Origin: a virus
Lineage: Duplodnaviria > Caudoviricetes
Strand: one strand, 5' to 3'
Length of the DNA stretch: 61,597 nt
Virus record (IMG/VR): IMGVR_UViG_3300022743_000214
Coordinates: 1 to 61,597 of that record
Below are positions 1 to 61,597 of the stretch, piece after piece. The number at the start of each line of letters is the position of its first letter. The stretch's first letter is position 1. A program made the translations under genes and the position numbers. Below the pieces are notes generated by a model. The model did not search any database. It worked only from the letters and a program-made list of their open reading frames with translations, and was not told the origin of the DNA.

Positions 1-520
1 TCTTTTTTATAGTTTGCCCGGCTTCGCTTGGATGCGGAGTCTCTGGGCCATCAGGCCTTAGGGCGAACGAGTCCCCGGCCTTAATTCGACCGTCAATCAC
101 AAGTTCTTCCATGTGGTGGATGTCGTTCCGCATGTCCTTGAATCGAGCTGCGACTGCGTCCGTTGCAAATACGGGTTTGTCAGTGTTCAGGGCTACTGCC
201 AAAGCATCCTGACTTCTCCGGAGTTTTCGAAAACAATTCGTTGCACGGTACATGTTGGACAGACACGTCTCAAAATGAGATCCAGATCGGTGCATTGCGC
301 CAAGATTAAGTGAGGTGTGCGTGCTCCAGAATTCTTGAAGCTTCGAAACACCCATGTTGTACTCCACGATGGCGGCCTCAACCAAACGGACGTATGTGCT
401 CGCCAACGCATTCACCTGATATTGCGAGGACACCGACGCAATGAAGATTGATTTCAGCCAGTAGCTGGGAAAACCCTGCGCGTACTCTTCCATTCTCGGT
501 GCTTCGATCTCAACGTACAT
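1..520 (-). CDS. Partial CDS running off the left edge; HEPN-like protein
   Basis: Not in the ORF track. Manual translation from ATG 520 gives MYVEIEAPRMEEYAQGFPSYWLK...FKDMRNDIHHMEE..., open to position 2. RNDIHH fits the HEPN R-x4-H motif. Starts 5 nt after the stop of the 526..810 gene. Confidence 0.6.
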   Translation of the reverse strand, partial: MYVEIEAPRMEEYAQGFPSYWLKSIFIASVSSQYQVNALASTYVRLVEAAIVEYNMGVSKLQEFWSTHTSLNLGAMHRSGSHFETCLSNMYRATNCFRKLRRSQDALAVALNTDKPVFATDAVAARFKDMRNDIHHMEELVIDGRIKAGDSFALRPDGPETPHPSEAGQTIKK

Positions 521-525
521 TCGCA

Positions 526-810
526 CTACCTTCGCCGACCACCATCAACTGCTCCTCCAGAAAATGTTCCGGTATGGTGTTGGTCACGGACCTCACGGAT
601 TCGTTGTGTTGCCGAAACCATGTTGACTGATCGGGTGACCCTGCTCAAATCTACGGATGAAGGATTCGACTTGATCTTTTGGTACAAGGCTTTCTTAAAG
701 TCTGAAGCACTGACCTCAGGATGAGACTTCTTGGCATGCGCCATCAGTCGGTTTAGTCGTGTCTTTGCTGTACAGAAAGGACACTCAACATCAATTTCAT
801 AGTCGCGCAT
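526..810 (-). CDS. Small protein with N-terminal C2H2-like zinc finger
   Basis: CPFC...HAKKSH pattern; packed between neighbouring same-strand genes. Confidence 0.6.
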   Translation of the reverse strand: MRDYEIDVECPFCTAKTRLNRLMAHAKKSHPEVSASDFKKALYQKIKSNPSSVDLSRVTRSVNMVSATQRIREVRDQHHTGTFSGGAVDGGRRR

Positions 811-992
811 CAGATGTGATACCTCAACAACAAATAGGTCAGAGTACGGTCATCACATGTAACTTGCTGAACAAGAACACAACGTCCGTCACTGAAACAT
901 CGCTCCGCTCGAAATTCATATCCAGCGATTAGCTCTGCTCTGAAAAGCTCTTCTATGGAGTCGAAAGACAAATTTACAGCATGTGATTTCAC
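810..992 (-). CDS. Small hypothetical protein
   Basis: 60 aa; GTGA overlap with the upstream stop and TGATG overlap with the downstream start suggest translational coupling. Confidence 0.4.
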   Translation of the reverse strand: MKSHAVNLSFDSIEELFRAELIAGYEFRAERCFSDGRCVLVQQVTCDDRTLTYLLLRYHI

Positions 993-1897
993 AACCCAAC
1001 TCCTCCAGAGCCAGTAACGCCGTCGTCATTACGGTTTTTTTCTTCAACCATTTCCCGATATGCATCGCGCACCACAGGAAGAGAGTTAATATGGGCTTCA
1101 CGCTGATCTTCAGGCAGCCCCTTGATCAGATCACCTTCATCTACTGTCAGTGAGATCTTCCGACTGTATTCACGCCCACTCTGATCATGACGGAGCGAAA
1201 GTTCAATTTCATAACCTGGTGGTTTCCAAATCTGCATATGGACCTTCGCGTCAGGTGGTAGGGCTATTGGCTCCGCCTTGCCCGTAGAAAGATTGAATTT
1301 CCTTAGCTGAAGTATTTGGCTGAAGCGAACACCTTGGATCATCTGCAAGGTTGGCCCAGTTTGGCATGCCCTACGACTGCGGTACCCCAAGCCGTCATCA
1401 AACACGAAGGTCTTGGGCGTACTTTCTATCCCGGCGGTTACAAGATACTGGTGCCAATAGTTCAGGACTTTTGTGACCACCTCCATCACGTTCACGTTGG
1501 AGCCAGTGTTTAGACATGCACAAACCTCCTTGGTGAACCCACGGTACTCTCCCTCCACATCCTCATAAGAAGTGATGACAAGAACTTCGCTGAGTTGATC
1601 AGCTTTAGAGATCAACGGCGCTCCGTGAGGGGTCTTGCCGGTCAATTCACGGTGCTTCGCCACGTTCGCGATGTCTGCCACAAGTCCAAAGTCCGGGCAC
1701 TGAGCTTCGACATCCGAGCGCGAAATAGCATGTTCCGCCGGAAGATGTTCCCTCAAATGAAAAAGAGCCTCGCAGACAGCGACGGCAGCACGCAGATCAC
1801 GACTTTCTCCTGCTGCATCCCCCTGCACTTGGTAGCGAAACTCTGCATACGTCGCAAGTACGTTCTCATGATAGTAAGCACGGAAATCGTCAAACAT
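989..1897 (-). CDS. Hypothetical protein with N-terminal HEPN-like helical domain
   Basis: 302-aa ORF; ALFHLREH...DIANVAKH resembles a degenerate HEPN N-x-x-K-H motif. Confidence 0.55.
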   Translation of the reverse strand: MFDDFRAYYHENVLATYAEFRYQVQGDAAGESRDLRAAVAVCEALFHLREHLPAEHAISRSDVEAQCPDFGLVADIANVAKHRELTGKTPHGAPLISKADQLSEVLVITSYEDVEGEYRGFTKEVCACLNTGSNVNVMEVVTKVLNYWHQYLVTAGIESTPKTFVFDDGLGYRSRRACQTGPTLQMIQGVRFSQILQLRKFNLSTGKAEPIALPPDAKVHMQIWKPPGYEIELSLRHDQSGREYSRKISLTVDEGDLIKGLPEDQREAHINSLPVVRDAYREMVEEKNRNDDGVTGSGGVGL

Positions 1898-2026
1898 TTT
1901 TCAAATGTACATACTTGTGCAACCCTAAACAAGGGCAATTTTTTCAGCTCAATGTCGCTTGTTTATGCCCACAGTTGCATTTAACAAGCACCAATTGTAC
2001 AATGCAAAGTAAATTTACTCAATGGT

Positions 2027-3283
2027 ATGCAAATGCCGTACAACCGCCCCCATCTGAAGACCCTCGAAGCTCGACTCAATGAACATCCCAAGTTCATGAT
2101 CGTTGTAGCCGGGCCGCGCCAAATTGGCAAGTCAACTATGGTCCGCCAGGCTCTGGCGGGTCGCCCTTCTACCTTTGAAGCCACGGATCAGTCAGCAACT
2201 ACCACCGTCGACCCATTCAGCGATGCCCCAAGCACCATTCAGGCAGAGCCAGGGGCAAAAGCCACAGAAAAATGGATCATCAACAGGTGGACACAGGCTC
2301 GAGCCAAAGCCCGATCATTGCCCCCCGGGCAATTCCATGTCCTGGCCATCGATGAGATCCAGAAAATTCCCCGATGGTCAGAGGTCGTCAAGGGGCTGTG
2401 GGATGCTGACCGTGCTGAGCAAGTTCCTCTGCACGTCGTGCTGCTAGGGTCATCGCCGTGGCTCATGCAAAAAGGGCTGACCGAAAGCCTGGCTGGGCGC
2501 TATGAGCCCATCCACATGTCGCACTGGTCCTACGGCGAAATGCAGGAGGCTTTCGACTTTTCACTGGACGAGTACATCTACTTCGGCGGGTACCCAGGTG
2601 CAGCCAGCTTGATCCGCGACGAAACCCGTTGGCGTCAGTACGTCCGAGATGCACTGATCAAGCCCAACATCGAGAGTGACATCCTGCAGATGACCCGGGT
2701 CGAAAAGCCTGCTCTCTTGAAGAACCTGTTCGAGCTGGGCTGCGGCGCTTACTCAGGGCAACTGGTCGCCCTGACGAAATTGCTAGGCCAACTCCAGGAT
2801 GCAGGCAACACAGTCACTCTGGCCCATTACCTGGATCTACTCTCACAAGCGGGTTTGCTGACAGGCCTGCAAAAGTACGCGGGGCAAGAGCTGCGCAGGC
2901 GAGCATCTCCACCCAAATTCAATGCCCACAACACGGCCCTGATTTCTGCTCAGGCCAAGTACACGTTCGAACAGGCCAAAAACGACCGCACGTACTGGGG
3001 ACGACTGGTTGAAAGTGCCGTTGGCAGCCATCTGATCAACAACAAGCCGGAAAACTCCAGCCTGTATTACTGGCGGGAGAGCCCCAGTGAGGTGGACTTC
3101 GTACTGACCGATGGCGAAAAGCTGTTGGCCATTGAGGTCAAGAGCGGGGATGACTATGCCGCCCCCAAGGGCCTACAGATCTTTGCCGAAAAGTACAAAA
3201 ATGTCACCCCAATGGCGGTGGGAGCCGATGGCGTTGCCATTTCCGACTTCCTGCTGCAACCGGTTGAAAGCTGGATGAAGTAA
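2027..3283 (+). CDS. AAA_14-type ATPase with C-terminal DUF4143/PD-(D/E)XK-like domain
   Basis: Walker A GPRQIGKST, Walker B IDEIQ, LLGSS, ESLAGR, GGYPG, C-terminal EVDFV...AIEVKSG. Confidence 0.85.
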   Translation: MQMPYNRPHLKTLEARLNEHPKFMIVVAGPRQIGKSTMVRQALAGRPSTFEATDQSATTTVDPFSDAPSTIQAEPGAKATEKWIINRWTQARAKARSLPPGQFHVLAIDEIQKIPRWSEVVKGLWDADRAEQVPLHVVLLGSSPWLMQKGLTESLAGRYEPIHMSHWSYGEMQEAFDFSLDEYIYFGGYPGAASLIRDETRWRQYVRDALIKPNIESDILQMTRVEKPALLKNLFELGCGAYSGQLVALTKLLGQLQDAGNTVTLAHYLDLLSQAGLLTGLQKYAGQELRRRASPPKFNAHNTALISAQAKYTFEQAKNDRTYWGRLVESAVGSHLINNKPENSSLYYWRESPSEVDFVLTDGEKLLAIEVKSGDDYAAPKGLQIFAEKYKNVTPMAVGADGVAISDFLLQPVESWMK

Positions 3284-6200
3284 ATGGTCTTTGTCCCCCG
3301 CAGCGTTAAACAGCTCCGCCAATTGCCTGACGGTGGGCCTGACATCGAAGCGGTTGCACTGGAATCGCTGAGGTCAATCCCAGCCTGGGTGCTGCTGGGA
3401 GAACCTGGCGCGGGGAAAAGTGAAGCCTTCAAATCCGAGGCGAAAGCTGTCGATGGTCTGCGATTGACGATTGCCGAATTCGTTTACAGCGACATCGATG
3501 AGGAATGGAAGAACAAGTGCCTGTTCCTTGATGGTTTGGACGAAGTTCGTGCGAGCGGTGCGACTGGATCCATCCTGGTTCAAGTCAAGTCCAAGCTCAG
3601 AAAACTAGGGCTGCCAAATTTTCGGATCGCATGCCGTGCAGCAGACTGGTACGGGCAATCTGATCTTGAAGAAATCATCGGAGCCTCGCCAAGCGGACTA
3701 CTCCCGATTTACACCTTGGAGCCGCTGACAACAACAGACATCAAGCAGATTCTCGAAATCAACTTCAACAGATCTGACGCGGAAGACCTGGTCACGCAAG
3801 CAGAGGCTCACGGAATCAACGCCCTACTCAGCAATCCCCAAACGCTTGGACTAACCGTTAAAGCGCTAGGCGGAAAAACTTGGCCAAGCAGTCGAGATGA
3901 GACGTACCGCCTTGCATGCCAAGCCTTGGTTCAGGAGGAAAACCGTAAGCACCGTGACCAAACCCGCTTTCAGCCTGTTCTCAAAGACACCCTCCTGGAA
4001 GCCGCTGGCCAGATATTCGCCACTTTGCTGTTGGCAGACAAGTCTGGTGTCGCGCTCGACCCGTCAGCTCAAAACGACCGATTCCCTGTACTGCTCGGCT
4101 TAGAGCTGCGTTCACCTGAACTAGCGGCTACGGCATTGGACACCGCACTCTTTGTGCCATCTACCTCCAACGATCAGCAACTAGAGCCGACACACAGAAG
4201 CGTTGCTGAGTACCTAGCAGCCGAGTGGCTGGGCAACCAAATCGACTCACGTGGATTTCCTCTTAAAAGATTGCTCAATCTCATGCTTGGGTTTGACGGC
4301 AAAGCTGTAGCCGGCTTACGTGGCCTGTACGGCTGGCTGGCACTTAAGAGTCTCAAGGCACAACATGGGTTGATCAAGAACGATCCCCTGACCGTTGCTC
4401 TCTACAGCGATCCTCAACCCATGGATGTGGAAGCGAAGAAACTTCTTTTGCAGGAGATTTACACCCAGACTGCCGCCAACCCATCGGTTCTTTGGGACCT
4501 CAGAGGGGCAGAAAACCTCTCCCCACTCTTCCAAGCAGAACTTCGCAACGAGTACTTAAAGGCGTTGCTGGACCCCAAGCGTGATGATTCGATGCAGACC
4601 TATGTGGTATTCATCCTCAAGGTTCTCAAGGAATCAGCATCTCAGAGCCAGCTGACCAATGAACTGCGTGACCTTGCTTCAGATGACACTCGCTGGGAAC
4701 GCGTAAGGCAGCATGCCTTAGAAGCGTGGCTTGAGTCTGGCGTAAGGGATAGTCAGGCGATCGAATTCCTGGATCAACTGAACCAAGGCAAGATTTCTGA
4801 TCCAGATGAAGAGCTCACTGGCATCTTGTTGGGAAAATTGTTCCCTAGAGCCATTTCTGCTGCACAGGTTCTGAACTACCTTCACCTCCCTAAAAGCAAG
4901 ATTTTGAAGAGCTACCAACACTTCTGGGCCTATGAATTTCCCAAGGCAGTCCCTGAAGACGATTTGCCGTACGTTTTAGAGCAGTTGGTACAACGCAGCG
5001 ATTTGCAGTCGTTGAACTGGGTGGAGTTCCACATTTCACGTACGCTGGCTGCACTGGTTGCTCGTGGAGTTCAAGCCCATGGCGACCAAATACCCGACAC
5101 ACAACTCTTCACTTGGCTTCGCCTTGGTACAGATGAATACGGCGAGCGACGGCATGAGCCAGAATTCCACAAAACCATCACGCAGTGGCTGATCGACAGA
5201 CCCGAGCGCTATAAGGGGCTGCTAGGCGTTTGTTTTGATCGCAATGAAGCAGCATCCTCCCCACTCCACGGTTTGTTCAACGACTCGCAGATCCTTCGTG
5301 GGATATCAGCTCCTGCAGACATTGGGCTGTGGCATTTCCAGAACATCGACTGCACTCCAAACGAGGCTTTGGCCAAAGAACACTTGGCGGAGGCTATGCG
5401 CTCTCTGTGGTCCGATCACCCCCCACCCGGTCTAACCTTTGACATGGTGCTTGAATGGGCAGGTAATGACCCCCTCAAAACCAGCTGGTTAAAGCCTCTA
5501 CTCAGCTGGGAAGATCCAGAGTGGAGGAAGGCTCAAAGGCAGTCAATTCAAGAACGCCAGCGCGAGCAATCAGACATCAAAAGCGAGCGAAGCGTCAACC
5601 TGGCGGCAAGGCTTTCTGAAATTCGATCAGGCCAAGCACACCCTGCTCTGATGGGTGAATTGGCTGGGGTTTGGTTGAACCGATACTCTGACACGCGTGG
5701 CGAAACACCTCTTGATCGGTTCAAGACCTACTGCGACAACTATGTCGAGGTATACGAGGCGGCAAAGGCTGGCATGCAGGCGTGCATCCGACGCAACGAT
5801 CTGCCATCCGTCAAAGAAATCATTGAACTGCACCTGAATCAGCAAGCTCATTGGATCCGCGCTGCATGCCTGCTTGGCATGGATTTGATCTGGGCCGAGA
5901 ACCCAATCGACTTCGATTTATTGGATAGCAGCACTCTAGAAAAGATGGTCTGCTTTCGACTGACCGATGGCACTGAAAAGCCGCCCGAGTGGTTCATGCA
6001 TCTGGTTAGAACAATGCCGGAGTTGGTCTCGAAGGTACTGATTGCCTATGCAGGCACGAGCTTCAAAGCACAAAAGGAATACGTTGACGGGATTTATCCG
6101 CTGGCTAGGGATGCGGCATACGCGCAAGTTGCGCGCCTGTCCGTCCCTGCAATACTTCGAAGCTTTCCAACAAGGAACCGAGCCAGTCAACTCAATCAGC

Positions 6201-7306
6201 TCAATTCGCTTCTGAGGTCTGCTCTTAAATATGCGATGCCTGAACTCCCCAACATCGTCGCAGACAAACTCAAGCTCAAATCCCTTGACCCAAGCCAACG
6301 GGTCTATTTCCTTTTGACAGGGACGCTCATTACTCCCGAACAGTACGAGCAACTCCTCTGGGACTTCGTTGGTGAGTCTTGGCAGCGCATACAGCACATC
6401 TCAGATTTTCTGGGTAACAGTCTGAGTGACTTGCCAATGGATTTCACTTTGAGTGCCAAGACATTCGGAAAGCTCATTGAAATTCAAATGCCGTTTGCAG
6501 AGGTCGACTGGCCTTTGGGAGGTGGTGCAGTCAGCCAGGCGATGAACTTAGGCGACCATGTCAGAGGACTCATCAGCAAGCTAACAGCCTTGAGTACTCA
6601 GGAATGCCTGGAAGAGATCAACCGTCTTTTAGAACTCCCCTCGCTCGAGAAAATCAAGCGTCACCTTCTCAGCAGCAAACACGAGGTAATTCAGAGACTG
6701 CGTGAAAACACATTCAGTCACCCTACTCTTCACAGCGTTTCCACAATCCTGAGCAACAAATCTCCGACCGGACCAGCTGATCTACAGGCAATTGTGCTGG
6801 ACCACATGGAGAAAATTGCAACGGATATTCAAACAAGCAATGGCGATCTATATCGCCAATTCTGGACAGAGGGCACCGATAACAAGCACAAGTCCGAAAA
6901 CAGCTGTCGAGACGCACTGCTTGCAATGCTGAGAACCCACCTTGAACCCCTAGGCATCGATAGTCAACCAGAGTTCGACTACGTAAGTGACAAGCGTGCA
7001 GACATCCGAGTCTCATACCGCAACTCGATTACTGTTCCAATTGAAATCAAAGGTGAATGGCACTCCGAGCTTTGGACAGCCGTGCAGAGCCAGCTGATTC
7101 CGCAATACACCAAGCAAAAAGAAACCGAGGGATTTGGCATCTACTTGGTGCTGTGGGTCGGAGGAACCGAACAGTCCCCTGCTAGGGACGGCGGGAAAAG
7201 ACCCCTCACCTCAACTGATCTCGAGTTAAGGCTTCACAGATATCTTCCCAAAGACATCCAGCAGCAGATTACCGTCAAGGTCATCGACGTCACTCGGCCT
7301 CATTGA
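3284..7306 (+). CDS. Large STAND/NACHT-type NTPase with C-terminal nuclease-like domain (candidate Avs-like defence protein)
   Basis: GEPGAGKS Walker A, FLDGLDE Walker B, ACR, NP(QTL), HRSVAEYLAA winged-helix motif, long helical middle, C-terminal E...RADIRVS...IEIKG. Confidence 0.75.
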   Translation: MVFVPRSVKQLRQLPDGGPDIEAVALESLRSIPAWVLLGEPGAGKSEAFKSEAKAVDGLRLTIAEFVYSDIDEEWKNKCLFLDGLDEVRASGATGSILVQVKSKLRKLGLPNFRIACRAADWYGQSDLEEIIGASPSGLLPIYTLEPLTTTDIKQILEINFNRSDAEDLVTQAEAHGINALLSNPQTLGLTVKALGGKTWPSSRDETYRLACQALVQEENRKHRDQTRFQPVLKDTLLEAAGQIFATLLLADKSGVALDPSAQNDRFPVLLGLELRSPELAATALDTALFVPSTSNDQQLEPTHRSVAEYLAAEWLGNQIDSRGFPLKRLLNLMLGFDGKAVAGLRGLYGWLALKSLKAQHGLIKNDPLTVALYSDPQPMDVEAKKLLLQEIYTQTAANPSVLWDLRGAENLSPLFQAELRNEYLKALLDPKRDDSMQTYVVFILKVLKESASQSQLTNELRDLASDDTRWERVRQHALEAWLESGVRDSQAIEFLDQLNQGKISDPDEELTGILLGKLFPRAISAAQVLNYLHLPKSKILKSYQHFWAYEFPKAVPEDDLPYVLEQLVQRSDLQSLNWVEFHISRTLAALVARGVQAHGDQIPDTQLFTWLRLGTDEYGERRHEPEFHKTITQWLIDRPERYKGLLGVCFDRNEAASSPLHGLFNDSQILRGISAPADIGLWHFQNIDCTPNEALAKEHLAEAMRSLWSDHPPPGLTFDMVLEWAGNDPLKTSWLKPLLSWEDPEWRKAQRQSIQERQREQSDIKSERSVNLAARLSEIRSGQAHPALMGELAGVWLNRYSDTRGETPLDRFKTYCDNYVEVYEAAKAGMQACIRRNDLPSVKEIIELHLNQQAHWIRAACLLGMDLIWAENPIDFDLLDSSTLEKMVCFRLTDGTEKPPEWFMHLVRTMPELVSKVLIAYAGTSFKAQKEYVDGIYPLARDAAYAQVARLSVPAILRSFPTRNRASQLNQLNSLLRSALKYAMPELPNIVADKLKLKSLDPSQRVYFLLTGTLITPEQYEQLLWDFVGESWQRIQHISDFLGNSLSDLPMDFTLSAKTFGKLIEIQMPFAEVDWPLGGGAVSQAMNLGDHVRGLISKLTALSTQECLEEINRLLELPSLEKIKRHLLSSKHEVIQRLRENTFSHPTLHSVSTILSNKSPTGPADLQAIVLDHMEKIATDIQTSNGDLYRQFWTEGTDNKHKSENSCRDALLAMLRTHLEPLGIDSQPEFDYVSDKRADIRVSYRNSITVPIEIKGEWHSELWTAVQSQLIPQYTKQKETEGFGIYLVLWVGGTEQSPARDGGKRPLTSTDLELRLHRYLPKDIQQQITVKVIDVTRPH

Positions 7307-7390
7307 TGGATCAAATAAACCGAGAAAATTTGTTATTTTTGACTGGACGCTTGGGATTGATGCCATGCCCCACTCTGGAGCGAAGGAACC

Positions 7391-8026
7391 ATGCTTATAT
7401 CATTGATCGGAACAGTCCATGTCGAGAATGGACTAGCTAATGTCAGCGCATTAAAGGCCATTCTTGACCGCCTACAACCTGAGGTCATTTATGCGGAAAT
7501 ATCAACCGCGATGCTCTCTGACTATCTTGACGGCTCCCATGGAAATCTTGAATCCGCTGCAGTCGCACAGTACCGTGTGAGCCATTCAGTCACCGTAGTG
7601 CCTGTAGATTTGGATAAGCCCGGCGAGGATTTTTTTCAAGCATCCATGGAAATGTTCAATAAAGTCGAAAGAACAAGTTCCATTTATCGCAGACTTTTAG
7701 ATCAGCATCACCTTGACACAAAAAACCATGGCTTTACCTACCTCAACAGTGAACGCTGCGGTCAGGTTTGGGCGGAAATATACAAAGAGACCGTTGAAAC
7801 CCTTAAGTGGATCGACGACGCTAGGCTTCAAAAAATCTATGCTCGATGGAAAAAAGTGAACGATCATCGCGAAACGGCAATGTTAGAAAAAATCGTAAGA
7901 CATAGTATTGAAAACACACCAAATCGAAGCGTTCTGTTGGTTGGTGCTGCACACAAGAAAGAGCTGGCAGACAAGGTTAAGAAATTTCAGAGATCAGAAA
8001 CGTCAGCAATTTATTGGGACTTTTAA
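7391..8026 (+). CDS. TraB/GumN/Tiki-like putative metallohydrolase
   Basis: LIGTVH, PEVIYAE, RETAM, LVGAAH motifs; AAGGA RBS before ATG. Confidence 0.55.
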   Translation: MLISLIGTVHVENGLANVSALKAILDRLQPEVIYAEISTAMLSDYLDGSHGNLESAAVAQYRVSHSVTVVPVDLDKPGEDFFQASMEMFNKVERTSSIYRRLLDQHHLDTKNHGFTYLNSERCGQVWAEIYKETVETLKWIDDARLQKIYARWKKVNDHRETAMLEKIVRHSIENTPNRSVLLVGAAHKKELADKVKKFQRSETSAIYWDF

Positions 8027-8254
8027 TACCAAAAATCCTAGTTATTTAGTTCAGACAAAGCGATGAGTAAAGTCTGTCTGTTATCCGAGGAGATCCTTGT
8101 GTTTTCAGTCACACGCTGAATGGTCTTGCCTTGGTCAGAAACGGCACGATTTTCCAAAAATTGCCAAATAGACATCGTCATCCCCTCTTTGTGAAGTTTT
8201 CGAACGAGCAGATGGCAAAAACTGATCAATTTGGAAGATTCTAGCGCTGACGCA

Positions 8255-8285
8255 ACTTTGGTGCATCAAAATGATGAAGTAAAGT
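8255..8285. promoter_or_regulatory. Imperfect inverted repeat, candidate WYL-regulator operator
   Basis: ACTTTGGTGCATCA-AAA-TGATGAAGTAAAGT (11/14 arm match), 50 nt upstream of the WYL gene. Confidence 0.45.
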
Positions 8286-8335
8286 CACTAAATATGCTAG
8301 AGTAGAACCCATGCCAACTTGATAGGGATAAACAC

Positions 8336-9238
8336 GTGGTCAACCGAACAGTCGCTGCTGCACTTGACCATCTGACGCAGACGCAAAGAGAGCGACTTTT
8401 CTACATAGAAGTCAAAGCATTCTTTTGTGGTGACCTGACTCGCGCAGACATTGAACGGCGGTTTGGAGTGAAGCCTGCAGCCTCATCACGCGACCTAAGC
8501 ACTTATCGCCGCCTTGCTCCCCAAAACCTCGTTTACGACGCTGGTCAACGCAACTACGCTACGACGGATCGCTTCTCCCCGCTTTTTGAGCATTCCGCCG
8601 AACGTGTGTTGACCTGGTTCCGGGCGGGCTTTGGTGACAACATGGATCAAAAGCTGAAGCGCACCGTCCCTTGTGAAAGCGCCAGCGACTTGGTCAAGCC
8701 CGACATCGAAACTTTGGCAACGTTAACCCGAGCGATAGCTGGGCGACGCCAAGTTAAGGTCACCTATTTATCCTTGACCTCCGGGGCCTCAACCAAGACG
8801 CTGTGTCCGCTTGCATTGGCCGACACTGGTCTGCGCTGGCATTTGCGCGCCTACGACAGAGATCGCGGTCGCTTCGCCGACTTCGCTTTAACTCGTATCG
8901 TCAAAGCCGAAGCAGTTGGTCAATCCATTCCATCAGATCAACAAATTGAGTCTGATGTTCAATGGGCGCGAATTGTTCATCTTGAACTTGTTCCGCACCC
9001 CGGCATCGCATACCCACAGGCCATCGAAGCAGATTTCATGATGACAAACGGTGTTCTCGCTCTTGACATGAGAGCTCCACTGGTCGGCTATGCCTTACAT
9101 CGATGGTCGGTCGACTGCTCGGCTGAGCACAAACTTGACCCCAAAGCACACCACCTATGGCTACAAAACACTCCGACACTTTATGGTGTTGAAAGTGCAA
9201 CTTTGGCCCCTGGCTATGAACCAAAAAATCGCTACTGA
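8336..9238 (+). CDS. WYL-domain transcriptional regulator (BrxR/CapW-like)
   Basis: N-terminal wHTH (RERLFYIE...RADIERRFGV...SRDLSTY), WYL core YLSLTSG...RWHLRAYD...FADFALTRI. Confidence 0.88.
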   Translation: MVNRTVAAALDHLTQTQRERLFYIEVKAFFCGDLTRADIERRFGVKPAASSRDLSTYRRLAPQNLVYDAGQRNYATTDRFSPLFEHSAERVLTWFRAGFGDNMDQKLKRTVPCESASDLVKPDIETLATLTRAIAGRRQVKVTYLSLTSGASTKTLCPLALADTGLRWHLRAYDRDRGRFADFALTRIVKAEAVGQSIPSDQQIESDVQWARIVHLELVPHPGIAYPQAIEADFMMTNGVLALDMRAPLVGYALHRWSVDCSAEHKLDPKAHHLWLQNTPTLYGVESATLAPGYEPKNRY

Positions 9239-9318
9239 AAACAATACTTGATCGCCTTGCACATCCTGACATTGAAGTAGCAGAAACAACGAGCAAGAAC
9301 AATTTCCAGGAATAACTC

Positions 9319-11556
9319 ATGCAAAACGCACAACATCAGAATTTAGTCGGCTTCATCTGGAGCATTGCAAACAAATTACGGGGCCCATACAGACCACCTC
9401 AGTACCGCCGCGTAATGCTGCCGCTGATTGTTCTGCGCCGCTTCGATCTGGTTCTGGCCGAAAACAAGCAGAAGGTCCTGGACGAAAAGAAGCGCCTGGA
9501 AGACAAAGGCATCACTGGCCCTGCGCTTGAAAAGGCACTGTCACGCATCGCCTCCAACGATCGCAAGCAGGAGCTGTTCAACACCAGCGGCTTTACGTTT
9601 GAGAAGCTGCTAGGCGATGCCCCCAACATCGCGGGCAACTTGATCGCCTACATACAGGGTTTCTCGCCGCGAGCCCGCGACATCTTCGACAAGTTCGAAT
9701 TTGAAACAGAGATCGCAAAGCTGGACGAGGCAAACCGGCTTTATCTGATCATCAAAGAGTTCTGTTCGGCAGACATCAACCTCTCCCCCAAGGCAATCAG
9801 CAATTTGCAGATGGGCTACCTGTTCGAGGAGCTGGTGCGCAAGTTCAACGAGCAAGCCAACGAAGAGGCCGGCGATCACTTCACCCCGCGAGAGGTCATT
9901 CGCCTGATGGTGCAGTTGCTGTTTACCGGCGAAGAAGGCATCTACGAAAAGGGCATCTACCGCAGCGTGTACGACCCTACCGCCGGTACCGGCGGCATGC
10001 TCTCCGAATCAGAGAAGTTTATCTGCGGCGACGGCTTCACATCCGGTCTGAACCCGGACGCGAATATCGAATTGTTTGGGCAGGAATACAACCCCGAGTC
10101 CTACGCCATCTGCTGCTCAGACCTGCTGATCAAGGATGAGCCGATCAACAACCTGATCTATGGCGACACTCTTGGCATCAAGGACGCCAAGAACAAGACC
10201 AACGGCTTTGTGCCGCACGACGGCCACCCGGACAAGAAATTCCACTACATGCTGGCCAACCCGCCCTTTGGGGTGGAGTGGAAGCCGGAAGAAGACTTCG
10301 TGCGCGAGGAGTACCAAGACCAAGGCTTTTCCGGCCGCTTCGGCGCGGGCCTGCCACGCATCAACGATGGCTCGCTGCTCTTCTTGCAGCACATGATCTC
10401 CAAGATGCACCAGCCGCCCAAGCTGGTCGGTGGCAAAAATATCGGTGGTGACGGTTCCAAGATCGCCATCGTCTTCAATGGCTCGCCCCTGTTCACAGGT
10501 GACGCCGGATCGGGAGAGTCCAACATTCGTCGCTGGATCATTGAGCGCGACATGCTCGATGCCATCGTCGCCCTGCCTGACCAGATGTTCTACAACACAG
10601 GAATCTACACCTACGTCTGGATCGTCACCAACAAGAAGGCCGCTCATCGCCAAGGCCAGGTGCAGTTGATCGACGGAACCCGCCATCTTAAGAAGATGGA
10701 CAAGAGCCTGGGCAATAAGCGCAACGAGCTCTCGGACGACCACATCAGGGAACTCGTGCGACTGTACGCCGAGCACGACCACGATGCGGAAAGTGAAGTG
10801 CTGGTGGACGGCAAGCCGGAACGCCGGATTTGCAGCAAGATTTTCGAGAACCGCGAATTTGGCTTCTTGAAGATCACCGTTGAGCGCCCGCTGCGGCTGA
10901 ATTTCCAAGCCAGCGCAGAGCGCATTGCCAAGCTGGATGAGCAAAGCGCCTTTGTCAATTTGGCAAGCAGCAAGAAGCGTAAGGACGATGCAGCCTATCG
11001 CGCGGAAGTCGCGGCAGGCCAAGAAACACAGGCAGCCATCAAGGCTGTCCTGCAAGGCATGGACTGTGAAACGCTGTACCGCAATCGTCCTGCTTTCGAG
11101 ACAGTGCTCGAAGCCGCTCTGAAGAAGGCTGGCATCAAAGCGGGTGCGCCGGTGAAGAAAGCAATCTTGGCGGCGCTGTCGGAACGCGACCCCAAGGCAG
11201 ACATCTGTCTGGATGCAAAGGGCAACCCGGAACCGGATGCCGATCTACGCGATACCGAAATTGTGGCCCTGCCGGATGACATTGCACTGCCGCTGCCACT
11301 GGGCTACGACAACGAAACCGGCCACGATCAGCTGTTGGCGCTTGTGAAAGACCACTGCGAAGATTACCTCAAGGCTGAAGTCCTACCGCATGTGCCGGAT
11401 GCCTGGATAGACCACAGCAAGACCAAGGTGGGCTATGAAATCCCCCTGACCCGGCACTTTTACGTCTATCAGCCACCGCGCCCGCTGGATGTAATTGCAG
11501 GCGAAATCAGCCAACTCGAAAAAGACATCATGGCCATGCTGAGTGAGGTGGTGTGA
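9319..11556 (+). CDS. hsdM: Type I restriction-modification methyltransferase subunit
   Basis: FIWSIA N-terminus, GDHFTPREV, YDPTAGTGGML, NPPF catalytic motif. Confidence 0.95.
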   Translation: MQNAQHQNLVGFIWSIANKLRGPYRPPQYRRVMLPLIVLRRFDLVLAENKQKVLDEKKRLEDKGITGPALEKALSRIASNDRKQELFNTSGFTFEKLLGDAPNIAGNLIAYIQGFSPRARDIFDKFEFETEIAKLDEANRLYLIIKEFCSADINLSPKAISNLQMGYLFEELVRKFNEQANEEAGDHFTPREVIRLMVQLLFTGEEGIYEKGIYRSVYDPTAGTGGMLSESEKFICGDGFTSGLNPDANIELFGQEYNPESYAICCSDLLIKDEPINNLIYGDTLGIKDAKNKTNGFVPHDGHPDKKFHYMLANPPFGVEWKPEEDFVREEYQDQGFSGRFGAGLPRINDGSLLFLQHMISKMHQPPKLVGGKNIGGDGSKIAIVFNGSPLFTGDAGSGESNIRRWIIERDMLDAIVALPDQMFYNTGIYTYVWIVTNKKAAHRQGQVQLIDGTRHLKKMDKSLGNKRNELSDDHIRELVRLYAEHDHDAESEVLVDGKPERRICSKIFENREFGFLKITVERPLRLNFQASAERIAKLDEQSAFVNLASSKKRKDDAAYRAEVAAGQETQAAIKAVLQGMDCETLYRNRPAFETVLEAALKKAGIKAGAPVKKAILAALSERDPKADICLDAKGNPEPDADLRDTEIVALPDDIALPLPLGYDNETGHDQLLALVKDHCEDYLKAEVLPHVPDAWIDHSKTKVGYEIPLTRHFYVYQPPRPLDVIAGEISQLEKDIMAMLSEVV

Positions 11557-12881
11557 TGGGACACACGCAATACAAGGAGCTGGACAGCTCGGGGGTCTCC
11601 TGGTTGCAGAAAAAGCCCAGCCACTGGCGAATCAAGAAGCTGAAATTCTCAACTGATCTCATCAACAACAAAGTAAGCGTCGAAGATTCGCCATTGCCTT
11701 ATCTCGGCCTGGAACACATCGAATCATGGACCGGAAGAAAGATCGAGGGTGAAATTAGCAATAGCGAAGGCCTGGCATCGTCGTTCGTAGTGGGTGATGT
11801 CCTCTTCGGGAAGTTGCGCCCATATCTCGCCAAAGTTCACTTGGCTCAGCAGGATGGACTGATTTCGAGCGAAGCATTGGTGGTAAGAAGTAAGGATGAG
11901 CTGGATGCCGAGTTTTTGAAGTACTACATGCTGTCTCGTGACTTTATCAATATTGTGGATTCTTCAACCTATGGCAGCAAGATGCCGCGAGCAAGTTGGG
12001 ATTTCATTAGAAACCTTCCGGTCCTGTTGCCAGATGTAGAAGAACAAAAGGTCATTGCCCGTTTCCTCGATTTCAAAACCGCACAAATTGATGCCCTGAT
12101 CGCAAAGAAAAAATCACTGCTCGACAAACTGGCCGAAAAGCGCACGGCGCTTATCAGCCATGCCGTCACCAAGGGGCTTGATCCGTCCGTGGCGATGAAG
12201 GATTCAGGGGTGCCTTGGCTTGGGAACATTCCAGCGCATTGGGATGCAAAGCGCCTTAAATTTGTCATTTCAACCTTCGGAGGTGGAACGCCAAACACAG
12301 GCAAGCCAGAGTATTGGAATGGGGAAATTCCTTGGGTGTCGCCTAAGGATATGAAATCTGACTTCATTGAAGCGACTGAGGACTACTTGACTGAAATAGG
12401 CGTGGCGGAAAGCGCAACGAAGATCGTGCCGGTTGATTCGGTTTTGATTGTTGTCAGGTCAGGAATTCTGCGTCACACAATTCCTGTGGCCCGCAATACG
12501 GTTGAAGTCTCCCTGAATCAGGACATGAAGGCGCTTGTTGCCGACGAGCGATTGCGTCCAGGCTTTTTACATTGGTTTATCAGTGGACTTCAGGAAGGGC
12601 TTCTGCCGATTTGGAGCAAGCAGGGTTGCACTGTTGAGAGCATTGAAATGGATTACATGAGCAATACGGTAATCCCGCTGCCGCCTGTTGAAGAGCAGGA
12701 TGCGATCTTGGAGAAGATACAAGAAATCACCGCAAGATTAGATGCTCAGGCAGAAAAGGTCATCGCGGTGATTTCCTCTCTCATTGAGTATCGAAGCTCC
12801 TTAATAACGCACGCCGTGACAGGCAAAATCGACGTGCGCGGTTTTGCGACTCCGCATTCCGCCGAAGGGATTGCCTTATGA
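11553..12881 (+). CDS. hsdS: Type I RM specificity subunit
   Basis: Two TRDs with conserved repeats DSSGVSWL..PSHW / DSGVPWLGNIPAHW and P..EEQ..I helices; overlaps the hsdM stop. Confidence 0.93.
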   Translation: MMGHTQYKELDSSGVSWLQKKPSHWRIKKLKFSTDLINNKVSVEDSPLPYLGLEHIESWTGRKIEGEISNSEGLASSFVVGDVLFGKLRPYLAKVHLAQQDGLISSEALVVRSKDELDAEFLKYYMLSRDFINIVDSSTYGSKMPRASWDFIRNLPVLLPDVEEQKVIARFLDFKTAQIDALIAKKKSLLDKLAEKRTALISHAVTKGLDPSVAMKDSGVPWLGNIPAHWDAKRLKFVISTFGGGTPNTGKPEYWNGEIPWVSPKDMKSDFIEATEDYLTEIGVAESATKIVPVDSVLIVVRSGILRHTIPVARNTVEVSLNQDMKALVADERLRPGFLHWFISGLQEGLLPIWSKQGCTVESIEMDYMSNTVIPLPPVEEQDAILEKIQEITARLDAQAEKVIAVISSLIEYRSSLITHAVTGKIDVRGFATPHSAEGIAL

Positions 12882-12897
12882 ATGGAGGCAGAGCCCA

Positions 12898-13500
12898 ATG
12901 GCGTTGAATGCACAAGGCTATTTCAACTGCCTGAAGTCCTATCTGAACATCAACCACTACGGCGAGCCGCAGGCGAGTGGCAGTGAGGTGGTGCTGAAGG
13001 AAAAGGTGTTCGGCCAAAGTGGTACCAGGCCCATTGAGTACAAGGTGAGCTTGCAGACCACCGGCGAAACCTTGGTGATCAAGCTGGACGCCAAGAAGAA
13101 TGGCTCATCGTTGCCGCTGTTTCACTTTCTGGACGATACCGCCAAGCCCTGGTCGAAGCGCTGTGACTTCGTGGTGTTCAACCTGCGTAGGAACAAGCTG
13201 CATGTGTACTGCCTTGAGTTCAAGTCAGAGAGCATTCCGCACGACGTACCAGATCAGTTGAAAGCCAGTGTGGATTGGCTCAAGGCGCTGCACGCCACCA
13301 TCAATGCCTACACCACTAAACGCAGCGCCATCCACGCGACCAAGTATGTGCTGAGCAACCATCCCGACCCGACGCCATATCTGGATGCGGATGGAAAGTA
13401 CCTGCAGCGCGATCACACGATACGCCACTATCGTTATGCCGACCTCAACGGCATGGCGCTGGCGAATTTGGACAACAGCAATATTGAGGTGATTCGCTAA
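12898..13500 (+). CDS. Hypothetical protein inserted between hsdS and hsdR; PD-(D/E)XK-like motif
   Basis: Start reassigned to ATG 12898 (GGAGG upstream); CDFVVF...CLEFKS...QL pattern. Confidence 0.6.
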   Translation: MALNAQGYFNCLKSYLNINHYGEPQASGSEVVLKEKVFGQSGTRPIEYKVSLQTTGETLVIKLDAKKNGSSLPLFHFLDDTAKPWSKRCDFVVFNLRRNKLHVYCLEFKSESIPHDVPDQLKASVDWLKALHATINAYTTKRSAIHATKYVLSNHPDPTPYLDADGKYLQRDHTIRHYRYADLNGMALANLDNSNIEVIR

Positions 13501-13535
13501 TAGGCGGAATCCGACGCATTTCAAGGGTGAGAAAG

Positions 13536-16500
13536 ATGCACAAAGAAATCGATTTTGAAAACGACATCGAGCACGCACTGATCAGCAGCGGCGGCTACGA
13601 AAAAGGTGATCCCAACACCTACGACCCGGAAGCGGCACTGTTTCCGGCGGATGTCGTTGCCTTTGTGCAGAAGACGCAGCCCAAGATCTGGACACGCCTG
13701 ACGCAGCTGGACGCGGCCAAAGCGCCCGCGATGCTGCTGGACAGCCTGGTGAAAGAGCTTGCTGCCAAAGGCGCCCTAGCGATCTTGCGCGAAGGATTTA
13801 AGTGCGTTGGCAAGACGGTGCGGCTGGCCTACTTTGCGCCCAACACCGGGCTAGACCCCGCAAGTACCGAGCGATACGACGACAACCGTTTGACCATCGT
13901 GCGGCAGGTTAACACCAAGAGCGGGGCTATCCCTGACGTGGTGTTGGCGGTGAATGGCTTGCCCGTGGCCACGCTGGAGCTGAAGAACCCGATGTCGGCC
14001 ACGCGCTGGAACGTGGAGAACGCGAAGCACCAATATCGCTTTGAGCGAGACCCCAAGGAATTGTTGTTCGCTTTCAAGCAGCGTTGCCTGGTGCATTTTG
14101 CCGTGGATACCGAGCTGGTGTTCATGACCACCAAGCTGGAGGGCAAAGACACGTTCTTCCTACCCTTCAATCTGGGGCATGACCACGGCGCGGGCAACCC
14201 GCCAGCAGCGGGCGATGTGCGCACCACCTACCTGTGGCACAAGGTGTTGACCCGTGACAGCCTGATGGACATCTTGGCCCGCTTCATCCATTTGGATGTC
14301 GAGGAAAAGACGGTCGTCACTGAAAAGGGTATCAAGCGTCACCGCAAGGAATCTATGATCTTCCCGCGCTATCACCAGCTGGATGCGGTTCGGGCACTAA
14401 CCGACCACGCGCAGGCGCATGGTTCGGGGCACAACTACTTGATTCAACATTCCGCTGGCTCAGGCAAATCGAACTCAATTGCGTGGCTGGCGCACCGCCT
14501 CTCAAGCCTGCACGATGCCAACAACGAGAAGATCTTTCATTCGGTGGTCGTGATCACCGACCGGCGCGTGCTTGATCAACAGTTGCAGGACACCATATTC
14601 CAGTTTGAGCATAAGCTGGGCGTCGTGCAGAAGATCGACGAAAACACACAGCAATTGGCAAAGGCGCTGGCCGATGGCGTGCCGATCATCATATCCACCA
14701 TCCAGAAGTTTCCCTTCATCACCCAAGCCATCCGCACGATGGAGGCCAACGGCAAAGGGGTGGCCATCTCGACAGCGGGCAAGCGCTTCGCGGTGATCGT
14801 GGACGAGGCGCACAGCTCGCAAAGTGGTGAAACCGCAATGGAGCTACGCAAGATCCTAAACAAGGATGGTATTGAATCCGCGATTGCCGAGCAGTTGTTG
14901 GACATGGATGACGATGCCTTGAGCGAAGAGGCAAAGAAGGAGCTGCTGCGTGAACAACTCAAGCGAGCCAAACAACCCAACTTGAGTTTCTTTGCCTTCA
15001 CCGCAACGCCCAAGTTCAAGACACTGGCTGTTTTCAATGAACCCGGCCCCAACGGCAAAGCGCCTTTCCACCACTACAGCATGCGGCAGGCCATCGAGGA
15101 AGGCTTCATTCACGACGTGCTGGCCCACTACACCTGCTACAAGCGCTACTACAAGCTGATCCAGAAGGTGGAGGCAGATCCAGAGGTGCCGCGCCGAAAG
15201 GCCGCCCGCGCGTTGGCGCGGTTCGTCGAGTTTCACGACTACGAGATCGCGCAGAAGGTCGAAGTGATCGTGGAGCACTTCCGCACCCATACCCGCCACA
15301 AGATTGGCGGCCGGGCCAAAGCGATGGTGGTTACTGGCTCGCGTGAGCACGCTGTGCGCTACAAGCTGGGGTTTGATAAGTACATCAAGGACAAGAGCTA
15401 CACCGATGTGAAATCGCTGGTGGCGTTCTCCGGAGAAATCACCCTCAAGGAGTTCGCCGATAAAAAATTCACCGAAGTCAGCATGAACAACGGCATCAAG
15501 GAATCCGAGCTGCCGGAGAAGTTCAACACCGAGGAATACCAAGTCTTGCTGGTGGCCGAGAAGTACCAGACGGGTTTTGACCAACCGCTGTTGCACAGCA
15601 TGTATGTCGACAAACGCTTGTCTGGCATCCAGGCGGTACAGACACTCTCGCGCCTGAATCGAACGACGCGGGGCAAGACCGACACCTTCGTGCTCGATTT
15701 TGTAAACGAGCCTGCGGACATTTACACCGCCTTCAAGCCGTATTACGAAGCGACAGACAAGGGCGACGATACCGACCCACAACAGCTCAACACGCTGGCA
15801 CACACGCTAGCCAACTGGAAAATCTATACCGAAGCCGAGGTCAGTGCTTGGTGCGAGATCTGGTTCCGCAACCGGCTGAACCCCACGGGCGGCGAGCACA
15901 AGAAATTGAATGGTCTGCTCGATCTGGCGATTGAGCGATTCAAGAAACTTGGGGAAGAAGACCAGAACCTGTTCAAAGGGCAACTGGTCAGCTTCCGCAA
16001 TCTGTACAGCTTTGTTTCACAGATCGTGCCTTACCAGGATTCCGATCACGAGAAGTTGTACACCTACGCCCGTTTCCTGCTGACCAAGCTGCCACGCACG
16101 ACGGACAACCGGACAGTGCAGGTCGACGATGAAGTCGAGCTCAAGTACTACCGCCTGCAAAAAATCAGCGAGGGGGCGATTGATCTGAAGGCGGGCGAAG
16201 CGGATGCGCTTGAGGGCCCGACCGACGTAGGCACAGGTCAAGCAGACGAGGATGTACAGCTTTCGACCTTGGTTGGCAAGCTCAATGATCGCTTCGGAAC
16301 AGAGTTCACTCCTGCAGACCAGCTCTTCTTCGATCAAGTCCGTGAAACCGCCGTAGCCAATGAACAGTTGCGACAGGCCGTCTTGGCCAACAGCATCGAA
16401 AACTTCGAACCCGTATTTAACAAGCAGCTCGAGAACCTGTTCATCGAGCGCATGGACGGCAACGAAGAAATCTTCGTGCGCCTAATGAACGATGAGGCGT

Positions 16501-16577
16501 TTAGGAATGTTGCGGCGAGCCACCTGATGCGTGCTGTGTACCAACAAATCCGAACATCCGGCAAGAACGGCGGGTGA
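13536..16577 (+). CDS. hsdR: Type I RM restriction/motor subunit
   Basis: PDVVLAVNG...LELKN nuclease motif, HSAGSGKS, DEAH, FTATP, TGFDQP, QTLSRLNR; start at ATG 13536 or GTG 13527. Confidence 0.95.
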   Translation: MHKEIDFENDIEHALISSGGYEKGDPNTYDPEAALFPADVVAFVQKTQPKIWTRLTQLDAAKAPAMLLDSLVKELAAKGALAILREGFKCVGKTVRLAYFAPNTGLDPASTERYDDNRLTIVRQVNTKSGAIPDVVLAVNGLPVATLELKNPMSATRWNVENAKHQYRFERDPKELLFAFKQRCLVHFAVDTELVFMTTKLEGKDTFFLPFNLGHDHGAGNPPAAGDVRTTYLWHKVLTRDSLMDILARFIHLDVEEKTVVTEKGIKRHRKESMIFPRYHQLDAVRALTDHAQAHGSGHNYLIQHSAGSGKSNSIAWLAHRLSSLHDANNEKIFHSVVVITDRRVLDQQLQDTIFQFEHKLGVVQKIDENTQQLAKALADGVPIIISTIQKFPFITQAIRTMEANGKGVAISTAGKRFAVIVDEAHSSQSGETAMELRKILNKDGIESAIAEQLLDMDDDALSEEAKKELLREQLKRAKQPNLSFFAFTATPKFKTLAVFNEPGPNGKAPFHHYSMRQAIEEGFIHDVLAHYTCYKRYYKLIQKVEADPEVPRRKAARALARFVEFHDYEIAQKVEVIVEHFRTHTRHKIGGRAKAMVVTGSREHAVRYKLGFDKYIKDKSYTDVKSLVAFSGEITLKEFADKKFTEVSMNNGIKESELPEKFNTEEYQVLLVAEKYQTGFDQPLLHSMYVDKRLSGIQAVQTLSRLNRTTRGKTDTFVLDFVNEPADIYTAFKPYYEATDKGDDTDPQQLNTLAHTLANWKIYTEAEVSAWCEIWFRNRLNPTGGEHKKLNGLLDLAIERFKKLGEEDQNLFKGQLVSFRNLYSFVSQIVPYQDSDHEKLYTYARFLLTKLPRTTDNRTVQVDDEVELKYYRLQKISEGAIDLKAGEADALEGPTDVGTGQADEDVQLSTLVGKLNDRFGTEFTPADQLFFDQVRETAVANEQLRQAVLANSIENFEPVFNKQLENLFIERMDGNEEIFVRLMNDEAFRNVAASHLMRAVYQQIRTSGKNGG

Positions 16578-17494
16578 CGAGATTGGTCACGATGAAATTA
16601 CTCGCAATTGATGGTGGTGGAATTCGCGGAATCTATGCTAGCCATGTCCTGGAGCGCATTCAGCAGGAATTCAATATTGCATTTCACAGTGAATTCGATC
16701 TGATTGCTGGCACGAGCACTGGTTCTATCATCGCCGCCGCGATTGCATTTGGCATTCCGATTTCAAAGGTTACAGAGCTTTATCGTGAAAAAGGGCCGAG
16801 TATCTTCAGACCGAAGAGGTGGACATTCGGCGGCACCGTTGCCCCTCGCTATTCGAGCGAGCCGCTGCGTGCGGCTTTGTTTTCTGTTTTTGAAGATGCA
16901 ACGCTCGCTGATGCACAAACAAGGCTTGTTATCCCTGCGACAGACATCGGCAATGGTGGCGTGCATGTTTTCAAGTCGGCATACGACGAGAAGTTTGTTC
17001 GCGACCGCAACGTGAAGGTCGTTGACGCTGTATTGGCTTCTTGCAGTGCGCCATCCTACTTCGCTCCATCGAGAGTGGGCCCGTATCAGTTGAGCGACGG
17101 CGGGCTATGGGCGAACAACCCTTCGTTGGTTGCAGTCACCGAAGCACTTACCCGCCTCGGGGCGGAGCGCTCCGCGATTCGGTTGTTATCTGTAGGAACG
17201 GGTATTGGCAAGAACTACTACCCGATCTCTAATGCGGATAAAAAATGGGGATTCCTGACTGGCTGGGGGATCTCCAAGTTCATTTCCATGCTCTTGAATC
17301 TCCAAGCGGCAACGGCCAGCAATGTCACACAGCTCATTTTGGACAAGCATCAGTCCGTGAGGGTGAATTTCGAATCAGATCTGCCTTTATCACTTGATGA
17401 TGTTGGCACCCTCGATGATTTGATAAGCCGAGCAGACAAGGACTTCACACATAACTCAGCGGCCATTCGGCAGTTACTTGGAGGGAATCAATGA
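16574..17494 (+). CDS. capV: Patatin-like phospholipase, CBASS effector (CapV/CapE-like)
   Basis: DGGGIRG, GTSTG nucleophile, SAPSYF, DGG motifs; directly upstream of a CD-NTase. Confidence 0.85.
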   Translation: MTRLVTMKLLAIDGGGIRGIYASHVLERIQQEFNIAFHSEFDLIAGTSTGSIIAAAIAFGIPISKVTELYREKGPSIFRPKRWTFGGTVAPRYSSEPLRAALFSVFEDATLADAQTRLVIPATDIGNGGVHVFKSAYDEKFVRDRNVKVVDAVLASCSAPSYFAPSRVGPYQLSDGGLWANNPSLVAVTEALTRLGAERSAIRLLSVGTGIGKNYYPISNADKKWGFLTGWGISKFISMLLNLQAATASNVTQLILDKHQSVRVNFESDLPLSLDDVGTLDDLISRADKDFTHNSAAIRQLLGGNQ

Positions 17495-18828
17495 AGCTGA
17501 CCGAACATTTCAATACGTTCTTGGTTGACGTTATCAATCTCAACCAGACGCGCATTGACACGCTGAAAGCGCGCGTGGATGCCATCGTTACCGCTGTCGA
17601 AAGCTTTGATGTTTTTTCTGACATTCTGATCGATACGACACCACAAGGGTCGTGGGCGCATCGCACCATCATCAAGCCGGCCGGAATCGCAGGATCGTTT
17701 GACGCGGATGTGGTTGCTTTTGTAGATCCTCACGAAGAATGGACTCCGGCAGATTACATCGACCATCTGTATGACCAGTTCAAGGCGCACGGCACTTATT
17801 CTGACAAGGTGTCGCGCAAGACGCGTTGCGTAACGATTCAGTATGCGGGGGAGTTCTCAATTGATGTAGTGCCGTGTATCCGCAGAGCCAGCATTTGGGA
17901 AACCACGGAATGGATTCTGAATCGTAAGGATGACGTCGAAGAGCAGGCAAATCCTGATGGATATACAGAGTGGTTCTCACAGAGAAACGGGTATGTTGGC
18001 AACAACCAGTTGATCAAGGTTGTTCGGATACTGAAGTACCTGCGCGATTTCAAACTGACATTTTCAGCCAAATCAATTCTGCTGACGACGTTGATTGGTG
18101 AACGCATCTCTTGGCTTGACGAGCTGGGGAATGAATTCTCAGATACGCCAACTGCGCTCCGGACAGTTATCAAGAGACTGGACGCATACCTGCAACAGAA
18201 CCCTGATATGCCAGAGATCGTAAACCCCAAGCTGCCGTCAGAGTCGTTCACAAGGCACTGGGATCAAGACAAGTACACCAACTTCCGAGCCTGTATCAAC
18301 CGCTACGCCGAATGGGTTGAAGATGCTTACGTTGAGACAGATCGTGAAGAGAGCATCGTTAAATGGCGAAGGATTTTTGGTGATGATTTTGCAAAGTCAG
18401 TTGTTCTCACCAAGGCTGCCAATCTGGTCGAAACGCAGATTGATGATGTATCTCATGTTACCCGGCCGCCATGGCCAGTCTTGCCAGCTGGACGAATTGA
18501 AATCACTGCGACACTACATTCTTCCAAGGAAGGAAATTTCCTAGGAACCTACCGCTCTGATGGACCTGCTTTGTCGCCGGACACTTGGCTTCACTTCAGT
18601 GCAAAGCACTCTTTCACAAATGGCATAGCGATTAAATGGCAAATCGTTAATACGGGCTGGGCGGCAAGGGCTGCGAGGTGCCTCAGGGGTGGATTCGATC
18701 ATTCTGGTTCAGAGATATGGGAGCACACACTTTACAGGGGAAAACACTGGGTCGAGTGTTTCGCTGTCGATTTGAAACGAGGCGTATGCCTTGCTCGAAG
18801 TGACCGCTTCTACGTCAACATTTCATAG
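17491..18828 (+). CDS. CD-NTase (SMODS nucleotidyltransferase) with C-terminal AGS-C-like domain
   Basis: QGSWAHRTIIKP...FDADVV, RCVTIQY, IDVVP; C-terminal WQIVNTG..RGG..EHTLYRGKHWVECF; ATGA overlap with the patatin gene. Confidence 0.85.
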   Translation: MKLTEHFNTFLVDVINLNQTRIDTLKARVDAIVTAVESFDVFSDILIDTTPQGSWAHRTIIKPAGIAGSFDADVVAFVDPHEEWTPADYIDHLYDQFKAHGTYSDKVSRKTRCVTIQYAGEFSIDVVPCIRRASIWETTEWILNRKDDVEEQANPDGYTEWFSQRNGYVGNNQLIKVVRILKYLRDFKLTFSAKSILLTTLIGERISWLDELGNEFSDTPTALRTVIKRLDAYLQQNPDMPEIVNPKLPSESFTRHWDQDKYTNFRACINRYAEWVEDAYVETDREESIVKWRRIFGDDFAKSVVLTKAANLVETQIDDVSHVTRPPWPVLPAGRIEITATLHSSKEGNFLGTYRSDGPALSPDTWLHFSAKHSFTNGIAIKWQIVNTGWAARAARCLRGGFDHSGSEIWEHTLYRGKHWVECFAVDLKRGVCLARSDRFYVNIS

Positions 18829-18842
18829 TCGGAGAATACGAT

Positions 18843-19790
18843 ATGGCATTGAATCTGGCGAAGGCCGTACTGGATTGTTTGAAGGTTCGCCCCGAGGAAA
18901 AGCTGACCGCAAGACAGATCGCCGAGTGGATTTTTAGCACGTACCCTTCAGAGTGCCAGGAGAAGAAGTCCAACAGTCAGGGGGGCTATATAAAGACCGA
19001 TAGCGACTTAGTACAGCAACTAGTTGCGGAAATTGGCTCCCGGCGTCCCAGTTTGCAGAAGCGACATCCTGAACTTAAGACGACCGAAGGTAGACCTCGC
19101 AAGTATTACTACACCGAAAAATCGGACATTGCCGAAGTTGCTGCGGCTGAGGACACGTCCGCTACTGCTGTGTTGGGCGCTGACAGCAAGACAATGAGTG
19201 AACACTCCTTGTATCCGCTGCTCTCGCTGTATCTGTGGGAAGAGTTTGGCGTCTATTCGAAGCGCATCGACGAAAAGCGCTCATCGAACAAGCGTGGGCC
19301 GAATGGCAACCGCTGGCTGTATCCGGACATTGTTGGGATGGAAGACTTGGGCGCGGAGTGGCACCAGGAGGTGCGGGACTGCGTGAATCAGTATTCCGAC
19401 AAGCGCACCAAGCTGTGGTCGTTCGAGGCAAAGTTACTGATCAACCGCTCGAACGTTCGGGAGTGTTTTTTCCAGGCGGTTTCCAATTCTTCGTGGGCAA
19501 ATTACGGTTATTTGGTCGCTGCAGAAATCGAAGGCCAGGACACTCTCAAGGAATTGCGTATGTTGTTCGCTGCTCATGGCATAGGCCTAATTAAGCTTGA
19601 TGCGGACAACCCAGCAGAAAGCCAGGTGTTGATTCCGGCTCGAGAGCGAGACGAGATCGATTGGGACATGGCCAATCGGCTGGCAACAGAGAACCGGGAT
19701 TTTATGGAGTACGTGAAACTCGTGAAACAGTTCTACCAGACTGGAGAGGCACGTCTGGCTGACTGGGATGTGCCTGAATTGAAGGAATGA
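18843..19790 (+). CDS. HrgA/COG2958-like protein (N-terminal wHTH plus PD-(D/E)XK-like domain)
   Basis: EHSLYP, NRWLYPDIVG, WSFEAK, FQAVSNSSWANYGYLVA. Confidence 0.8.
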   Translation: MALNLAKAVLDCLKVRPEEKLTARQIAEWIFSTYPSECQEKKSNSQGGYIKTDSDLVQQLVAEIGSRRPSLQKRHPELKTTEGRPRKYYYTEKSDIAEVAAAEDTSATAVLGADSKTMSEHSLYPLLSLYLWEEFGVYSKRIDEKRSSNKRGPNGNRWLYPDIVGMEDLGAEWHQEVRDCVNQYSDKRTKLWSFEAKLLINRSNVRECFFQAVSNSSWANYGYLVAAEIEGQDTLKELRMLFAAHGIGLIKLDADNPAESQVLIPARERDEIDWDMANRLATENRDFMEYVKLVKQFYQTGEARLADWDVPELKE

Positions 19791-19794
19791 TTGG

Positions 19795-20079
19795 TCATTC
19801 CAGATGGCCGATCACGTCGAGGCGGTCGTCACCACGCTCAAACGCGCCGAGCCAGCCGTCGCTGGAGTTGGTGCGGCTCATGAGAAGATTGAACCCCTCG
19901 CACCCACGAGCTTTCGCGGTAGCAAAGTCAGCGGTCTCAAACTTTGCCTCTCGGACTAAAGTCGCAGCCATCGACTTCATTGCATATTCAAACAGATCGA
20001 TCAAGTTTTCTTGAAGATTGGCGTCTATATTTTGTGAAATGATGTCATCAATGATTGCTTTTTTTATGCTGTTTCGCAT
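19795..20079 (-). CDS. Hypothetical protein at the end of the phage late region
   Basis: 94-aa ORF with purine-rich RBS; upstream motif shared with 45541-45571. Confidence 0.65.
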   Translation of the reverse strand: MRNSIKKAIIDDIISQNIDANLQENLIDLFEYAMKSMAATLVREAKFETADFATAKARGCEGFNLLMSRTNSSDGWLGAFERGDDRLDVIGHLE

Positions 20080-20108
20080 GGGTGATACTCTCTCTTTCTC
20101 GAGGGAAT

Positions 20109-20141
20109 GACATGAACGCTCGGTTTTGCCAAAAAACCAAG
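20109..20141 (-). promoter_or_regulatory. Candidate promoter motif CTTGG-N15-GAGCGT (copy 1)
   Basis: Minus strand CTTGGTTTTTTGGCAAAACCGAGCGTTCATGTC; same spacing as the copy at 45541. Confidence 0.45.
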
Positions 20142-20187
20142 TGATTTCTCCAATATCTGTATCAAGCGTTGCAAATTACCGACTGAA

Positions 20188-20691
20188 TTAATTTCTAAGA
20201 TCCATCGAGTGCATGGTTTGAGCCCACTTCTGAAACTCTAAAAGCATCAATGTGGTCTGAGCGGCATCGTCGGCTAGCCGCTCACAGCTCATCCCCCTCT
20301 CATCTCCGGAGGCAGCAAGTAAAGGGTCGGCGGAGGATTGAGCAATTGCTTCGGTATTTGTGGGAACGTCGGACAGCGCACTTCCACTGGGTGCGGTGTT
20401 GTTGCACACCCCATCAAAAATAGTGTCAGGCAGGCGAGAAGCCAATAGTTTGGATTTTTTAAGAAAGTCATTTGAAATTTCCTGATTGATTTGGGCTTGT
20501 CCAAGCTTTACGTCTTCAATGTGCTGCTCCTGCTTGGCAACCACTTGCTCTACCCTGCTCTTTTCAGCATTCCAGGCAGATTGAACTCGTACTTCACCTA
20601 ACTGAACGCCAATGATCATTGCCATCGCCAGCAATAGGCAGTCCATCAAGATTGACCAATTGGCCAACAGAAATCGACTCAGCCAACTCAT
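20188..20691 (-). CDS. Inner-membrane spanin (Rz-like)
   Basis: N-terminal TM helix plus coiled coil, follows the endolysin, contains an embedded lipoprotein ORF. Confidence 0.75.
   Translation of the reverse strand: MSWLSRFLLANWSILMDCLLLAMAMIIGVQLGEVRVQSAWNAEKSRVEQVVAKQEQHIEDVKLGQAQINQEISNDFLKKSKLLASRLPDTIFDGVCNNTAPSGSALSDVPTNTEAIAQSSADPLLAASGDERGMSCERLADDAAQTTLMLLEFQKWAQTMHSMDLRN
20289..20471 (-). CDS. Outer-membrane lipoprotein spanin (Rz1-like), embedded in Rz
   Basis: From ATG 20471: MTFLKNPNYWLLACLTLFLMGC lipobox followed by a Pro-rich mature region; different frame within Rz. Confidence 0.75.
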   Translation of the reverse strand: MTFLKNPNYWLLACLTLFLMGCATTPHPVEVRCPTFPQIPKQLLNPPPTLYLLPPEMRGG

Positions 20692-21152
20692 TGCATACCT
20701 CCGTCAAGTGAAGTCAATTTGTGAGCAGTAATTACGGAGATGACTTTGTTCGCATAGCCAGGATCAGTGGCGTAACCAGCTTTGGCTAAAGCTTTGACAA
20801 AAGCCTCTGCAGTCAAGCAACTGAAGCAAGGCAGGTACCGTGAGTTTTGCTTCAAAAAGGTAGCGTGGTCGTCAATACTGTCTTTCCAACTAGGGTACTT
20901 TCGCCACTTAGCCGAGACAACAACCCATTCCCCCTTAATGAATTCCTTGGTATCAAGAGTCAATATCTCCCCTCGCCAGAGATTGTCTGCCTTGATACCA
21001 AATAAGTTATTTCCAGCCTTTGCCAGGCCTGACTCTCCCCAGCCTGACTCCAATGCAGCCTGCGCAATCGTGATGCTTGCGAATACGCCTGTACGTTTAG
21101 CTTCGGCTTGGGCCAAGGGCGAAACTTGAGTAATAAATGCCTGAGGATTCAT
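20688..21152 (-). CDS. Endolysin, GH73 glucosaminidase/FlgJ-like
   Basis: AQAALESGWG, NNLFGIKA, GYATDPGY. Confidence 0.9.
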   Translation of the reverse strand: MNPQAFITQVSPLAQAEAKRTGVFASITIAQAALESGWGESGLAKAGNNLFGIKADNLWRGEILTLDTKEFIKGEWVVVSAKWRKYPSWKDSIDDHATFLKQNSRYLPCFSCLTAEAFVKALAKAGYATDPGYANKVISVITAHKLTSLDGGMQ

Positions 21153-21532
21153 AGCAACCCCTTCACATCTTTTGCAACTTCATCAATGGACTCATCGCGA
21201 CGAGCCGAGATGAAATTGAAGAGCCAGCGCACGACTGCCCAACCGGGCAGACCGCAGGCAAAGATCACCCCGCCCATGGCGTACAGACCAATCGTTGAAA
21301 ACGCCCAGTGATGAAGCTGGAAATATTCGATGGTGATAGCACCACCACAAATACTGGACACGACGGTGCTGATCAGACCAACTGTCCATTCACGGACATT
21401 GCGCGGTGGCGTCATGAGCATGACGACCACGGCGGCAAGGGTTGCACCCCCAGCGGCAGCACCCGCTGTTCCACCGATCGCCTTGTAGGCTGCGGCGGCA
21501 CCTGCCACGCTTGAAGTTGTAGGTTCTGGCAT
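21149..21532 (-). CDS. Putative holin
   Basis: Start at MPEPTTSS (GGAGA RBS); about 3 hydrophobic segments, charged C-terminus; overlaps the endolysin start. Confidence 0.75.
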   Translation of the reverse strand: MPEPTTSSVAGAAAAYKAIGGTAGAAAGGATLAAVVVMLMTPPRNVREWTVGLISTVVSSICGGAITIEYFQLHHWAFSTIGLYAMGGVIFACGLPGWAVVRWLFNFISARRDESIDEVAKDVKGLL

Positions 21533-21544
21533 TGATTTCTCCCC

Positions 21545-21572
21545 AAAAAACCGCCAGGGCAAACCTTGGCGG
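21545..21572 (-). terminator. Intrinsic terminator between the radical SAM gene and the holin
   Basis: Minus strand CCGCCAAGG-TTTG-CCCTGGCGG followed by TTTTTT. Confidence 0.65.
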
Positions 21573-21595
21573 CTGTAGTGAATAAAGGTTTCGAA

Positions 21596-22966
21596 TTAGG
21601 CAGAGACGACTGGAATTGGAAATGGCTTAACCGATTGGCTTTGCATCGCAGCGGGTTCTTGTTCAAACCCAAAGATGTCCTTGCGATCAAGTCGTAATTC
21701 ACCATCGATGTGAACAGGGATCAGTCCCGTTAGAAACTCAATGCCAGCTGCGAAGATGGGCAGCGCATCAGAATAGGCGTTATCACACGACGCATCCCAA
21801 AGCGGGCCTTCCAGAAACATGCAGGCCCCTTTGCAGATCTGCACGACAGGGCACTTCGGACACTCTGTTCTTTTGGACCAGTGGGTTGATGTCGTGAGCC
21901 CTACATCGCCCAACTGGGATGTATTACCAATGCAATGGCTCTGACCATTAGGTGCCGAGGCAGATGCGCTGACGTTTTGGCAGGTCAACACATTGCCTGT
22001 GAGATCCACGGCGATGGAATCAGATTGATCCATACCGCACTTTTGGCTCAGACTAGACGCTGGGCGTTTGGTTCGCAATGAGTTCACAAAAGACATCATG
22101 CGGTCGCGGACACTCGAAATACGATCTGCCCGACCATGCCGAATGTCCTGAAACGCCTGACGGCGATAAGCGTGAAACTCCTCAGGCTTCAGTGACAAAG
22201 CAAGGCCACCAGCGTCATAGGCATCTACGAATCCGCCCTCTCCTATCATCACCTTTGGGTCTCCTGTGATTTCAGTGAAGAAGGCCTGAATGGCTGCTCG
22301 AGACTGGTTGGATCGATTGACCATGGCGTTGAAGCTGAAACGCCCCTGAGGGGCGAGTCGCTGGTACAGATCAAGAATTGCTTGTCGGGCTTCAGGGTCT
22401 TGCAATGGATCAGGCCCGCGAACGTGTTGTCCAGGTCCATCGTGTGAAACGCTGACCGTAAAGCCCAGTTCATCCAACCACTGATTCAGCTCCAAGTTGA
22501 GCAAAGAACCATTGGTGATCACTGAGAACCTGGCCAATGGGTACTTCGCCCTCAAGGCCTCAGCCAAGGGTTTCAGGGTCTTGATGTAGACCAATGGCTC
22601 ACCACCCCAAAACTCAATGGCCTCAGTCGGGGTCAATACCCAGCTATCCAGAGTGTTCAGAAAACCTTTCACGTCCTCAGGATTGGTTTCAGAGGCCCGG
22701 GCCACGAAGCGCTGAGAGCAATATTCACAAGCGTAGTTGCAGGACAGGCCAAGAGAGATTTTGAGGATGCGAGGGGATGTTTTCCCAAGCGGAGTGTCTT
22801 TCGAGACCACGGGTGCGATGCCACCGTCACTTTGCACTACGGTATCCACAGTACGAATCACGGAATTGCCCTGAATGTCAGTCAGGGTCGATTCCATGTT
22901 GTCGTAAATCAGCGGCATGACAGAGTTTTTTCTTGGGTCTGCTGCGGCAATCAGAAATTTAGCCAT
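21596..22966 (-). CDS. Radical SAM enzyme with SPASM domain (peptide/protein maturase-like)
   Basis: CNYACEYC (CxxxCxxC), FWGGEP, ITNG, SVSHDG; C-terminal CG...GNVLTCQ...CPKCPVVQICKGAC...C. Confidence 0.9.
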   Translation of the reverse strand: MAKFLIAAADPRKNSVMPLIYDNMESTLTDIQGNSVIRTVDTVVQSDGGIAPVVSKDTPLGKTSPRILKISLGLSCNYACEYCSQRFVARASETNPEDVKGFLNTLDSWVLTPTEAIEFWGGEPLVYIKTLKPLAEALRAKYPLARFSVITNGSLLNLELNQWLDELGFTVSVSHDGPGQHVRGPDPLQDPEARQAILDLYQRLAPQGRFSFNAMVNRSNQSRAAIQAFFTEITGDPKVMIGEGGFVDAYDAGGLALSLKPEEFHAYRRQAFQDIRHGRADRISSVRDRMMSFVNSLRTKRPASSLSQKCGMDQSDSIAVDLTGNVLTCQNVSASASAPNGQSHCIGNTSQLGDVGLTTSTHWSKRTECPKCPVVQICKGACMFLEGPLWDASCDNAYSDALPIFAAGIEFLTGLIPVHIDGELRLDRKDIFGFEQEPAAMQSQSVKPFPIPVVSA

Positions 22967-23576
22967 CGTGTCTTGCTACCTTGATGTTGAGTAATACCTG
23001 CATGAAGGGGATGTCTCCCATGTACGGCTTTTGGAAATGGACGGCCCTGGCATCGAAGGCCACCAGCAATCCCCTGTGGGGTTTGATCCAGAACTTGGCA
23101 TGGGTTTCCCATGGCATCAAGCATTTGCCAAACCCTGAGGAACGCCAGTCTGGATTGCAGATCGCGAATGCGTTGGGACCGTACTGGTTGACCTGCTTTT
23201 GCAGATCTCTGAGAGGATCCAGCTCAGCGCCGTTTGGGAAATACACAGCCTGCAGATGACATTCGTCTTCGTCAGAGTGCGGCATGATTTCCACACCAGC
23301 CGTTCGAACCACTTCGCGTCCTTGCAGATTCGTGATGCGCCCTTGCGGTCCGATGAATTCATGTTGAATCAACGTGAGCACGTTGGAGGCTAGTTGATTG
23401 GCGCTTGGGATCGTTCCATCGAAGATGTTGTGGGACTGACGATTCCAGATCTCACCGCCCTCAGTTTTCATGGAAGCATGGACAGCCAGTAAATCGTCGT
23501 AGAGCTTCTGGTCAAACGCTGGATCAGAGTCCAGTGACCAAAGCCCCACCGTGGTGGGGAACAGCTCTAACCTCAT
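22959..23576 (-). CDS. Putative 2OG-Fe(II) oxygenase
   Basis: ELFPT N-terminus, IMPHSD (HxD), AVYF, GLLVAFDA..VH..PY, terminal NIKV: double-stranded beta-helix pattern. Confidence 0.7.
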   Translation of the reverse strand: MRLELFPTTVGLWSLDSDPAFDQKLYDDLLAVHASMKTEGGEIWNRQSHNIFDGTIPSANQLASNVLTLIQHEFIGPQGRITNLQGREVVRTAGVEIMPHSDEDECHLQAVYFPNGAELDPLRDLQKQVNQYGPNAFAICNPDWRSSGFGKCLMPWETHAKFWIKPHRGLLVAFDARAVHFQKPYMGDIPFMQVLLNIKVARHDG

Positions 23577-24436
23577 AGAACACTCACCACCAGGTCATCC
23601 GTGCCCGAGAAGAACTTAAAACCCACCTTAATCTTGGACGTGTTGCCAGAGACCATGCCATCTGGACGGAAAGTGGTGGAACCAGCACCCTTCACAGTAG
23701 TGATGCGTCGGCCCACAAGATAGCCCGCAGTTGAGTCGAGGTAGATCTCAGCATCGCGGTCAGTGATGGGAGTTCCATCAGCAGTTTCAAGCTGAAAATT
23801 CACAGCCACTTCACCATTCGCGGCGATCTCAACCACCTTACTTCCCACAAAGCGAACCACAGGCAAAGTTTCATCGCGCACCAAAGCCAAGGTGATTGAT
23901 GGGATCACTTCAATGTTCTTTGATGCTATAACCAGCTCAGGACTGAAAACATTGAACCCTAGTGACCAATCCTCAAGGGGAGAGCTTTTGAATGGAACCA
24001 AGATCTGACCAATGGGGTGCGATTGCAGAACAGAGGCGTGATAAGCCTGAGCATCCATCTTGGAGGCAAGGGTTGCAACATAAAGATTGGGCGTCTGCGT
24101 GAAGAACCCATCCGGCGTTGTGTACCGCGCCATCACACCCACAGGGGCGTAGAGCATGAAGCTCGCATGATCGCCAAATTCTGGATGCTGTGTGAGCGTT
24201 TGAAGATCCAAAGTTCGCTGATACACAGGCTCACCCATGACCCCAAAGTCACCTCGCCATTCAGTGATCAATCCCTGATCAAAGTATTTCCCACCACTGG
24301 GGTGATCCTTGGTTGAGTCGCCAACAAACTCTCGTTGCATGATGGCTCTGACAGCAAATGCCAGAGTTGTATCGGCCAAGGTGACATCCAGCGCAAAGGG
24401 TGGGTTCTTATTGCCTAGGTAAAGTTTCATATTCAC
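23573..24436 (-). CDS. Hypothetical protein, beta-rich C-terminus (Ig-like?)
   Basis: 287-aa ORF with AGGAG RBS overlapping the tail-fibre stop; ATGA overlap with the oxygenase. Confidence 0.7.
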   Translation of the reverse strand: MNMKLYLGNKNPPFALDVTLADTTLAFAVRAIMQREFVGDSTKDHPSGGKYFDQGLITEWRGDFGVMGEPVYQRTLDLQTLTQHPEFGDHASFMLYAPVGVMARYTTPDGFFTQTPNLYVATLASKMDAQAYHASVLQSHPIGQILVPFKSSPLEDWSLGFNVFSPELVIASKNIEVIPSITLALVRDETLPVVRFVGSKVVEIAANGEVAVNFQLETADGTPITDRDAEIYLDSTAGYLVGRRITTVKGAGSTTFRPDGMVSGNTSKIKVGFKFFSGTDDLVVSVL

Positions 24437-24439
24437 TCC

Positions 24440-25366
24440 TTAGCAGCAGTTGCAATCGCAATTGCAGTTGTACCGAGTGCCATAAGCACCCAAACGAAGC
24501 GTTCCACCTTGGTCAAACAGCGTGACCAGGTTGTAGTAGGCGTAAGGAGCTTGATCGCCGCAGTTGTAGCAGTTATCCGTGATCTGACAGTTGGGCGCAC
24601 CCTGCCAACCCGAAGTAGGGTTGTTGTTGACGCGAACGCAGTTGCTCACCACGTTGAAGAAGTAATCCTGGAGCCACCCGTAGTTACATGTCCACAACGA
24701 CCCTGAGTTGTTCATGTACATGTCCCAGCTGCCATCGGATCGGAGAAACCCCATGAGACCACCGTTGTGGTGCAGGTAACGGGTTCCCCAGTCCTGATCA
24801 ACCATGTCGATGTAGTTCGCCGTGCTGGCAATCTGCAACCTTGGAACGGTCAACGTGCCCGACATGGTGTCGCCCGTCTTGGCGACGCGACTGGACAAGT
24901 CAATCGGAATGGATGAGTTGCCATTGGCATCAGGCCCTACCCCGTTCACCGAGCGAACAAATGCAGTGGAATCAATGCCATCTAACTTGTCAGCGTCTGC
25001 CGCCTTCGCTGTTATCCCCAAATACGCGCTGTTGTGGTTGTGACCAATCGCTGCATACGCTGAGTCGTGGTTGTGGCCCGACAGCGCAAAGCCAGAAGAA
25101 GCGATGCCACCCAGCAAATCAGAGTTTGGAGCCTTGCTGACCGTGCCAGACAAATCAATGACCATCTTCCACGTGGCAGGACTCACAACGGTCAGGACAT
25201 AGAGCTTTTGCTCGTCTGTCTTGAAACAAGGCATACCCAACTGAAGGTTGACCGTTGGGAACGATGTGCCGCTGTTGAGCGACATAGCAGTCTTGTCGTT
25301 GTTCAGGATCTGAGACAACGAATCCGACAGCGTGGTCGAAGATTGAATTTCGGTGTAGTTCTGCAC
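24440..25366 (-). CDS. Tail fibre protein with Asn-Cys-rich C-terminal tip
   Basis: Tail-fibre motifs GHNHDSAY/GHNHNSAY, ADADKLDGIDS, VRSVNG, RVAKTGDTMSGTL; ends RYNCNCDCNCC. Confidence 0.8.
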   Translation of the reverse strand: MQNYTEIQSSTTLSDSLSQILNNDKTAMSLNSGTSFPTVNLQLGMPCFKTDEQKLYVLTVVSPATWKMVIDLSGTVSKAPNSDLLGGIASSGFALSGHNHDSAYAAIGHNHNSAYLGITAKAADADKLDGIDSTAFVRSVNGVGPDANGNSSIPIDLSSRVAKTGDTMSGTLTVPRLQIASTANYIDMVDQDWGTRYLHHNGGLMGFLRSDGSWDMYMNNSGSLWTCNYGWLQDYFFNVVSNCVRVNNNPTSGWQGAPNCQITDNCYNCGDQAPYAYYNLVTLFDQGGTLRLGAYGTRYNCNCDCNCC

Positions 25367-25377
25367 TTATTACCCTT

Positions 25378-26568
25378 TTAATATCCTTGTGCAACCCAAG
25401 AAATCAGCCCCGTCATCCGGGTGCCTGATGTGTTTTCAAGAACTGCTGTGAATCCCGTGGTGCTGACAGAGCCAAGAATCCGTGGCACTGCAACTGAAGT
25501 GCCGCCTTTAAAAGTCATCGTGACTTCAGGAGACACCCTGAACAACCGGGCGAAAGACACACTCACGCCATTAGCGGCATTGCTGATGGAGGCGGTTCCT
25601 CGGTCGAAGATGTCTGGCACATCCACCGTGACCCTGAGCCCATCGATGTAGCCGCGATCGGCATTGCTTGAAGTCAGGATGGCTCTGAACAGCGCCCTTT
25701 GGTAGGTGTAGTCACCTTGGATGAAATCCCTGAAGCTGGTGTACCCGGGTGGGTGGCCAGCCTCAAAGATGTCCAGGAAATCCTGATCGGTGATCTCCGT
25801 GGTTGCGAACAAGATGTCACTCACAACCCCGTTGGCATGACGCCTGTACTGTTCGGCCAGAGCAAAAGCTTCACTGAGCTTTAAGGTTTGTGCACGCTTT
25901 AGGCCTTCAGCAAAACTGAACCCCTCAGCCAATGCCAGTTTGTAGGCAATCGTTCGCCCAAAGGCTTCAGCAAAACTCATCGCCTCGCTGATGCTTTTGA
26001 TCTGGCGTTTGGAGATTGCATCGTTTGTTGCAAACGATTCGGCAAACGGCTTGGTGTTGACCTTGGCCGCAACTTCGCCAAACGACAAACTCTCCGCCAC
26101 ACGCAAGATGTAAGCGATGAGGTCTGTGTAGGTTTCGGCGATCGAGATCGTTTCGAACTTCTTGAGAATGACGCTGCGCATCAATCCTTCAGAAATCTGA
26201 AACGACTCCATGACCGCTTTGATGTTCGCGTTGGAAATCTTCTCGCCAAAACTCATACTCTCCACGAATCGAATCGTGTAAGCGATCAGATCGGTGTAGG
26301 TCTCCAAAAACGAAAACACTTCAAACTTCTGAATAACCACCGAACGAGACGAGCCTTCAGCAAACACCATGTATTCGGTCAACGCCTTGATTCCCAGCTT
26401 CTGGCTCAGCTCAGCAAAGCTCAGATCGGTTGCAACGCTTAAGGCATAGACCGCAGGATAGGCTGTGGTCCAGTTCTTACCGGCAGCAGCACTTGACCAA
26501 TTGAACTTGGAGCCTGCCCAGTTGTAGTTCGTACCAGGCGTGCTTGTGACGTTGACAACCTCAGCCAT
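25378..26568 (-). CDS. Tail-associated repetitive protein
   Basis: About 18-20 aa periodic E-x-hydrophobic-x-F-x-E repeats, ETYTDLIAY twice; lies between gpJ and the fibre. Confidence 0.65.
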   Translation of the reverse strand: MAEVVNVTSTPGTNYNWAGSKFNWSSAAAGKNWTTAYPAVYALSVATDLSFAELSQKLGIKALTEYMVFAEGSSRSVVIQKFEVFSFLETYTDLIAYTIRFVESMSFGEKISNANIKAVMESFQISEGLMRSVILKKFETISIAETYTDLIAYILRVAESLSFGEVAAKVNTKPFAESFATNDAISKRQIKSISEAMSFAEAFGRTIAYKLALAEGFSFAEGLKRAQTLKLSEAFALAEQYRRHANGVVSDILFATTEITDQDFLDIFEAGHPPGYTSFRDFIQGDYTYQRALFRAILTSSNADRGYIDGLRVTVDVPDIFDRGTASISNAANGVSVSFARLFRVSPEVTMTFKGGTSVAVPRILGSVSTTGFTAVLENTSGTRMTGLISWVAQGY

Positions 26569-26572
26569 GGGC

Positions 26573-27019
26573 TTAGCTCATCGTGAAGGTAAACACTGCT
26601 GTCAAGCTGTCGTCTGACCCCTTGTTCACCACGGGGAAAACCACGCGGTCGAACATCGTGCCGCTAGAGGATGCATTGAACACACCCGCCTCGGTGATTG
26701 CCCCTGTAGCGTCTCCCGCAAGAAAGCTCGCTGTGAAGGTGAACACCTTGGTGCCTGCCGTGTGAGCGTAGGTGGCAGCATTGCGTTTGAGTTCGGTCAC
26801 CAACGCCGTTTGCGTGGATGCGGCAGCCGTAGAACCTGTGCCCACAGCAATCCAGCCCATCACACCCGGGCGTGCCGATGAGTTTCCAATGGCGTCGGCC
26901 ACAAAATCAAAGCCACCCCCGACGATGATGTTGTCCTTGTGGACCACCTCCACCTCCCCACTCGCTTTGGTGAGCAAGAGGGTGATGGCCCCTTTGATCT
27001 TCATGCCTTCTTCGATCAT
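26573..27019 (-). CDS. Small tail/baseplate-associated protein
   Basis: NIIV..G, IAVGTG, TALVTEL, ITEAGVFNA: pattern common in tail-fibre anchoring proteins. Confidence 0.65.
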   Translation of the reverse strand: MIEEGMKIKGAITLLLTKASGEVEVVHKDNIIVGGGFDFVADAIGNSSARPGVMGWIAVGTGSTAAASTQTALVTELKRNAATYAHTAGTKVFTFTASFLAGDATGAITEAGVFNASSSGTMFDRVVFPVVNKGSDDSLTAVFTFTMS

Positions 27020-27036
27020 GGATGTTTCTCCAAATT

Positions 27037-27069
27037 AAAAGGCGCTGCACCTATTAGGTACAACGCCTT
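27037..27069 (-). terminator. Hairpin/terminator after gpJ
   Basis: Minus strand AAGGCGTTGTACCT-AAT-AGGTGCAGCGCCTT (14-bp stem including two G-U pairs) running into a short T-tract. Confidence 0.55.
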
Positions 27070-27095
27070 GGTTGGTAAAAAAATGATTTGTGTTT

Positions 27096-30000
27096 CTAGT
27101 AAAGCTTCAGAGATGAATATCCACTTGCAGGTGGATAAGCACCCACGGCACTTTGCATATCAGTTCCCATCTTGGCGACAAAGAGTCTCCTCTCACTCGC
27201 TGTCTGGCAGACACCGATGCACACCCGGTCGTTCGCACTGATCGCATAGGGCACAACGATGCGGTTAAAGAGCGCATCTTCCAAGAAGAAAGCTCCAGCC
27301 ACGCTGTCGTATCCAACCAGCAAACTCACAGACGCACCGGTGGCAGTCCAGATCACACAAGTGGTGACTTGTGCTGGTACGTACCAAAAGCTCGCATGGA
27401 AAATTCCCGGAATGCTCACTCCCCAGGACACCTTGGTGGTGTCTTTGACCAACACCCCACTGCCATATCGGCCATTGCCATAGCTCACGCCTGTGGCTTC
27501 ACCAGCACTTGGACTGCCGTAACCGCTCAGGTCACCATTCAACCTCAAGCCGTAGATTTCTCCCGCTTGCAAAGTGTCCTCGCGGGCCATCTGAAACCGT
27601 GCATCAATGCTTTTGAGAGCACCGTCATAGGTCCATTGCCTCTTGGCAGCAAGGTCGCCCCAGTTGTAGTTGGCACTTCCCCAGGTCTCTCGGTCATCCA
27701 GCGTTGCACCAATGCTGGCCAACAAGGTGTTCTGCGCTCGGTAGCTTGTGGGGAGCATCACATCAAAGAGGTACTCCGACTGGGCAACCCCACTGTCCAT
27801 CCGTAGAACATTCAACCCATTGACCGACTCCACTGAAGCGAAGTGCTTGATGCCCGGAAAATTCGTAGCCTGTGAATCCACCGTCACCAGTAAATTGGCG
27901 TTTTGCGGTTGTGCAACCACCGTGGATACGAAGGTCGCATCATCCGAATAGATGCCTGGTGAAGCAATGGCTTTGATCCAGAAGTTGCGCTCACCATCAA
28001 AGCCTGATGGCAAGGTGTAACTACTGGACTTAACTTCCGCGATGAAGATTGAGGTGTCCCAAGCGGTGCCCTCACGCAGCTCATAGGCCACGACCTCAGG
28101 TTCAGGGTTTGGCAACCACCGAAACTCCAGTCGATTCGCCGACTGCACCACATCAAACTGACGCACCGCACTTGGAGCCAGGAGCACCAGCTGAAACGTG
28201 GTGACGTTGGTGCTGTACTTGCCCGAGGTGTCAAAGGCGCGGATGTAATAGTTGTACTGCCCTGACGCGCTCTGGTCATGCACGAGCTGCGTGCCCGCAG
28301 TTTGCGCAACCAAATCTGCACTGTCCCAACCACTGCCAACCCGAACCTCATAGCCCGACAGATCTGCATCGGTGTTAGCAGTCCAACTCAGAAGCAAGTC
28401 CGTCGTGCGGCGCATCACCACAAAACCCTGCACATCGTCCGGAGGCATCAACTTGCCAAGAATCGTCTGATTCAGCGTTGTTGCATTGCCTTGCTTGCCA
28501 GAGACTCCTACCGCCCTGACTGTGAAAACATAGTCGCCGGTATCGGCATTGCGGATTTCAAGGTAGTTGTTTGAGACCCTTGGAAGGTTGACGGTGTTGC
28601 CGCCATTGACGCGGTAGCTCACCTGGTATTCCAGCGCACCGAACACCTGCTCCCAAGCCACCTGGATCAAGACAAGCGCCTGATCCTTGACTCGGTACAG
28701 ACTCTCATTGACCACCAGCCCCGTGGGAGCCTGAGGTGCAGTAGACAAGACCGTGATGCTTCGACTTTGCAGCGCAAGGCCTTCTTCGATCGCATCGAAC
28801 TTGCTCGGGTTGTGAGCCAGTGCGGTGACCTCATGCACACCGGGCTCACTCTCCGTGACCTGTACCACCCTAAAGAGTTGAGGCTGGACCTGCGTTGAAG
28901 CCAGCACCCAGATAGCTCCACTTTGGGGTGTCTCTGTGAACGGACTCGTGACCCCTAAGGTTCTGCCGTTGTTGGAGCCAACTTGCCGCTCCTGCACAGT
29001 ACCGCTGGGCGTGATGACAGAGATCGTCCAATTGCCTGCAGGCAAGTCCTGGTCGAGCGTCACACTCACGGTGGTGGCAGCGGCAACGCGACCACCCAAG
29101 CGCATACCGCCTCGCCCCGGGTCGGCCACCTTGATCACATCGCCTGGTCGAACCACGACCCCTTCGAGCCCTGTTCGGAAAGTGGCGATTTCAGATTCGG
29201 ACTGCTCCGAATACAGCAACCACTTGCCAACACGGTTAGCTTGACCCCGGGAAGTACAGCCAAAGGCCACCACATCGGCTTGCACGACGCCATAGCGGGC
29301 AATGCCTGCCATGTCTTCGACGTACTCTACCTTCTGACGGTAAAAGTCATCCGGGTCACACCAAGTGACAAGTGCCACGGTGTGACGAGTTTTGGCAGAA
29401 GACCCTTGGTACGAGAAGTCTCCCCCTACCACGTTGGCTGCTGTGAACTGATACACCGGATCCTGCGGTGCATCTTGTGTCACCGTGATCGAGCCACCCG
29501 CCCAGTAAGCCAGCCCCCTAAAAATGGAGGCCATGTCTTGCACGACTTTGTAGGCTTGTTCACGAGTTTGCAAATACAGGTTGCAGGTAAAACGTGGCTC
29601 ATAGCCACCGTGGCCATCCGGCACTAATTCATCACAGTATTTGGCGGCCCGGTACAAAGCCCACTTGTCCACCTGTGAGGCTGCAATGTAGGAACCCAGG
29701 CCATACCGTGAATTGGTCACCAGGTCATAGAAACACCAGGCGGGGTTGTCTGACCATGCAATCTTGAACAAGCCATCCCACACCCCGACATAGCTTCGAG
29801 TCTCAGGGTAGTAGTTCGATGGGATCTGAACTTTAAGAAGTTTGAGGTCATAGCTTCGCTTGGGGATGCTTGAGAACTGAGAAGCATCGACCCTGAGCGC
29901 CATCAAAGCACTGTTGGGGTATCTCAACTTACTCTCAATGACCTCTGTGTAGGACTCCAGAAAAGTCTTGTTTTGTACATTGACCTCGGTGGAGTCTGCC

Positions 30001-30620
30001 GTGATACGACGCAGCCGAATATCCCATGGGCCATTACCAGCCAAAGGGATGTAGTAGCTGCGCTGGTACTTGGTCGTGGTCTTTCCCGAGACAGTGTCAT
30101 TGACCACTTGGACAAATCCCGCACCGTTGGACTGAAGGTCAATGGCAAAGTTCACCGAAGTTCCGGTGAGGTCCCCAGTGGAAGGGTTTTGGTAGGAAAG
30201 AACAGGAATGCTAACCTTGACCCGAACGGCATCCACATCCGAATCGCTGATTGTGCGAACCACCGCCTGCGAGTACTTGGCCTCGACCCCGACCGAGATT
30301 TCGTTCTCAACAGATGAAAACCCCGGCACATAGCTTTGTTGCTGTGTACCGTTACGGGTTTCAAGCGTGACGCCTGTGAAGTTGAAGCTTCCATCGGCAT
30401 TGAGGATGGGCGTTTCATCCAGGTACACCGAGGCCAGGCCATTGGGCAATCCTTCGATTTCACCTTCGCACACGAGATCGACCACCCGTGCATAGGCTTT
30501 GGAACGCAAACTGTCGGGGGATTCTTGCGCCACTCGGGAGCTTGAACCTCCGCTTTTGCCGCCACCACCTGCGCCGCTGATCAACTTTGAATCAACTGTG
30601 GAATTTGAATCTGCACTCAT
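27096..30620 (-). CDS. Tip attachment/host-specificity protein (lambda gpJ-like)
   Basis: DSLRS, EGEIEG, WSDNPAWCFYD, EPRFTCN, GCTSRGQANR.GKW, PGDVIKVAD; FN3-like repeats in the C-terminal half. Confidence 0.92.
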   Translation of the reverse strand: MSADSNSTVDSKLISGAGGGGKSGGSSSRVAQESPDSLRSKAYARVVDLVCEGEIEGLPNGLASVYLDETPILNADGSFNFTGVTLETRNGTQQQSYVPGFSSVENEISVGVEAKYSQAVVRTISDSDVDAVRVKVSIPVLSYQNPSTGDLTGTSVNFAIDLQSNGAGFVQVVNDTVSGKTTTKYQRSYYIPLAGNGPWDIRLRRITADSTEVNVQNKTFLESYTEVIESKLRYPNSALMALRVDASQFSSIPKRSYDLKLLKVQIPSNYYPETRSYVGVWDGLFKIAWSDNPAWCFYDLVTNSRYGLGSYIAASQVDKWALYRAAKYCDELVPDGHGGYEPRFTCNLYLQTREQAYKVVQDMASIFRGLAYWAGGSITVTQDAPQDPVYQFTAANVVGGDFSYQGSSAKTRHTVALVTWCDPDDFYRQKVEYVEDMAGIARYGVVQADVVAFGCTSRGQANRVGKWLLYSEQSESEIATFRTGLEGVVVRPGDVIKVADPGRGGMRLGGRVAAATTVSVTLDQDLPAGNWTISVITPSGTVQERQVGSNNGRTLGVTSPFTETPQSGAIWVLASTQVQPQLFRVVQVTESEPGVHEVTALAHNPSKFDAIEEGLALQSRSITVLSTAPQAPTGLVVNESLYRVKDQALVLIQVAWEQVFGALEYQVSYRVNGGNTVNLPRVSNNYLEIRNADTGDYVFTVRAVGVSGKQGNATTLNQTILGKLMPPDDVQGFVVMRRTTDLLLSWTANTDADLSGYEVRVGSGWDSADLVAQTAGTQLVHDQSASGQYNYYIRAFDTSGKYSTNVTTFQLVLLAPSAVRQFDVVQSANRLEFRWLPNPEPEVVAYELREGTAWDTSIFIAEVKSSSYTLPSGFDGERNFWIKAIASPGIYSDDATFVSTVVAQPQNANLLVTVDSQATNFPGIKHFASVESVNGLNVLRMDSGVAQSEYLFDVMLPTSYRAQNTLLASIGATLDDRETWGSANYNWGDLAAKRQWTYDGALKSIDARFQMAREDTLQAGEIYGLRLNGDLSGYGSPSAGEATGVSYGNGRYGSGVLVKDTTKVSWGVSIPGIFHASFWYVPAQVTTCVIWTATGASVSLLVGYDSVAGAFFLEDALFNRIVVPYAISANDRVCIGVCQTASERRLFVAKMGTDMQSAVGAYPPASGYSSLKLY

Positions 30621-31210
30621 ATCGCAATCTCATCCACATCAATGCCTGCACTGATCACGGCTGACCCCACAATCAATCGACCGTAGCCCACGGGTACAGG
30701 CCGTCCTTGCGCAGTAGTGTTCACCGCACCGTTGAAGGTGTAGCTCGGCTGGTTCTGAGGTTTTTCTGATGGGTCTGAGCTACTCGGTGCGGGTGAGATC
30801 ATCTGTGCCACGCCACCCAGGATCATGGATGTGCCCACCGAATAGAGCGTGGCTTGTGACAAGAATGCTCCCGCTGCTGCCCACCCCATCGGGTTCCACC
30901 ACGACACAGCAATCAGCGCCGCACCGAGCAGCACTTGCCCCAGTCCATTTCCACCAGCACCTGTGATGACAGGAGAAATGACGATTTTCTGCGCGCCTGT
31001 TGGTTCATGCAGTTGCTCCAAAGCCAAAGAATCTCGGCCACTCAAGACCCGATAGCCCACCCCACGCTCACCAGATGCAATCAACTCGCGCTCGAAAGCT
31101 GGGAAGTTGGCTGACAACGCACGAATAGCCTCTGCCACCGAATGCACCTCCATCTGGTGACGGCGACCAAACACACGCCCTAACTCACCAAGAAGAATGA
31201 TCGTGGTCAT
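30617..31210 (-). CDS. Tail assembly protein I-like
   Basis: LLGELGRVFG, EAIRAL, YTFNGAVNTTAQGRPVPVGYG; start reassigned to ATG 31210. Confidence 0.88.
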   Translation of the reverse strand: MTTIILLGELGRVFGRRHQMEVHSVAEAIRALSANFPAFERELIASGERGVGYRVLSGRDSLALEQLHEPTGAQKIVISPVITGAGGNGLGQVLLGAALIAVSWWNPMGWAAAGAFLSQATLYSVGTSMILGGVAQMISPAPSSSDPSEKPQNQPSYTFNGAVNTTAQGRPVPVGYGRLIVGSAVISAGIDVDEIAI

Positions 31211-31917
31211 GTGAGCAGAATCCTGTGCCTCAAAGTGTGTGTTGTGATTTTTTGCCAATAGCCGCCATAAACATCTCGGCTTGAGAGTCGTCCCTGCAAG
31301 TGATGCAAGATGAGCCCATCACCCAAATACACGGCGGCATGGTTTGGGACGGGTGAGACGACTTGCATCAAGAAGCAATCCCCCACCTGCAGTGGTTGAA
31401 CATCAAGCCGCACGAAACCCGATGATTCAAAGTTATCCACATACAAGTTCTCGCCACGCTTCCACCATTCATCGAATCGGTTGAAGTCAGGCAGGTCAAT
31501 GCCCCGCTCCTGCGCGAACCAGTCCCGCACCAGCGAATAGCAGTCGAGTACCCCGTGGGACCACTCACGCCCAACCAGAGGGGCGACATAACCTTGAGGT
31601 TTCAATTCAGCCCACTGCCCGTTGGGGTACGAGACGATGTACCAGTGCAAGCCAGATGCTTCACACGCCACGCGATCAGCCTGACTCGGAGTTGGTGGCA
31701 AGGCCGGATGGGAATGCACCACCGCCACGATCTCGCCCATGGCATCTGCTCGCGCATAGTCCTTGGGATCGATCACAAACTGGTCGGTACCGACACCCAA
31801 ATTGGCGCATGGCACATAGAGCTCCTTGCCCTTGCACACCACGAGTAAGCCGCAGCTCTCTCTTGGATAAGCCGCCTTTGCATGCTCAAACGCTGCTGAT
31901 TGATTGACTTCATTCAT
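31207..31917 (-). CDS. Tail assembly protein K-like (JAB/MPN plus NlpC/P60)
   Basis: PRESCG, VHSHP..SQAD, DCYSLVRDW, NHAAVY; start at ATG 31917 overlapping the gpL stop. Confidence 0.9.
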   Translation of the reverse strand: MNEVNQSAAFEHAKAAYPRESCGLLVVCKGKELYVPCANLGVGTDQFVIDPKDYARADAMGEIVAVVHSHPALPPTPSQADRVACEASGLHWYIVSYPNGQWAELKPQGYVAPLVGREWSHGVLDCYSLVRDWFAQERGIDLPDFNRFDEWWKRGENLYVDNFESSGFVRLDVQPLQVGDCFLMQVVSPVPNHAAVYLGDGLILHHLQGRLSSRDVYGGYWQKITTHTLRHRILLT

Positions 31918-32618
31918 CGGATCAACCCCGCAGCCGGAAACCCACCAAAGGGCAGCTCCGCATTTGTGCCAAAACGCTTTTGACATGAGCTCAGTCGCTT
32001 GCCGCAAGCATCTGCAACGCTTGATGTGACCGATTCATCATTGGCATTGAAATAGGCACTCCCTGTGTAGCCACACTCTGCACCCCGGTAACCCCATGGG
32101 CAGACGTTTTGCACGACTTGTCTTCGGGGTAAGGACACGCCTTCCAAGTCAAACGACGCAGCGAGTTCAAACTCGACCACATCGCGAGTCTCTTTGGACT
32201 TGCGATCAACAAAGAACACATCATCCGCAAACTGAGCGGTTGGATCTGCTGTTGGATTGGTACCAGATGCAAAATTCACCGCATCCAGATACTTGGCCAG
32301 CGTGCGCTTGCGCGTGACCTTGGCACCAATCAAGTCCTGATACGAGAGGATGAGCGCGGTGATCGTGCCCTTGACGTTAGCTACTCTGAGTTTGGGTCTC
32401 GGGCTTTGCCCGTTTCCTATGAACTCAAAGCCTTCAACGATGATGGGGTACGGCTCATACACATTGCCTTGCCAGACAACTTGTCGGAGCAATTCGTTGG
32501 TGCCAGCATGAAATCGCACAACCCCTTCATTGAATAGACTCATATCGAGCTCGAACAACTCAATGACCGAACTGGGTGCGAGTTTTTGAATTTCAGAGGT
32601 GATCGATATGACAGTCAT
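31914..32618 (-). CDS. Minor tail protein L-like
   Basis: IELFELD, RKRTLAKYLDA, C-terminal Cys cluster CPWGYRGAECGY...CGKRLSSC. Confidence 0.92.
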   Translation of the reverse strand: MTVISITSEIQKLAPSSVIELFELDMSLFNEGVVRFHAGTNELLRQVVWQGNVYEPYPIIVEGFEFIGNGQSPRPKLRVANVKGTITALILSYQDLIGAKVTRKRTLAKYLDAVNFASGTNPTADPTAQFADDVFFVDRKSKETRDVVEFELAASFDLEGVSLPRRQVVQNVCPWGYRGAECGYTGSAYFNANDESVTSSVADACGKRLSSCQKRFGTNAELPFGGFPAAGLIR

Positions 32619-32646
32619 GTCTTGTATTCCTCATACTCACGCTTCA

Positions 32647-32985
32647 TCAACTCAAATCAAACACCTGTCGGAACGTGGCCTTGATGTGCTCGATGTTTGG
32701 TTCTTCAATCGTGCGACTCCACTCTTCGCACACAAACTTAGCTGCCAGCCCGCTGGGTGACGTCCAGTCGAAACATTCCACTGCCCCTCGGGCATTTAAG
32801 AAGGCGTCAATGGCAGCAGCGTCTGTGGTGGTCTTGCCGTGAAACTCAACACTCCAGACCTCAGGCTTGGTGTTGAGTCCAAACGCCATGCGTTGCTCAT
32901 AGCCATCCCCAAAGGACACCTTGTGCACGCTGGGTTTGACTGAGAGCGCTGCACCCACGGATGGAATCCATGTGAAGCTCGCCAT
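32647..32985 (-). CDS. Minor tail protein M-like
   Basis: FTWIP, FGDGYEQR..GLN, FDWTSP, ATFRQVF. Confidence 0.9.
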   Translation of the reverse strand: MASFTWIPSVGAALSVKPSVHKVSFGDGYEQRMAFGLNTKPEVWSVEFHGKTTTDAAAIDAFLNARGAVECFDWTSPSGLAAKFVCEEWSRTIEEPNIEHIKATFRQVFDLS

Positions 32986-33014
32986 TTGCTATTCCTTAAA
33001 GGTTTGATCTGCCA

Positions 33015-35456
33015 TCAATTCAACTTGCGAGGATCAAGCAGTCCACCTGCACGTTTTTGGTTGAGCAACTCTTGTCGCACGGCACTTGAGATCGCTTTAC
33101 CAAGGTCCTTGCCCTGACTGCCCGTCACACTCGTTCCTGCTTCGGACACACTCACAGAGATATTGAACACATCGCCGGAAAATCCACCGCTTTTCATGGT
33201 CACGGGAATGGACCTGCCGTCAGGCAGTGGTACATAGGCCTCGGGGTTGCTACCCTCACCGAACACCGCGAGCTGCGGCGAGCTGGCCACACCCCCACTG
33301 GCATAGGCTCTGAGTTGCAAAGGGCCGCCTGAGGTCATGATTCCGCCATTGGCAAATCCAAAGAAACTTCCCATCGCGTTGGCCATGGGCATCGTGATTG
33401 ATTTCTGAATTTGAATCTTGATCAGATCAGAAATGATTGAGGTGGCCAGTGACCGAAAATCAAGCTTTCCTGTCATCACAAAGTTGGTGAGCGCATCGGT
33501 CATGCCGTTAAACGCTTTGGTGGTCACCGCTTCGATTTGCTTGCCCACCTGCTCGGTCTCTTCTCCGAGCGTTCTAAGCGCCTTAGAAAATCCAGCCCCA
33601 GGATCTGAGAGTTCTAGGGCACGCTGACCCAACAACTTCGCCCCATCGGCTGCCTGGCGTGCTGCTTCCTCAATGCGACGAAACGATTCAGCTAGTTTGT
33701 CGTTACCGGGAGCCGCCTCGACCATTTCTCTAGCCTTGGCTGCAAGTTCAGCCAATTCAGCCGCGCTTGACTTACGCGCTTCGGAGAGGCGCTTCAAGGA
33801 TTCAATCTCGCTGATCGCACCCGAGTCCTTGAGCGTTTTGATTTGCTCTTCGGCTGCTCTCAGCTGCCCTTGCGCACGGGCCACTTGCTCGGTGATGTCC
33901 TTCAAGGTTTCACCAGGCAACTTGATCTCGCGCTCAAGGTTGGATTGCTGCGCATCACGCTCGAGCTTTTGGCGCTTTAAGGTGACCTCGTTGAGCTTGT
34001 CTTGCAGCTTGATCTTGTCCTGCGCAGTTCTGGCAACGGTAGCTAATCCCTTTTGCAGGATGGATTCCTCTTGGCCGTAAAGAGATCCAAGCTTATCTGT
34101 GAAGTCCTGCTGCGCACTCAATCGTGCATCGCTGGCTTGTTTGAAACTGAGGTACCCCTGTCTCTCATAGAGATCAATGATCTTTTGACGATCTTTGAGC
34201 AGTCCCGACTCCACATCGGTCATGGCCTGCAACTGCTTGATCTCGCTCTCAATCTTGAACATCGCCGTGGCAGTCGTGGCGTTGCCAGCTGAGCTGTAGT
34301 TCAGTTTGGACTTACCGCTGTGCGCAGCTTCCTCTTCACCCTTGTTGATCTCTTCAAAGCGCTGTTTGACGGCATCTGCCAACAGCGGCATCTTCCACAA
34401 ATCCACATAGTTCTTGTTGGCCTTCTCCACTATGGCGTTGCGCTTATCCAGCGCTGCCTTGAGGGTGGCTTGGTTCTCTTCGGAGAAAGGATTGAGCCCT
34501 TTGCCACCCGCCATGAAGGTGCCCATCAGCTCCATATCGGCCCAGACCGCTTCGAAGCTTCCCACCACGGCCTTGACCATGAGCATGATGCCTCTGAGTG
34601 AGTCGATCACGATGGCCAAACCATAGGCCACATCCTGCGCCCAGGACTTCAATGTCCCTTCTTCACGCAGCTTGAGCATCCCTTGGGCGACACTTTCTGT
34701 TCCAAACACCACGAGCTTGAATTGCCCAACCAGTTCTTCCAGGGCTGGAATGGCTGAGGTGACCAAGGTCTGGGCTACAAAGCTGTGCTCTGCCCGCATA
34801 CGCCCCAACGCCTTACTGGCTTGTTCGGCAGATTCAATCTGCTCTGCAGTCAGTCGGATGTTCAGGTCCTGGTTATTGGCCAGATCTTTCAAGAACGGCA
34901 GCATGGATGCGCCAGATTTGCCAAACAACTCGAGCGCAATCGCAGTTTTGCCCGCACCATCTTGAAAATCGCCAAGCTTTAGGGCAATGTCATTCATCAC
35001 CTCTGCAGGGTCCCGCAGATTGCCCCCTGCATCCTTGGCTTTGACACCCAAAAACGCAAGCGCTTGCGTTGCACCCTTGGTTTCATCGTCGACACCGGCT
35101 AGACCTTTGGAGAGTTTGACCAACCCCACGCCAATTTGATCCATGGCAGTGCCAGAGATAGTGGCCACAGGCGCAAACCCCGACAGTGCTTCAGCACTCG
35201 CACCCGTTTGTTCCGACAAATGCTGCAAAGCAGCCGCTGTCTCCAGCGTATGCATCACGAGCTCTTTGAGTGCCTCAACCGATTCAACCCCAACAGCGAG
35301 CGCAAAGGCTGTTTTGGCAACTTCAGCCACCTTCTCGAGGTTGGACTTCATGCTCTCGGTTTGTTGCTCCAGAAAACGGGCCGTCTTGCCCATATCTTCC
35401 TGAAACTCAGCCGTCTCCGCAGCGAGTTTGACCACCAGTGAACCGATATCAGCCAT
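33015..35456 (-). CDS. Tail tape measure protein
   Basis: IGSLVVKL N-terminus, long helical Ala/Glu/Lys-rich body, lambda-type C-terminus (TGKLDF, FANGG, GEGSNPE, RAGGLL). Confidence 0.9.
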   Translation of the reverse strand: MADIGSLVVKLAAETAEFQEDMGKTARFLEQQTESMKSNLEKVAEVAKTAFALAVGVESVEALKELVMHTLETAAALQHLSEQTGASAEALSGFAPVATISGTAMDQIGVGLVKLSKGLAGVDDETKGATQALAFLGVKAKDAGGNLRDPAEVMNDIALKLGDFQDGAGKTAIALELFGKSGASMLPFLKDLANNQDLNIRLTAEQIESAEQASKALGRMRAEHSFVAQTLVTSAIPALEELVGQFKLVVFGTESVAQGMLKLREEGTLKSWAQDVAYGLAIVIDSLRGIMLMVKAVVGSFEAVWADMELMGTFMAGGKGLNPFSEENQATLKAALDKRNAIVEKANKNYVDLWKMPLLADAVKQRFEEINKGEEEAAHSGKSKLNYSSAGNATTATAMFKIESEIKQLQAMTDVESGLLKDRQKIIDLYERQGYLSFKQASDARLSAQQDFTDKLGSLYGQEESILQKGLATVARTAQDKIKLQDKLNEVTLKRQKLERDAQQSNLEREIKLPGETLKDITEQVARAQGQLRAAEEQIKTLKDSGAISEIESLKRLSEARKSSAAELAELAAKAREMVEAAPGNDKLAESFRRIEEAARQAADGAKLLGQRALELSDPGAGFSKALRTLGEETEQVGKQIEAVTTKAFNGMTDALTNFVMTGKLDFRSLATSIISDLIKIQIQKSITMPMANAMGSFFGFANGGIMTSGGPLQLRAYASGGVASSPQLAVFGEGSNPEAYVPLPDGRSIPVTMKSGGFSGDVFNISVSVSEAGTSVTGSQGKDLGKAISSAVRQELLNQKRAGGLLDPRKLN

Positions 35457-35757
35457 TTGTTTTTCTCACTCGGTGCGCAAACATGGCCTTGAATCGAGCC
35501 ACATTCACTTTGGGGTTCACTTTGGGTGTTTCCTTTTCAAGGAACGGCATGAAGTCCTCCACCCGGAAGGGACTGGCATCTTGGGCACGGTGTGCGTTGG
35601 CAAACGTGGAGGCGATCACGCCGCTTCGGTAGTCGGCCCTGAAGTCACCAAATGGCTCAAGCTGATAAAACGCCATCCACTCAGTGAGCTCATCCGAGCC
35701 CACCCTTTGGAGCATTTCGCGCACCGTCAGGCCAAGGGACAAGGCCAGACGGAACAC
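35449..35757 (-). CDS. Tail assembly chaperone T-like segment (probably expressed as a G-T fusion by -1 frameshift)
   Basis: LALSLGLTVRE, ELTEWMAFY.LEPFG; in the -1 frame relative to the slippery site at 35787-35793 with no intervening stop. Confidence 0.8.
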   Translation of the reverse strand: MFRLALSLGLTVREMLQRVGSDELTEWMAFYQLEPFGDFRADYRSGVIASTFANAHRAQDASPFRVEDFMPFLEKETPKVNPKVNVARFKAMFAHRVRKTNG

Positions 35758-35780
35758 AAAGCGCCGCGTGGGATGGGCGA

Positions 35781-36131
35781 TCAGGCGTTTTTTGCTGCAT
35801 CCACCTGATCGGTGCCAATGCCGTTGAGTCGCTGCGCCACAGCAAACACTCGGTCAAGGGCTTTGGCACTCTTGTGCCCCAGCGCAGTGATGTCGTCATC
35901 GGTGAAGAGACGCACGCCGCCCTCATCGCACAGGGTGAGCGAGACCAGACGGGCACGCACGTTCTCAAGTCGACTGTCTTTGCCGCTATCTTTTCCAATG
36001 AGACTGGCTTCAAACGCATCTCGATCGGTTCCGGTCATGGTGCGCACCTGCACGTCGCCTCCCCACTCGGGGACTTGAACGGTTTCACGCGGCAGGTCAT
36101 CGCACATCAAAATTTGGTCACGGGTCAACAT
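35781..36131 (-). CDS. Tail assembly chaperone G-like
   Basis: VQVPEWGG.V.VR motif; ends AAKNA over an A-AAA-AAC slippery heptamer. Confidence 0.85.
   Translation of the reverse strand: MLTRDQILMCDDLPRETVQVPEWGGDVQVRTMTGTDRDAFEASLIGKDSGKDSRLENVRARLVSLTLCDEGGVRLFTDDDITALGHKSAKALDRVFAVAQRLNGIGTDQVDAAKNA
35787..35793 (-). other. Programmed -1 frameshift slippery site A AAA AAC
   Basis: X XXY YYZ heptamer one sense codon before the G stop; the -1 frame reads KRLIAHPTRRFVFRLAL into the downstream ORF. Confidence 0.8.
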
Positions 36132-36146
36132 GGTTGATTTCCTTCT

Positions 36147-36557
36147 TTAAGCTTCGGTGATATCGCCATCGATCTCAATCGTGACGGAGGCTTGCACAAC
36201 AGCGTCGACGCCGCCTTGCACGCTGAAATGGGTCACATAGCCATAAAAGGTCCATGTGGCCGGATTGGTGTCTGTGAACGTCAGCTTGAACTGACGGCGC
36301 ACACGGTTGGCACGATCGGCACGCAAGCCCTGATGTACCGTGTCATCGGGGTTGTAGTGCATGGTCATCGTGAGTTGGCCTTCATCGCGCAAGCCAACGC
36401 GTTTTTCCTTGGAAGTTGAGCCAAGGTTGGTGACATCGATCACAGCAGTTTGACCACCAGGCCCCTGAAACGAGACCACATTGGGGACCGTTTCAAACGC
36501 TGTGGTGTTGAATCGTGCAATCGTGATGCCCTGTGCGGTAATTGCTGTGCTGCTCAT
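36147..36557 (-). CDS. Tail tube (major tail) protein
   Basis: IDVTNL.S..KE...GLRDEG, F.GYV; position before the chaperones. Confidence 0.85.
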   Translation of the reverse strand: MSSTAITAQGITIARFNTTAFETVPNVVSFQGPGGQTAVIDVTNLGSTSKEKRVGLRDEGQLTMTMHYNPDDTVHQGLRADRANRVRRQFKLTFTDTNPATWTFYGYVTHFSVQGGVDAVVQASVTIEIDGDITEA

Positions 36558-36586
36558 GCAAAAGCTCCATCTGTTTGTGGGATTGC

Positions 36587-36922
36587 CTATCGGTGATAGG
36601 TGTAGTCCACGCTCACCCGGTACAGCCGGGCCTGTTCTTCAAACGAAGTAAGCCCCATACGTACGTCGACGATGGAGCTCTTGTTAGTCAGTAACGCATC
36701 GAGCACCAACTCTTGAGTGAGATAGGCCTCTTGATAGGTTCTGGCGTAGGTATCGACTTGCATGCGAATGCGTTGCAAGCCATTCGGCCCATCAATGCCA
36801 AAGATGTGCTCTTGCACGATGGGCGTGTAAACAATGGCTGGGTACTGAGCGTCTTGCGGTGCAACAAGCGCATAGACCTCACCACCCACCAGTTCTTTGA
36901 TGGCGTCGTAAAAATCCTGCAT
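36587..36922 (-). CDS. Tail terminator/completion protein (DUF3168-like)
   Basis: VYALVAPQ..YPAIVY, RMQVDTYA; synteny. Confidence 0.75.
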   Translation of the reverse strand: MQDFYDAIKELVGGEVYALVAPQDAQYPAIVYTPIVQEHIFGIDGPNGLQRIRMQVDTYARTYQEAYLTQELVLDALLTNKSSIVDVRMGLTSFEEQARLYRVSVDYTYHR

Positions 36923-36941
36923 GGCTTATTTCCTAGATTGC

Positions 36942-37430
36942 TTACTTTCTATTCAGCGCTTTGGCTTCAGTCTCGATCTGCAGCCTCAGACGATCCTTGA
37001 TCGCATCCACCGCTTCACGACGCTTGGCTTCAAGTGCAGGTCTGAGAAATGGCCGTGCTTGCATCTTGCGAGTCCCGAACTCAAGGAACCGCCAATACCA
37101 AGCGTCTTGTGACAAGTTGCCACGCTTGCCCTGGTGTCTGTATTTCTTGCCATGGCGCACCGTCACAAAGAACGTCTGGCGCGTCAGACTTGAGAGCTCA
37201 GGGATTTGTTTCATGATGATGGAACGCTTGAGCGTGCCGGGTGGCGGCTGATCGGACCCGAGGTACTGGGCCGCTATTGGGGCCCTGACTCTTGCCTCTT
37301 CACGAATCACCTTGGCTCCTGCGTAGACAGACACACGCAGCCCATTTCTTTGCACACGGACGGGAAGCTCTCGCAACGCGTTGGCCAACTCGGCCAGTCC
37401 ATCGATGTGGACCTTCTCGTACTTAGCCAT
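36942..37430 (-). CDS. HK97 gp10-like neck protein
   Basis: GTLKRSI, YWRFLEFGTRKMQARPFLRPA. Confidence 0.88.
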   Translation of the reverse strand: MAKYEKVHIDGLAELANALRELPVRVQRNGLRVSVYAGAKVIREEARVRAPIAAQYLGSDQPPPGTLKRSIIMKQIPELSSLTRQTFFVTVRHGKKYRHQGKRGNLSQDAWYWRFLEFGTRKMQARPFLRPALEAKRREAVDAIKDRLRLQIETEAKALNRK

Positions 37431-37773
37431 CGTCAAGACCTTCGGACGCCAGCAGCGTGATTTGCACTCGCTTCTCGTCTTCGTTCAACGCCGAGTGGAT
37501 GTTGAAGATTCGTGAGCGGTACAAGGCCCTCATCTGGGCGACTTGTTGCGGGTCATCGAATATGGGTTGGTAGCGCACCGTGATCTGGTGTGAAATCTCT
37601 GCCGAGATGCGACTGGCAATCACGGCTTCGCGCCCCGACAGGGGTTGGATTTTTCCCCACACCGTGGTCACATCGGTCCAGCTCCTGCGAGGAGCCCCCA
37701 TCAAGTCCTTGATAGTGGTTGGGCGCTGGAATTTGATGCGACGGTTGAGCGATCCAGCATTAAGTGGATTCAT
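37423..37773 (-). CDS. Head-tail adaptor/head closure protein
   Basis: AGSLNRRI, VWGKIQPLSGRE, ITVRY. Confidence 0.85.
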   Translation of the reverse strand: MNPLNAGSLNRRIKFQRPTTIKDLMGAPRRSWTDVTTVWGKIQPLSGREAVIASRISAEISHQITVRYQPIFDDPQQVAQMRALYRSRIFNIHSALNEDEKRVQITLLASEGLDDG

Positions 37774-37793
37774 CTGTTCAGACTCCAGGTTTT

Positions 37794-38417
37794 TTAAATC
37801 ATTGGGACCTTGTAGGGGTCTAACAATCCATCCACAAACTGCAGCGTTTCAATGCGCCCACGTGATAGAGCCACCACTTCTTCGCGGTAGGTGTAAAGGC
37901 TTGCGACGCGCATCTTGATCCAACTCTTGATACCTTCGGGCACGGCTGAGGCGTCTCCATAACCCACATCAAACGTGACGGATACCGCACCAATTTGCGG
38001 AAGCGGAATGGGCCAGATTTGTCCAAAAACGGGAGTGATGCGAGCAGGCTCACACGCAGCGTCTACCGTGTAGTTCGCTGCAGGCATGGTTTGCTGAACA
38101 CTTGCCATATCCAGATAGTTGATCGCCACCACGCTTTGAACGGGTGACTTTGGAATCAGGATGGCATGCCCAGGCAAAGTGAATGGCTGACCTGCCGGAA
38201 CCCCCATGAGGCTCGGACCAGGAAAGCTGTCCAGGATCATTCGCCAGCGTGCAGTCATGAACTGCCGGTTGGTGATGGTCTCCGCTGCCTGTCTGGCAGA
38301 GGAGATCAACATTTGAATGAGCCCATCGTCGTCATTGAAATCCACCCGCAGGTGAAGCTTGGCCTCATTAAGAGAAACCGGTTCACCTGCGGGAGGGGTG
38401 AGCAATTGCATGGGCAT
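37794..38417 (-). CDS. Head-tail connector protein
   Basis: EPVSLNEAKLHLRVD...LISSAR..AE, C-terminal LLDPY. Confidence 0.88.
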   Translation of the reverse strand: MPMQLLTPPAGEPVSLNEAKLHLRVDFNDDDGLIQMLISSARQAAETITNRQFMTARWRMILDSFPGPSLMGVPAGQPFTLPGHAILIPKSPVQSVVAINYLDMASVQQTMPAANYTVDAACEPARITPVFGQIWPIPLPQIGAVSVTFDVGYGDASAVPEGIKSWIKMRVASLYTYREEVVALSRGRIETLQFVDGLLDPYKVPMI

Positions 38418-38449
38418 GCGCTTTCTCCCCTATTGATCACCCCTTGGGG

Positions 38450-38899
38450 TTAGACCACCTGAGCCACAGCCGACTGGTTTGCACCGTCGGCAGGCTCATA
38501 ACGTGGGTTCATGCCCAGCAACTGCGCTGCGGTGTAAGCCGCTGCTGTGCCCACCGTCACAACTAGTCGCACATAGGCAAAGCCTGCGTTGACGTCCAGC
38601 TCCTCAGAGCGAAGATTGATCAGCACCTGACGGCTTGCACCGTTGGCGGCTTGTGTGAGTTGGGTGATGGCCTTGCCCGTGATGTCTTTGGCACCCGTGC
38701 CATTGCCATCAGTGGCTTGCTGCAGCTTGGCGTCCACCGTGCTGCCAGTCGCGAGCACCCCGGTTTCAATCAAAGCCAACAGGCTGTGGTACCCACTCAG
38801 TGAGATCCAGCCGGAGTTGGCCACGCCCGCAGCTTGGTTGCTCGGATCAACAGTGGCCAGGATGGCAAGCTGTTCGCTGCCTTTTGCATTGGGAAACAT
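38450..38899 (-). CDS. Capsid-adjacent structural protein (decoration-like)
   Basis: 149-aa beta-rich ORF directly after the major capsid gene, AGGAGA RBS. Confidence 0.6.
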   Translation of the reverse strand: MFPNAKGSEQLAILATVDPSNQAAGVANSGWISLSGYHSLLALIETGVLATGSTVDAKLQQATDGNGTGAKDITGKAITQLTQAANGASRQVLINLRSEELDVNAGFAYVRLVVTVGTAAAYTAAQLLGMNPRYEPADGANQSAVAQVV

Positions 38900-38926
38900 T
38901 CAAGTTCTCCTTTAAATTGGCGACGC

Positions 38927-40243
38927 TCAGCGTGCGCCCAGTTGAACAAAGGGCGACATCGTTGCGCTGCCCTTGGCAGGCGAAATGGGTGCCGCAATCT
39001 TGGATTGACCATCCATGCGGAAAGTCGTACGGAAGGCCGTGAGGTCTGCATCGAAATACAGATGCATCGATGTAGCTGTTTGCATGCCACCGGCCTTGGT
39101 GATGGTCTGGTAGTAGGACAAGTCAGCCAACAAGACATCGCCTGCACCGGAGAAGCTGTTCGCGTGCTGGGACACGAATACAGGGCGACCCAGCAAGGTG
39201 CCGTAGGGCGAAACTTGGATGCCGCCGACATTCAAGCCCATGGGCAGATAGATCGGGTAGTTGCCCAAAGTGAGCGTAAACAAGGCAGGCAAGACATCGT
39301 TGTTGACGATCCACACCGCCTTGGCAAACGACGCTGGGGGCAAGCGCGAAATCATCTTGGCCAAGTTCTGAGCCAAGAGCGTTTGCGTTGCCTGACCTGT
39401 TTCCTTGGCCACGGTGACGGTGGTTGCATTGCTCATACAGCCAACGGGAACACCAGTACCGGAGCCGAACAGGATCGACTCATTGGTTTTCCAGCGAATG
39501 GAAGTGGCGATCTTGTCGGGCAAGTAGGTCGAGAGCGCATTGGTGTCGTCCAGCAACTCATCGGTCACAGGTACAAGTGCCATGAGCTTTTTGAGACGCA
39601 GGGTCGACAAACCGAGCACGGGTTTGGTGTTCACCGCAGGGGTGGCTTCACCTTGCCAATAGGCTCGGATACCGTTGCTGCCCCAAGGCGTGGTTTCGTC
39701 CTTAGGGAAGGCCATGGTGTTACCCGTGATTTCCACGTTGTCAGTCAGCGGCAGCAGGGAATCCTCGCCCAGCGACAACTGGAAGATTTCCTGCGCGAAC
39801 TGAGGTGGCACCAAAAAGCCACCATCTTGCGCAGAGCCTTCACTGCCAAAGCTCGAAGGTGCTGCTGCATTACGCGCAGAACCGATCAACAGGCGATCAT
39901 CAATCGAGGAGCCAGGGTTTTGCGCCTGACGCACTGTCTTGAGAAACTCCCCAACGCTTTTAAAGCCATGCTTGGGATCAGAAGCAGCGTTGTCCACCAC
40001 GGTGATGACGGAAGCGTTGGGCAAATGAGCCGTATGCATCATGTGCGCCTCTTCGGCGATCAGTGCAGCTTCACGATCAATCGCGGCAGAGGTTGCCTCA
40101 ATCTTGGATTTCAGGGCTTCAAAAGCACTGACCTCTTCTTCGTTCATGTCACGCTGCTCAGCGGCAGCGATGTCGGTCAGGGCACGTGCGTCCTTGACCA
40201 GGGTTGCTTTACGAGCCTGAAGCTCACGCAATTGCTTGCTCAT
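38927..40243 (-). CDS. Major capsid protein, HK97 fold
   Basis: Start MSKQLRE at 40243; N-terminal coiled-coil delta domain, DGGFLVP, ELLDD, TLLGRPV, AFR..RMDG. Confidence 0.92.
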   Translation of the reverse strand: MSKQLRELQARKATLVKDARALTDIAAAEQRDMNEEEVSAFEALKSKIEATSAAIDREAALIAEEAHMMHTAHLPNASVITVVDNAASDPKHGFKSVGEFLKTVRQAQNPGSSIDDRLLIGSARNAAAPSSFGSEGSAQDGGFLVPPQFAQEIFQLSLGEDSLLPLTDNVEITGNTMAFPKDETTPWGSNGIRAYWQGEATPAVNTKPVLGLSTLRLKKLMALVPVTDELLDDTNALSTYLPDKIATSIRWKTNESILFGSGTGVPVGCMSNATTVTVAKETGQATQTLLAQNLAKMISRLPPASFAKAVWIVNNDVLPALFTLTLGNYPIYLPMGLNVGGIQVSPYGTLLGRPVFVSQHANSFSGAGDVLLADLSYYQTITKAGGMQTATSMHLYFDADLTAFRTTFRMDGQSKIAAPISPAKGSATMSPFVQLGAR

Positions 40244-40261
40244 TGGTATTTCTCCAGAAAT

Positions 40262-40348
40262 GAAAAGACCGCCTAGTCGGAATGACTCAAGGCGGCGACA
40301 GGGATAACGACCAACGGGTCGCAGATGAACACACCCCTCAACGGAGGG
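40262..40348 (-). promoter_or_regulatory. Structured leader of the capsid gene: twin CGUU-loop hairpins plus a terminator-like hairpin
   Basis: Minus strand CCCTC-CGTT-GAGGG (40348-40335), CGACC-CGTT-GGTCG (40321-40308), then CCGCCT...AGGCGG-TCTTTT. Confidence 0.5.
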
Positions 40349-40386
40349 ATGCAAGAACATAAGGTGTTAGGTGAGTAGGTACTGGC

Positions 40387-41313
40387 TTAGATCAGCGCCA
40401 GGGCATCACGCGCTTGTTTCAGACGCGAGGAACTGCGCACAGGCGTGGAGCGGGTGTTGGCCTGCATCTTGGCGAGCACATCATCAAAGCTTGCGATGCC
40501 GTCGACCATGTTCTGCGCCAAGGCAGCGTCTGCACCCAGCACACGACCTTCGCCCATGCCGGTGCGAACATCGTTGATCGACACACCACGACCAATCGCT
40601 ACCGCTTCAACGAAGGCGTTGTAGTAGTCGTCCACACGGGACTGCATGAACGCCTGGGCCTGCTCATCAAGGGGCACATAAGGGTTGCCCTCGACCTTGA
40701 ACTTGCCAGCTGAGATGAGCGTGGGTTTGACCCCGTCTTCTTCCAGTGCTTTGGAATAATCAAAGTGCGCTTGCCACACGCCAATGGAGCCCACCTCGCC
40801 ACCCGGGGTGACATAGAACTCGCTGGCCGAGCACCCGAGCCAATACGCAGCCGATGCTGCCAGGCTGTTAGCTACAGCGATGACTGGTTTTTGAGCACGT
40901 GCTTTAACGATCTCGCTGGCCAACTCGGCCACACCATAAACGCTGCCACCAGGACTGTCGATGTCGATCAGGATTTGACGGACGGTGTCATCAGCCAGCA
41001 TCTGACGCAGTACGGCAGCGAACTGTTGGGTGCTGGAGCTACCAGGCCCCGAGATGTCATCCACCATATTGCCGCGCTGCGTCACCACTCCGTACAGGGG
41101 CAGTACCGCGATGCCTGAGCCTGCGCTGGCTGCAGCCATTTGCTTACGGCTATCACGCAGCACGCGATCGGTATTGACCTGAAACAGAGTGTCTTCGCTG
41201 GGTGGCTCACCCGCAGACCAGCGGGTCAGGATGCCAGACATGGCCTGCAGACGTTCAGGCATCAAAGCCCAAGGGGTCGTCAAAAATTCAGAATGAAGTA
41301 GTTGTTTGTTCAT
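40387..41313 (-). CDS. Prohead protease, S49 (SppA-like) family
   Basis: IDSPGG, AASAAYW, VGSIGV, AGKFK. Confidence 0.9.
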   Translation of the reverse strand: MNKQLLHSEFLTTPWALMPERLQAMSGILTRWSAGEPPSEDTLFQVNTDRVLRDSRKQMAAASAGSGIAVLPLYGVVTQRGNMVDDISGPGSSSTQQFAAVLRQMLADDTVRQILIDIDSPGGSVYGVAELASEIVKARAQKPVIAVANSLAASAAYWLGCSASEFYVTPGGEVGSIGVWQAHFDYSKALEEDGVKPTLISAGKFKVEGNPYVPLDEQAQAFMQSRVDDYYNAFVEAVAIGRGVSINDVRTGMGEGRVLGADAALAQNMVDGIASFDDVLAKMQANTRSTPVRSSSRLKQARDALALI

Positions 41314-42794
41314 TGATTCATTCCTAGTTGAGTAAGCGATGCCGCAAGAGCCTCAGGCTCCAGTGGCATGACTTGTTCTTGTGCCCACTGCTGCACATGC
41401 GAGGAAGTCAATCCAAATGCTTGTGCAATCAGCTCGATTTCGTTCTTTGTGATGGAACCCTTTTTTGTGATGCGTCTAGACAATCGCATTGCGTTTGACT
41501 CGACCAGCATCCGAAAGCGCAGACTCAACTCTTGATCACCTGTGGGCGAGCTCTCGTCGGCACTCTCTTGGTCGTTGGGTTCTTGCTCTTGCTCGGCCTC
41601 TTCTGCATCCTCTTCTTCCACCATGTTCAGCGGTCGAAGTGGTTGATCCAGACCTTGCAGCGGGTTGAGGTTTTCTGAGATGCGTGCCTCGTTTCGGGTG
41701 AGCCATCCGTTTTGGATGCCGCTTTGGTAATAGGCAGAACGGCTTGAAGCGTCACCTCGCATGAGATTGGCAAAGTCAAACTCGATCTCGAGCGCATCAC
41801 CATCGGGGAGAAGCTCCGTTTCGATGGACGCCTCCCAACGCTCAGCCCATGGCGTCATGGTGTGCATGACGAACTCGAGGCTTTGCTGCTCGATGTTGGA
41901 AAACGTTGCTCGCTCCAAATCGGCAATCATGTGCGGTGGCACACGGAACATTCGAGCAATGTCTGTTATCTGGAACTTGCGTAGTTCCAGAAACTGAGCA
42001 TCCTTGTTCGTGACACCCACCTCATGGAACTTCATGCCGTTCTCAAGCACAAGGACCTTGCCCCGGTTTGAACCCGCCTGCGCCGACTGGTAAGAGTCAC
42101 GAAACACCCGCTTGGCTTCTGCATCCTTGAATGTGCCGGGAAACTCAATCCAGCCACCAGTGGGCTTGGCATCGTTGGTGAAGAACCTGGCTCCGTAGTC
42201 CTGTGCGGCCAAGGCCATGCCAAGACTCTCTCTCGCGAGCTCAATCGGGCTCATGCCCATCAAACCATCCGAGGACAGGCCCCTCAAGTGCCAGATCTGG
42301 CCTCTTGGGAAAACCGTCTCGTCTCCGCTTTGCATTCGAACGCGGTAGCGAAAGTCACCGCTGTCCATCACCTCCATGCGAACACGGTCGGGGTGGATGG
42401 GCATCAGCTCGGTGATCTCCCCTCGAGAGTTGGAGATGATCTGACAAAACGCATTGCCTCTGAGAGACAAGTGCCCTTGCAGCATCTCGCGCCACTCGAA
42501 GGGGTTCTGGAAGCGATTGGGTTTTCTGGCTAGTAGGTTGTAGAGCCAGTGATCCGTCACACGGTCTTTGCCACCATCCTTGCGTTGGCGATAGACCACC
42601 ACGGGCAAGGACGCCATCGTCTCCGACAGGATGCGCACACAGGCATAAACCGCAGACAACCGCAGCGCCCCATCGGGTGACACACGCATGCCTGACGAGC
42701 TTCGCACCGAGACTGGCTCAAAAAAGAAATCGCCCCATGGGGAGCGATCGCTTGTTGAGGCTTTGAATCGATCTAGTAAGGTAAAAAATCCCAT
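41310..42794 (-). CDS. Portal protein, HK97 family
   Basis: AVYACVRILSE.MASLP, PN..Q, GMSPI, DAQFLE.RKF, IARMFRVPP, TRNEAR. Confidence 0.93.
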   Translation of the reverse strand: MGFFTLLDRFKASTSDRSPWGDFFFEPVSVRSSSGMRVSPDGALRLSAVYACVRILSETMASLPVVVYRQRKDGGKDRVTDHWLYNLLARKPNRFQNPFEWREMLQGHLSLRGNAFCQIISNSRGEITELMPIHPDRVRMEVMDSGDFRYRVRMQSGDETVFPRGQIWHLRGLSSDGLMGMSPIELARESLGMALAAQDYGARFFTNDAKPTGGWIEFPGTFKDAEAKRVFRDSYQSAQAGSNRGKVLVLENGMKFHEVGVTNKDAQFLELRKFQITDIARMFRVPPHMIADLERATFSNIEQQSLEFVMHTMTPWAERWEASIETELLPDGDALEIEFDFANLMRGDASSRSAYYQSGIQNGWLTRNEARISENLNPLQGLDQPLRPLNMVEEEDAEEAEQEQEPNDQESADESSPTGDQELSLRFRMLVESNAMRLSRRITKKGSITKNEIELIAQAFGLTSSHVQQWAQEQVMPLEPEALAASLTQLGMNQ

Positions 42795-42798
42795 TGCT

Positions 42799-44505
42799 TC
42801 AGAGCACCATCAACTCGTAGTCGGAACCCAAGACCACCGATTCACCCGGTTTGATTGCGCGTGAGAGCGCCATGATCAAGGCCACGATTCCGTCTATCTT
42901 GTTTTCTGCTCGCTCCTTGCGTGGATAGATGTTGTCTTTGACGTCCATGTGCGCCACCACGTTGCTCGCCATCCAGGCAAGCACAGGGTCGCCATCGTGG
43001 GCGAGCTTTTTTTGCAAGACCAGGGCTTCCAGGGTCTTCATCGGTTCGCTGAAATTCAATACCGTGGGGCGCACCTCAATCATGGGCAAGCCTTCGGCCA
43101 GCATCCTTGTGGATAACTGCGTGGCCTGGAATGGATCGAACGCCACCGCCTCAATCGAGAACTTGGATGCAAGCTCCAGTAGATCAGCTTCAATCCAGCT
43201 GAAATCAATCACGTTGCCCGGCGTCACACTCAGGCGACCCGTGTGGGACCACCCTTGGTATTGGCTGTTTCCTGCTGCTTGCACGGTGTCTTCCGGCAAG
43301 TAATACTTGCCAAACACAACAAATGCGTCAGGTGTGTCAGGGTGTTGGAACAACATCACCAGTGCAGCGATGTCCGTCTTGCTGGCCAGGTCCAAACCAA
43401 TCCAGCAAGGCTGACCAAGGAACTGATCCAGTTCCAGATCAGGATTCATGCCTGCATCCCATGCCCGCATGTCCATCCACGACTTGTCCGCACTCACCCA
43501 CTCGTTGAGGTGTTTGGTTTTGAAGTTGTTCACCGCACTGGGCAACTGCATGGCCTTGGATTGCAAAGGCACCAGGATTTCCTCACGCACCGAAATCCCC
43601 CAATTGGGATTGGCCTTGATGAGCGCATCCTTGGCAGTCCAGTCATCACCTTCATCCAGCCCGTAGATGATCCCGAACTGGGAATCGTCTTCAAACACCC
43701 GGTTGAGCAGCTTGGTGACAAAGCTCCTGACCTCATAGCAAATGCCAGTGCGATTGCTGCCTGCTGTGGTGATCACCCATAGCAAGGAGTTGTCCCGCTT
43801 ACCCGTCCCTGTCTCCACGACGTCATACACGGTGCGTGTCTTGTGCGCGTGCAGCTCATCAATGCAACCCATATGGATGTTCAGACCATCCAGCGTGGAT
43901 CCTTCTGCAGAGAGCGCTTCGAACTTGGAGCCGGTCTGGAGCACATGCATGTTGTGTGCTCCAACGTTGACTGCAAATCTGCTGCGAAAACCCGGGCTCA
44001 TGCGAGCCATGGTCTGCGCGTCCCCAAACACAATGCGTGCTTGGTCACGCGTGGTCGCCAGTGAATACACCTCTGCACCGCCTTCGCGGTCTGCAGCAAG
44101 CATGTACAGCCCCACTGCTGATGAGAGCGTTGACTTGGCGTTTCCACGTGGAACCTCAATGTAAGAACGCCTGAATCGGCGCTTACCGTCTGACTTGACC
44201 CATCCAAAGACCGTGGACAAGATGAACACTTGCCAGGGCTCCAGAACAATCATTTGCCCTGCCAGTGGTCCCTTGACATGCGGCAATCTTTCAATGAATG
44301 CACACAAATTGTCAGCAGGCTTGAATGGCCTGCCGTTTCTGTCGAGCAACTCAGGATTGAACTGGTAGACGCTGCTCTTGCGTTTGAAGCGCACAAGATC
44401 ATCGAGTTGACGCTGACACGCCTTTTGCACCCACTCGCAGGTCAAGATCTGTTTGGAGACAACTGCTTCTGCGTAGTGTTTGGCGCTCAAAGCAAATTTA
44501 CTCAT
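42799..44505 (-). CDS. terL: Terminase large subunit
   Basis: LEPWQ, PRGNAKST, IDELHAH, ITTAG, GLDLAS..D, KIDGIVA. Confidence 0.95.
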   Translation of the reverse strand: MSKFALSAKHYAEAVVSKQILTCEWVQKACQRQLDDLVRFKRKSSVYQFNPELLDRNGRPFKPADNLCAFIERLPHVKGPLAGQMIVLEPWQVFILSTVFGWVKSDGKRRFRRSYIEVPRGNAKSTLSSAVGLYMLAADREGGAEVYSLATTRDQARIVFGDAQTMARMSPGFRSRFAVNVGAHNMHVLQTGSKFEALSAEGSTLDGLNIHMGCIDELHAHKTRTVYDVVETGTGKRDNSLLWVITTAGSNRTGICYEVRSFVTKLLNRVFEDDSQFGIIYGLDEGDDWTAKDALIKANPNWGISVREEILVPLQSKAMQLPSAVNNFKTKHLNEWVSADKSWMDMRAWDAGMNPDLELDQFLGQPCWIGLDLASKTDIAALVMLFQHPDTPDAFVVFGKYYLPEDTVQAAGNSQYQGWSHTGRLSVTPGNVIDFSWIEADLLELASKFSIEAVAFDPFQATQLSTRMLAEGLPMIEVRPTVLNFSEPMKTLEALVLQKKLAHDGDPVLAWMASNVVAHMDVKDNIYPRKERAENKIDGIVALIMALSRAIKPGESVVLGSDYELMVL

Positions 44506-44511
44506 CTCACC

Positions 44512-44973
44512 TCACCCAACGATGTCTGCCCAAAGATCCAGTTCTTCTGCTGGTCGCTCCATAGGCATTGAAATCCGCGAGCGCGAAGCAGGTGTGAAAC
44601 CCATCTCAATCGCGGCCTTGGTCATGATTTGCGCCTGCTTGTTGGCAATCGCTAGATAGGGAGATTGCATGGGCACGCCACTGCTGGGTGCCTTGACCAG
44701 CAATCCGGTCTTGCTGATCCCGATCTGCGCTTGGCGGTACAAATCTGCAGCACATGCCCAGACTTCAAGCACCGACATATCTAGCTTTTTGATCAACGTG
44801 GGCGGTGCACTCTCAATGGCGTACCGCCAAGCGGCCTTGGCACCTTCTGACATGTACTCGGGAGGCTCGACCAGCAAGCCCTCTGGCACAGGCTCATGGA
44901 AGTTGGTGCGACAGGGTTGCAAGGTGCCCTTGATCTGCTTGACTTGCGTTGGTAGTGGCTTACGTCCTCCCAT
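44512..44973 (-). CDS. terS: Terminase small subunit, P27 family
   Basis: GRKP.PT, SPYL.IA, GFTPASRSRI. Confidence 0.9.
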   Translation of the reverse strand: MGGRKPLPTQVKQIKGTLQPCRTNFHEPVPEGLLVEPPEYMSEGAKAAWRYAIESAPPTLIKKLDMSVLEVWACAADLYRQAQIGISKTGLLVKAPSSGVPMQSPYLAIANKQAQIMTKAAIEMGFTPASRSRISMPMERPAEELDLWADIVG

Positions 44974-45109
44974 AAATCACCTGTTTTGTTTGATGTATCA
45001 GCCGTGCAAGGCGCAGCCGGAGAAGACCCCCCCATGCTCCAATTTGCACGCATAAAAATTTGACCAAGCGCACGCATCTTGCGCACCAGTCTGTAGAGAT
45101 TCAGACCCC

Positions 45110-45496
45110 CTACCCCTCAGGACGGGGGCACTGCCTTGAAGATGCAGTCTCTGAGGCGGTCTTTGCGTTGTGACAGGGCACGCACAGTCCCTGCAAATTC
45201 GAACGCTCAAATCGCTCACCACCTTTTTTGATTGGCACGATGTGATCCACCACGGTGGCCAACTGAAGCACGCCCTTGGTGTGGCAGCGACAGCAAAGCG
45301 GGTTCGATCGCAACACCGCTGCACGAGTGTTTCGCCACCTGGCGGATTGATAAAACCCCAGCTCAGTGTCGAAGCCTCTTCGTGCGCGTGAGTAATCGCG
45401 GTGCACCTTGGTCTGGTGCTTGGCGCAGTAACCCGCAATGTTCAACACCTGTGAACAACCCGGATATCGGCAAGGAGTTGGCGCACTTCTGGGCAT
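45110..45496 (-). CDS. Phage HNH endonuclease (terminase accessory)
   Basis: PCRYPGC, FYQSARW, PLCCRC, VDHIVP, NLQGLCVPCHNAKT. Confidence 0.9.
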   Translation of the reverse strand: MPRSAPTPCRYPGCSQVLNIAGYCAKHQTKVHRDYSRARRGFDTELGFYQSARWRNTRAAVLRSNPLCCRCHTKGVLQLATVVDHIVPIKKGGERFERSNLQGLCVPCHNAKTASETASSRQCPRPEG

Positions 45497-45540
45497 ATCA
45501 ATCGACTTTCAAGCAATAAGCGACAGCTTCAAAAAATTAA

Positions 45541-45571
45541 CTTGGCTTCATCTTGTTTAAGAGCGTCAATG
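45541..45571 (+). promoter_or_regulatory. Candidate promoter motif CTTGG-N15-GAGCGT (copy 2)
   Basis: CTTGGCTTCATCTTGTTTAAGAGCGTCAATG upstream of the counter-oriented three-gene operon. Confidence 0.45.
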
Positions 45572-45603
45572 CTTCACATCACACGAAGCAAAGGAGCCAA
45601 AAC

Positions 45604-45807
45604 ATGAAGCAACCAAACCGAGAACAAGTGATCGAACAAATTGCTATAGACCACCTGTTTATCCAAACCCTTGAGCCCCGCAACAGAGACCGACTGGATT
45701 TCCATGACGTCTCGGTGTGGGCAGTCAAGAGCGCACTTGAAGCCGCCTACGCCGCAGGTGCTTTAGCAGAACAAAACAAATCAACAACATCGAAAGGTAA
45801 AAAATGA
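45604..45807 (+). CDS. Small phage protein (DUF6900-like)
   Basis: AGGAG RBS then ATG 45604; IA..HL.I.TLE.RN.D.LDFHDVSVW.VK.ALEAAY.AG. Confidence 0.75.
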   Translation: MKQPNREQVIEQIAIDHLFIQTLEPRNRDRLDFHDVSVWAVKSALEAAYAAGALAEQNKSTTSKGKK

Positions 45808-46244
45808 AACTCACGGACACCCAGCGCACCTTGCTTGAAGCAGCCGCTAAACACCCACAAAAAATACTGTGTGACATCCCCGCCAATCTCAAAGGCGGTG
45901 CACTCATCAAAGTGCTCACCGCTCTTGGTAATGCAGGACTGATTGCCCCACACAGCCAAACGTCCGAGGGCACGACTCAATACACGATCACCGCTGCAGG
46001 GCGTGAAGCGATTGGCGAAAAACCCGACACGCCGATCAAGCAAAGAGATGGGACCAAACAAGCCACTCTCATCGAACTGCTCAAGCGTCCCGAGGGAGCG
46101 AGCCTGGTTGAGATGATGCAAGCCACTGGGTGGCAGCAACACACCCTCAGAGGCGCAATGGCCGGAGCCTTGAAGAAAAAACTAAGCTTGAATATCGTGT
46201 CTGAGAAGACCGATGGTCAAGAACGCAAATACCGAATTGTGTGA
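45804..46244 (+). CDS. DUF3489-like winged-helix protein
   Basis: KLTDTQ, TKQA.LI.LL.RPEGA, TGWQQHT.RGA.AG.LKKK. Confidence 0.8.
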   Translation: MKLTDTQRTLLEAAAKHPQKILCDIPANLKGGALIKVLTALGNAGLIAPHSQTSEGTTQYTITAAGREAIGEKPDTPIKQRDGTKQATLIELLKRPEGASLVEMMQATGWQQHTLRGAMAGALKKKLSLNIVSEKTDGQERKYRIV

Positions 46245-46251
46245 GGTCGCC

Positions 46252-46611
46252 ATGAAAACCATGACGATCACCATCGAACGAATCCCTCGCACACTGGCAT
46301 TCGCAGGACAAGAAATCAACGTCGAAGAACTCGGCATCGAGCTACCCTTTGCACGCAAGCCATGCAGCCTCGAGGAGGTGGGGGGCTTTGGGAGCTACAA
46401 GGTCCTCGTGACGGAGACCAAGGTGATGACACCCGAGGAGTTCGACGACTTTGGTCGCACGCTTTTGAAGTCACGTGACTGGCTGGCAGGCAAAGGTGGC
46501 GGAACAGGAGACGGCTACCTGTGCGTCGAAGTCACAGCCCCAGGTCGCCCTTATCTCTACGTCAACCCAGAAGGCGGTGACTATGCGAGATACGTGGCAC
46601 GGTTGGGGTAA
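46252..46611 (+). CDS. Hypothetical phage protein
   Basis: GAGG RBS then ATG 46252; C-terminal VNPEGGDYARYV. Confidence 0.7.
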   Translation: MKTMTITIERIPRTLAFAGQEINVEELGIELPFARKPCSLEEVGGFGSYKVLVTETKVMTPEEFDDFGRTLLKSRDWLAGKGGGTGDGYLCVEVTAPGRPYLYVNPEGGDYARYVARLG

Positions 46612-46643
46612 ACAAAAAGGCGGAGGGTCACCCCTACCGCCTT
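46612..46643. terminator. Terminator between convergent genes
   Basis: AAGGCGG-AGGG-TCAC-CCT-A-CCGCCTT hairpin with a T-tract on the minus strand, downstream of the HU gene. Confidence 0.6.
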
Positions 46644-46665
46644 GTGCGTTGAGCAAGTGAAGTGA

Positions 46666-46947
46666 TTACTTCTTCTTGTTCACTGCAGCCTTGAAGCCAG
46701 CACCTGCTTTGAAGCTGGGCACAGTTGCCGCAGCGATTTTCAAAGCTTCGCCTGTGCGAGGATTCTTGCCCGTGCGTGCTGCACGCTTTGTTGCCTTGAA
46801 GGTACCGAAGCCGATCAATTGAACATCTTCTTTCTTGGCAACAGTCTTGGTGATGATGTGCACCAATGCTTCGATTGCACGACCTGCAGCAGCTTTGCTC
46901 AGGTCAGTCTCTTTTGCCAGGGCTTCGATAAGTTCAGTTTTGTTCAC
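46666..46947 (-). CDS. HU-family DNA-binding protein
   Basis: MNKTELI, VQLIGFGTF, RAARTGKNPRTGE, PSFKAG; GTG start with AGGAGA RBS. Confidence 0.93.
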   Translation of the reverse strand: MNKTELIEALAKETDLSKAAAGRAIEALVHIITKTVAKKEDVQLIGFGTFKATKRAARTGKNPRTGEALKIAAATVPSFKAGAGFKAAVNKKK

Positions 46948-47063
46948 TCTTTTCTCCTATTGATTTGAACGAGAGAAATTCTCACCCAAGAATCCAGGTG
47001 ATTTATGACAAAGCGAGCAGGAAATCCCTGAGAAATTGTCCTTGGAGTGACAGAAACACCCGC

Positions 47064-48302
47064 TTAAGCGTCCTGGATGGCGAGTTCAGCCATCAAATCT
47101 CGGTTGGAGAGTACAGCTTTTTGTCCCGCATACTCTTCCCAGCGCTTGACAATCACATCCACAAACTTGGGATCGAGTTCCAGCAAGCGTGCCTGACGGT
47201 TGGTTTTTTCACAGGCAATAAGCGTGGTACCAGATCCGCCAAAGAGATCGAGCACGATGTCCCGGCTTTTGGATGAATTCTTGATTGCACGCTCCACCAA
47301 TTCCACAGGTTTCATGGTCGGATGCAAATCATTCACACGCGGTTTGTTGTAGTTCCAGATGTCAGACTGGTCACGGTCACCGCACCAGAAATGATCAGAG
47401 CCTTGCTTCCATCCATACAGAATGGGTTCGTATTGCCGCTGGTAGTCCGCACGTCCAAGCGTGAACGTGTTCTTGGCCCAAATCACAAAAGTGGACCACT
47501 TACCCCCTGCATCCAGCCAGGCCTTTTGCAAGGTGTGCAATTCGGATGAACTCATGCACACGTAGCAAGCGCCCTTGGTCACCAAGAGCAGATTGACACA
47601 GGCGTCGTAGAGGAATTTGTAAAACCCATCGCCCAAGGCATCGTTCAAGATGCGTCTGTCTTTGCCGCGCAACTTGTCTTTGGCACTGTTGCCATAGTCC
47701 ACGTTGTAGGGTGGATCGGTAAAAGCCATGTCAGCCAGTTCGCCACCCATGAGCTTTTCCACATCCGAGAGCATTGTGGAGTCACCACAAAGCAGGCGGT
47801 GGTTGCCAAGGATCCACAAGTCCCCAGGTCTGGAAACAGGATCTACTGGTGTCTCTGGGATTGCATCATCCTCGGTCAGACCACCGCCTTCTTCATTCAT
47901 GCCAAGCAACTCATCGAGTTCCTTGTCGCTAAAGCCCATCAACTCCAGATCGAAATCGGCTGACTTGAGTTCAGCCAACTCGAGCTTCAAGAGTTCCTGA
48001 TCCCAGCCTGCGTTTTCTGCCAAACGGTTGTCAGCCAGGATGTAGGCCTTCTTTTGCTCAGGCGTGAGATGGGACAGCTCGATAACTGGCACCTCATTGA
48101 GTTCAAGCTTTCTGGCAGCAAGTAATCGACCATGTCCCGCGATCAGGCCTTTGTCACCATCCACCAAAATTGGATTGGTCCAGCCGAACTCGGCAATCGA
48201 TGCTGCGATTTGTGCCACTTGGGCGTCACTGTGGGTCCTGGCGTTGCGCGCGTAAGGCACGAGCGCACTCACTGGGACCATTCGGATCTCAGGTTGGTTC
48301 AT
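47064..48302 (-). CDS. ParB-like N-domain fused to an N6/N4 DNA methyltransferase
   Basis: PYARNARTH, IAGHGR, ADNR; HRLLCGDS, TDPPY, HPTMKP, DLFGGSGTT. Confidence 0.92.
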   Translation of the reverse strand: MNQPEIRMVPVSALVPYARNARTHSDAQVAQIAASIAEFGWTNPILVDGDKGLIAGHGRLLAARKLELNEVPVIELSHLTPEQKKAYILADNRLAENAGWDQELLKLELAELKSADFDLELMGFSDKELDELLGMNEEGGGLTEDDAIPETPVDPVSRPGDLWILGNHRLLCGDSTMLSDVEKLMGGELADMAFTDPPYNVDYGNSAKDKLRGKDRRILNDALGDGFYKFLYDACVNLLLVTKGACYVCMSSSELHTLQKAWLDAGGKWSTFVIWAKNTFTLGRADYQRQYEPILYGWKQGSDHFWCGDRDQSDIWNYNKPRVNDLHPTMKPVELVERAIKNSSKSRDIVLDLFGGSGTTLIACEKTNRQARLLELDPKFVDVIVKRWEEYAGQKAVLSNRDLMAELAIQDA

Positions 48303-48345
48303 AGGAGTAAGGAAATAAAATCACGGCCAAACAAAAAGTTCAACC

Positions 48346-48573
48346 GTGCAGATCAATGTGATTCGCGGGATCCTTGCCCGCAAAAGTTCAAACGAAACGA
48401 CCAGTGCAGAAACAGGCTTTGTGCCGTTAACTGCTGGGGTGTACCGAATCGGTTCGGAGGTCGAGGGTCGACTGGAAGTTCTTCGCGGAGAAAAACCAAC
48501 TGTGTACCTGCCGATGGAAAAGCTGCGTGAATACGAAGCCGCTGGCGAGATTGAAGTGATTCACACCCGTTGA
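48346..48573 (+). CDS. Possible small hypothetical protein
   Basis: 75-aa ORF with globular-looking composition filling an intergenic gap; weak RBS. Confidence 0.35.
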   Translation: MQINVIRGILARKSSNETTSAETGFVPLTAGVYRIGSEVEGRLEVLRGEKPTVYLPMEKLREYEAAGEIEVIHTR

Positions 48574-48752
48574 GTTGAATCTGCTCAGATGATCGTGAGC
48601 AATTGCTGCTTGCGTACATGTCTCGACCGTAGACAGAAATGTAGCTTCAAAACGCCCAAATGTTGCAGCGTGATTTGAGCCCTAAAGCCGCGCATTCCCT
48701 CTCGCCTTTTAATTGCGCCTCGCACTTACTTCAAATCACGCTAGAACACCCT

Positions 48753-49154
48753 CTAACGAATCACTACCGGTTTTGGTGGCTCATTGAGCTTGTCAGTCAC
48801 GAGCTGGATGTCTCGCTTCCAGCGCCTCCACGCTGTGGTGCGGTCACATCCAAAGCGCTTACCGATCTCGATCCAGTCAAAGCGCTTCGCACGCATCCAG
48901 ACCAGATGTCGCTCATCGAGCTCCAGCACCTGAACCCATTTCATGGCTTCAAGCATCAAGGCAATATCCTGGGGACTGGGTGGCGGCAAGCGATACAACC
49001 TGTCCCGATCAGGATAGGCCTCGAGTTCGCTGCGCACCACCACGGGCCAGGTACTCACATACCCTTGCACGGCAACACGGGGAAGTCGTCTGGCTGTACG
49101 TGCGGCTTCGCTAAAGCGAGCCGCAACAGTTTCAACTGTCCAGACCTCACCCAT
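48753..49154 (-). CDS. DUF6362-like putative late-gene regulator with C-terminal HTH
   Basis: WTVETVAARF.EA, LVWMRA..W.EIG.RFGC.RTTAWRRW; sits at the early/late boundary. Confidence 0.7.
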   Translation of the reverse strand: MGEVWTVETVAARFSEAARTARRLPRVAVQGYVSTWPVVVRSELEAYPDRDRLYRLPPPSPQDIALMLEAMKWVQVLELDERHLVWMRAKRFDWIEIGKRFGCDRTTAWRRWKRDIQLVTDKLNEPPKPVVIR

Positions 49155-49374
49155 GGGAGCCTCGCTTTGCATTCGATTGAGGGAGCTGGCCGTAAAGCCG
49201 CTCGCCAATGCTGCGAATCAACTGGCGCTCCAGAAAATTCAGGCGTGTGTCGTCTTCTGCAACCACAAGGATGTGTTGCTCTCGCCATCCCTGGCGTTTG
49301 GTAGCTTCAACATCCATGGCGCTGGCTTGCATGCGCCCAAGGGGCGATGTGTATCGAGGCTGGGGAATGTTCAT
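49147..49374 (-). CDS. Small hypothetical phage protein
   Basis: KRQGWREQHILVV..D.RL...ER...GERLYG; overlaps the next gene. Confidence 0.65.
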   Translation of the reverse strand: MNIPQPRYTSPLGRMQASAMDVEATKRQGWREQHILVVAEDDTRLNFLERQLIRSIGERLYGQLPQSNAKRGSHG

Positions 49375-49417
49375 TGAACACCCCCAATCGCAAATGGATC
49401 ATGCGCCGATGGGAAGG

Positions 49418-49489
49418 CAAATGCGTCGAATGACGCATTTGACGTTAGAAAACATTCCTTCTCTATATGCGCGTATGCGCGTACGCGTA
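49418..49489. repeat. Inverted repeat plus alternating purine-pyrimidine tract (candidate replication origin)
   Basis: CAAATGCGTC-GAAT-GACGCATTTG (49418-49441) and TATATGCGCGTATGCGCGTACGCGTA (49464-49489) just downstream of the primase gene. Confidence 0.45.
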
Positions 49490-49562
49490 GAGAACTACTG
49501 TTATGGAATGTCGGAAGCGTCAATACACCTGTGTTTGAATCCGATAGTTTCACTTTTATCTC

Positions 49563-51896
49563 CTAGTTGTCGTTGTACGGGTAGCTGCGAACAGGCAAAT
49601 TCGTAGGCTGTTTGATGTCGATTCCGGCAAAGCCGCGAACACCCATGGGGTTGCGCCACTTATCGAACCGTCGCGTGATCAGCGCATCCGAGAAACGGCG
49701 TTGCGTGCCGACAAACTCACCGCTCAACTCCGCCCACTGTTTCCAGTCGTTGAACAGCGTCACCGTGAGAGCCTTGTCGTTTGCACCGAACTTGCAGCGC
49801 TCATCCATCCAGCGCCCCATGGCGTCTTCTGCTTCGAAATACTCATCCGTGGCACTGGTCACGGAAAGCGGTTGGCTCAAGCCGTTTTGCTGCCAAAGCA
49901 AACAGCCCTGAAGCGCCCAGGCCAGGATGCCGTCACGCTCAGCGAGCAACTTCTCGGTAAGCAAGGGGTCACGCTTTTCTGGCGGCACTGTGATCGTGAA
50001 AGGGATCAAGTGCATGCGGCGTCGCATGGCCTCATCAATGTTGCGAATCGCTGGTTTGTGGTTGCCAGCAATCAGCAACTTGAACTGGGGTGGGTAGGTG
50101 AAGAAGTCCTGGTGCATCAGGCGTGCTGTCACCAAGTCGCCACCCGTGATGGCCTTGATCTTGGACTCGTTCCAGCGTCTGCCCTGCTCCGTTTCGGTGG
50201 CCGACACAAAGCGTGCACCACGCAATCCGGCCAGATCGGTAGGATGACGGTCCGAGCGCGTTTCCATGAACGTATCCATGGGTGCGTTGGCAGCATAGTC
50301 CCCCAGGATGGTGGAGATGACGTTGACGAAGACGGACTTGCCGTTTGCGCCTGTGCCATACAGAAAAAACAAAGCGTGCGTGCTGATGTCCCCTGTCAGG
50401 CAATAACCCACCACGCGTTGCAAGTACAGCTGCAATTCCTTGTCGCCACCTGTGACGTTCTCCAAGAAAGTCGCCCACACGGGGCTCTCCCCCTTAGGCG
50501 TGGCGGTGGTGACCTTGGTCATGCGGCGATCGCGCCTGTGTGGCCCCATTCCCCCGCGTTTGAGGTCAATGATTCCACCGGGTGTGTTCAGCAACCAGGG
50601 GTCACCATCCCACTCTTCCACCGTGGCACTGTGGCGTGGGTCTGAGCGCACGATGCGCTCAATCGCGGACATGGTGCCCGAGCTGGCCAACCTGGCTTTG
50701 AGCTTAGGGGTATCGGCTTTGTAGGAAGCCGCACGACAAACCGTTCGACTGAGGTGATGCACGTAGAGTGACTTGTCGATGTTCCAGCGCACACCGTTCC
50801 ACACCAGCCACTTGCCCCATGGTGCGCAGTACCGCCAGTCTTCGGCGTACTGCCGAGTGAATGCCATGGCCAGACCGTCCTCGGTGGTGTAGTCCAGCCC
50901 ATCCACGATGTCGGAAGCTGTGCTCTCTTCGGCTTGGCGTATCACGGGCATACGATCCCCTGCGGCCAAAAAGCCTGTGACATCAAAACCTTCCAGACGC
51001 GCGTCGGCCACATCCCATCCATCGGGTTTGTCTTCAGGCGGTTGCAGGATGGCGCAGCTGATGGCACCTGCCAGCAGGATCGCTTGCGATGCTCGGTCGG
51101 CGTAGTCCCATCCGGGTTTGTCGCGATCGGGCCAGATAAGCACATGCTTGCCTGCCAGTGGTGTCCAGTCGGTTTTGTCCACCGGCGCGTTGGCTCCGTG
51201 CATGGCTGTGGTGGCGCACACGCCCAACTCAATGAGCGCTTGCGCGCACTTTTCGCCCTCGACCAACACGATGCGCTCGGCGTACGAAATGTTGGGCTGG
51301 TTGAACAGCGGTCTGGGATCGGGTGGAGCCATCTTGCGGCGCTTCACATCCCACGGACGAAACTCCTTCTTGCCGGGCTCGGGGTCATAGCGATAGACCA
51401 CCGCGATCAATTTGCCTGCCGCATCCTGGTAGTCCCACTTGGCCGTGGCAGGTCCGAGCTCATCCACCACGGGCGTCTTAGTTTTGTCTTTGCCAGATAC
51501 GCGTTGCGGCTGCATGTCCACGCGTCCAAGCAAATCCTTGGCGCGTTTGAGCACCTCGGGGAAATGCGTCTGGACATTGATCTGGTAGTAACGCGCGATC
51601 AAATCAAAAATGTCACCACCTTCGCCTGTGGCGCGATCAGTCCACAGGCCTGCCTTGGGTCCTGAGAGCAATAGCTCCAAACTGTCTCCTGGGCCACCCA
51701 TCACATCGCCCACGAGGTACTTGGCGTTACGCCGTTTGCCAGCAGGCCAGATTTCGGTGACGAGGGTGCTCAGGCGATCTAGCAGCGCCTGCCGGATATC
51801 GGCCTTTTCGTTTGCACCATCCGCTTTGTCGGATTTGTCCTTGGAGGCGTTTGCCCGTCGAAACGACTCTTGGGCGGGGTCATTGAAATCAAGCAT
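49563..51896 (-). CDS. P4-family primase-helicase (Toprim + D5_N + SF3 helicase)
   Basis: VEGEKCA, WPDRDKPG, GWDVAD; LYGTGANGKS, K.ITGGD, NHKP; start MLDFND at 51896. Confidence 0.92.
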   Translation of the reverse strand: MLDFNDPAQESFRRANASKDKSDKADGANEKADIRQALLDRLSTLVTEIWPAGKRRNAKYLVGDVMGGPGDSLELLLSGPKAGLWTDRATGEGGDIFDLIARYYQINVQTHFPEVLKRAKDLLGRVDMQPQRVSGKDKTKTPVVDELGPATAKWDYQDAAGKLIAVVYRYDPEPGKKEFRPWDVKRRKMAPPDPRPLFNQPNISYAERIVLVEGEKCAQALIELGVCATTAMHGANAPVDKTDWTPLAGKHVLIWPDRDKPGWDYADRASQAILLAGAISCAILQPPEDKPDGWDVADARLEGFDVTGFLAAGDRMPVIRQAEESTASDIVDGLDYTTEDGLAMAFTRQYAEDWRYCAPWGKWLVWNGVRWNIDKSLYVHHLSRTVCRAASYKADTPKLKARLASSGTMSAIERIVRSDPRHSATVEEWDGDPWLLNTPGGIIDLKRGGMGPHRRDRRMTKVTTATPKGESPVWATFLENVTGGDKELQLYLQRVVGYCLTGDISTHALFFLYGTGANGKSVFVNVISTILGDYAANAPMDTFMETRSDRHPTDLAGLRGARFVSATETEQGRRWNESKIKAITGGDLVTARLMHQDFFTYPPQFKLLIAGNHKPAIRNIDEAMRRRMHLIPFTITVPPEKRDPLLTEKLLAERDGILAWALQGCLLWQQNGLSQPLSVTSATDEYFEAEDAMGRWMDERCKFGANDKALTVTLFNDWKQWAELSGEFVGTQRRFSDALITRRFDKWRNPMGVRGFAGIDIKQPTNLPVRSYPYNDN

Positions 51897-52221
51897 GCGC
51901 GACCCCGCCTTCCTGCGCTGTGGATTGCGCACGCAAGATCTCTCCAAGTTGCGCATGCCAGACGCGCAACTCATCCAGCCGGTAGCGAACCAGTTTGTTG
52001 ATGTAGTAATGCGGTATCTGGAGTTGCTTGCGCTTGTAGGGGTTGCGGAAATAATAAAAAGGCAAGTTGAAAGCCACAGCGGCCTGCTCTGAGGAAAGCA
52101 TGGTTTGCTTGAGCTCGTCGCGGCTTGGCGATCGCACAGGCAGTTCGATGTGAGCGCCCATGTGAACCGTCATGCTCGATGGGTGACTCGACGACATGGT
52201 GGTGTTGTTTAAGTTGGTCAT
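51889..52221 (-). CDS. Small HTH/excisionase-like DNA-binding protein
   Basis: MLSSEQAA...IPHYYINKLVRYRLDEL.W; GGGAGA RBS before ATG 52221. Confidence 0.65.
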   Translation of the reverse strand: MTNLNNTTMSSSHPSSMTVHMGAHIELPVRSPSRDELKQTMLSSEQAAVAFNLPFYYFRNPYKRKQLQIPHYYINKLVRYRLDELRVWHAQLGEILRAQSTAQEGGVAHA

Positions 52222-52326
52222 GGCAAAAGTTCTCCCTGCCAACCACTCGCGTGGTCGGCATCAGGTTTTGAAAATGGTTGAATTTGGTGTGGGTTAACGC
52301 GCAGCAGTGACTGCTGTGTTGCGGCC

Positions 52327-52761
52327 CTAGCCGTAAGGCGCATTCCCTAGTTGCATTCGCACAGGTGGGTACTTGCTCGCTTCGTGCGCTTGCACCATGG
52401 CCTCAACGTAGGTGGTGACCACCGCATCGATCAGTCGCAAAGCATCGCTTTGTGAGTACGAGCTCAACGGACGATCAATGCCGATTTCGTCAGCAGCCTC
52501 CCCCAAGGGTTTGAGGCATTGGTGCATCGCAGCCATTTCAGCTTCAGAAGGATCAATCACATGCACCCCCTGCGGGAAGGTTTGCGCATCGCTTTGACTG
52601 AGTGAGCGCATGCCCACTTCGTATAGCTTGTGAAAACACCGTTGGCAGCGTCGCGAACAAAACATCCAATCGACGGGGTAACGCTGAGCCCTCCCCACCT
52701 GAAAGCGAATGTCCGCGTGACCGTAGCCTCTGGCCTGTCGCGCGCAAACCCAGCACTTCAT
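52327..52761 (-). CDS. DUF6511-like Cys-motif phage protein
   Basis: MKCWVC.R.ARG, FCSRRCQ. Confidence 0.7.
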   Translation of the reverse strand: MKCWVCARQARGYGHADIRFQVGRAQRYPVDWMFCSRRCQRCFHKLYEVGMRSLSQSDAQTFPQGVHVIDPSEAEMAAMHQCLKPLGEAADEIGIDRPLSSYSQSDALRLIDAVVTTYVEAMVQAHEASKYPPVRMQLGNAPYG

Positions 52762-52797
52762 GACCGCACGTTTTAGCAACATAGTTCAACTGCTCGC

Positions 52798-53508
52798 TCA
52801 CTGCGCCCATGAAGGACGTCCTTGTGTACTGGGCACTCGGGTCTGCGTCGAATAGCCCGTGGGCGGGTAGTTGGAAGCTGGCTGATGCGCTGCGGGAGCA
52901 TGGGCTACAGGCACTGCAGCGGCAGGCGTTCCCCCGTTTGAGCCACCTTGCCCGTTGAGCACTTGCGCTCTGGCCAGAATCAGATCCGCATAGTCTTTGT
53001 GATCTGGCTCGATGACCATGCGGATGATGTTGCGCAACTCACCTTTGCCGTCTTTTTCGATCCCGATGCGTGCGGGGAATTCCACACCATCCAAATCTGC
53101 AAAGCCACGGATTTGTCGTGCATGGCCAGCTTCTGGCGAGTTGTCATCAGGATGGATGTTGCGCGAGCTGTTGAGCACAGCCTTGATGAAACTGCGCCCC
53201 ATCTGTCCCCATGTGGGTCCCTTGTTGGAATGCAAGCCCACATTGCTCCAGATCTTGCGCTTGGCGAATTGGCCATGCAAGACCACGAACTCGCAAGACA
53301 GAAAAACCGCGCCTGTTTCATGTGAAGCTGTTGCGTATCCACCCGTCCAACCTCGCTCGGGTTCATCGTAGCCACCAGGTTTGATGGTCATACGAACCAC
53401 CGCCTGGGTGTTTTTGGGGATCAGGTCAAAGCCACTTTGTTGGGCTTCGGCGTCGTTGAAGTCGTTCCAGCTGCTGGGTACGCCTTGAGGGTGCTGTTCT
53501 TGATACAT
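52798..53508 (-). CDS. Putative phage single-stranded DNA-binding protein
   Basis: WNDFNDA...FDLIPK, KRKIW, low-complexity tail ending PSWAQ. Confidence 0.65.
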   Translation of the reverse strand: MYQEQHPQGVPSSWNDFNDAEAQQSGFDLIPKNTQAVVRMTIKPGGYDEPERGWTGGYATASHETGAVFLSCEFVVLHGQFAKRKIWSNVGLHSNKGPTWGQMGRSFIKAVLNSSRNIHPDDNSPEAGHARQIRGFADLDGVEFPARIGIEKDGKGELRNIIRMVIEPDHKDYADLILARAQVLNGQGGSNGGTPAAAVPVAHAPAAHQPASNYPPTGYSTQTRVPSTQGRPSWAQ

Positions 53509-53549
53509 GTGTAAGTCCTATCTGTGAGATTTAGTGGATGGGATGGGGT

Positions 53550-54035
53550 TCAAAGCTGAACTTCGCCAACCCAACGAATCTGGAATTGGGGTTCAGTGAC
53601 CAGCTCTTTGCGAGCAGGCTGAAACGCAGCACGCAGCAGCGGATGCCATTTGGCGTAGTCCTGCTCCGAGACGGACAACTGCACGTCCATGAAGTCCTGC
53701 ACGCGGTCTCCTGCTGCGACCATGCGGTCTGCGATTTGAGTGAGGTGCACCTGATCCCAGACGATTTCTTTCTCTTGCGAGACATCGATCTGCAAATCTC
53801 CGTCGTCAATCCGAAACCGTGCGGACTCCTCTTCGCCCAGACTGTTCGCTTGTCGGATTTGTTCGTCGTAACGCAGCTCGAGCCCACGGTTGATACGCCC
53901 ACGCATTTGAATGGTCCAGTCATGGAGTTGTTGCACCGCATGGCTGAACTGGGCCAATTGGTCTTTGGGGAGTCGGCTGATCTGATTGGCCGAGAGATCA
54001 GGTAAAGCGGCTTGGTGGAGTTGGAGGTGATTCAT
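53550..54035 (-). CDS. Hypothetical early phage protein
   Basis: 161-aa ORF with AGGAG RBS; IVWDQ..L..IA motif. Confidence 0.65.
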   Translation of the reverse strand: MNHLQLHQAALPDLSANQISRLPKDQLAQFSHAVQQLHDWTIQMRGRINRGLELRYDEQIRQANSLGEEESARFRIDDGDLQIDVSQEKEIVWDQVHLTQIADRMVAAGDRVQDFMDVQLSVSEQDYAKWHPLLRAAFQPARKELVTEPQFQIRWVGEVQL

Positions 54036-54047
54036 CTCTGGCTCCTT

Positions 54048-54320
54048 TCAGCTGGCAACCCGTTGTGAAGTTGAGATGTGCTGCACGAAGTTCTCGTACG
54101 CAATCACGGCATTGATCGTGTAGGTCACTCGCTTGCCAAGCTTCAGGTAGTGAGGACCCCGGCCCTCAGTACGCCAGCGCTGCAAGGTCTTGGGACTCAT
54201 ACCCCAGCGAGAGGCCAGATCGGCTTCTGTCAGGACCAAGCGCTCCTGTGTCGGGGCCTGATCGATGGGGGACACAGGGAGGGAATTTCGCCCGGCTTGG
54301 GCAGGTGTTGCTAACCGCAT
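54048..54320 (-). CDS. HTH (AlpA/excisionase-like) regulator, first gene of the leftward early operon
   Basis: LTEADLASRWGMSPKTLQRWR..G.GP.YLKLGKRVTY; AGGAG RBS. Confidence 0.85.
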   Translation of the reverse strand: MRLATPAQAGRNSLPVSPIDQAPTQERLVLTEADLASRWGMSPKTLQRWRTEGRGPHYLKLGKRVTYTINAVIAYENFVQHISTSQRVAS

Positions 54321-54376
54321 ATTTACTCCTTTGATTCAGTAGAGGGACAACGGCTCTATTTCAGGAAATCAATGGA

Positions 54377-54430
54377 GAACTGATAAGGAACTGATTGGCG
54401 AACTTGTGCGATATCTCTAGTTCGCCAATC
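54377..54430. promoter_or_regulatory. Operator-like direct and inverted repeats in a divergent intergenic region
   Basis: GAACT at 54377, 54388 and 54400; perfect 12-bp IR GATTGGCGAACT-N14-AGTTCGCCAATC. Confidence 0.55.
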
Positions 54431-54546
54431 TTTGGTCCCATCAGTCCAGGTGAGACATATATAGCCATAAAGCAATAAATTAGTCGAGAAACTTGACAAC
54501 ACTCGCCGGAAGGTTACACTTAGTGCAACTTTCCGATGAGTCTTTC

Positions 54547-55095
54547 ATGAAACCTAGTCGGCAACTCATAGATACCATCAGCCAGCTGGCCACCCCGCAG
54601 GCTTGCCTGTTCACGCCTTCAGACTTGCGTTCGATTCTTCCCGACCACTCAGAAGTAGCGTTTAAAACACTCATGAGCCGGGCTGTCCGGGAGGGATACC
54701 TGACCAGGCTATGCCGTGGCTTGTATTTGTACGAAAAAGCGAATCCCGATCGCGGTTTGATCCTCCCGCATGCGGCAGCCAAACTACGCCCTCTCGGTTT
54801 GAATTACTTGAGTCTCGAAACCGTCCTAAGTGATGCAGGAGTCATTTCCCAAATTCCAATCAACCGCATCATGGTGATGTCTTCAGGGAGATCAGGCGTC
54901 ATTGACTGCGGTCGATGGGGAAGCATTGAGTTTGTCAAAACTCGACAACGACCAGAGGATCTCATTGGGAATATCGAGTACGACCCCAGAACGCGGCTTT
55001 GGAGAGCCAATGTTGCGCAAGCGCTCAGGGATATGCGAGCAACACACCGAAACCTAGATCTAATTGATTGGAAAGTAGCCCATGAGTTTGTTTGA
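54547..55095 (+). CDS. abiEi: Type IV TA antitoxin, AbiEi-like
   Basis: wHTH with RLCRGLY, YLSLETVLS..GVISQIP; overlaps the toxin gene. Confidence 0.8.
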   Translation: MKPSRQLIDTISQLATPQACLFTPSDLRSILPDHSEVAFKTLMSRAVREGYLTRLCRGLYLYEKANPDRGLILPHAAAKLRPLGLNYLSLETVLSDAGVISQIPINRIMVMSSGRSGVIDCGRWGSIEFVKTRQRPEDLIGNIEYDPRTRLWRANVAQALRDMRATHRNLDLIDWKVAHEFV

Positions 55096-55978
55096 CGAAC
55101 TAGTTGATGAAGCACTTAACAACAAACAAGAGTTAGCACCTCTGCGAGTCGTCGTGGAGAAAGAGCTTCTTCACCATGACATCCTGCGAGTGCTCAGCGG
55201 GGCAGGACTGCTCACCCAATTGACGTTTATCGGAGGAACTTGTCTTCGAGCATGCTACGGATCAAGCAGATTAAGTGAAGATTTGGATTTCACGGGTGGT
55301 GCAGACTTCACCCGAGATCAACTTGCAGCGATGAGCAACATCCTGATTGAAAGTCTCAAGACCAAGTATGGTCTGGAGATCAACGTTACAGATCCAGTGC
55401 GTGAAGAAGGCAACGTCGACACTTGGAAGCTCAAGGTTCAGACAAGACCAGGTCGCAAAGACATACCTGCTCAACGCATCAATATCGATGTGTGTGCCAT
55501 TCCTAGTTATCAACCCCGTCCGATGGCGCTACTGAATCCCTACGGCGTTGAAATGGGAACCAGCGGATTGATTCTCCAAGCGCAATCACGCGAAGAAATC
55601 TTTGCGGACAAGTTGGCAGCGTTTGCACTGCGTCCAAACAGGCTCAAAAACCGAGATCTATGGGACATTGCCTGGCTGCATCAGCAACAAATAAAACCAG
55701 CCTTGGACTTGATCAAGAACAAACTGAATGACCATCATGCGCAAACTGATGCTTACTTGAACGCATTTGCTGAACGTACTGCATCCTTGAACAAGGATCC
55801 AGAAATAGTGAAGGAATTTCGCAAAGAGATGGCTCGTTTTCTTCCCAACGAGACTGTGAAGGAAACCGTGAATTCAGAGCAGTTCTGGCATTACTTGAGC
55901 AACTTGATGGAGAGCTATCACCCGCAATTGATTCAAATACTTGAAGGACGCGAGAAATCTCCAGAATTCAAAATGTAA
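55082..55978 (+). CDS. abiEii: Type IV TA toxin, AbiEii nucleotidyltransferase
   Basis: VEKE, FIGGTCLR.CYG..RLSEDLDF, ADK..A, RDLWD. Confidence 0.88.
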   Translation: MSLFDELVDEALNNKQELAPLRVVVEKELLHHDILRVLSGAGLLTQLTFIGGTCLRACYGSSRLSEDLDFTGGADFTRDQLAAMSNILIESLKTKYGLEINVTDPVREEGNVDTWKLKVQTRPGRKDIPAQRINIDVCAIPSYQPRPMALLNPYGVEMGTSGLILQAQSREEIFADKLAAFALRPNRLKNRDLWDIAWLHQQQIKPALDLIKNKLNDHHAQTDAYLNAFAERTASLNKDPEIVKEFRKEMARFLPNETVKETVNSEQFWHYLSNLMESYHPQLIQILEGREKSPEFKM

Positions 55979-56121
55979 TCGACGCTTTAGGCAGGTTAAT
56001 TCCTCCTAATCTCTACCTCTGACAGGCTCAAGTTTTCGAGAAGGCTTCAATATGTTCTGTTCTATGAATCTAGGATGCCAGGATTTTGAATTTCAAAATT
56101 AACACGAATAAGAACCCTGCA

Positions 56122-56958
56122 ATGAGTAAGCCCGTCTACATTCCCAGAAAACAGAGTGGCTACGCACATACAAAGTGCTATCTGTCTCATACGAATGGGT
56201 GTTCAACAAAAATCACTGGTGAACATTGCATTTCTCATAATCTTTTAAACAAGATCGAAAAGCAAAACAAGACCATAGATGTCGTCGGATTGAGTTGGCT
56301 CCCAAAAGATGAGATGACTTCAATTGGTAAAAAGTCTCTCGTCTCGAATGTTCTCTGCTCTCAACACAACTCGGATCTCTCTCCCCTGGACAGCGCAATC
56401 GGAGATCTTGTAGAAGCAATCGGAAGTATCGACGTCGAATACCAAAATCCGATTCCCATCGGCGTGAACTATTGTGTCGATGGATCTCACTTGGAACGTT
56501 GGATACTTAAGACGACACTTGGCTTGGTCAACTCTGGGCAAATTAAGCAAAGATCTGGCGAACCATTTAGACTGAAGAGCAAATGTATTGAACTTCTCTG
56601 TTCACCTGCTGCGCGATGGCCACTTGGGTGGGGCCTGTACATCGCGACCCCGATCGGAAAAATCTACCATTCATCAAGTTTTGAACTCTTACCTCAGCAC
56701 AACGCAGAAACAGGCGAACTGCTTGCTCTTGGTCTGAAGTTCAATGGCATAGCCATGACCTTTCTTATGGGAAGACCCAACCCAAAAACGGCATTCGGCG
56801 TTCGGCGACCAAGCAAGATCATATTTTTGAAGGACTTAGTGAAGTCCGAAATAGCGTTTAGTTGGTCAAACAACAAGGCAGGTAAGACAATCACTTTTTC
56901 TCACGCTGGCGTTTACAGCGGCCCTTCGCCAGATCATCAACTGTCGCACGAGGAATAG
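56122..56958 (+). CDS. Hypothetical protein with N-terminal HNH-like zinc-binding domain
   Basis: CYL....C....EHCIS...LCSQHN; start at ATG 56122 or TTG 56086. Confidence 0.55.
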   Translation: MSKPVYIPRKQSGYAHTKCYLSHTNGCSTKITGEHCISHNLLNKIEKQNKTIDVVGLSWLPKDEMTSIGKKSLVSNVLCSQHNSDLSPLDSAIGDLVEAIGSIDVEYQNPIPIGVNYCVDGSHLERWILKTTLGLVNSGQIKQRSGEPFRLKSKCIELLCSPAARWPLGWGLYIATPIGKIYHSSSFELLPQHNAETGELLALGLKFNGIAMTFLMGRPNPKTAFGVRRPSKIIFLKDLVKSEIAFSWSNNKAGKTITFSHAGVYSGPSPDHQLSHEE

Positions 56959-57034
56959 CTGCTAAATAAACTTTTGTGCTTGATTTCAAATGCACAAAAC
57001 CACTATCCATAATAAAAAATGAGCAAATAAAAAC

Positions 57035-58084
57035 ATGACTCTACCCACTATCAAACTTAACAACCGTGATGTCAACCCACACAAAGCAACGCAATCACCT
57101 GAGTTTGGTAGCCAGACCGTACTGACTAACAGCCCTTGGGAATACGTCTCGCTTTGGTTACAAAGAAACAGCCTAACCGATGCTTTGTTTTACTGGTCAC
57201 AAGCGCGCGCATTCTCTAACGCATCGCGAAGTCTTCCTTTGGAATCAGCACCACTACTTCACTACTACACGTTTATGAACGCGGTAAAGGCACTCCTCGC
57301 AACGAAAAAGATTGCGATTGCGGGAACACATGGGGTATCCAAACATTACATGCTTGGTGTGAACACTACGGTTAACCTCGACAATGAAGGTGTTCGCATT
57401 AACAAAAAAGGAGTACTTCCCGGACTTTCGATGCACCTTAGAGAGATGGAGCTAACAAAAGATCACAGCATGAAGGATCTTCTTTTTAATATTCCTTGTG
57501 TGCATCGTACGTTTTGCATCACCTACTCGGGACAAGAAGAAATGTTTGTTCCGCTGACCAGGTGTCGATATGTTTTTGACTCCACAAATTCAGAGGCCTA
57601 CTTCGTAGCAAGGCTATCTGAGAACTTGGACGAAACCAAGTGTATGAAGCAACTACCCGCCACATTGGTAGCACATCCTCAAATGGGTTCATCACGAGAT
57701 TTACGCTCAGTAATGACTGTGAAAGTTAGCGGACAAAACCTTACTACACCATCAGATGTAGCCGCTATCGCAAACCTCAACAATCACCTACGAGGCGACA
57801 TTCAATACATCGCGGGAGCGGAAACGCTTTGGTATGCCAAGACCAACTTGCCCGGAACAGGAAGGATTCAGCGCTCACCGCTGACACTAATGCTTGCAGC
57901 AATGCACAGACTAAGCGAACTTTCCCGATATCATCCAATGGAATTATCAAAATTTTTTGCGGGCCCCCAGAACTGGCTCTTAAGTGAGTTCATTAGTATG
58001 TCGCCATCACAGTTTCTTGATGAAGTCGCTGCAGAAATTACAGGACATCAGTGCATGGTTCCAAACGTACGTTCGGCAACTTGA
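57035..58084 (+). CDS. YaaC-like protein
   Basis: QA..F, PLLHYY.F.N..KALL, HG, LSELSRYHP. Confidence 0.65.
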   Translation: MTLPTIKLNNRDVNPHKATQSPEFGSQTVLTNSPWEYVSLWLQRNSLTDALFYWSQARAFSNASRSLPLESAPLLHYYTFMNAVKALLATKKIAIAGTHGVSKHYMLGVNTTVNLDNEGVRINKKGVLPGLSMHLREMELTKDHSMKDLLFNIPCVHRTFCITYSGQEEMFVPLTRCRYVFDSTNSEAYFVARLSENLDETKCMKQLPATLVAHPQMGSSRDLRSVMTVKVSGQNLTTPSDVAAIANLNNHLRGDIQYIAGAETLWYAKTNLPGTGRIQRSPLTLMLAAMHRLSELSRYHPMELSKFFAGPQNWLLSEFISMSPSQFLDEVAAEITGHQCMVPNVRSAT

Positions 58085-58091
58085 GATGTCC

Positions 58092-58607
58092 ATGAAGATA
58101 TACCTCGCATGCGGATTGACTCACATACCTAGAGAGTCATTTCAACGTTATTCCACATTCATACATGGGCTTGCCGAAAAATTAACAAAAACCCTTGGGG
58201 CTGAAGTGAAGTACGCCCTTATGCACAGCGATCCGCAATTGGCAAAAAAACCGTTTCAAGAGCGCGCAAAGCTTTGTTATTTATGGGATCGAGCGATGGT
58301 CGAATGGGCGGATCTAGTAATTGCGGAATGCAGCTACCCATCGACTGGAGTAGGCATAGAACTTCAGATTGCCGAGCAGCATGGAACCCCTATCATCATC
58401 TGTTTTGAAAACAATTCGTCAATAGCTGCTTTGCCCGTCGACTACAACAATCCAGATGGCACCCAGCATCATTTACAGATTGGTGACGGCCACGTCACCT
58501 TGATGGCACTTGGTTTACCAACGGTATTCAGCGTGGTCAAATACATTGATTCGAACGATGGCTTGGAAAAGATTACGACAGCTGTTGAGTTGTTAGAACA
58601 AACTTAG
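58092..58607 (+). CDS. Nucleoside 2-deoxyribosyltransferase / nucleotide N-glycosidase-like protein
   Basis: KIYLA, D...WADLVIAE..YPSTGVGIEL..A...PII; start at ATG 58092 or 58086. Confidence 0.7.
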   Translation: MKIYLACGLTHIPRESFQRYSTFIHGLAEKLTKTLGAEVKYALMHSDPQLAKKPFQERAKLCYLWDRAMVEWADLVIAECSYPSTGVGIELQIAEQHGTPIIICFENNSSIAALPVDYNNPDGTQHHLQIGDGHVTLMALGLPTVFSVVKYIDSNDGLEKITTAVELLEQT

Positions 58608-58722
58608 CGAAGTGAAGCTAACGATTAAACTTGGCTATTCAAGAAGACATGAGCTTGAACGTTACTCATTAAACACGCCAATCACTGAACTGAATAAATA
58701 AACCGCTTAGCATGACATTACG

Positions 58723-59262
58723 TTGAGCCTACTAATGACGAATATCGAAAATTTTTTAGCGGAGCAAGCAAGAGCGCGAGAGAAATTCGCGAAATCTCAA
58801 GAGCTTATCCAAAAATACAAAAATCAAATGCCGGACCTAACCCATAGCTGGGATATATCACCCAACTCCATTTCTTTCAATGACGTTTGTAGGTGCATTA
58901 GGTTATCAGGGTTAAACATTTACTGTTGCCCGATGGATGAGCTTTGGGCCGGACTATTCAAACCGTCTGTATATGAAGCAGAAACTCTCTGGGAGAATGA
59001 TCATGACCCTGGAAAAATTGCGGGGGTCATTGATGCATGGGCTAACGGGGTGTCACTGTCGCCCATTTTTCTTGTAAAACATCCAGATTACGAACAAGGT
59101 TTAGTAGCCGACGGTAAGCATAGGCTAACTGTCTCGCGCGCCACCAGCGCAAAAGTAATTCCGTTTATGGTGGAGACCAATAAAGCAGCGTGGGTTTTTC
59201 ATGCATTTCCCTTGGCAACTTGCATTCATCAGAATGTGCAATGCATCCCCACCATCATCTAG
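58723..59262 (+). CDS. ParB/Srx-like domain protein
   Basis: LSPIFL...LVADGKHRL...IP. Confidence 0.55.
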   Translation: MSLLMTNIENFLAEQARAREKFAKSQELIQKYKNQMPDLTHSWDISPNSISFNDVCRCIRLSGLNIYCCPMDELWAGLFKPSVYEAETLWENDHDPGKIAGVIDAWANGVSLSPIFLVKHPDYEQGLVADGKHRLTVSRATSAKVIPFMVETNKAAWVFHAFPLATCIHQNVQCIPTII

Positions 59263-59346
59263 ATACCAATTTTCCGCTGTTAGATCCACGAATGAATCTT
59301 CTCGTTGACTCATCGCTTTGCTCCTAAGTCATCGGCTACTGTTAGT

Positions 59347-60303
59347 CTATATTGATAGCAACTCAGACAAAACGTACAAACCAAGTCGACGATTTTTAAC
59401 AACAAGCGTTTCATAAGCATGCATGCGGCCTTCATACGCTGGATCTCCTCTGTTAGCAGCTTTAACCTTGAACACATCAATGAGTTTGTCGCTCGACAAA
59501 TGCGCCTTACTCATGATGGTCTCAGCCGATTGAGGTTGTCCTCGATATTGCCAAAGCACCGCAAAAACAGCCGCCTGCGCCGCAGTCATCCGAATGGGCT
59601 CAGGCGACCAATCTGGCAAATGAACCCATTCAAAAGTTTCAGAAAACGGCCCATGCACTGCCGAAGATCGCGGCTCTACTGTTGCCTCAATCACATCCCC
59701 CTCCTCGCCTACAAAACGAAGTCCATTGCCATGGATGGCAAAGCGATCTTCAAGATGCCACCAGGTCGCTGTGCCTGAGAGTGGATCCGATGACGTTCTT
59801 CCTAACGGTCGAGGCGTAATCACCCAACTGTCAGCTCGAGGCGTCTTCCCGTGAAACAGATTCAAGGCATTTGCAACGACAAGCTCAATACGCTCAGCCA
59901 GGATCACAGCCCGCTTCTTGTACACCCCGATTTGCCACACGCCTTCGTAAAGCTTGTGGACCGCGATGTGCACCGAAATGTTTAAGGCTGCACGCAGTTT
60001 TCTGATCATCCATTCGATATCTAGCGTCCAATTTCTTTGTTCTGACAAATCAATCTTGTAAGGCCCGCAGTCAGGACACTGCACATGCATCTCACCAGCA
60101 TGACGAAAAACCGGTCCACGGTGCAAACCACAAAACGAGCAACTGGCATAGCGTGCATCCATCGGACCAGGCACGATGGCTTTGAGTTCGCTCAGAACTT
60201 TCAAACCAGCCACCTGCCCCTTGGGGATTGATCTCTCGTACGAATACCCACCCCGTGTCATGAGCAATGAAGCCAATGCCAGAGCTTTTTTGTTGGCAGG
60301 CAT
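59347..60303 (-). CDS. Hypothetical protein with CxxC-CxxC zinc ribbon and possible C-terminal wHTH
   Basis: CSFC...CPDC; MTAAQAAVF..LW...GLY; GAGG RBS. Confidence 0.65.
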   Translation of the reverse strand: MPANKKALALASLLMTRGGYSYERSIPKGQVAGLKVLSELKAIVPGPMDARYASCSFCGLHRGPVFRHAGEMHVQCPDCGPYKIDLSEQRNWTLDIEWMIRKLRAALNISVHIAVHKLYEGVWQIGVYKKRAVILAERIELVVANALNLFHGKTPRADSWVITPRPLGRTSSDPLSGTATWWHLEDRFAIHGNGLRFVGEEGDVIEATVEPRSSAVHGPFSETFEWVHLPDWSPEPIRMTAAQAAVFAVLWQYRGQPQSAETIMSKAHLSSDKLIDVFKVKAANRGDPAYEGRMHAYETLVVKNRRLGLYVLSELLSI

Positions 60304-60315
60304 GACTTCACCTCA

Positions 60316-61557
60316 TCATTCAAAAAGACCCATGGAACGTCCACTGGACGTTGCCCCCCTGACTTGGTAATCCAATGCCTGCTTAGGCTCGAGGATCTCC
60401 AGATGCACCAGATAACCTTCGAGTTGGGTGCGTAGCTTCTCATCGAACTTGTTCAGGTTCAAGCGCCCTTTGCTGGTTACCTCAACGCTCACCAGTGGAC
60501 TTCTGGATCTACCCTGCGCAGGTGCCATGTACAGGTTGAGCGTCGCCGCGTGAATTTCCCAGCCACGGCTCAAAGGGTTTTCATTTTGGAAATACGCACC
60601 AATCAAATCCGTCACGCATTGCCGATCCGTTGAACCGCTGGCCGTGCACTCGAGCTTCAAGCGCTCGCACGGACTCAGCAAGTGCAAGCTCTTCACCTGA
60701 AGACCGACAAACCCATCGTCAAACGCCTGTGGAATCTGCAATCCCAATCTGAGCTTGGACAGATCAAGCACAGGACGCTGTATGCGCTGCGCTTCCGCAC
60801 TCACACCCAACATATGGGTAGCGAAGGCCTCACACAACATGGCGTGGTATTTGGCCCCGCCTCGGATGATTGTTCTTGCAACACCTGTGACTTGGGAATA
60901 CTCCAACACCATGTGGATATTGGGACTACCGACACGGCGTTGCAACTGTGCCCCTTCAAATTCAAGCCGAGCCGTTGCAAGATCTTTGGCGTGGATCGTG
61001 ATGAGTTGCGTCCCTTGAGATCGGTCTAACACGTTGACCACACACACTTCACCACACCCTAGCTCACGCTGGTAAAAGAGCTTGATGGCCTCACAAAAAT
61101 TAGCAATCGAGATCTCATCACGCTTGACCTCTCGGCGCAGCCCCAGGTCGTGCTGCTGCGCTTGCTGGCTGTGCTGATCCAAATACTCAATCTCGGCAGC
61201 CGCTTCAAACAAGTCGGGATGATTGACGTACAACCAGAACGATCGATGCAGATCGTTCTGGCAGGCAATCAACTCCACCAGTTCATTGGGCTTGGCATGC
61301 GTGGCCTGAAACATGGCTTGTTTGCCCAAGGGGTGAGCCAATGTCGAACTCGCATGCAAGCCCGCAATGATGCGATCTCGTTTGACCGTGTTGGCGTAGC
61401 TCTGGATGAGCTTGATCAGCTTGCGCGATGTGTGGGTGTTGTCCTGCCAGGACCACCCCTCAGGCAGGGGCAGCTCATGGCGACCAATGAATGTTTTGAG
61501 CGTGTCGTCAACGGGCAAATAAAGCACGATGTCTGCATAAGTCTGTGGCTTGCTCAC
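60316..61557 (-). CDS. Hypothetical protein, 413 aa
   Basis: Long ORF with AGGAGA RBS and GTG start; no motif recognised. Confidence 0.7.
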   Translation of the reverse strand: MSKPQTYADIVLYLPVDDTLKTFIGRHELPLPEGWSWQDNTHTSRKLIKLIQSYANTVKRDRIIAGLHASSTLAHPLGKQAMFQATHAKPNELVELIACQNDLHRSFWLYVNHPDLFEAAAEIEYLDQHSQQAQQHDLGLRREVKRDEISIANFCEAIKLFYQRELGCGEVCVVNVLDRSQGTQLITIHAKDLATARLEFEGAQLQRRVGSPNIHMVLEYSQVTGVARTIIRGGAKYHAMLCEAFATHMLGVSAEAQRIQRPVLDLSKLRLGLQIPQAFDDGFVGLQVKSLHLLSPCERLKLECTASGSTDRQCVTDLIGAYFQNENPLSRGWEIHAATLNLYMAPAQGRSRSPLVSVEVTSKGRLNLNKFDEKLRTQLEGYLVHLEILEPKQALDYQVRGATSSGRSMGLFE

Positions 61558-61597
61558 GTTGTCTCCTTCTTGTTTTTATGAGGGAAACCAACCCCGA

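What the first reader, a model, noticed from the sequence alone, without database searches (positions are those of the whole stretch)
21596..25366. RiPP-like maturation cassette coupled to a phage tail fibre: Cys-rich fibre, unknown protein, 2OG-Fe(II) oxygenase and radical SAM/SPASM
Seen: four genes sit in the tail module between gpJ and the holin, joined by a 3-nt gap, a 4-nt overlap and an 8-nt overlap. The fibre ends in a 10-Cys segment, the enzyme has CxxxCxxC plus a SPASM Cys array, and no separate short precursor ORF is evident. Established: rSAM/SPASM enzymes form Cys-to-carbon thioether links in sacti/ranthipeptides (including to Asp/Asn) or convert Cys to formylglycine (anSME), and 2OG oxygenases can hydroxylate Asp/Asn. 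Inference: the phage enzymatically crosslinks or decorates its own receptor-binding fibre tip, in the slot usually taken by a fibre chaperone. I know of no characterised example.
Basis: partly seen in the sequence, partly recalled or inferred. Interest (0 to 1): 0.93.

Follow-up and report, generated by a model that had tools for sequence, protein, structure and literature searches.

The report
Radical-SAM maturation cassette for tail fibres
A phage tail-fibre protein that ends in a run of alternating asparagine and cysteine is almost always encoded next to a radical SAM enzyme, which suggests that many phages chemically staple the tip of the fibre they use to recognise their host.

Summary
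On the minus strand, a 308-aa fibre ending in NCNCDCNCC is followed by a 287-aa Ig-like protein, a 205-aa 2OG-Fe(II) oxygenase and a 456-aa radical SAM/SPASM enzyme. They are tightly packed between the tail genes and the lysis genes.

The link is conserved in both directions. Of 55 related rSAM loci with at least 4 kb upstream, 54 encode an upstream protein ending in an (N/D/A-C)n run. The background is 3 of 3,559 ORFs. Of 70 IMG/VR occurrences of the NCNCDCNC pattern, 58 have an rSAM homologue beside them. Of the 12 without, 11 have under 2.3 kb of stored sequence on the downstream side. Carriers range from 92 to 686 aa and include clear tail fibres. In some carriers the Cys run is followed by a Hint or a Peptidase_S74 domain, both self-cleaving families.

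The best reading is that the rSAM modifies the fibre's Cys tail, most likely by thioether cross-links. The chemistry is inferred, not shown. The 2OG enzyme and the 287-aa protein are frequent but optional. More distant bacterial rSAM relatives and phage RP12 have no such carrier nearby. My searches found no paper describing this system.

The parts
24440..25366 (-). Tail fibre (308 aa), the proposed substrate. It has HxH repeats in the shaft and a conserved Cys-rich C-terminal domain of about 85 aa.
   Evidence: ORF. phrog_8443 tail fibre, E 5e-4. The N-terminus aligns with Achromobacter phage JWF gp028. Longer carriers of the same C-terminal domain hit phrog_5073 tail fibre at E 5e-81 to 7e-105.
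24443..24469 (-). C-terminal run N300-C308 (NCNCDCNCC), the proposed modification site.
   Evidence: Cys positions. N302, C303 and C305 are invariant in A1. C85, C87 and C89 of the 90-aa tail alignment A7 are invariant. In 56 unique tails the x positions are N 182, D 57, A 20, T 6, C 4, Q 4.
23573..24436 (-). Accessory protein of 287 aa (probably 285 aa from the ATG at 24430). It has a novel N-terminal domain and a C-terminal Ig-like domain. It is a likely fibre-associated partner, with no known function.
   Evidence: No Pfam, PHROG or NCBIfam hit. AF2 model pLDDT 91. Only the Ig-like part matches PDB. The whole-length matches at the top of the BFVD list are all uncharacterised phage proteins. 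Present in 49 of 92 cassettes.
22959..23576 (-). 2OG-Fe(II) oxygenase of 205 aa, an accessory tailoring enzyme.
   Evidence: H100, H180 and Y185 are invariant, with an H-x-D/E motif, in A5. 13 of 23 family members hit PF13759. AF2 model pLDDT 88. Foldseek top hits are 3bvc, P. putida prolyl 4-hydroxylase 4j25 and PHD2, TM about 0.6.
21596..22966 (-). Radical SAM/SPASM enzyme of 456 aa, the proposed fibre maturase.
   Evidence: PF04055 and TIGR04085 above cut-off; phrog_1802 E 1.7e-59. Ten invariant Cys in 28 homologues. Best full-length PDB match is anSME 4k36/4k37; N-terminal-half matches are 8vpo and CteB 5wgg.
25378..30620 (-). Upstream tail genes for context: gpJ-like 27096-30620, a 148-aa fibre-like protein 26573-27019 and a 396-aa protein 25378-26568.
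   Evidence: ORFs. phrog_5417 and phrog_4176 for the 148-aa protein. The same gene order occurs in most related loci.
20188..21562 (-). Downstream lysis genes for context: holin-like 21149-21562, glucosaminidase endolysin 20688-21152 and a spanin-like ORF 20188-20691.
   Evidence: PF01832 E 9e-40; phrog_1024; endolysin PHROGs.

Best explanation
The cassette is a maturation module for a phage tail fibre. The fibre's own C-terminal tail, a run of alternating Asn/Asp and Cys, is the substrate of the adjacent radical SAM/SPASM enzyme.

By analogy with SPASM enzymes that act on Cys-rich peptides, the enzyme most likely makes thioether bonds from Cys sulfur to a carbon of neighbouring Asn or Asp. 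A run of (N-C)n is a ladder of overlapping N-x-x-C units. The bonds could form within one chain or between the three chains of the fibre. Either way the result would be a covalently stapled tip that does not depend on redox state and is made in the cytoplasm before release.

The 2OG oxygenase would add hydroxyl groups to the same domain. The 285-aa Ig-like protein would be a fibre-bound partner, either a presenter/chaperone or a distal adhesin. Both are optional extras.

What is shown: the genes, the motifs and the two-way conserved linkage. What is inferred: that the fibre is the substrate (about 0.8), that the chemistry is thioether (about 0.5 given that), and that the oxygenase acts on the fibre (about 0.5).
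For: Forward test. The rSAM profile finds 578 relatives in IMG/VR. The best 80 of these, plus 21 loci, give 73 unique loci, of which 55 have at least 4 kb upstream. Of those 55, 52 carry an upstream same-strand ORF matching NC.C.C, and 2 more (L067, L069) carry variant Cys runs. That makes 54 of 55. The background is 3 of 3,559 ORFs.

Reverse test. The DNA pattern for NCNCDCNC gives 70 IMG/VR hits. An rSAM homologue lies on the same strand in 58. Of the 12 without, 11 have under 2.3 kb stored downstream, and 5 of those sit on contigs where the rSAM was seen in the forward set. Only L117 is a clean exception. The 58 include rSAMs at under 30% identity (12) and at 30-45% identity (10).

Modularity. 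Carriers are 92-686 aa and fall in at least 8 BLAST clusters, yet share the tail. The cassette sits in different tail-module positions and in siphovirus (JWF), Ackermannviridae (RSP15) and Dit/Tal-type gut-phage contexts. Some loci have 2-3 carriers or 2-3 rSAMs.

Position of the Cys run. In 61 of 70 cases at most 11 residues follow the pattern. In other carriers it is followed by a Hint domain starting exactly at the next Cys (PF05203, E 3e-12, JWF) or by Peptidase_S74. Both families are known for self-cleavage. I infer that the Cys run ends up at the mature C-terminus.

Enzyme type. The rSAM has the CX3CX2C motif plus seven conserved SPASM Cys.

Residues at the x positions. They are N, then D, then A, with some Q. 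The beta-thioether enzyme NxxcB uses Asn as its native acceptor and tolerates Ala, Gln and Asp (passages of PMC9389541).

There is no room for a separate precursor, and no other Cys-run ORF in the record.
Against: No chemistry has been observed.

The rSAM reaches no curated cut-off for any characterised maturase: PapB 55 against 340 bits, QhpD 44.6 against 453, SCIFF 22.1 against 425, anSME 33.9 against 349. Its best PDB matches cover only the N-terminal half (8vpo, CteB) or are to anSME, which is not a cross-linker. No RiPP recognition element was detected.

Some relatives of the rSAM lack a carrier. RP12's three rSAMs have none nearby. Of 7 hits in 301 bacterial genomes, the 3 most distant (E 1e-85 to 1e-125) sit in non-phage contexts with no Cys-run ORF within about 6 kb.

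The forward set is the closest 80 of 578 relatives, and many are near-duplicates from related prophages, so the 54 are not independent events.

A Cys run in a trimer could instead bind metal or form disulfides. SPASM enzymes usually act on unfolded peptides, not on assembled fibres.
Confidence: 0.6

Rival explanations
1. The coupling is real but the chemistry is different. The rSAM acts on the fibre tail without making thioethers. Possibilities are oxidation of Cys to formylglycine as anSME does, epimerisation, C-C or ether links on Asn/Asp, or preparation of the tail for a metal-thiolate column analogous to the HxH-metal sites of T4 fibres.
For: The only full-length PDB match is anSME (4k36/4k37, query 73-398, E 6e-12). 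The best N-terminal-half hit, 8vpo, is cited in a paper on rSAM cyclopropyl synthases (search listing only). This shows that sequence similarity does not fix the chemistry. The fibre shaft already uses HxH repeats. Alternating Cys in a beta-strand would face one side, as metal ligands do (inference).
Against: The anSME family score is 33.9 against a cut-off of 349. The sulfatase-type motif that I recall as the anSME target is absent from the tail. Metal loading alone would not need a radical enzyme. The x residues (N, D, A, Q) match known thioether acceptors.
Confidence: 0.2
2. The Cys run is purely structural (disulfide knot or metal site) and the rSAM has another target, such as a small molecule, DNA or a host protein. 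On this view it sits at the end of the tail module only because that is a common insertion site for accessory genes.
For: Distant rSAM relatives exist without carriers. The rSAM matches viperin-like and other non-peptide families about as weakly as it matches the peptide maturases. The tail/lysis junction is a known hot spot for accessory genes (recalled).
Against: The linkage holds in both directions and across unrelated phage backbones, with variable gene order. It holds both upstream and downstream of the rSAM, and at rSAM identities from 23% to 83%. The motif is almost never found without the enzyme: one clean exception in 70.
Confidence: 0.1
3. The fibre acts as a giant leader. The modified Cys-rich tail is cut off and released as a free RiPP, for example an antimicrobial or a signal.
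For: The gut-phage carriers of 111-133 aa with many CQxCQG repeats look like Cys-rich RiPP precursors.
Against: No protease or exporter gene was seen in the cassettes. Where cleavage domains are present (Hint, S74), they lie C-terminal to the Cys run and would leave it attached to the fibre. Long carriers are clear tail fibres.
Confidence: 0.05

Closest known systems
NxxcB/NxxcA beta-thioether RiPP system of streptococci
   Same: A radical SAM/SPASM-type enzyme links Cys sulfur to the beta-carbon of Asn three residues away. The acceptor may also be Ala, Gln or Asp (passages of PMC9389541). The (N-C)n run is a ladder of N-x-x-C units with the same set of x residues.
   Different: The substrate here is the C-terminus of a structural protein of 92-686 aa, not a short leader-core peptide. 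No family model for NxxcB was available to test. No sequence kinship beyond the rSAM core is shown.
Ranthipeptide and SCIFF maturases (PapB, CteB)
   Same: These are SPASM enzymes acting on Cys-rich substrates. PapB is the best NCBIfam hit (E 7e-15), and CteB 5wgg is among the best PDB hits.
   Different: Scores are far below the family cut-offs (55 against 340; 22.1 against 425). Only the N-terminal rSAM core aligns. No RRE was detected.
QhpD, the maturase of quinohemoprotein amine dehydrogenase
   Same: This is an rSAM/SPASM enzyme that, as I recall, makes Cys-to-Asp/Glu thioethers inside a protein subunit rather than a free peptide. It is a precedent for a protein substrate. The NCBIfam hit TIGR03906 has E 7.5e-12.
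   Different: The score is 44.6 against a cut-off of 453. The substrate and the biology are different.
Anaerobic sulfatase-maturating enzyme (anSME)
   Same: It is the only solved structure that aligns over nearly the whole enzyme. JWF gp030 was once annotated with this name.
   Different: The TIGR03942 score is 33.9 against a cut-off of 349.45. There is no sulfatase, and no sulfatase-type target motif, in the cassette.
Self-cleaving C-terminal domains of tail fibres and spikes (Peptidase_S74 intramolecular chaperone; Hint/BIL domains)
   Same: Some carriers have these domains directly after the Cys run. In this window the maturation genes occupy the slot after the fibre gene where assembly factors usually sit.
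   Different: Those domains act on their own, without a separate enzyme. Here separate redox enzymes are encoded, and the window's fibre has no such domain.
Predicted hydroxylation of tail-collar proteins, and the cyanophage dioxygenase/halogenase clusters (Iyer et al. 2010, PMC2938197)
   Same: 2OG dioxygenases encoded beside phage-fibre-like proteins were proposed to modify them. Some marine loci here also carry Trp-halogenase and desaturase-like genes (passages).
   Different: That work, in the passages I read, describes no radical SAM enzyme paired with a Cys-run fibre. It read the cyanophage clusters as small-molecule pathways.

Membership tests
Radical SAM superfamily | CX3CX2C motif for the SAM-binding 4Fe-4S cluster, and a match to the family model | tested here: met
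   C76, C80 and C83 are invariant in 28 homologues. PF04055 scores 35.4 bits against a cut-off of 29.5.
SPASM subfamily | C-terminal seven-Cys array for auxiliary clusters, and a match to TIGR04085 | tested here: met
   C310, C329, C369, C372, C378, C382 and C394 are invariant. TIGR04085 scores 29.3 against a cut-off of 27.
PapB ranthipeptide maturase (NF047865) | Score at or above the curated cut-off of 340 | tested here: not met
   55 bits; only residues 73-179 align.
anSME (TIGR03942) | Score at or above 349.45, and a sulfatase substrate | tested here: not met
   33.9 bits. No sulfatase gene was seen in the cassette.
SCIFF (TIGR03974) and QhpD (TIGR03906) maturases | Score at or above the curated cut-offs of 425 and 453 | tested here: not met
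   22.1 and 44.6 bits.
RiPP pathway in the strict sense | Short precursor with leader and core, a recognition element, and a protease or exporter | tested here: not met
   There is no short ORF and no intergenic room for one. The substrate candidate is a 308-aa fibre. No RRE, protease or transporter family was hit.
RiPP-like thioether cross-linking (what it works like) | A covalent Cys S-C bond in the product | not testable with these tools
   Needs mass spectrometry or NMR. The structure-based binding job gave no verdict (see Tried and rejected).
2OG-Fe(II) oxygenase (PF13759 type) | Double-stranded beta-helix fold with an H-x-D/E...H iron triad | tested here: met
   H100 with D102, and H180, are conserved in A5. 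The AF2 model matches 3bvc, 4j25 and PHD2 at TM about 0.6. The window protein itself has no Pfam hit, but 13 of 23 aligned relatives hit PF13759.
Phage tail fibre | Homology to known fibres, position in the tail module, and presence in virions | tested here: inconclusive
   Direct hits are weak: phrog_8443 E 5e-4 and T4 gp34 E 0.024. The position after gpJ and the homology to JWF gp028 fit. Longer carriers hit fibre PHROGs at E below 1e-80. Virion presence was not testable.

The most novel reading that the evidence does not exclude
Many phages, in soil, freshwater, marine and gut settings, use a dedicated radical SAM enzyme to weld the tip of a tail fibre. Often 2OG oxygenases, extra rSAMs, halogenase-like or desaturase-like enzymes are encoded alongside. 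The (Asn-Cys)n tail would become a ladder of thioether rings or inter-chain staples. This would be RiPP-type chemistry applied to a virion structural protein. It would be the first class of enzyme-made covalent cross-links in a phage host-recognition organ, and it would recast the long-puzzling phage dioxygenase clusters as fibre-tailoring cassettes.
Probability: 0.4. Interest if true: 0.9.

Novelty: new variant of a known kind. Interest (0 to 1): 0.85.

Why it matters
Tail-fibre tips decide which bacteria a phage can attack and how well particles survive outside cells. An enzyme-made, redox-proof cross-link in that tip would be a new layer of phage biology. It would mean that expressing such fibres alone, for structural work or for engineered phages and tailocins, could give immature protein. 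It would also extend radical SAM peptide chemistry to large structural proteins and offer a compact natural tag-and-enzyme pair for protein stapling.

The family is large: 578 relatives in IMG/VR, and 503 clusters at 50% identity with E at or below 1e-30. The only names I saw were 'uncharacterized protein' and 'radical SAM protein'. Two cultured phages, JWF and RSP15, carry the cassette, so the question can be tested directly.

Tried and rejected
Binding prediction. I ran complex prediction on the rSAM (alignment A6) with residues 40-90 of the fibre tail (A7), three 4Fe-4S clusters and SAM. It returned 'no answer' with a score of 0.00, and the controls were not run. It is not used as evidence either way.

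Function of the 287-aa protein. Pfam, PHROGs and NCBIfam gave nothing. Foldseek against PDB matched only the Ig-like C-terminal domain. In BFVD the whole-length matches were all uncharacterised phage proteins. The ESM Atlas gave Big_1 leads below 0.9. I considered it a universal presenter protein and rejected that, because it is absent from the loci that carry the 232-aa family and from others.

Assigning chemistry from homology. This failed: no curated family cut-off was reached, and the PDB hits are to enzymes with different chemistries.

Literature. Searches found no description of an rSAM paired with a Cys-run tail fibre. One search was badly framed and uninformative. The nearest items are:
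- A pelagimyophage paper that notes rSAM cassettes in the host-recognition cluster (passages of PMC7029224).
- Iyer et al. 2010 (passages).
- PMC12801897 and PMC10783043, which were irrelevant.
Subscription journals and supplementary files were not searchable, so an existing description cannot be excluded.

Kin genomes cannot be drawn for a virus record.

Left out or limited:
- Achromobacter phage 2-1 and the fecal record MT838708 were not examined for carriers.
- The 498 or more IMG/VR relatives beyond the best 80 were not seen.
- The 2OG count of 50 of 92 is a lower bound, because my greedy ORF picking chose overlapping wrong-frame ORFs in some loci such as L010 and L012.

Full report
**What is in the window.** The record is a complete 61,597-bp IMG/VR virus record with linear ends and a CheckV estimate of 100%. 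On the minus strand the order is as follows:
- a gpJ-like protein (27096-30620);
- a 148-aa fibre-like protein (26573-27019);
- a 396-aa protein (25378-26568);
- the four genes of the finding;
- a holin-like gene (21149-21562), a glucosaminidase endolysin (20688-21152) and a spanin-like ORF.

The four genes are joined by a 3-nt gap, a 4-nt overlap and an 8-nt overlap. The second gene probably starts six bases further in, at the ATG at 24430. That start has AAGGAG 5 nt upstream and gives the 285 aa of its homologues.

The fibre has 11 Cys, ten of them in the last 82 residues, and ends in NCNCDCNCC. Its shaft carries two H-x-H repeats.

**The enzymes.** The 456-aa protein is a radical SAM/SPASM enzyme. 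It has C76-x3-C80-x2-C83 plus seven further Cys that are invariant in 28 homologues. PF04055 and TIGR04085 score above their cut-offs, and phrog_1802 matches at E 1.7e-59. It reaches no cut-off of any characterised maturase family. Its PDB matches are of two kinds:
- the N-terminal half matches 8vpo and CteB;
- the full length matches anSME.

The 205-aa protein gives no Pfam hit itself. It aligns with relatives of which 13 of 23 hit PF13759, and it keeps H100-x-D102 and H180. Its AF2 model (pLDDT 88) is a double-stranded beta-helix closest to 3bvc, a bacterial prolyl 4-hydroxylase and PHD2.

The 287-aa protein folds confidently (pLDDT 91) into a novel N-terminal domain plus an Ig-like domain. 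The only whole-length matches are uncharacterised phage proteins.

**Is the linkage conserved?**

*Named phages.* Achromobacter phage JWF (a siphovirus) has, after gpJ, a fibre whose N-terminus matches the window's fibre. That fibre contains NCNCDCNCNCSC followed at once by a Hint domain, then a 240-aa protein, then the rSAM. Ralstonia phage RSP15 (Ackermannviridae) has a side tail fibre ending in NCQCGN, a homologue of the 287-aa protein, a 288-aa protein and the rSAM.

*Forward test.* A profile of the rSAM finds 578 relatives in IMG/VR, of which the best 80 were returned. With the 21 loci these give 73 unique loci, and 55 of them have at least 4 kb upstream. Fifty-two carry an upstream same-strand ORF matching NC.C.C, and L067 and L069 carry variant runs. 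That makes 54 of 55. The exception, L007, is a truncated cassette. The background is 3 of 3,559 six-frame ORFs. These loci are the closest relatives and many are related prophages, so they are not 54 independent events.

*Reverse test.* The DNA pattern for NCNCDCNC occurs 70 times in IMG/VR. Fifty-eight occurrences have an rSAM homologue on the same strand in the stored stretch. Of the 12 without, 11 have under 2.3 kb stored downstream, and 5 of those lie on contigs where the rSAM is known from the forward set. Only L117 is a clean exception.

This set reaches rSAMs of under 30% identity (12) and of 30-45% identity (10). It includes gut-type siphophage tail-tip modules that carry:
- two or three small carriers full of CQxCQG repeats;
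- two or three rSAMs.

**What the carriers have in common.** They range from 92 to 686 aa and fall in at least eight BLAST clusters. The long ones are clear tail fibres (phrog_5073, E 5e-81 to 7e-105). The shared part is the C-terminal Cys-rich domain and the final run. In that run the residue before each Cys is N (182), D (57), A (20) and rarely T, C or Q.

In 61 of 70 cases at most 11 residues follow the pattern. In other carriers it is followed by a Hint domain or by Peptidase_S74, both self-cleaving families. I infer that the run is meant to be the mature C-terminus.

**What is optional.** Of 92 loci with both carrier and rSAM:
- 49 have the 285-aa family, including two distant clusters joined by hhalign;
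- at least 50 have one to three 2OG oxygenases of two Pfam types;
- 13 have an unrelated 232-aa protein;
- 11 have extra rSAMs.

Some marine loci add desaturase-like and Trp-halogenase genes. The invariable core is therefore the carrier plus the rSAM.

**Results against a universal rule.**
- The three rSAMs of jumbo phage RP12 (25% identity) have no Cys-run neighbour.
- Seven of 301 bacterial genomes of one order hold a relative at E at or below 1e-40. The four closest are prophage cassettes with carriers. The three most distant lie among ordinary chromosomal genes, with no Cys-run ORF within about 6 kb upstream or 1-7 kb downstream.

The coupling therefore describes the phage clades, not every member of the wider family. 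That wider family has 503 clusters at E at or below 1e-30.

**Mechanism.** The fibre tail is the only conserved partner of the enzyme, and there is no room for a separate precursor. SPASM enzymes are best known for acting on Cys-rich peptides. A run of (N-C)n is a ladder of N-x-x-C units. [quoted passage not shown] The same residues are found here.

I therefore favour thioether stapling of the fibre tip, within or between chains, with hydroxylation by the oxygenase as an optional extra. This step is inference. Other Cys or Asn chemistry is a live rival. A purely structural Cys run with an unrelated rSAM target is unlikely given the two-way linkage.

**Novelty.** Nine literature searches found no description of this pairing. 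A pelagimyophage study noted rSAM cassettes in the host-recognition cluster without interpreting them. Iyer et al. 2010 predicted hydroxylation of tail-collar proteins by neighbouring dioxygenases. No curated NCBIfam model fits the rSAM or the fibre, and the database names I saw are generic.

The kind of enzyme-substrate pair is known. Its use on a virion fibre, the (N-C)n tail and the self-cleaving variants are new. I rate it a new variant of a known kind, of high interest, and directly testable with JWF or by co-expression.

Noticed in passing
window 2027-19790 (+ strand): The left third of the record looks like a defence island. It holds an AAA_14/DUF4143 ATPase, a 1340-aa protein with no Pfam hit, a WYL-domain protein, a type I restriction-modification set (HsdM, HsdS, HsdR), then a patatin-like phospholipase overlapping a SMODS/AGS_C nucleotidyltransferase (CBASS-like pair), and a 315-aa unknown.
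   Followed up: partly
window 24430-24436: The longest-ORF start (GTG at 24436) of the 287-aa gene is probably wrong. An ATG two codons in has AAGGAG 5 nt upstream and gives the 285 aa typical of homologues. The ESM Atlas also holds the protein from that residue.
   Followed up: yes
L002 4793-6244 (JWF gp028); L018 5-1441; L066 3013-4434; L069 3090-4484: In these fibres the Cys run is internal and is followed directly by a Hint domain whose first Cys continues the run. This suggests self-cleavage that exposes the Cys run as the C-terminus.
   Followed up: partly
L115 3956-4633; also L131, L137: In these marine-type carriers the Cys run is followed by a Peptidase_S74 intramolecular-chaperone domain (22.5 bits, cut-off 22). 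L110 and L163 have a different 177-aa C-terminal domain with no Pfam hit.
   Followed up: partly
L105, L106, L116, L122, L161 and similar: These are gut-type siphophage tail-tip modules (tape measure, Dit-like, Tal-like). They have two or three small carriers (111-220 aa) rich in CQxCQG or CNxVQC repeats ending in NCNCDCNC..SDDS, and two or three divergent rSAM genes per locus.
   Followed up: partly
L110 3886-4605; L068 5136-5897; L150 3082-4233; L132 (recs 1907-3861): Extra tailoring-type genes sit beside some cassettes: fatty-acid-desaturase-like membrane proteins, a Trp halogenase (E 9e-97), and in L132 a protein with an SGGxDS motif plus a Cys/Met-metabolism PLP enzyme. This recalls the cyanophage dioxygenase/halogenase clusters of Iyer et al. 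2010.
   Followed up: partly
L007 whole locus; L023 5735-7008: In these two loci the fibre tip and the 285-aa gene are missing and the oxygenase is truncated, while the rSAM is intact. They may be decaying cassettes or assembly chimeras.
   Followed up: no
L003 (Ralstonia jumbo phage RP12) 2102-7212: Three radical SAM genes lie in a row beside virion structural genes, with no Cys-run protein nearby. Their substrate is unknown.
   Followed up: partly
L184, L185, L186 (genomes G044, G200, G145): Chromosomal relatives of the rSAM (E 1e-85 to 1e-125) lie in non-phage contexts. One sits after genes whose products look like flagellar hook-associated proteins. No Cys-run neighbour was found.
   Followed up: partly
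L072 5798-6001 and 12 other loci: A conserved 67-aa protein sits directly before the rSAM in 13 loci. It has no significant Pfam hit and may be a small partner of the enzyme.
   Followed up: no
genome G002 (holds L024): One Burkholderiaceae MAG holds four copies of the rSAM on four contigs, which suggests several related prophages in one genome.
   Followed up: no
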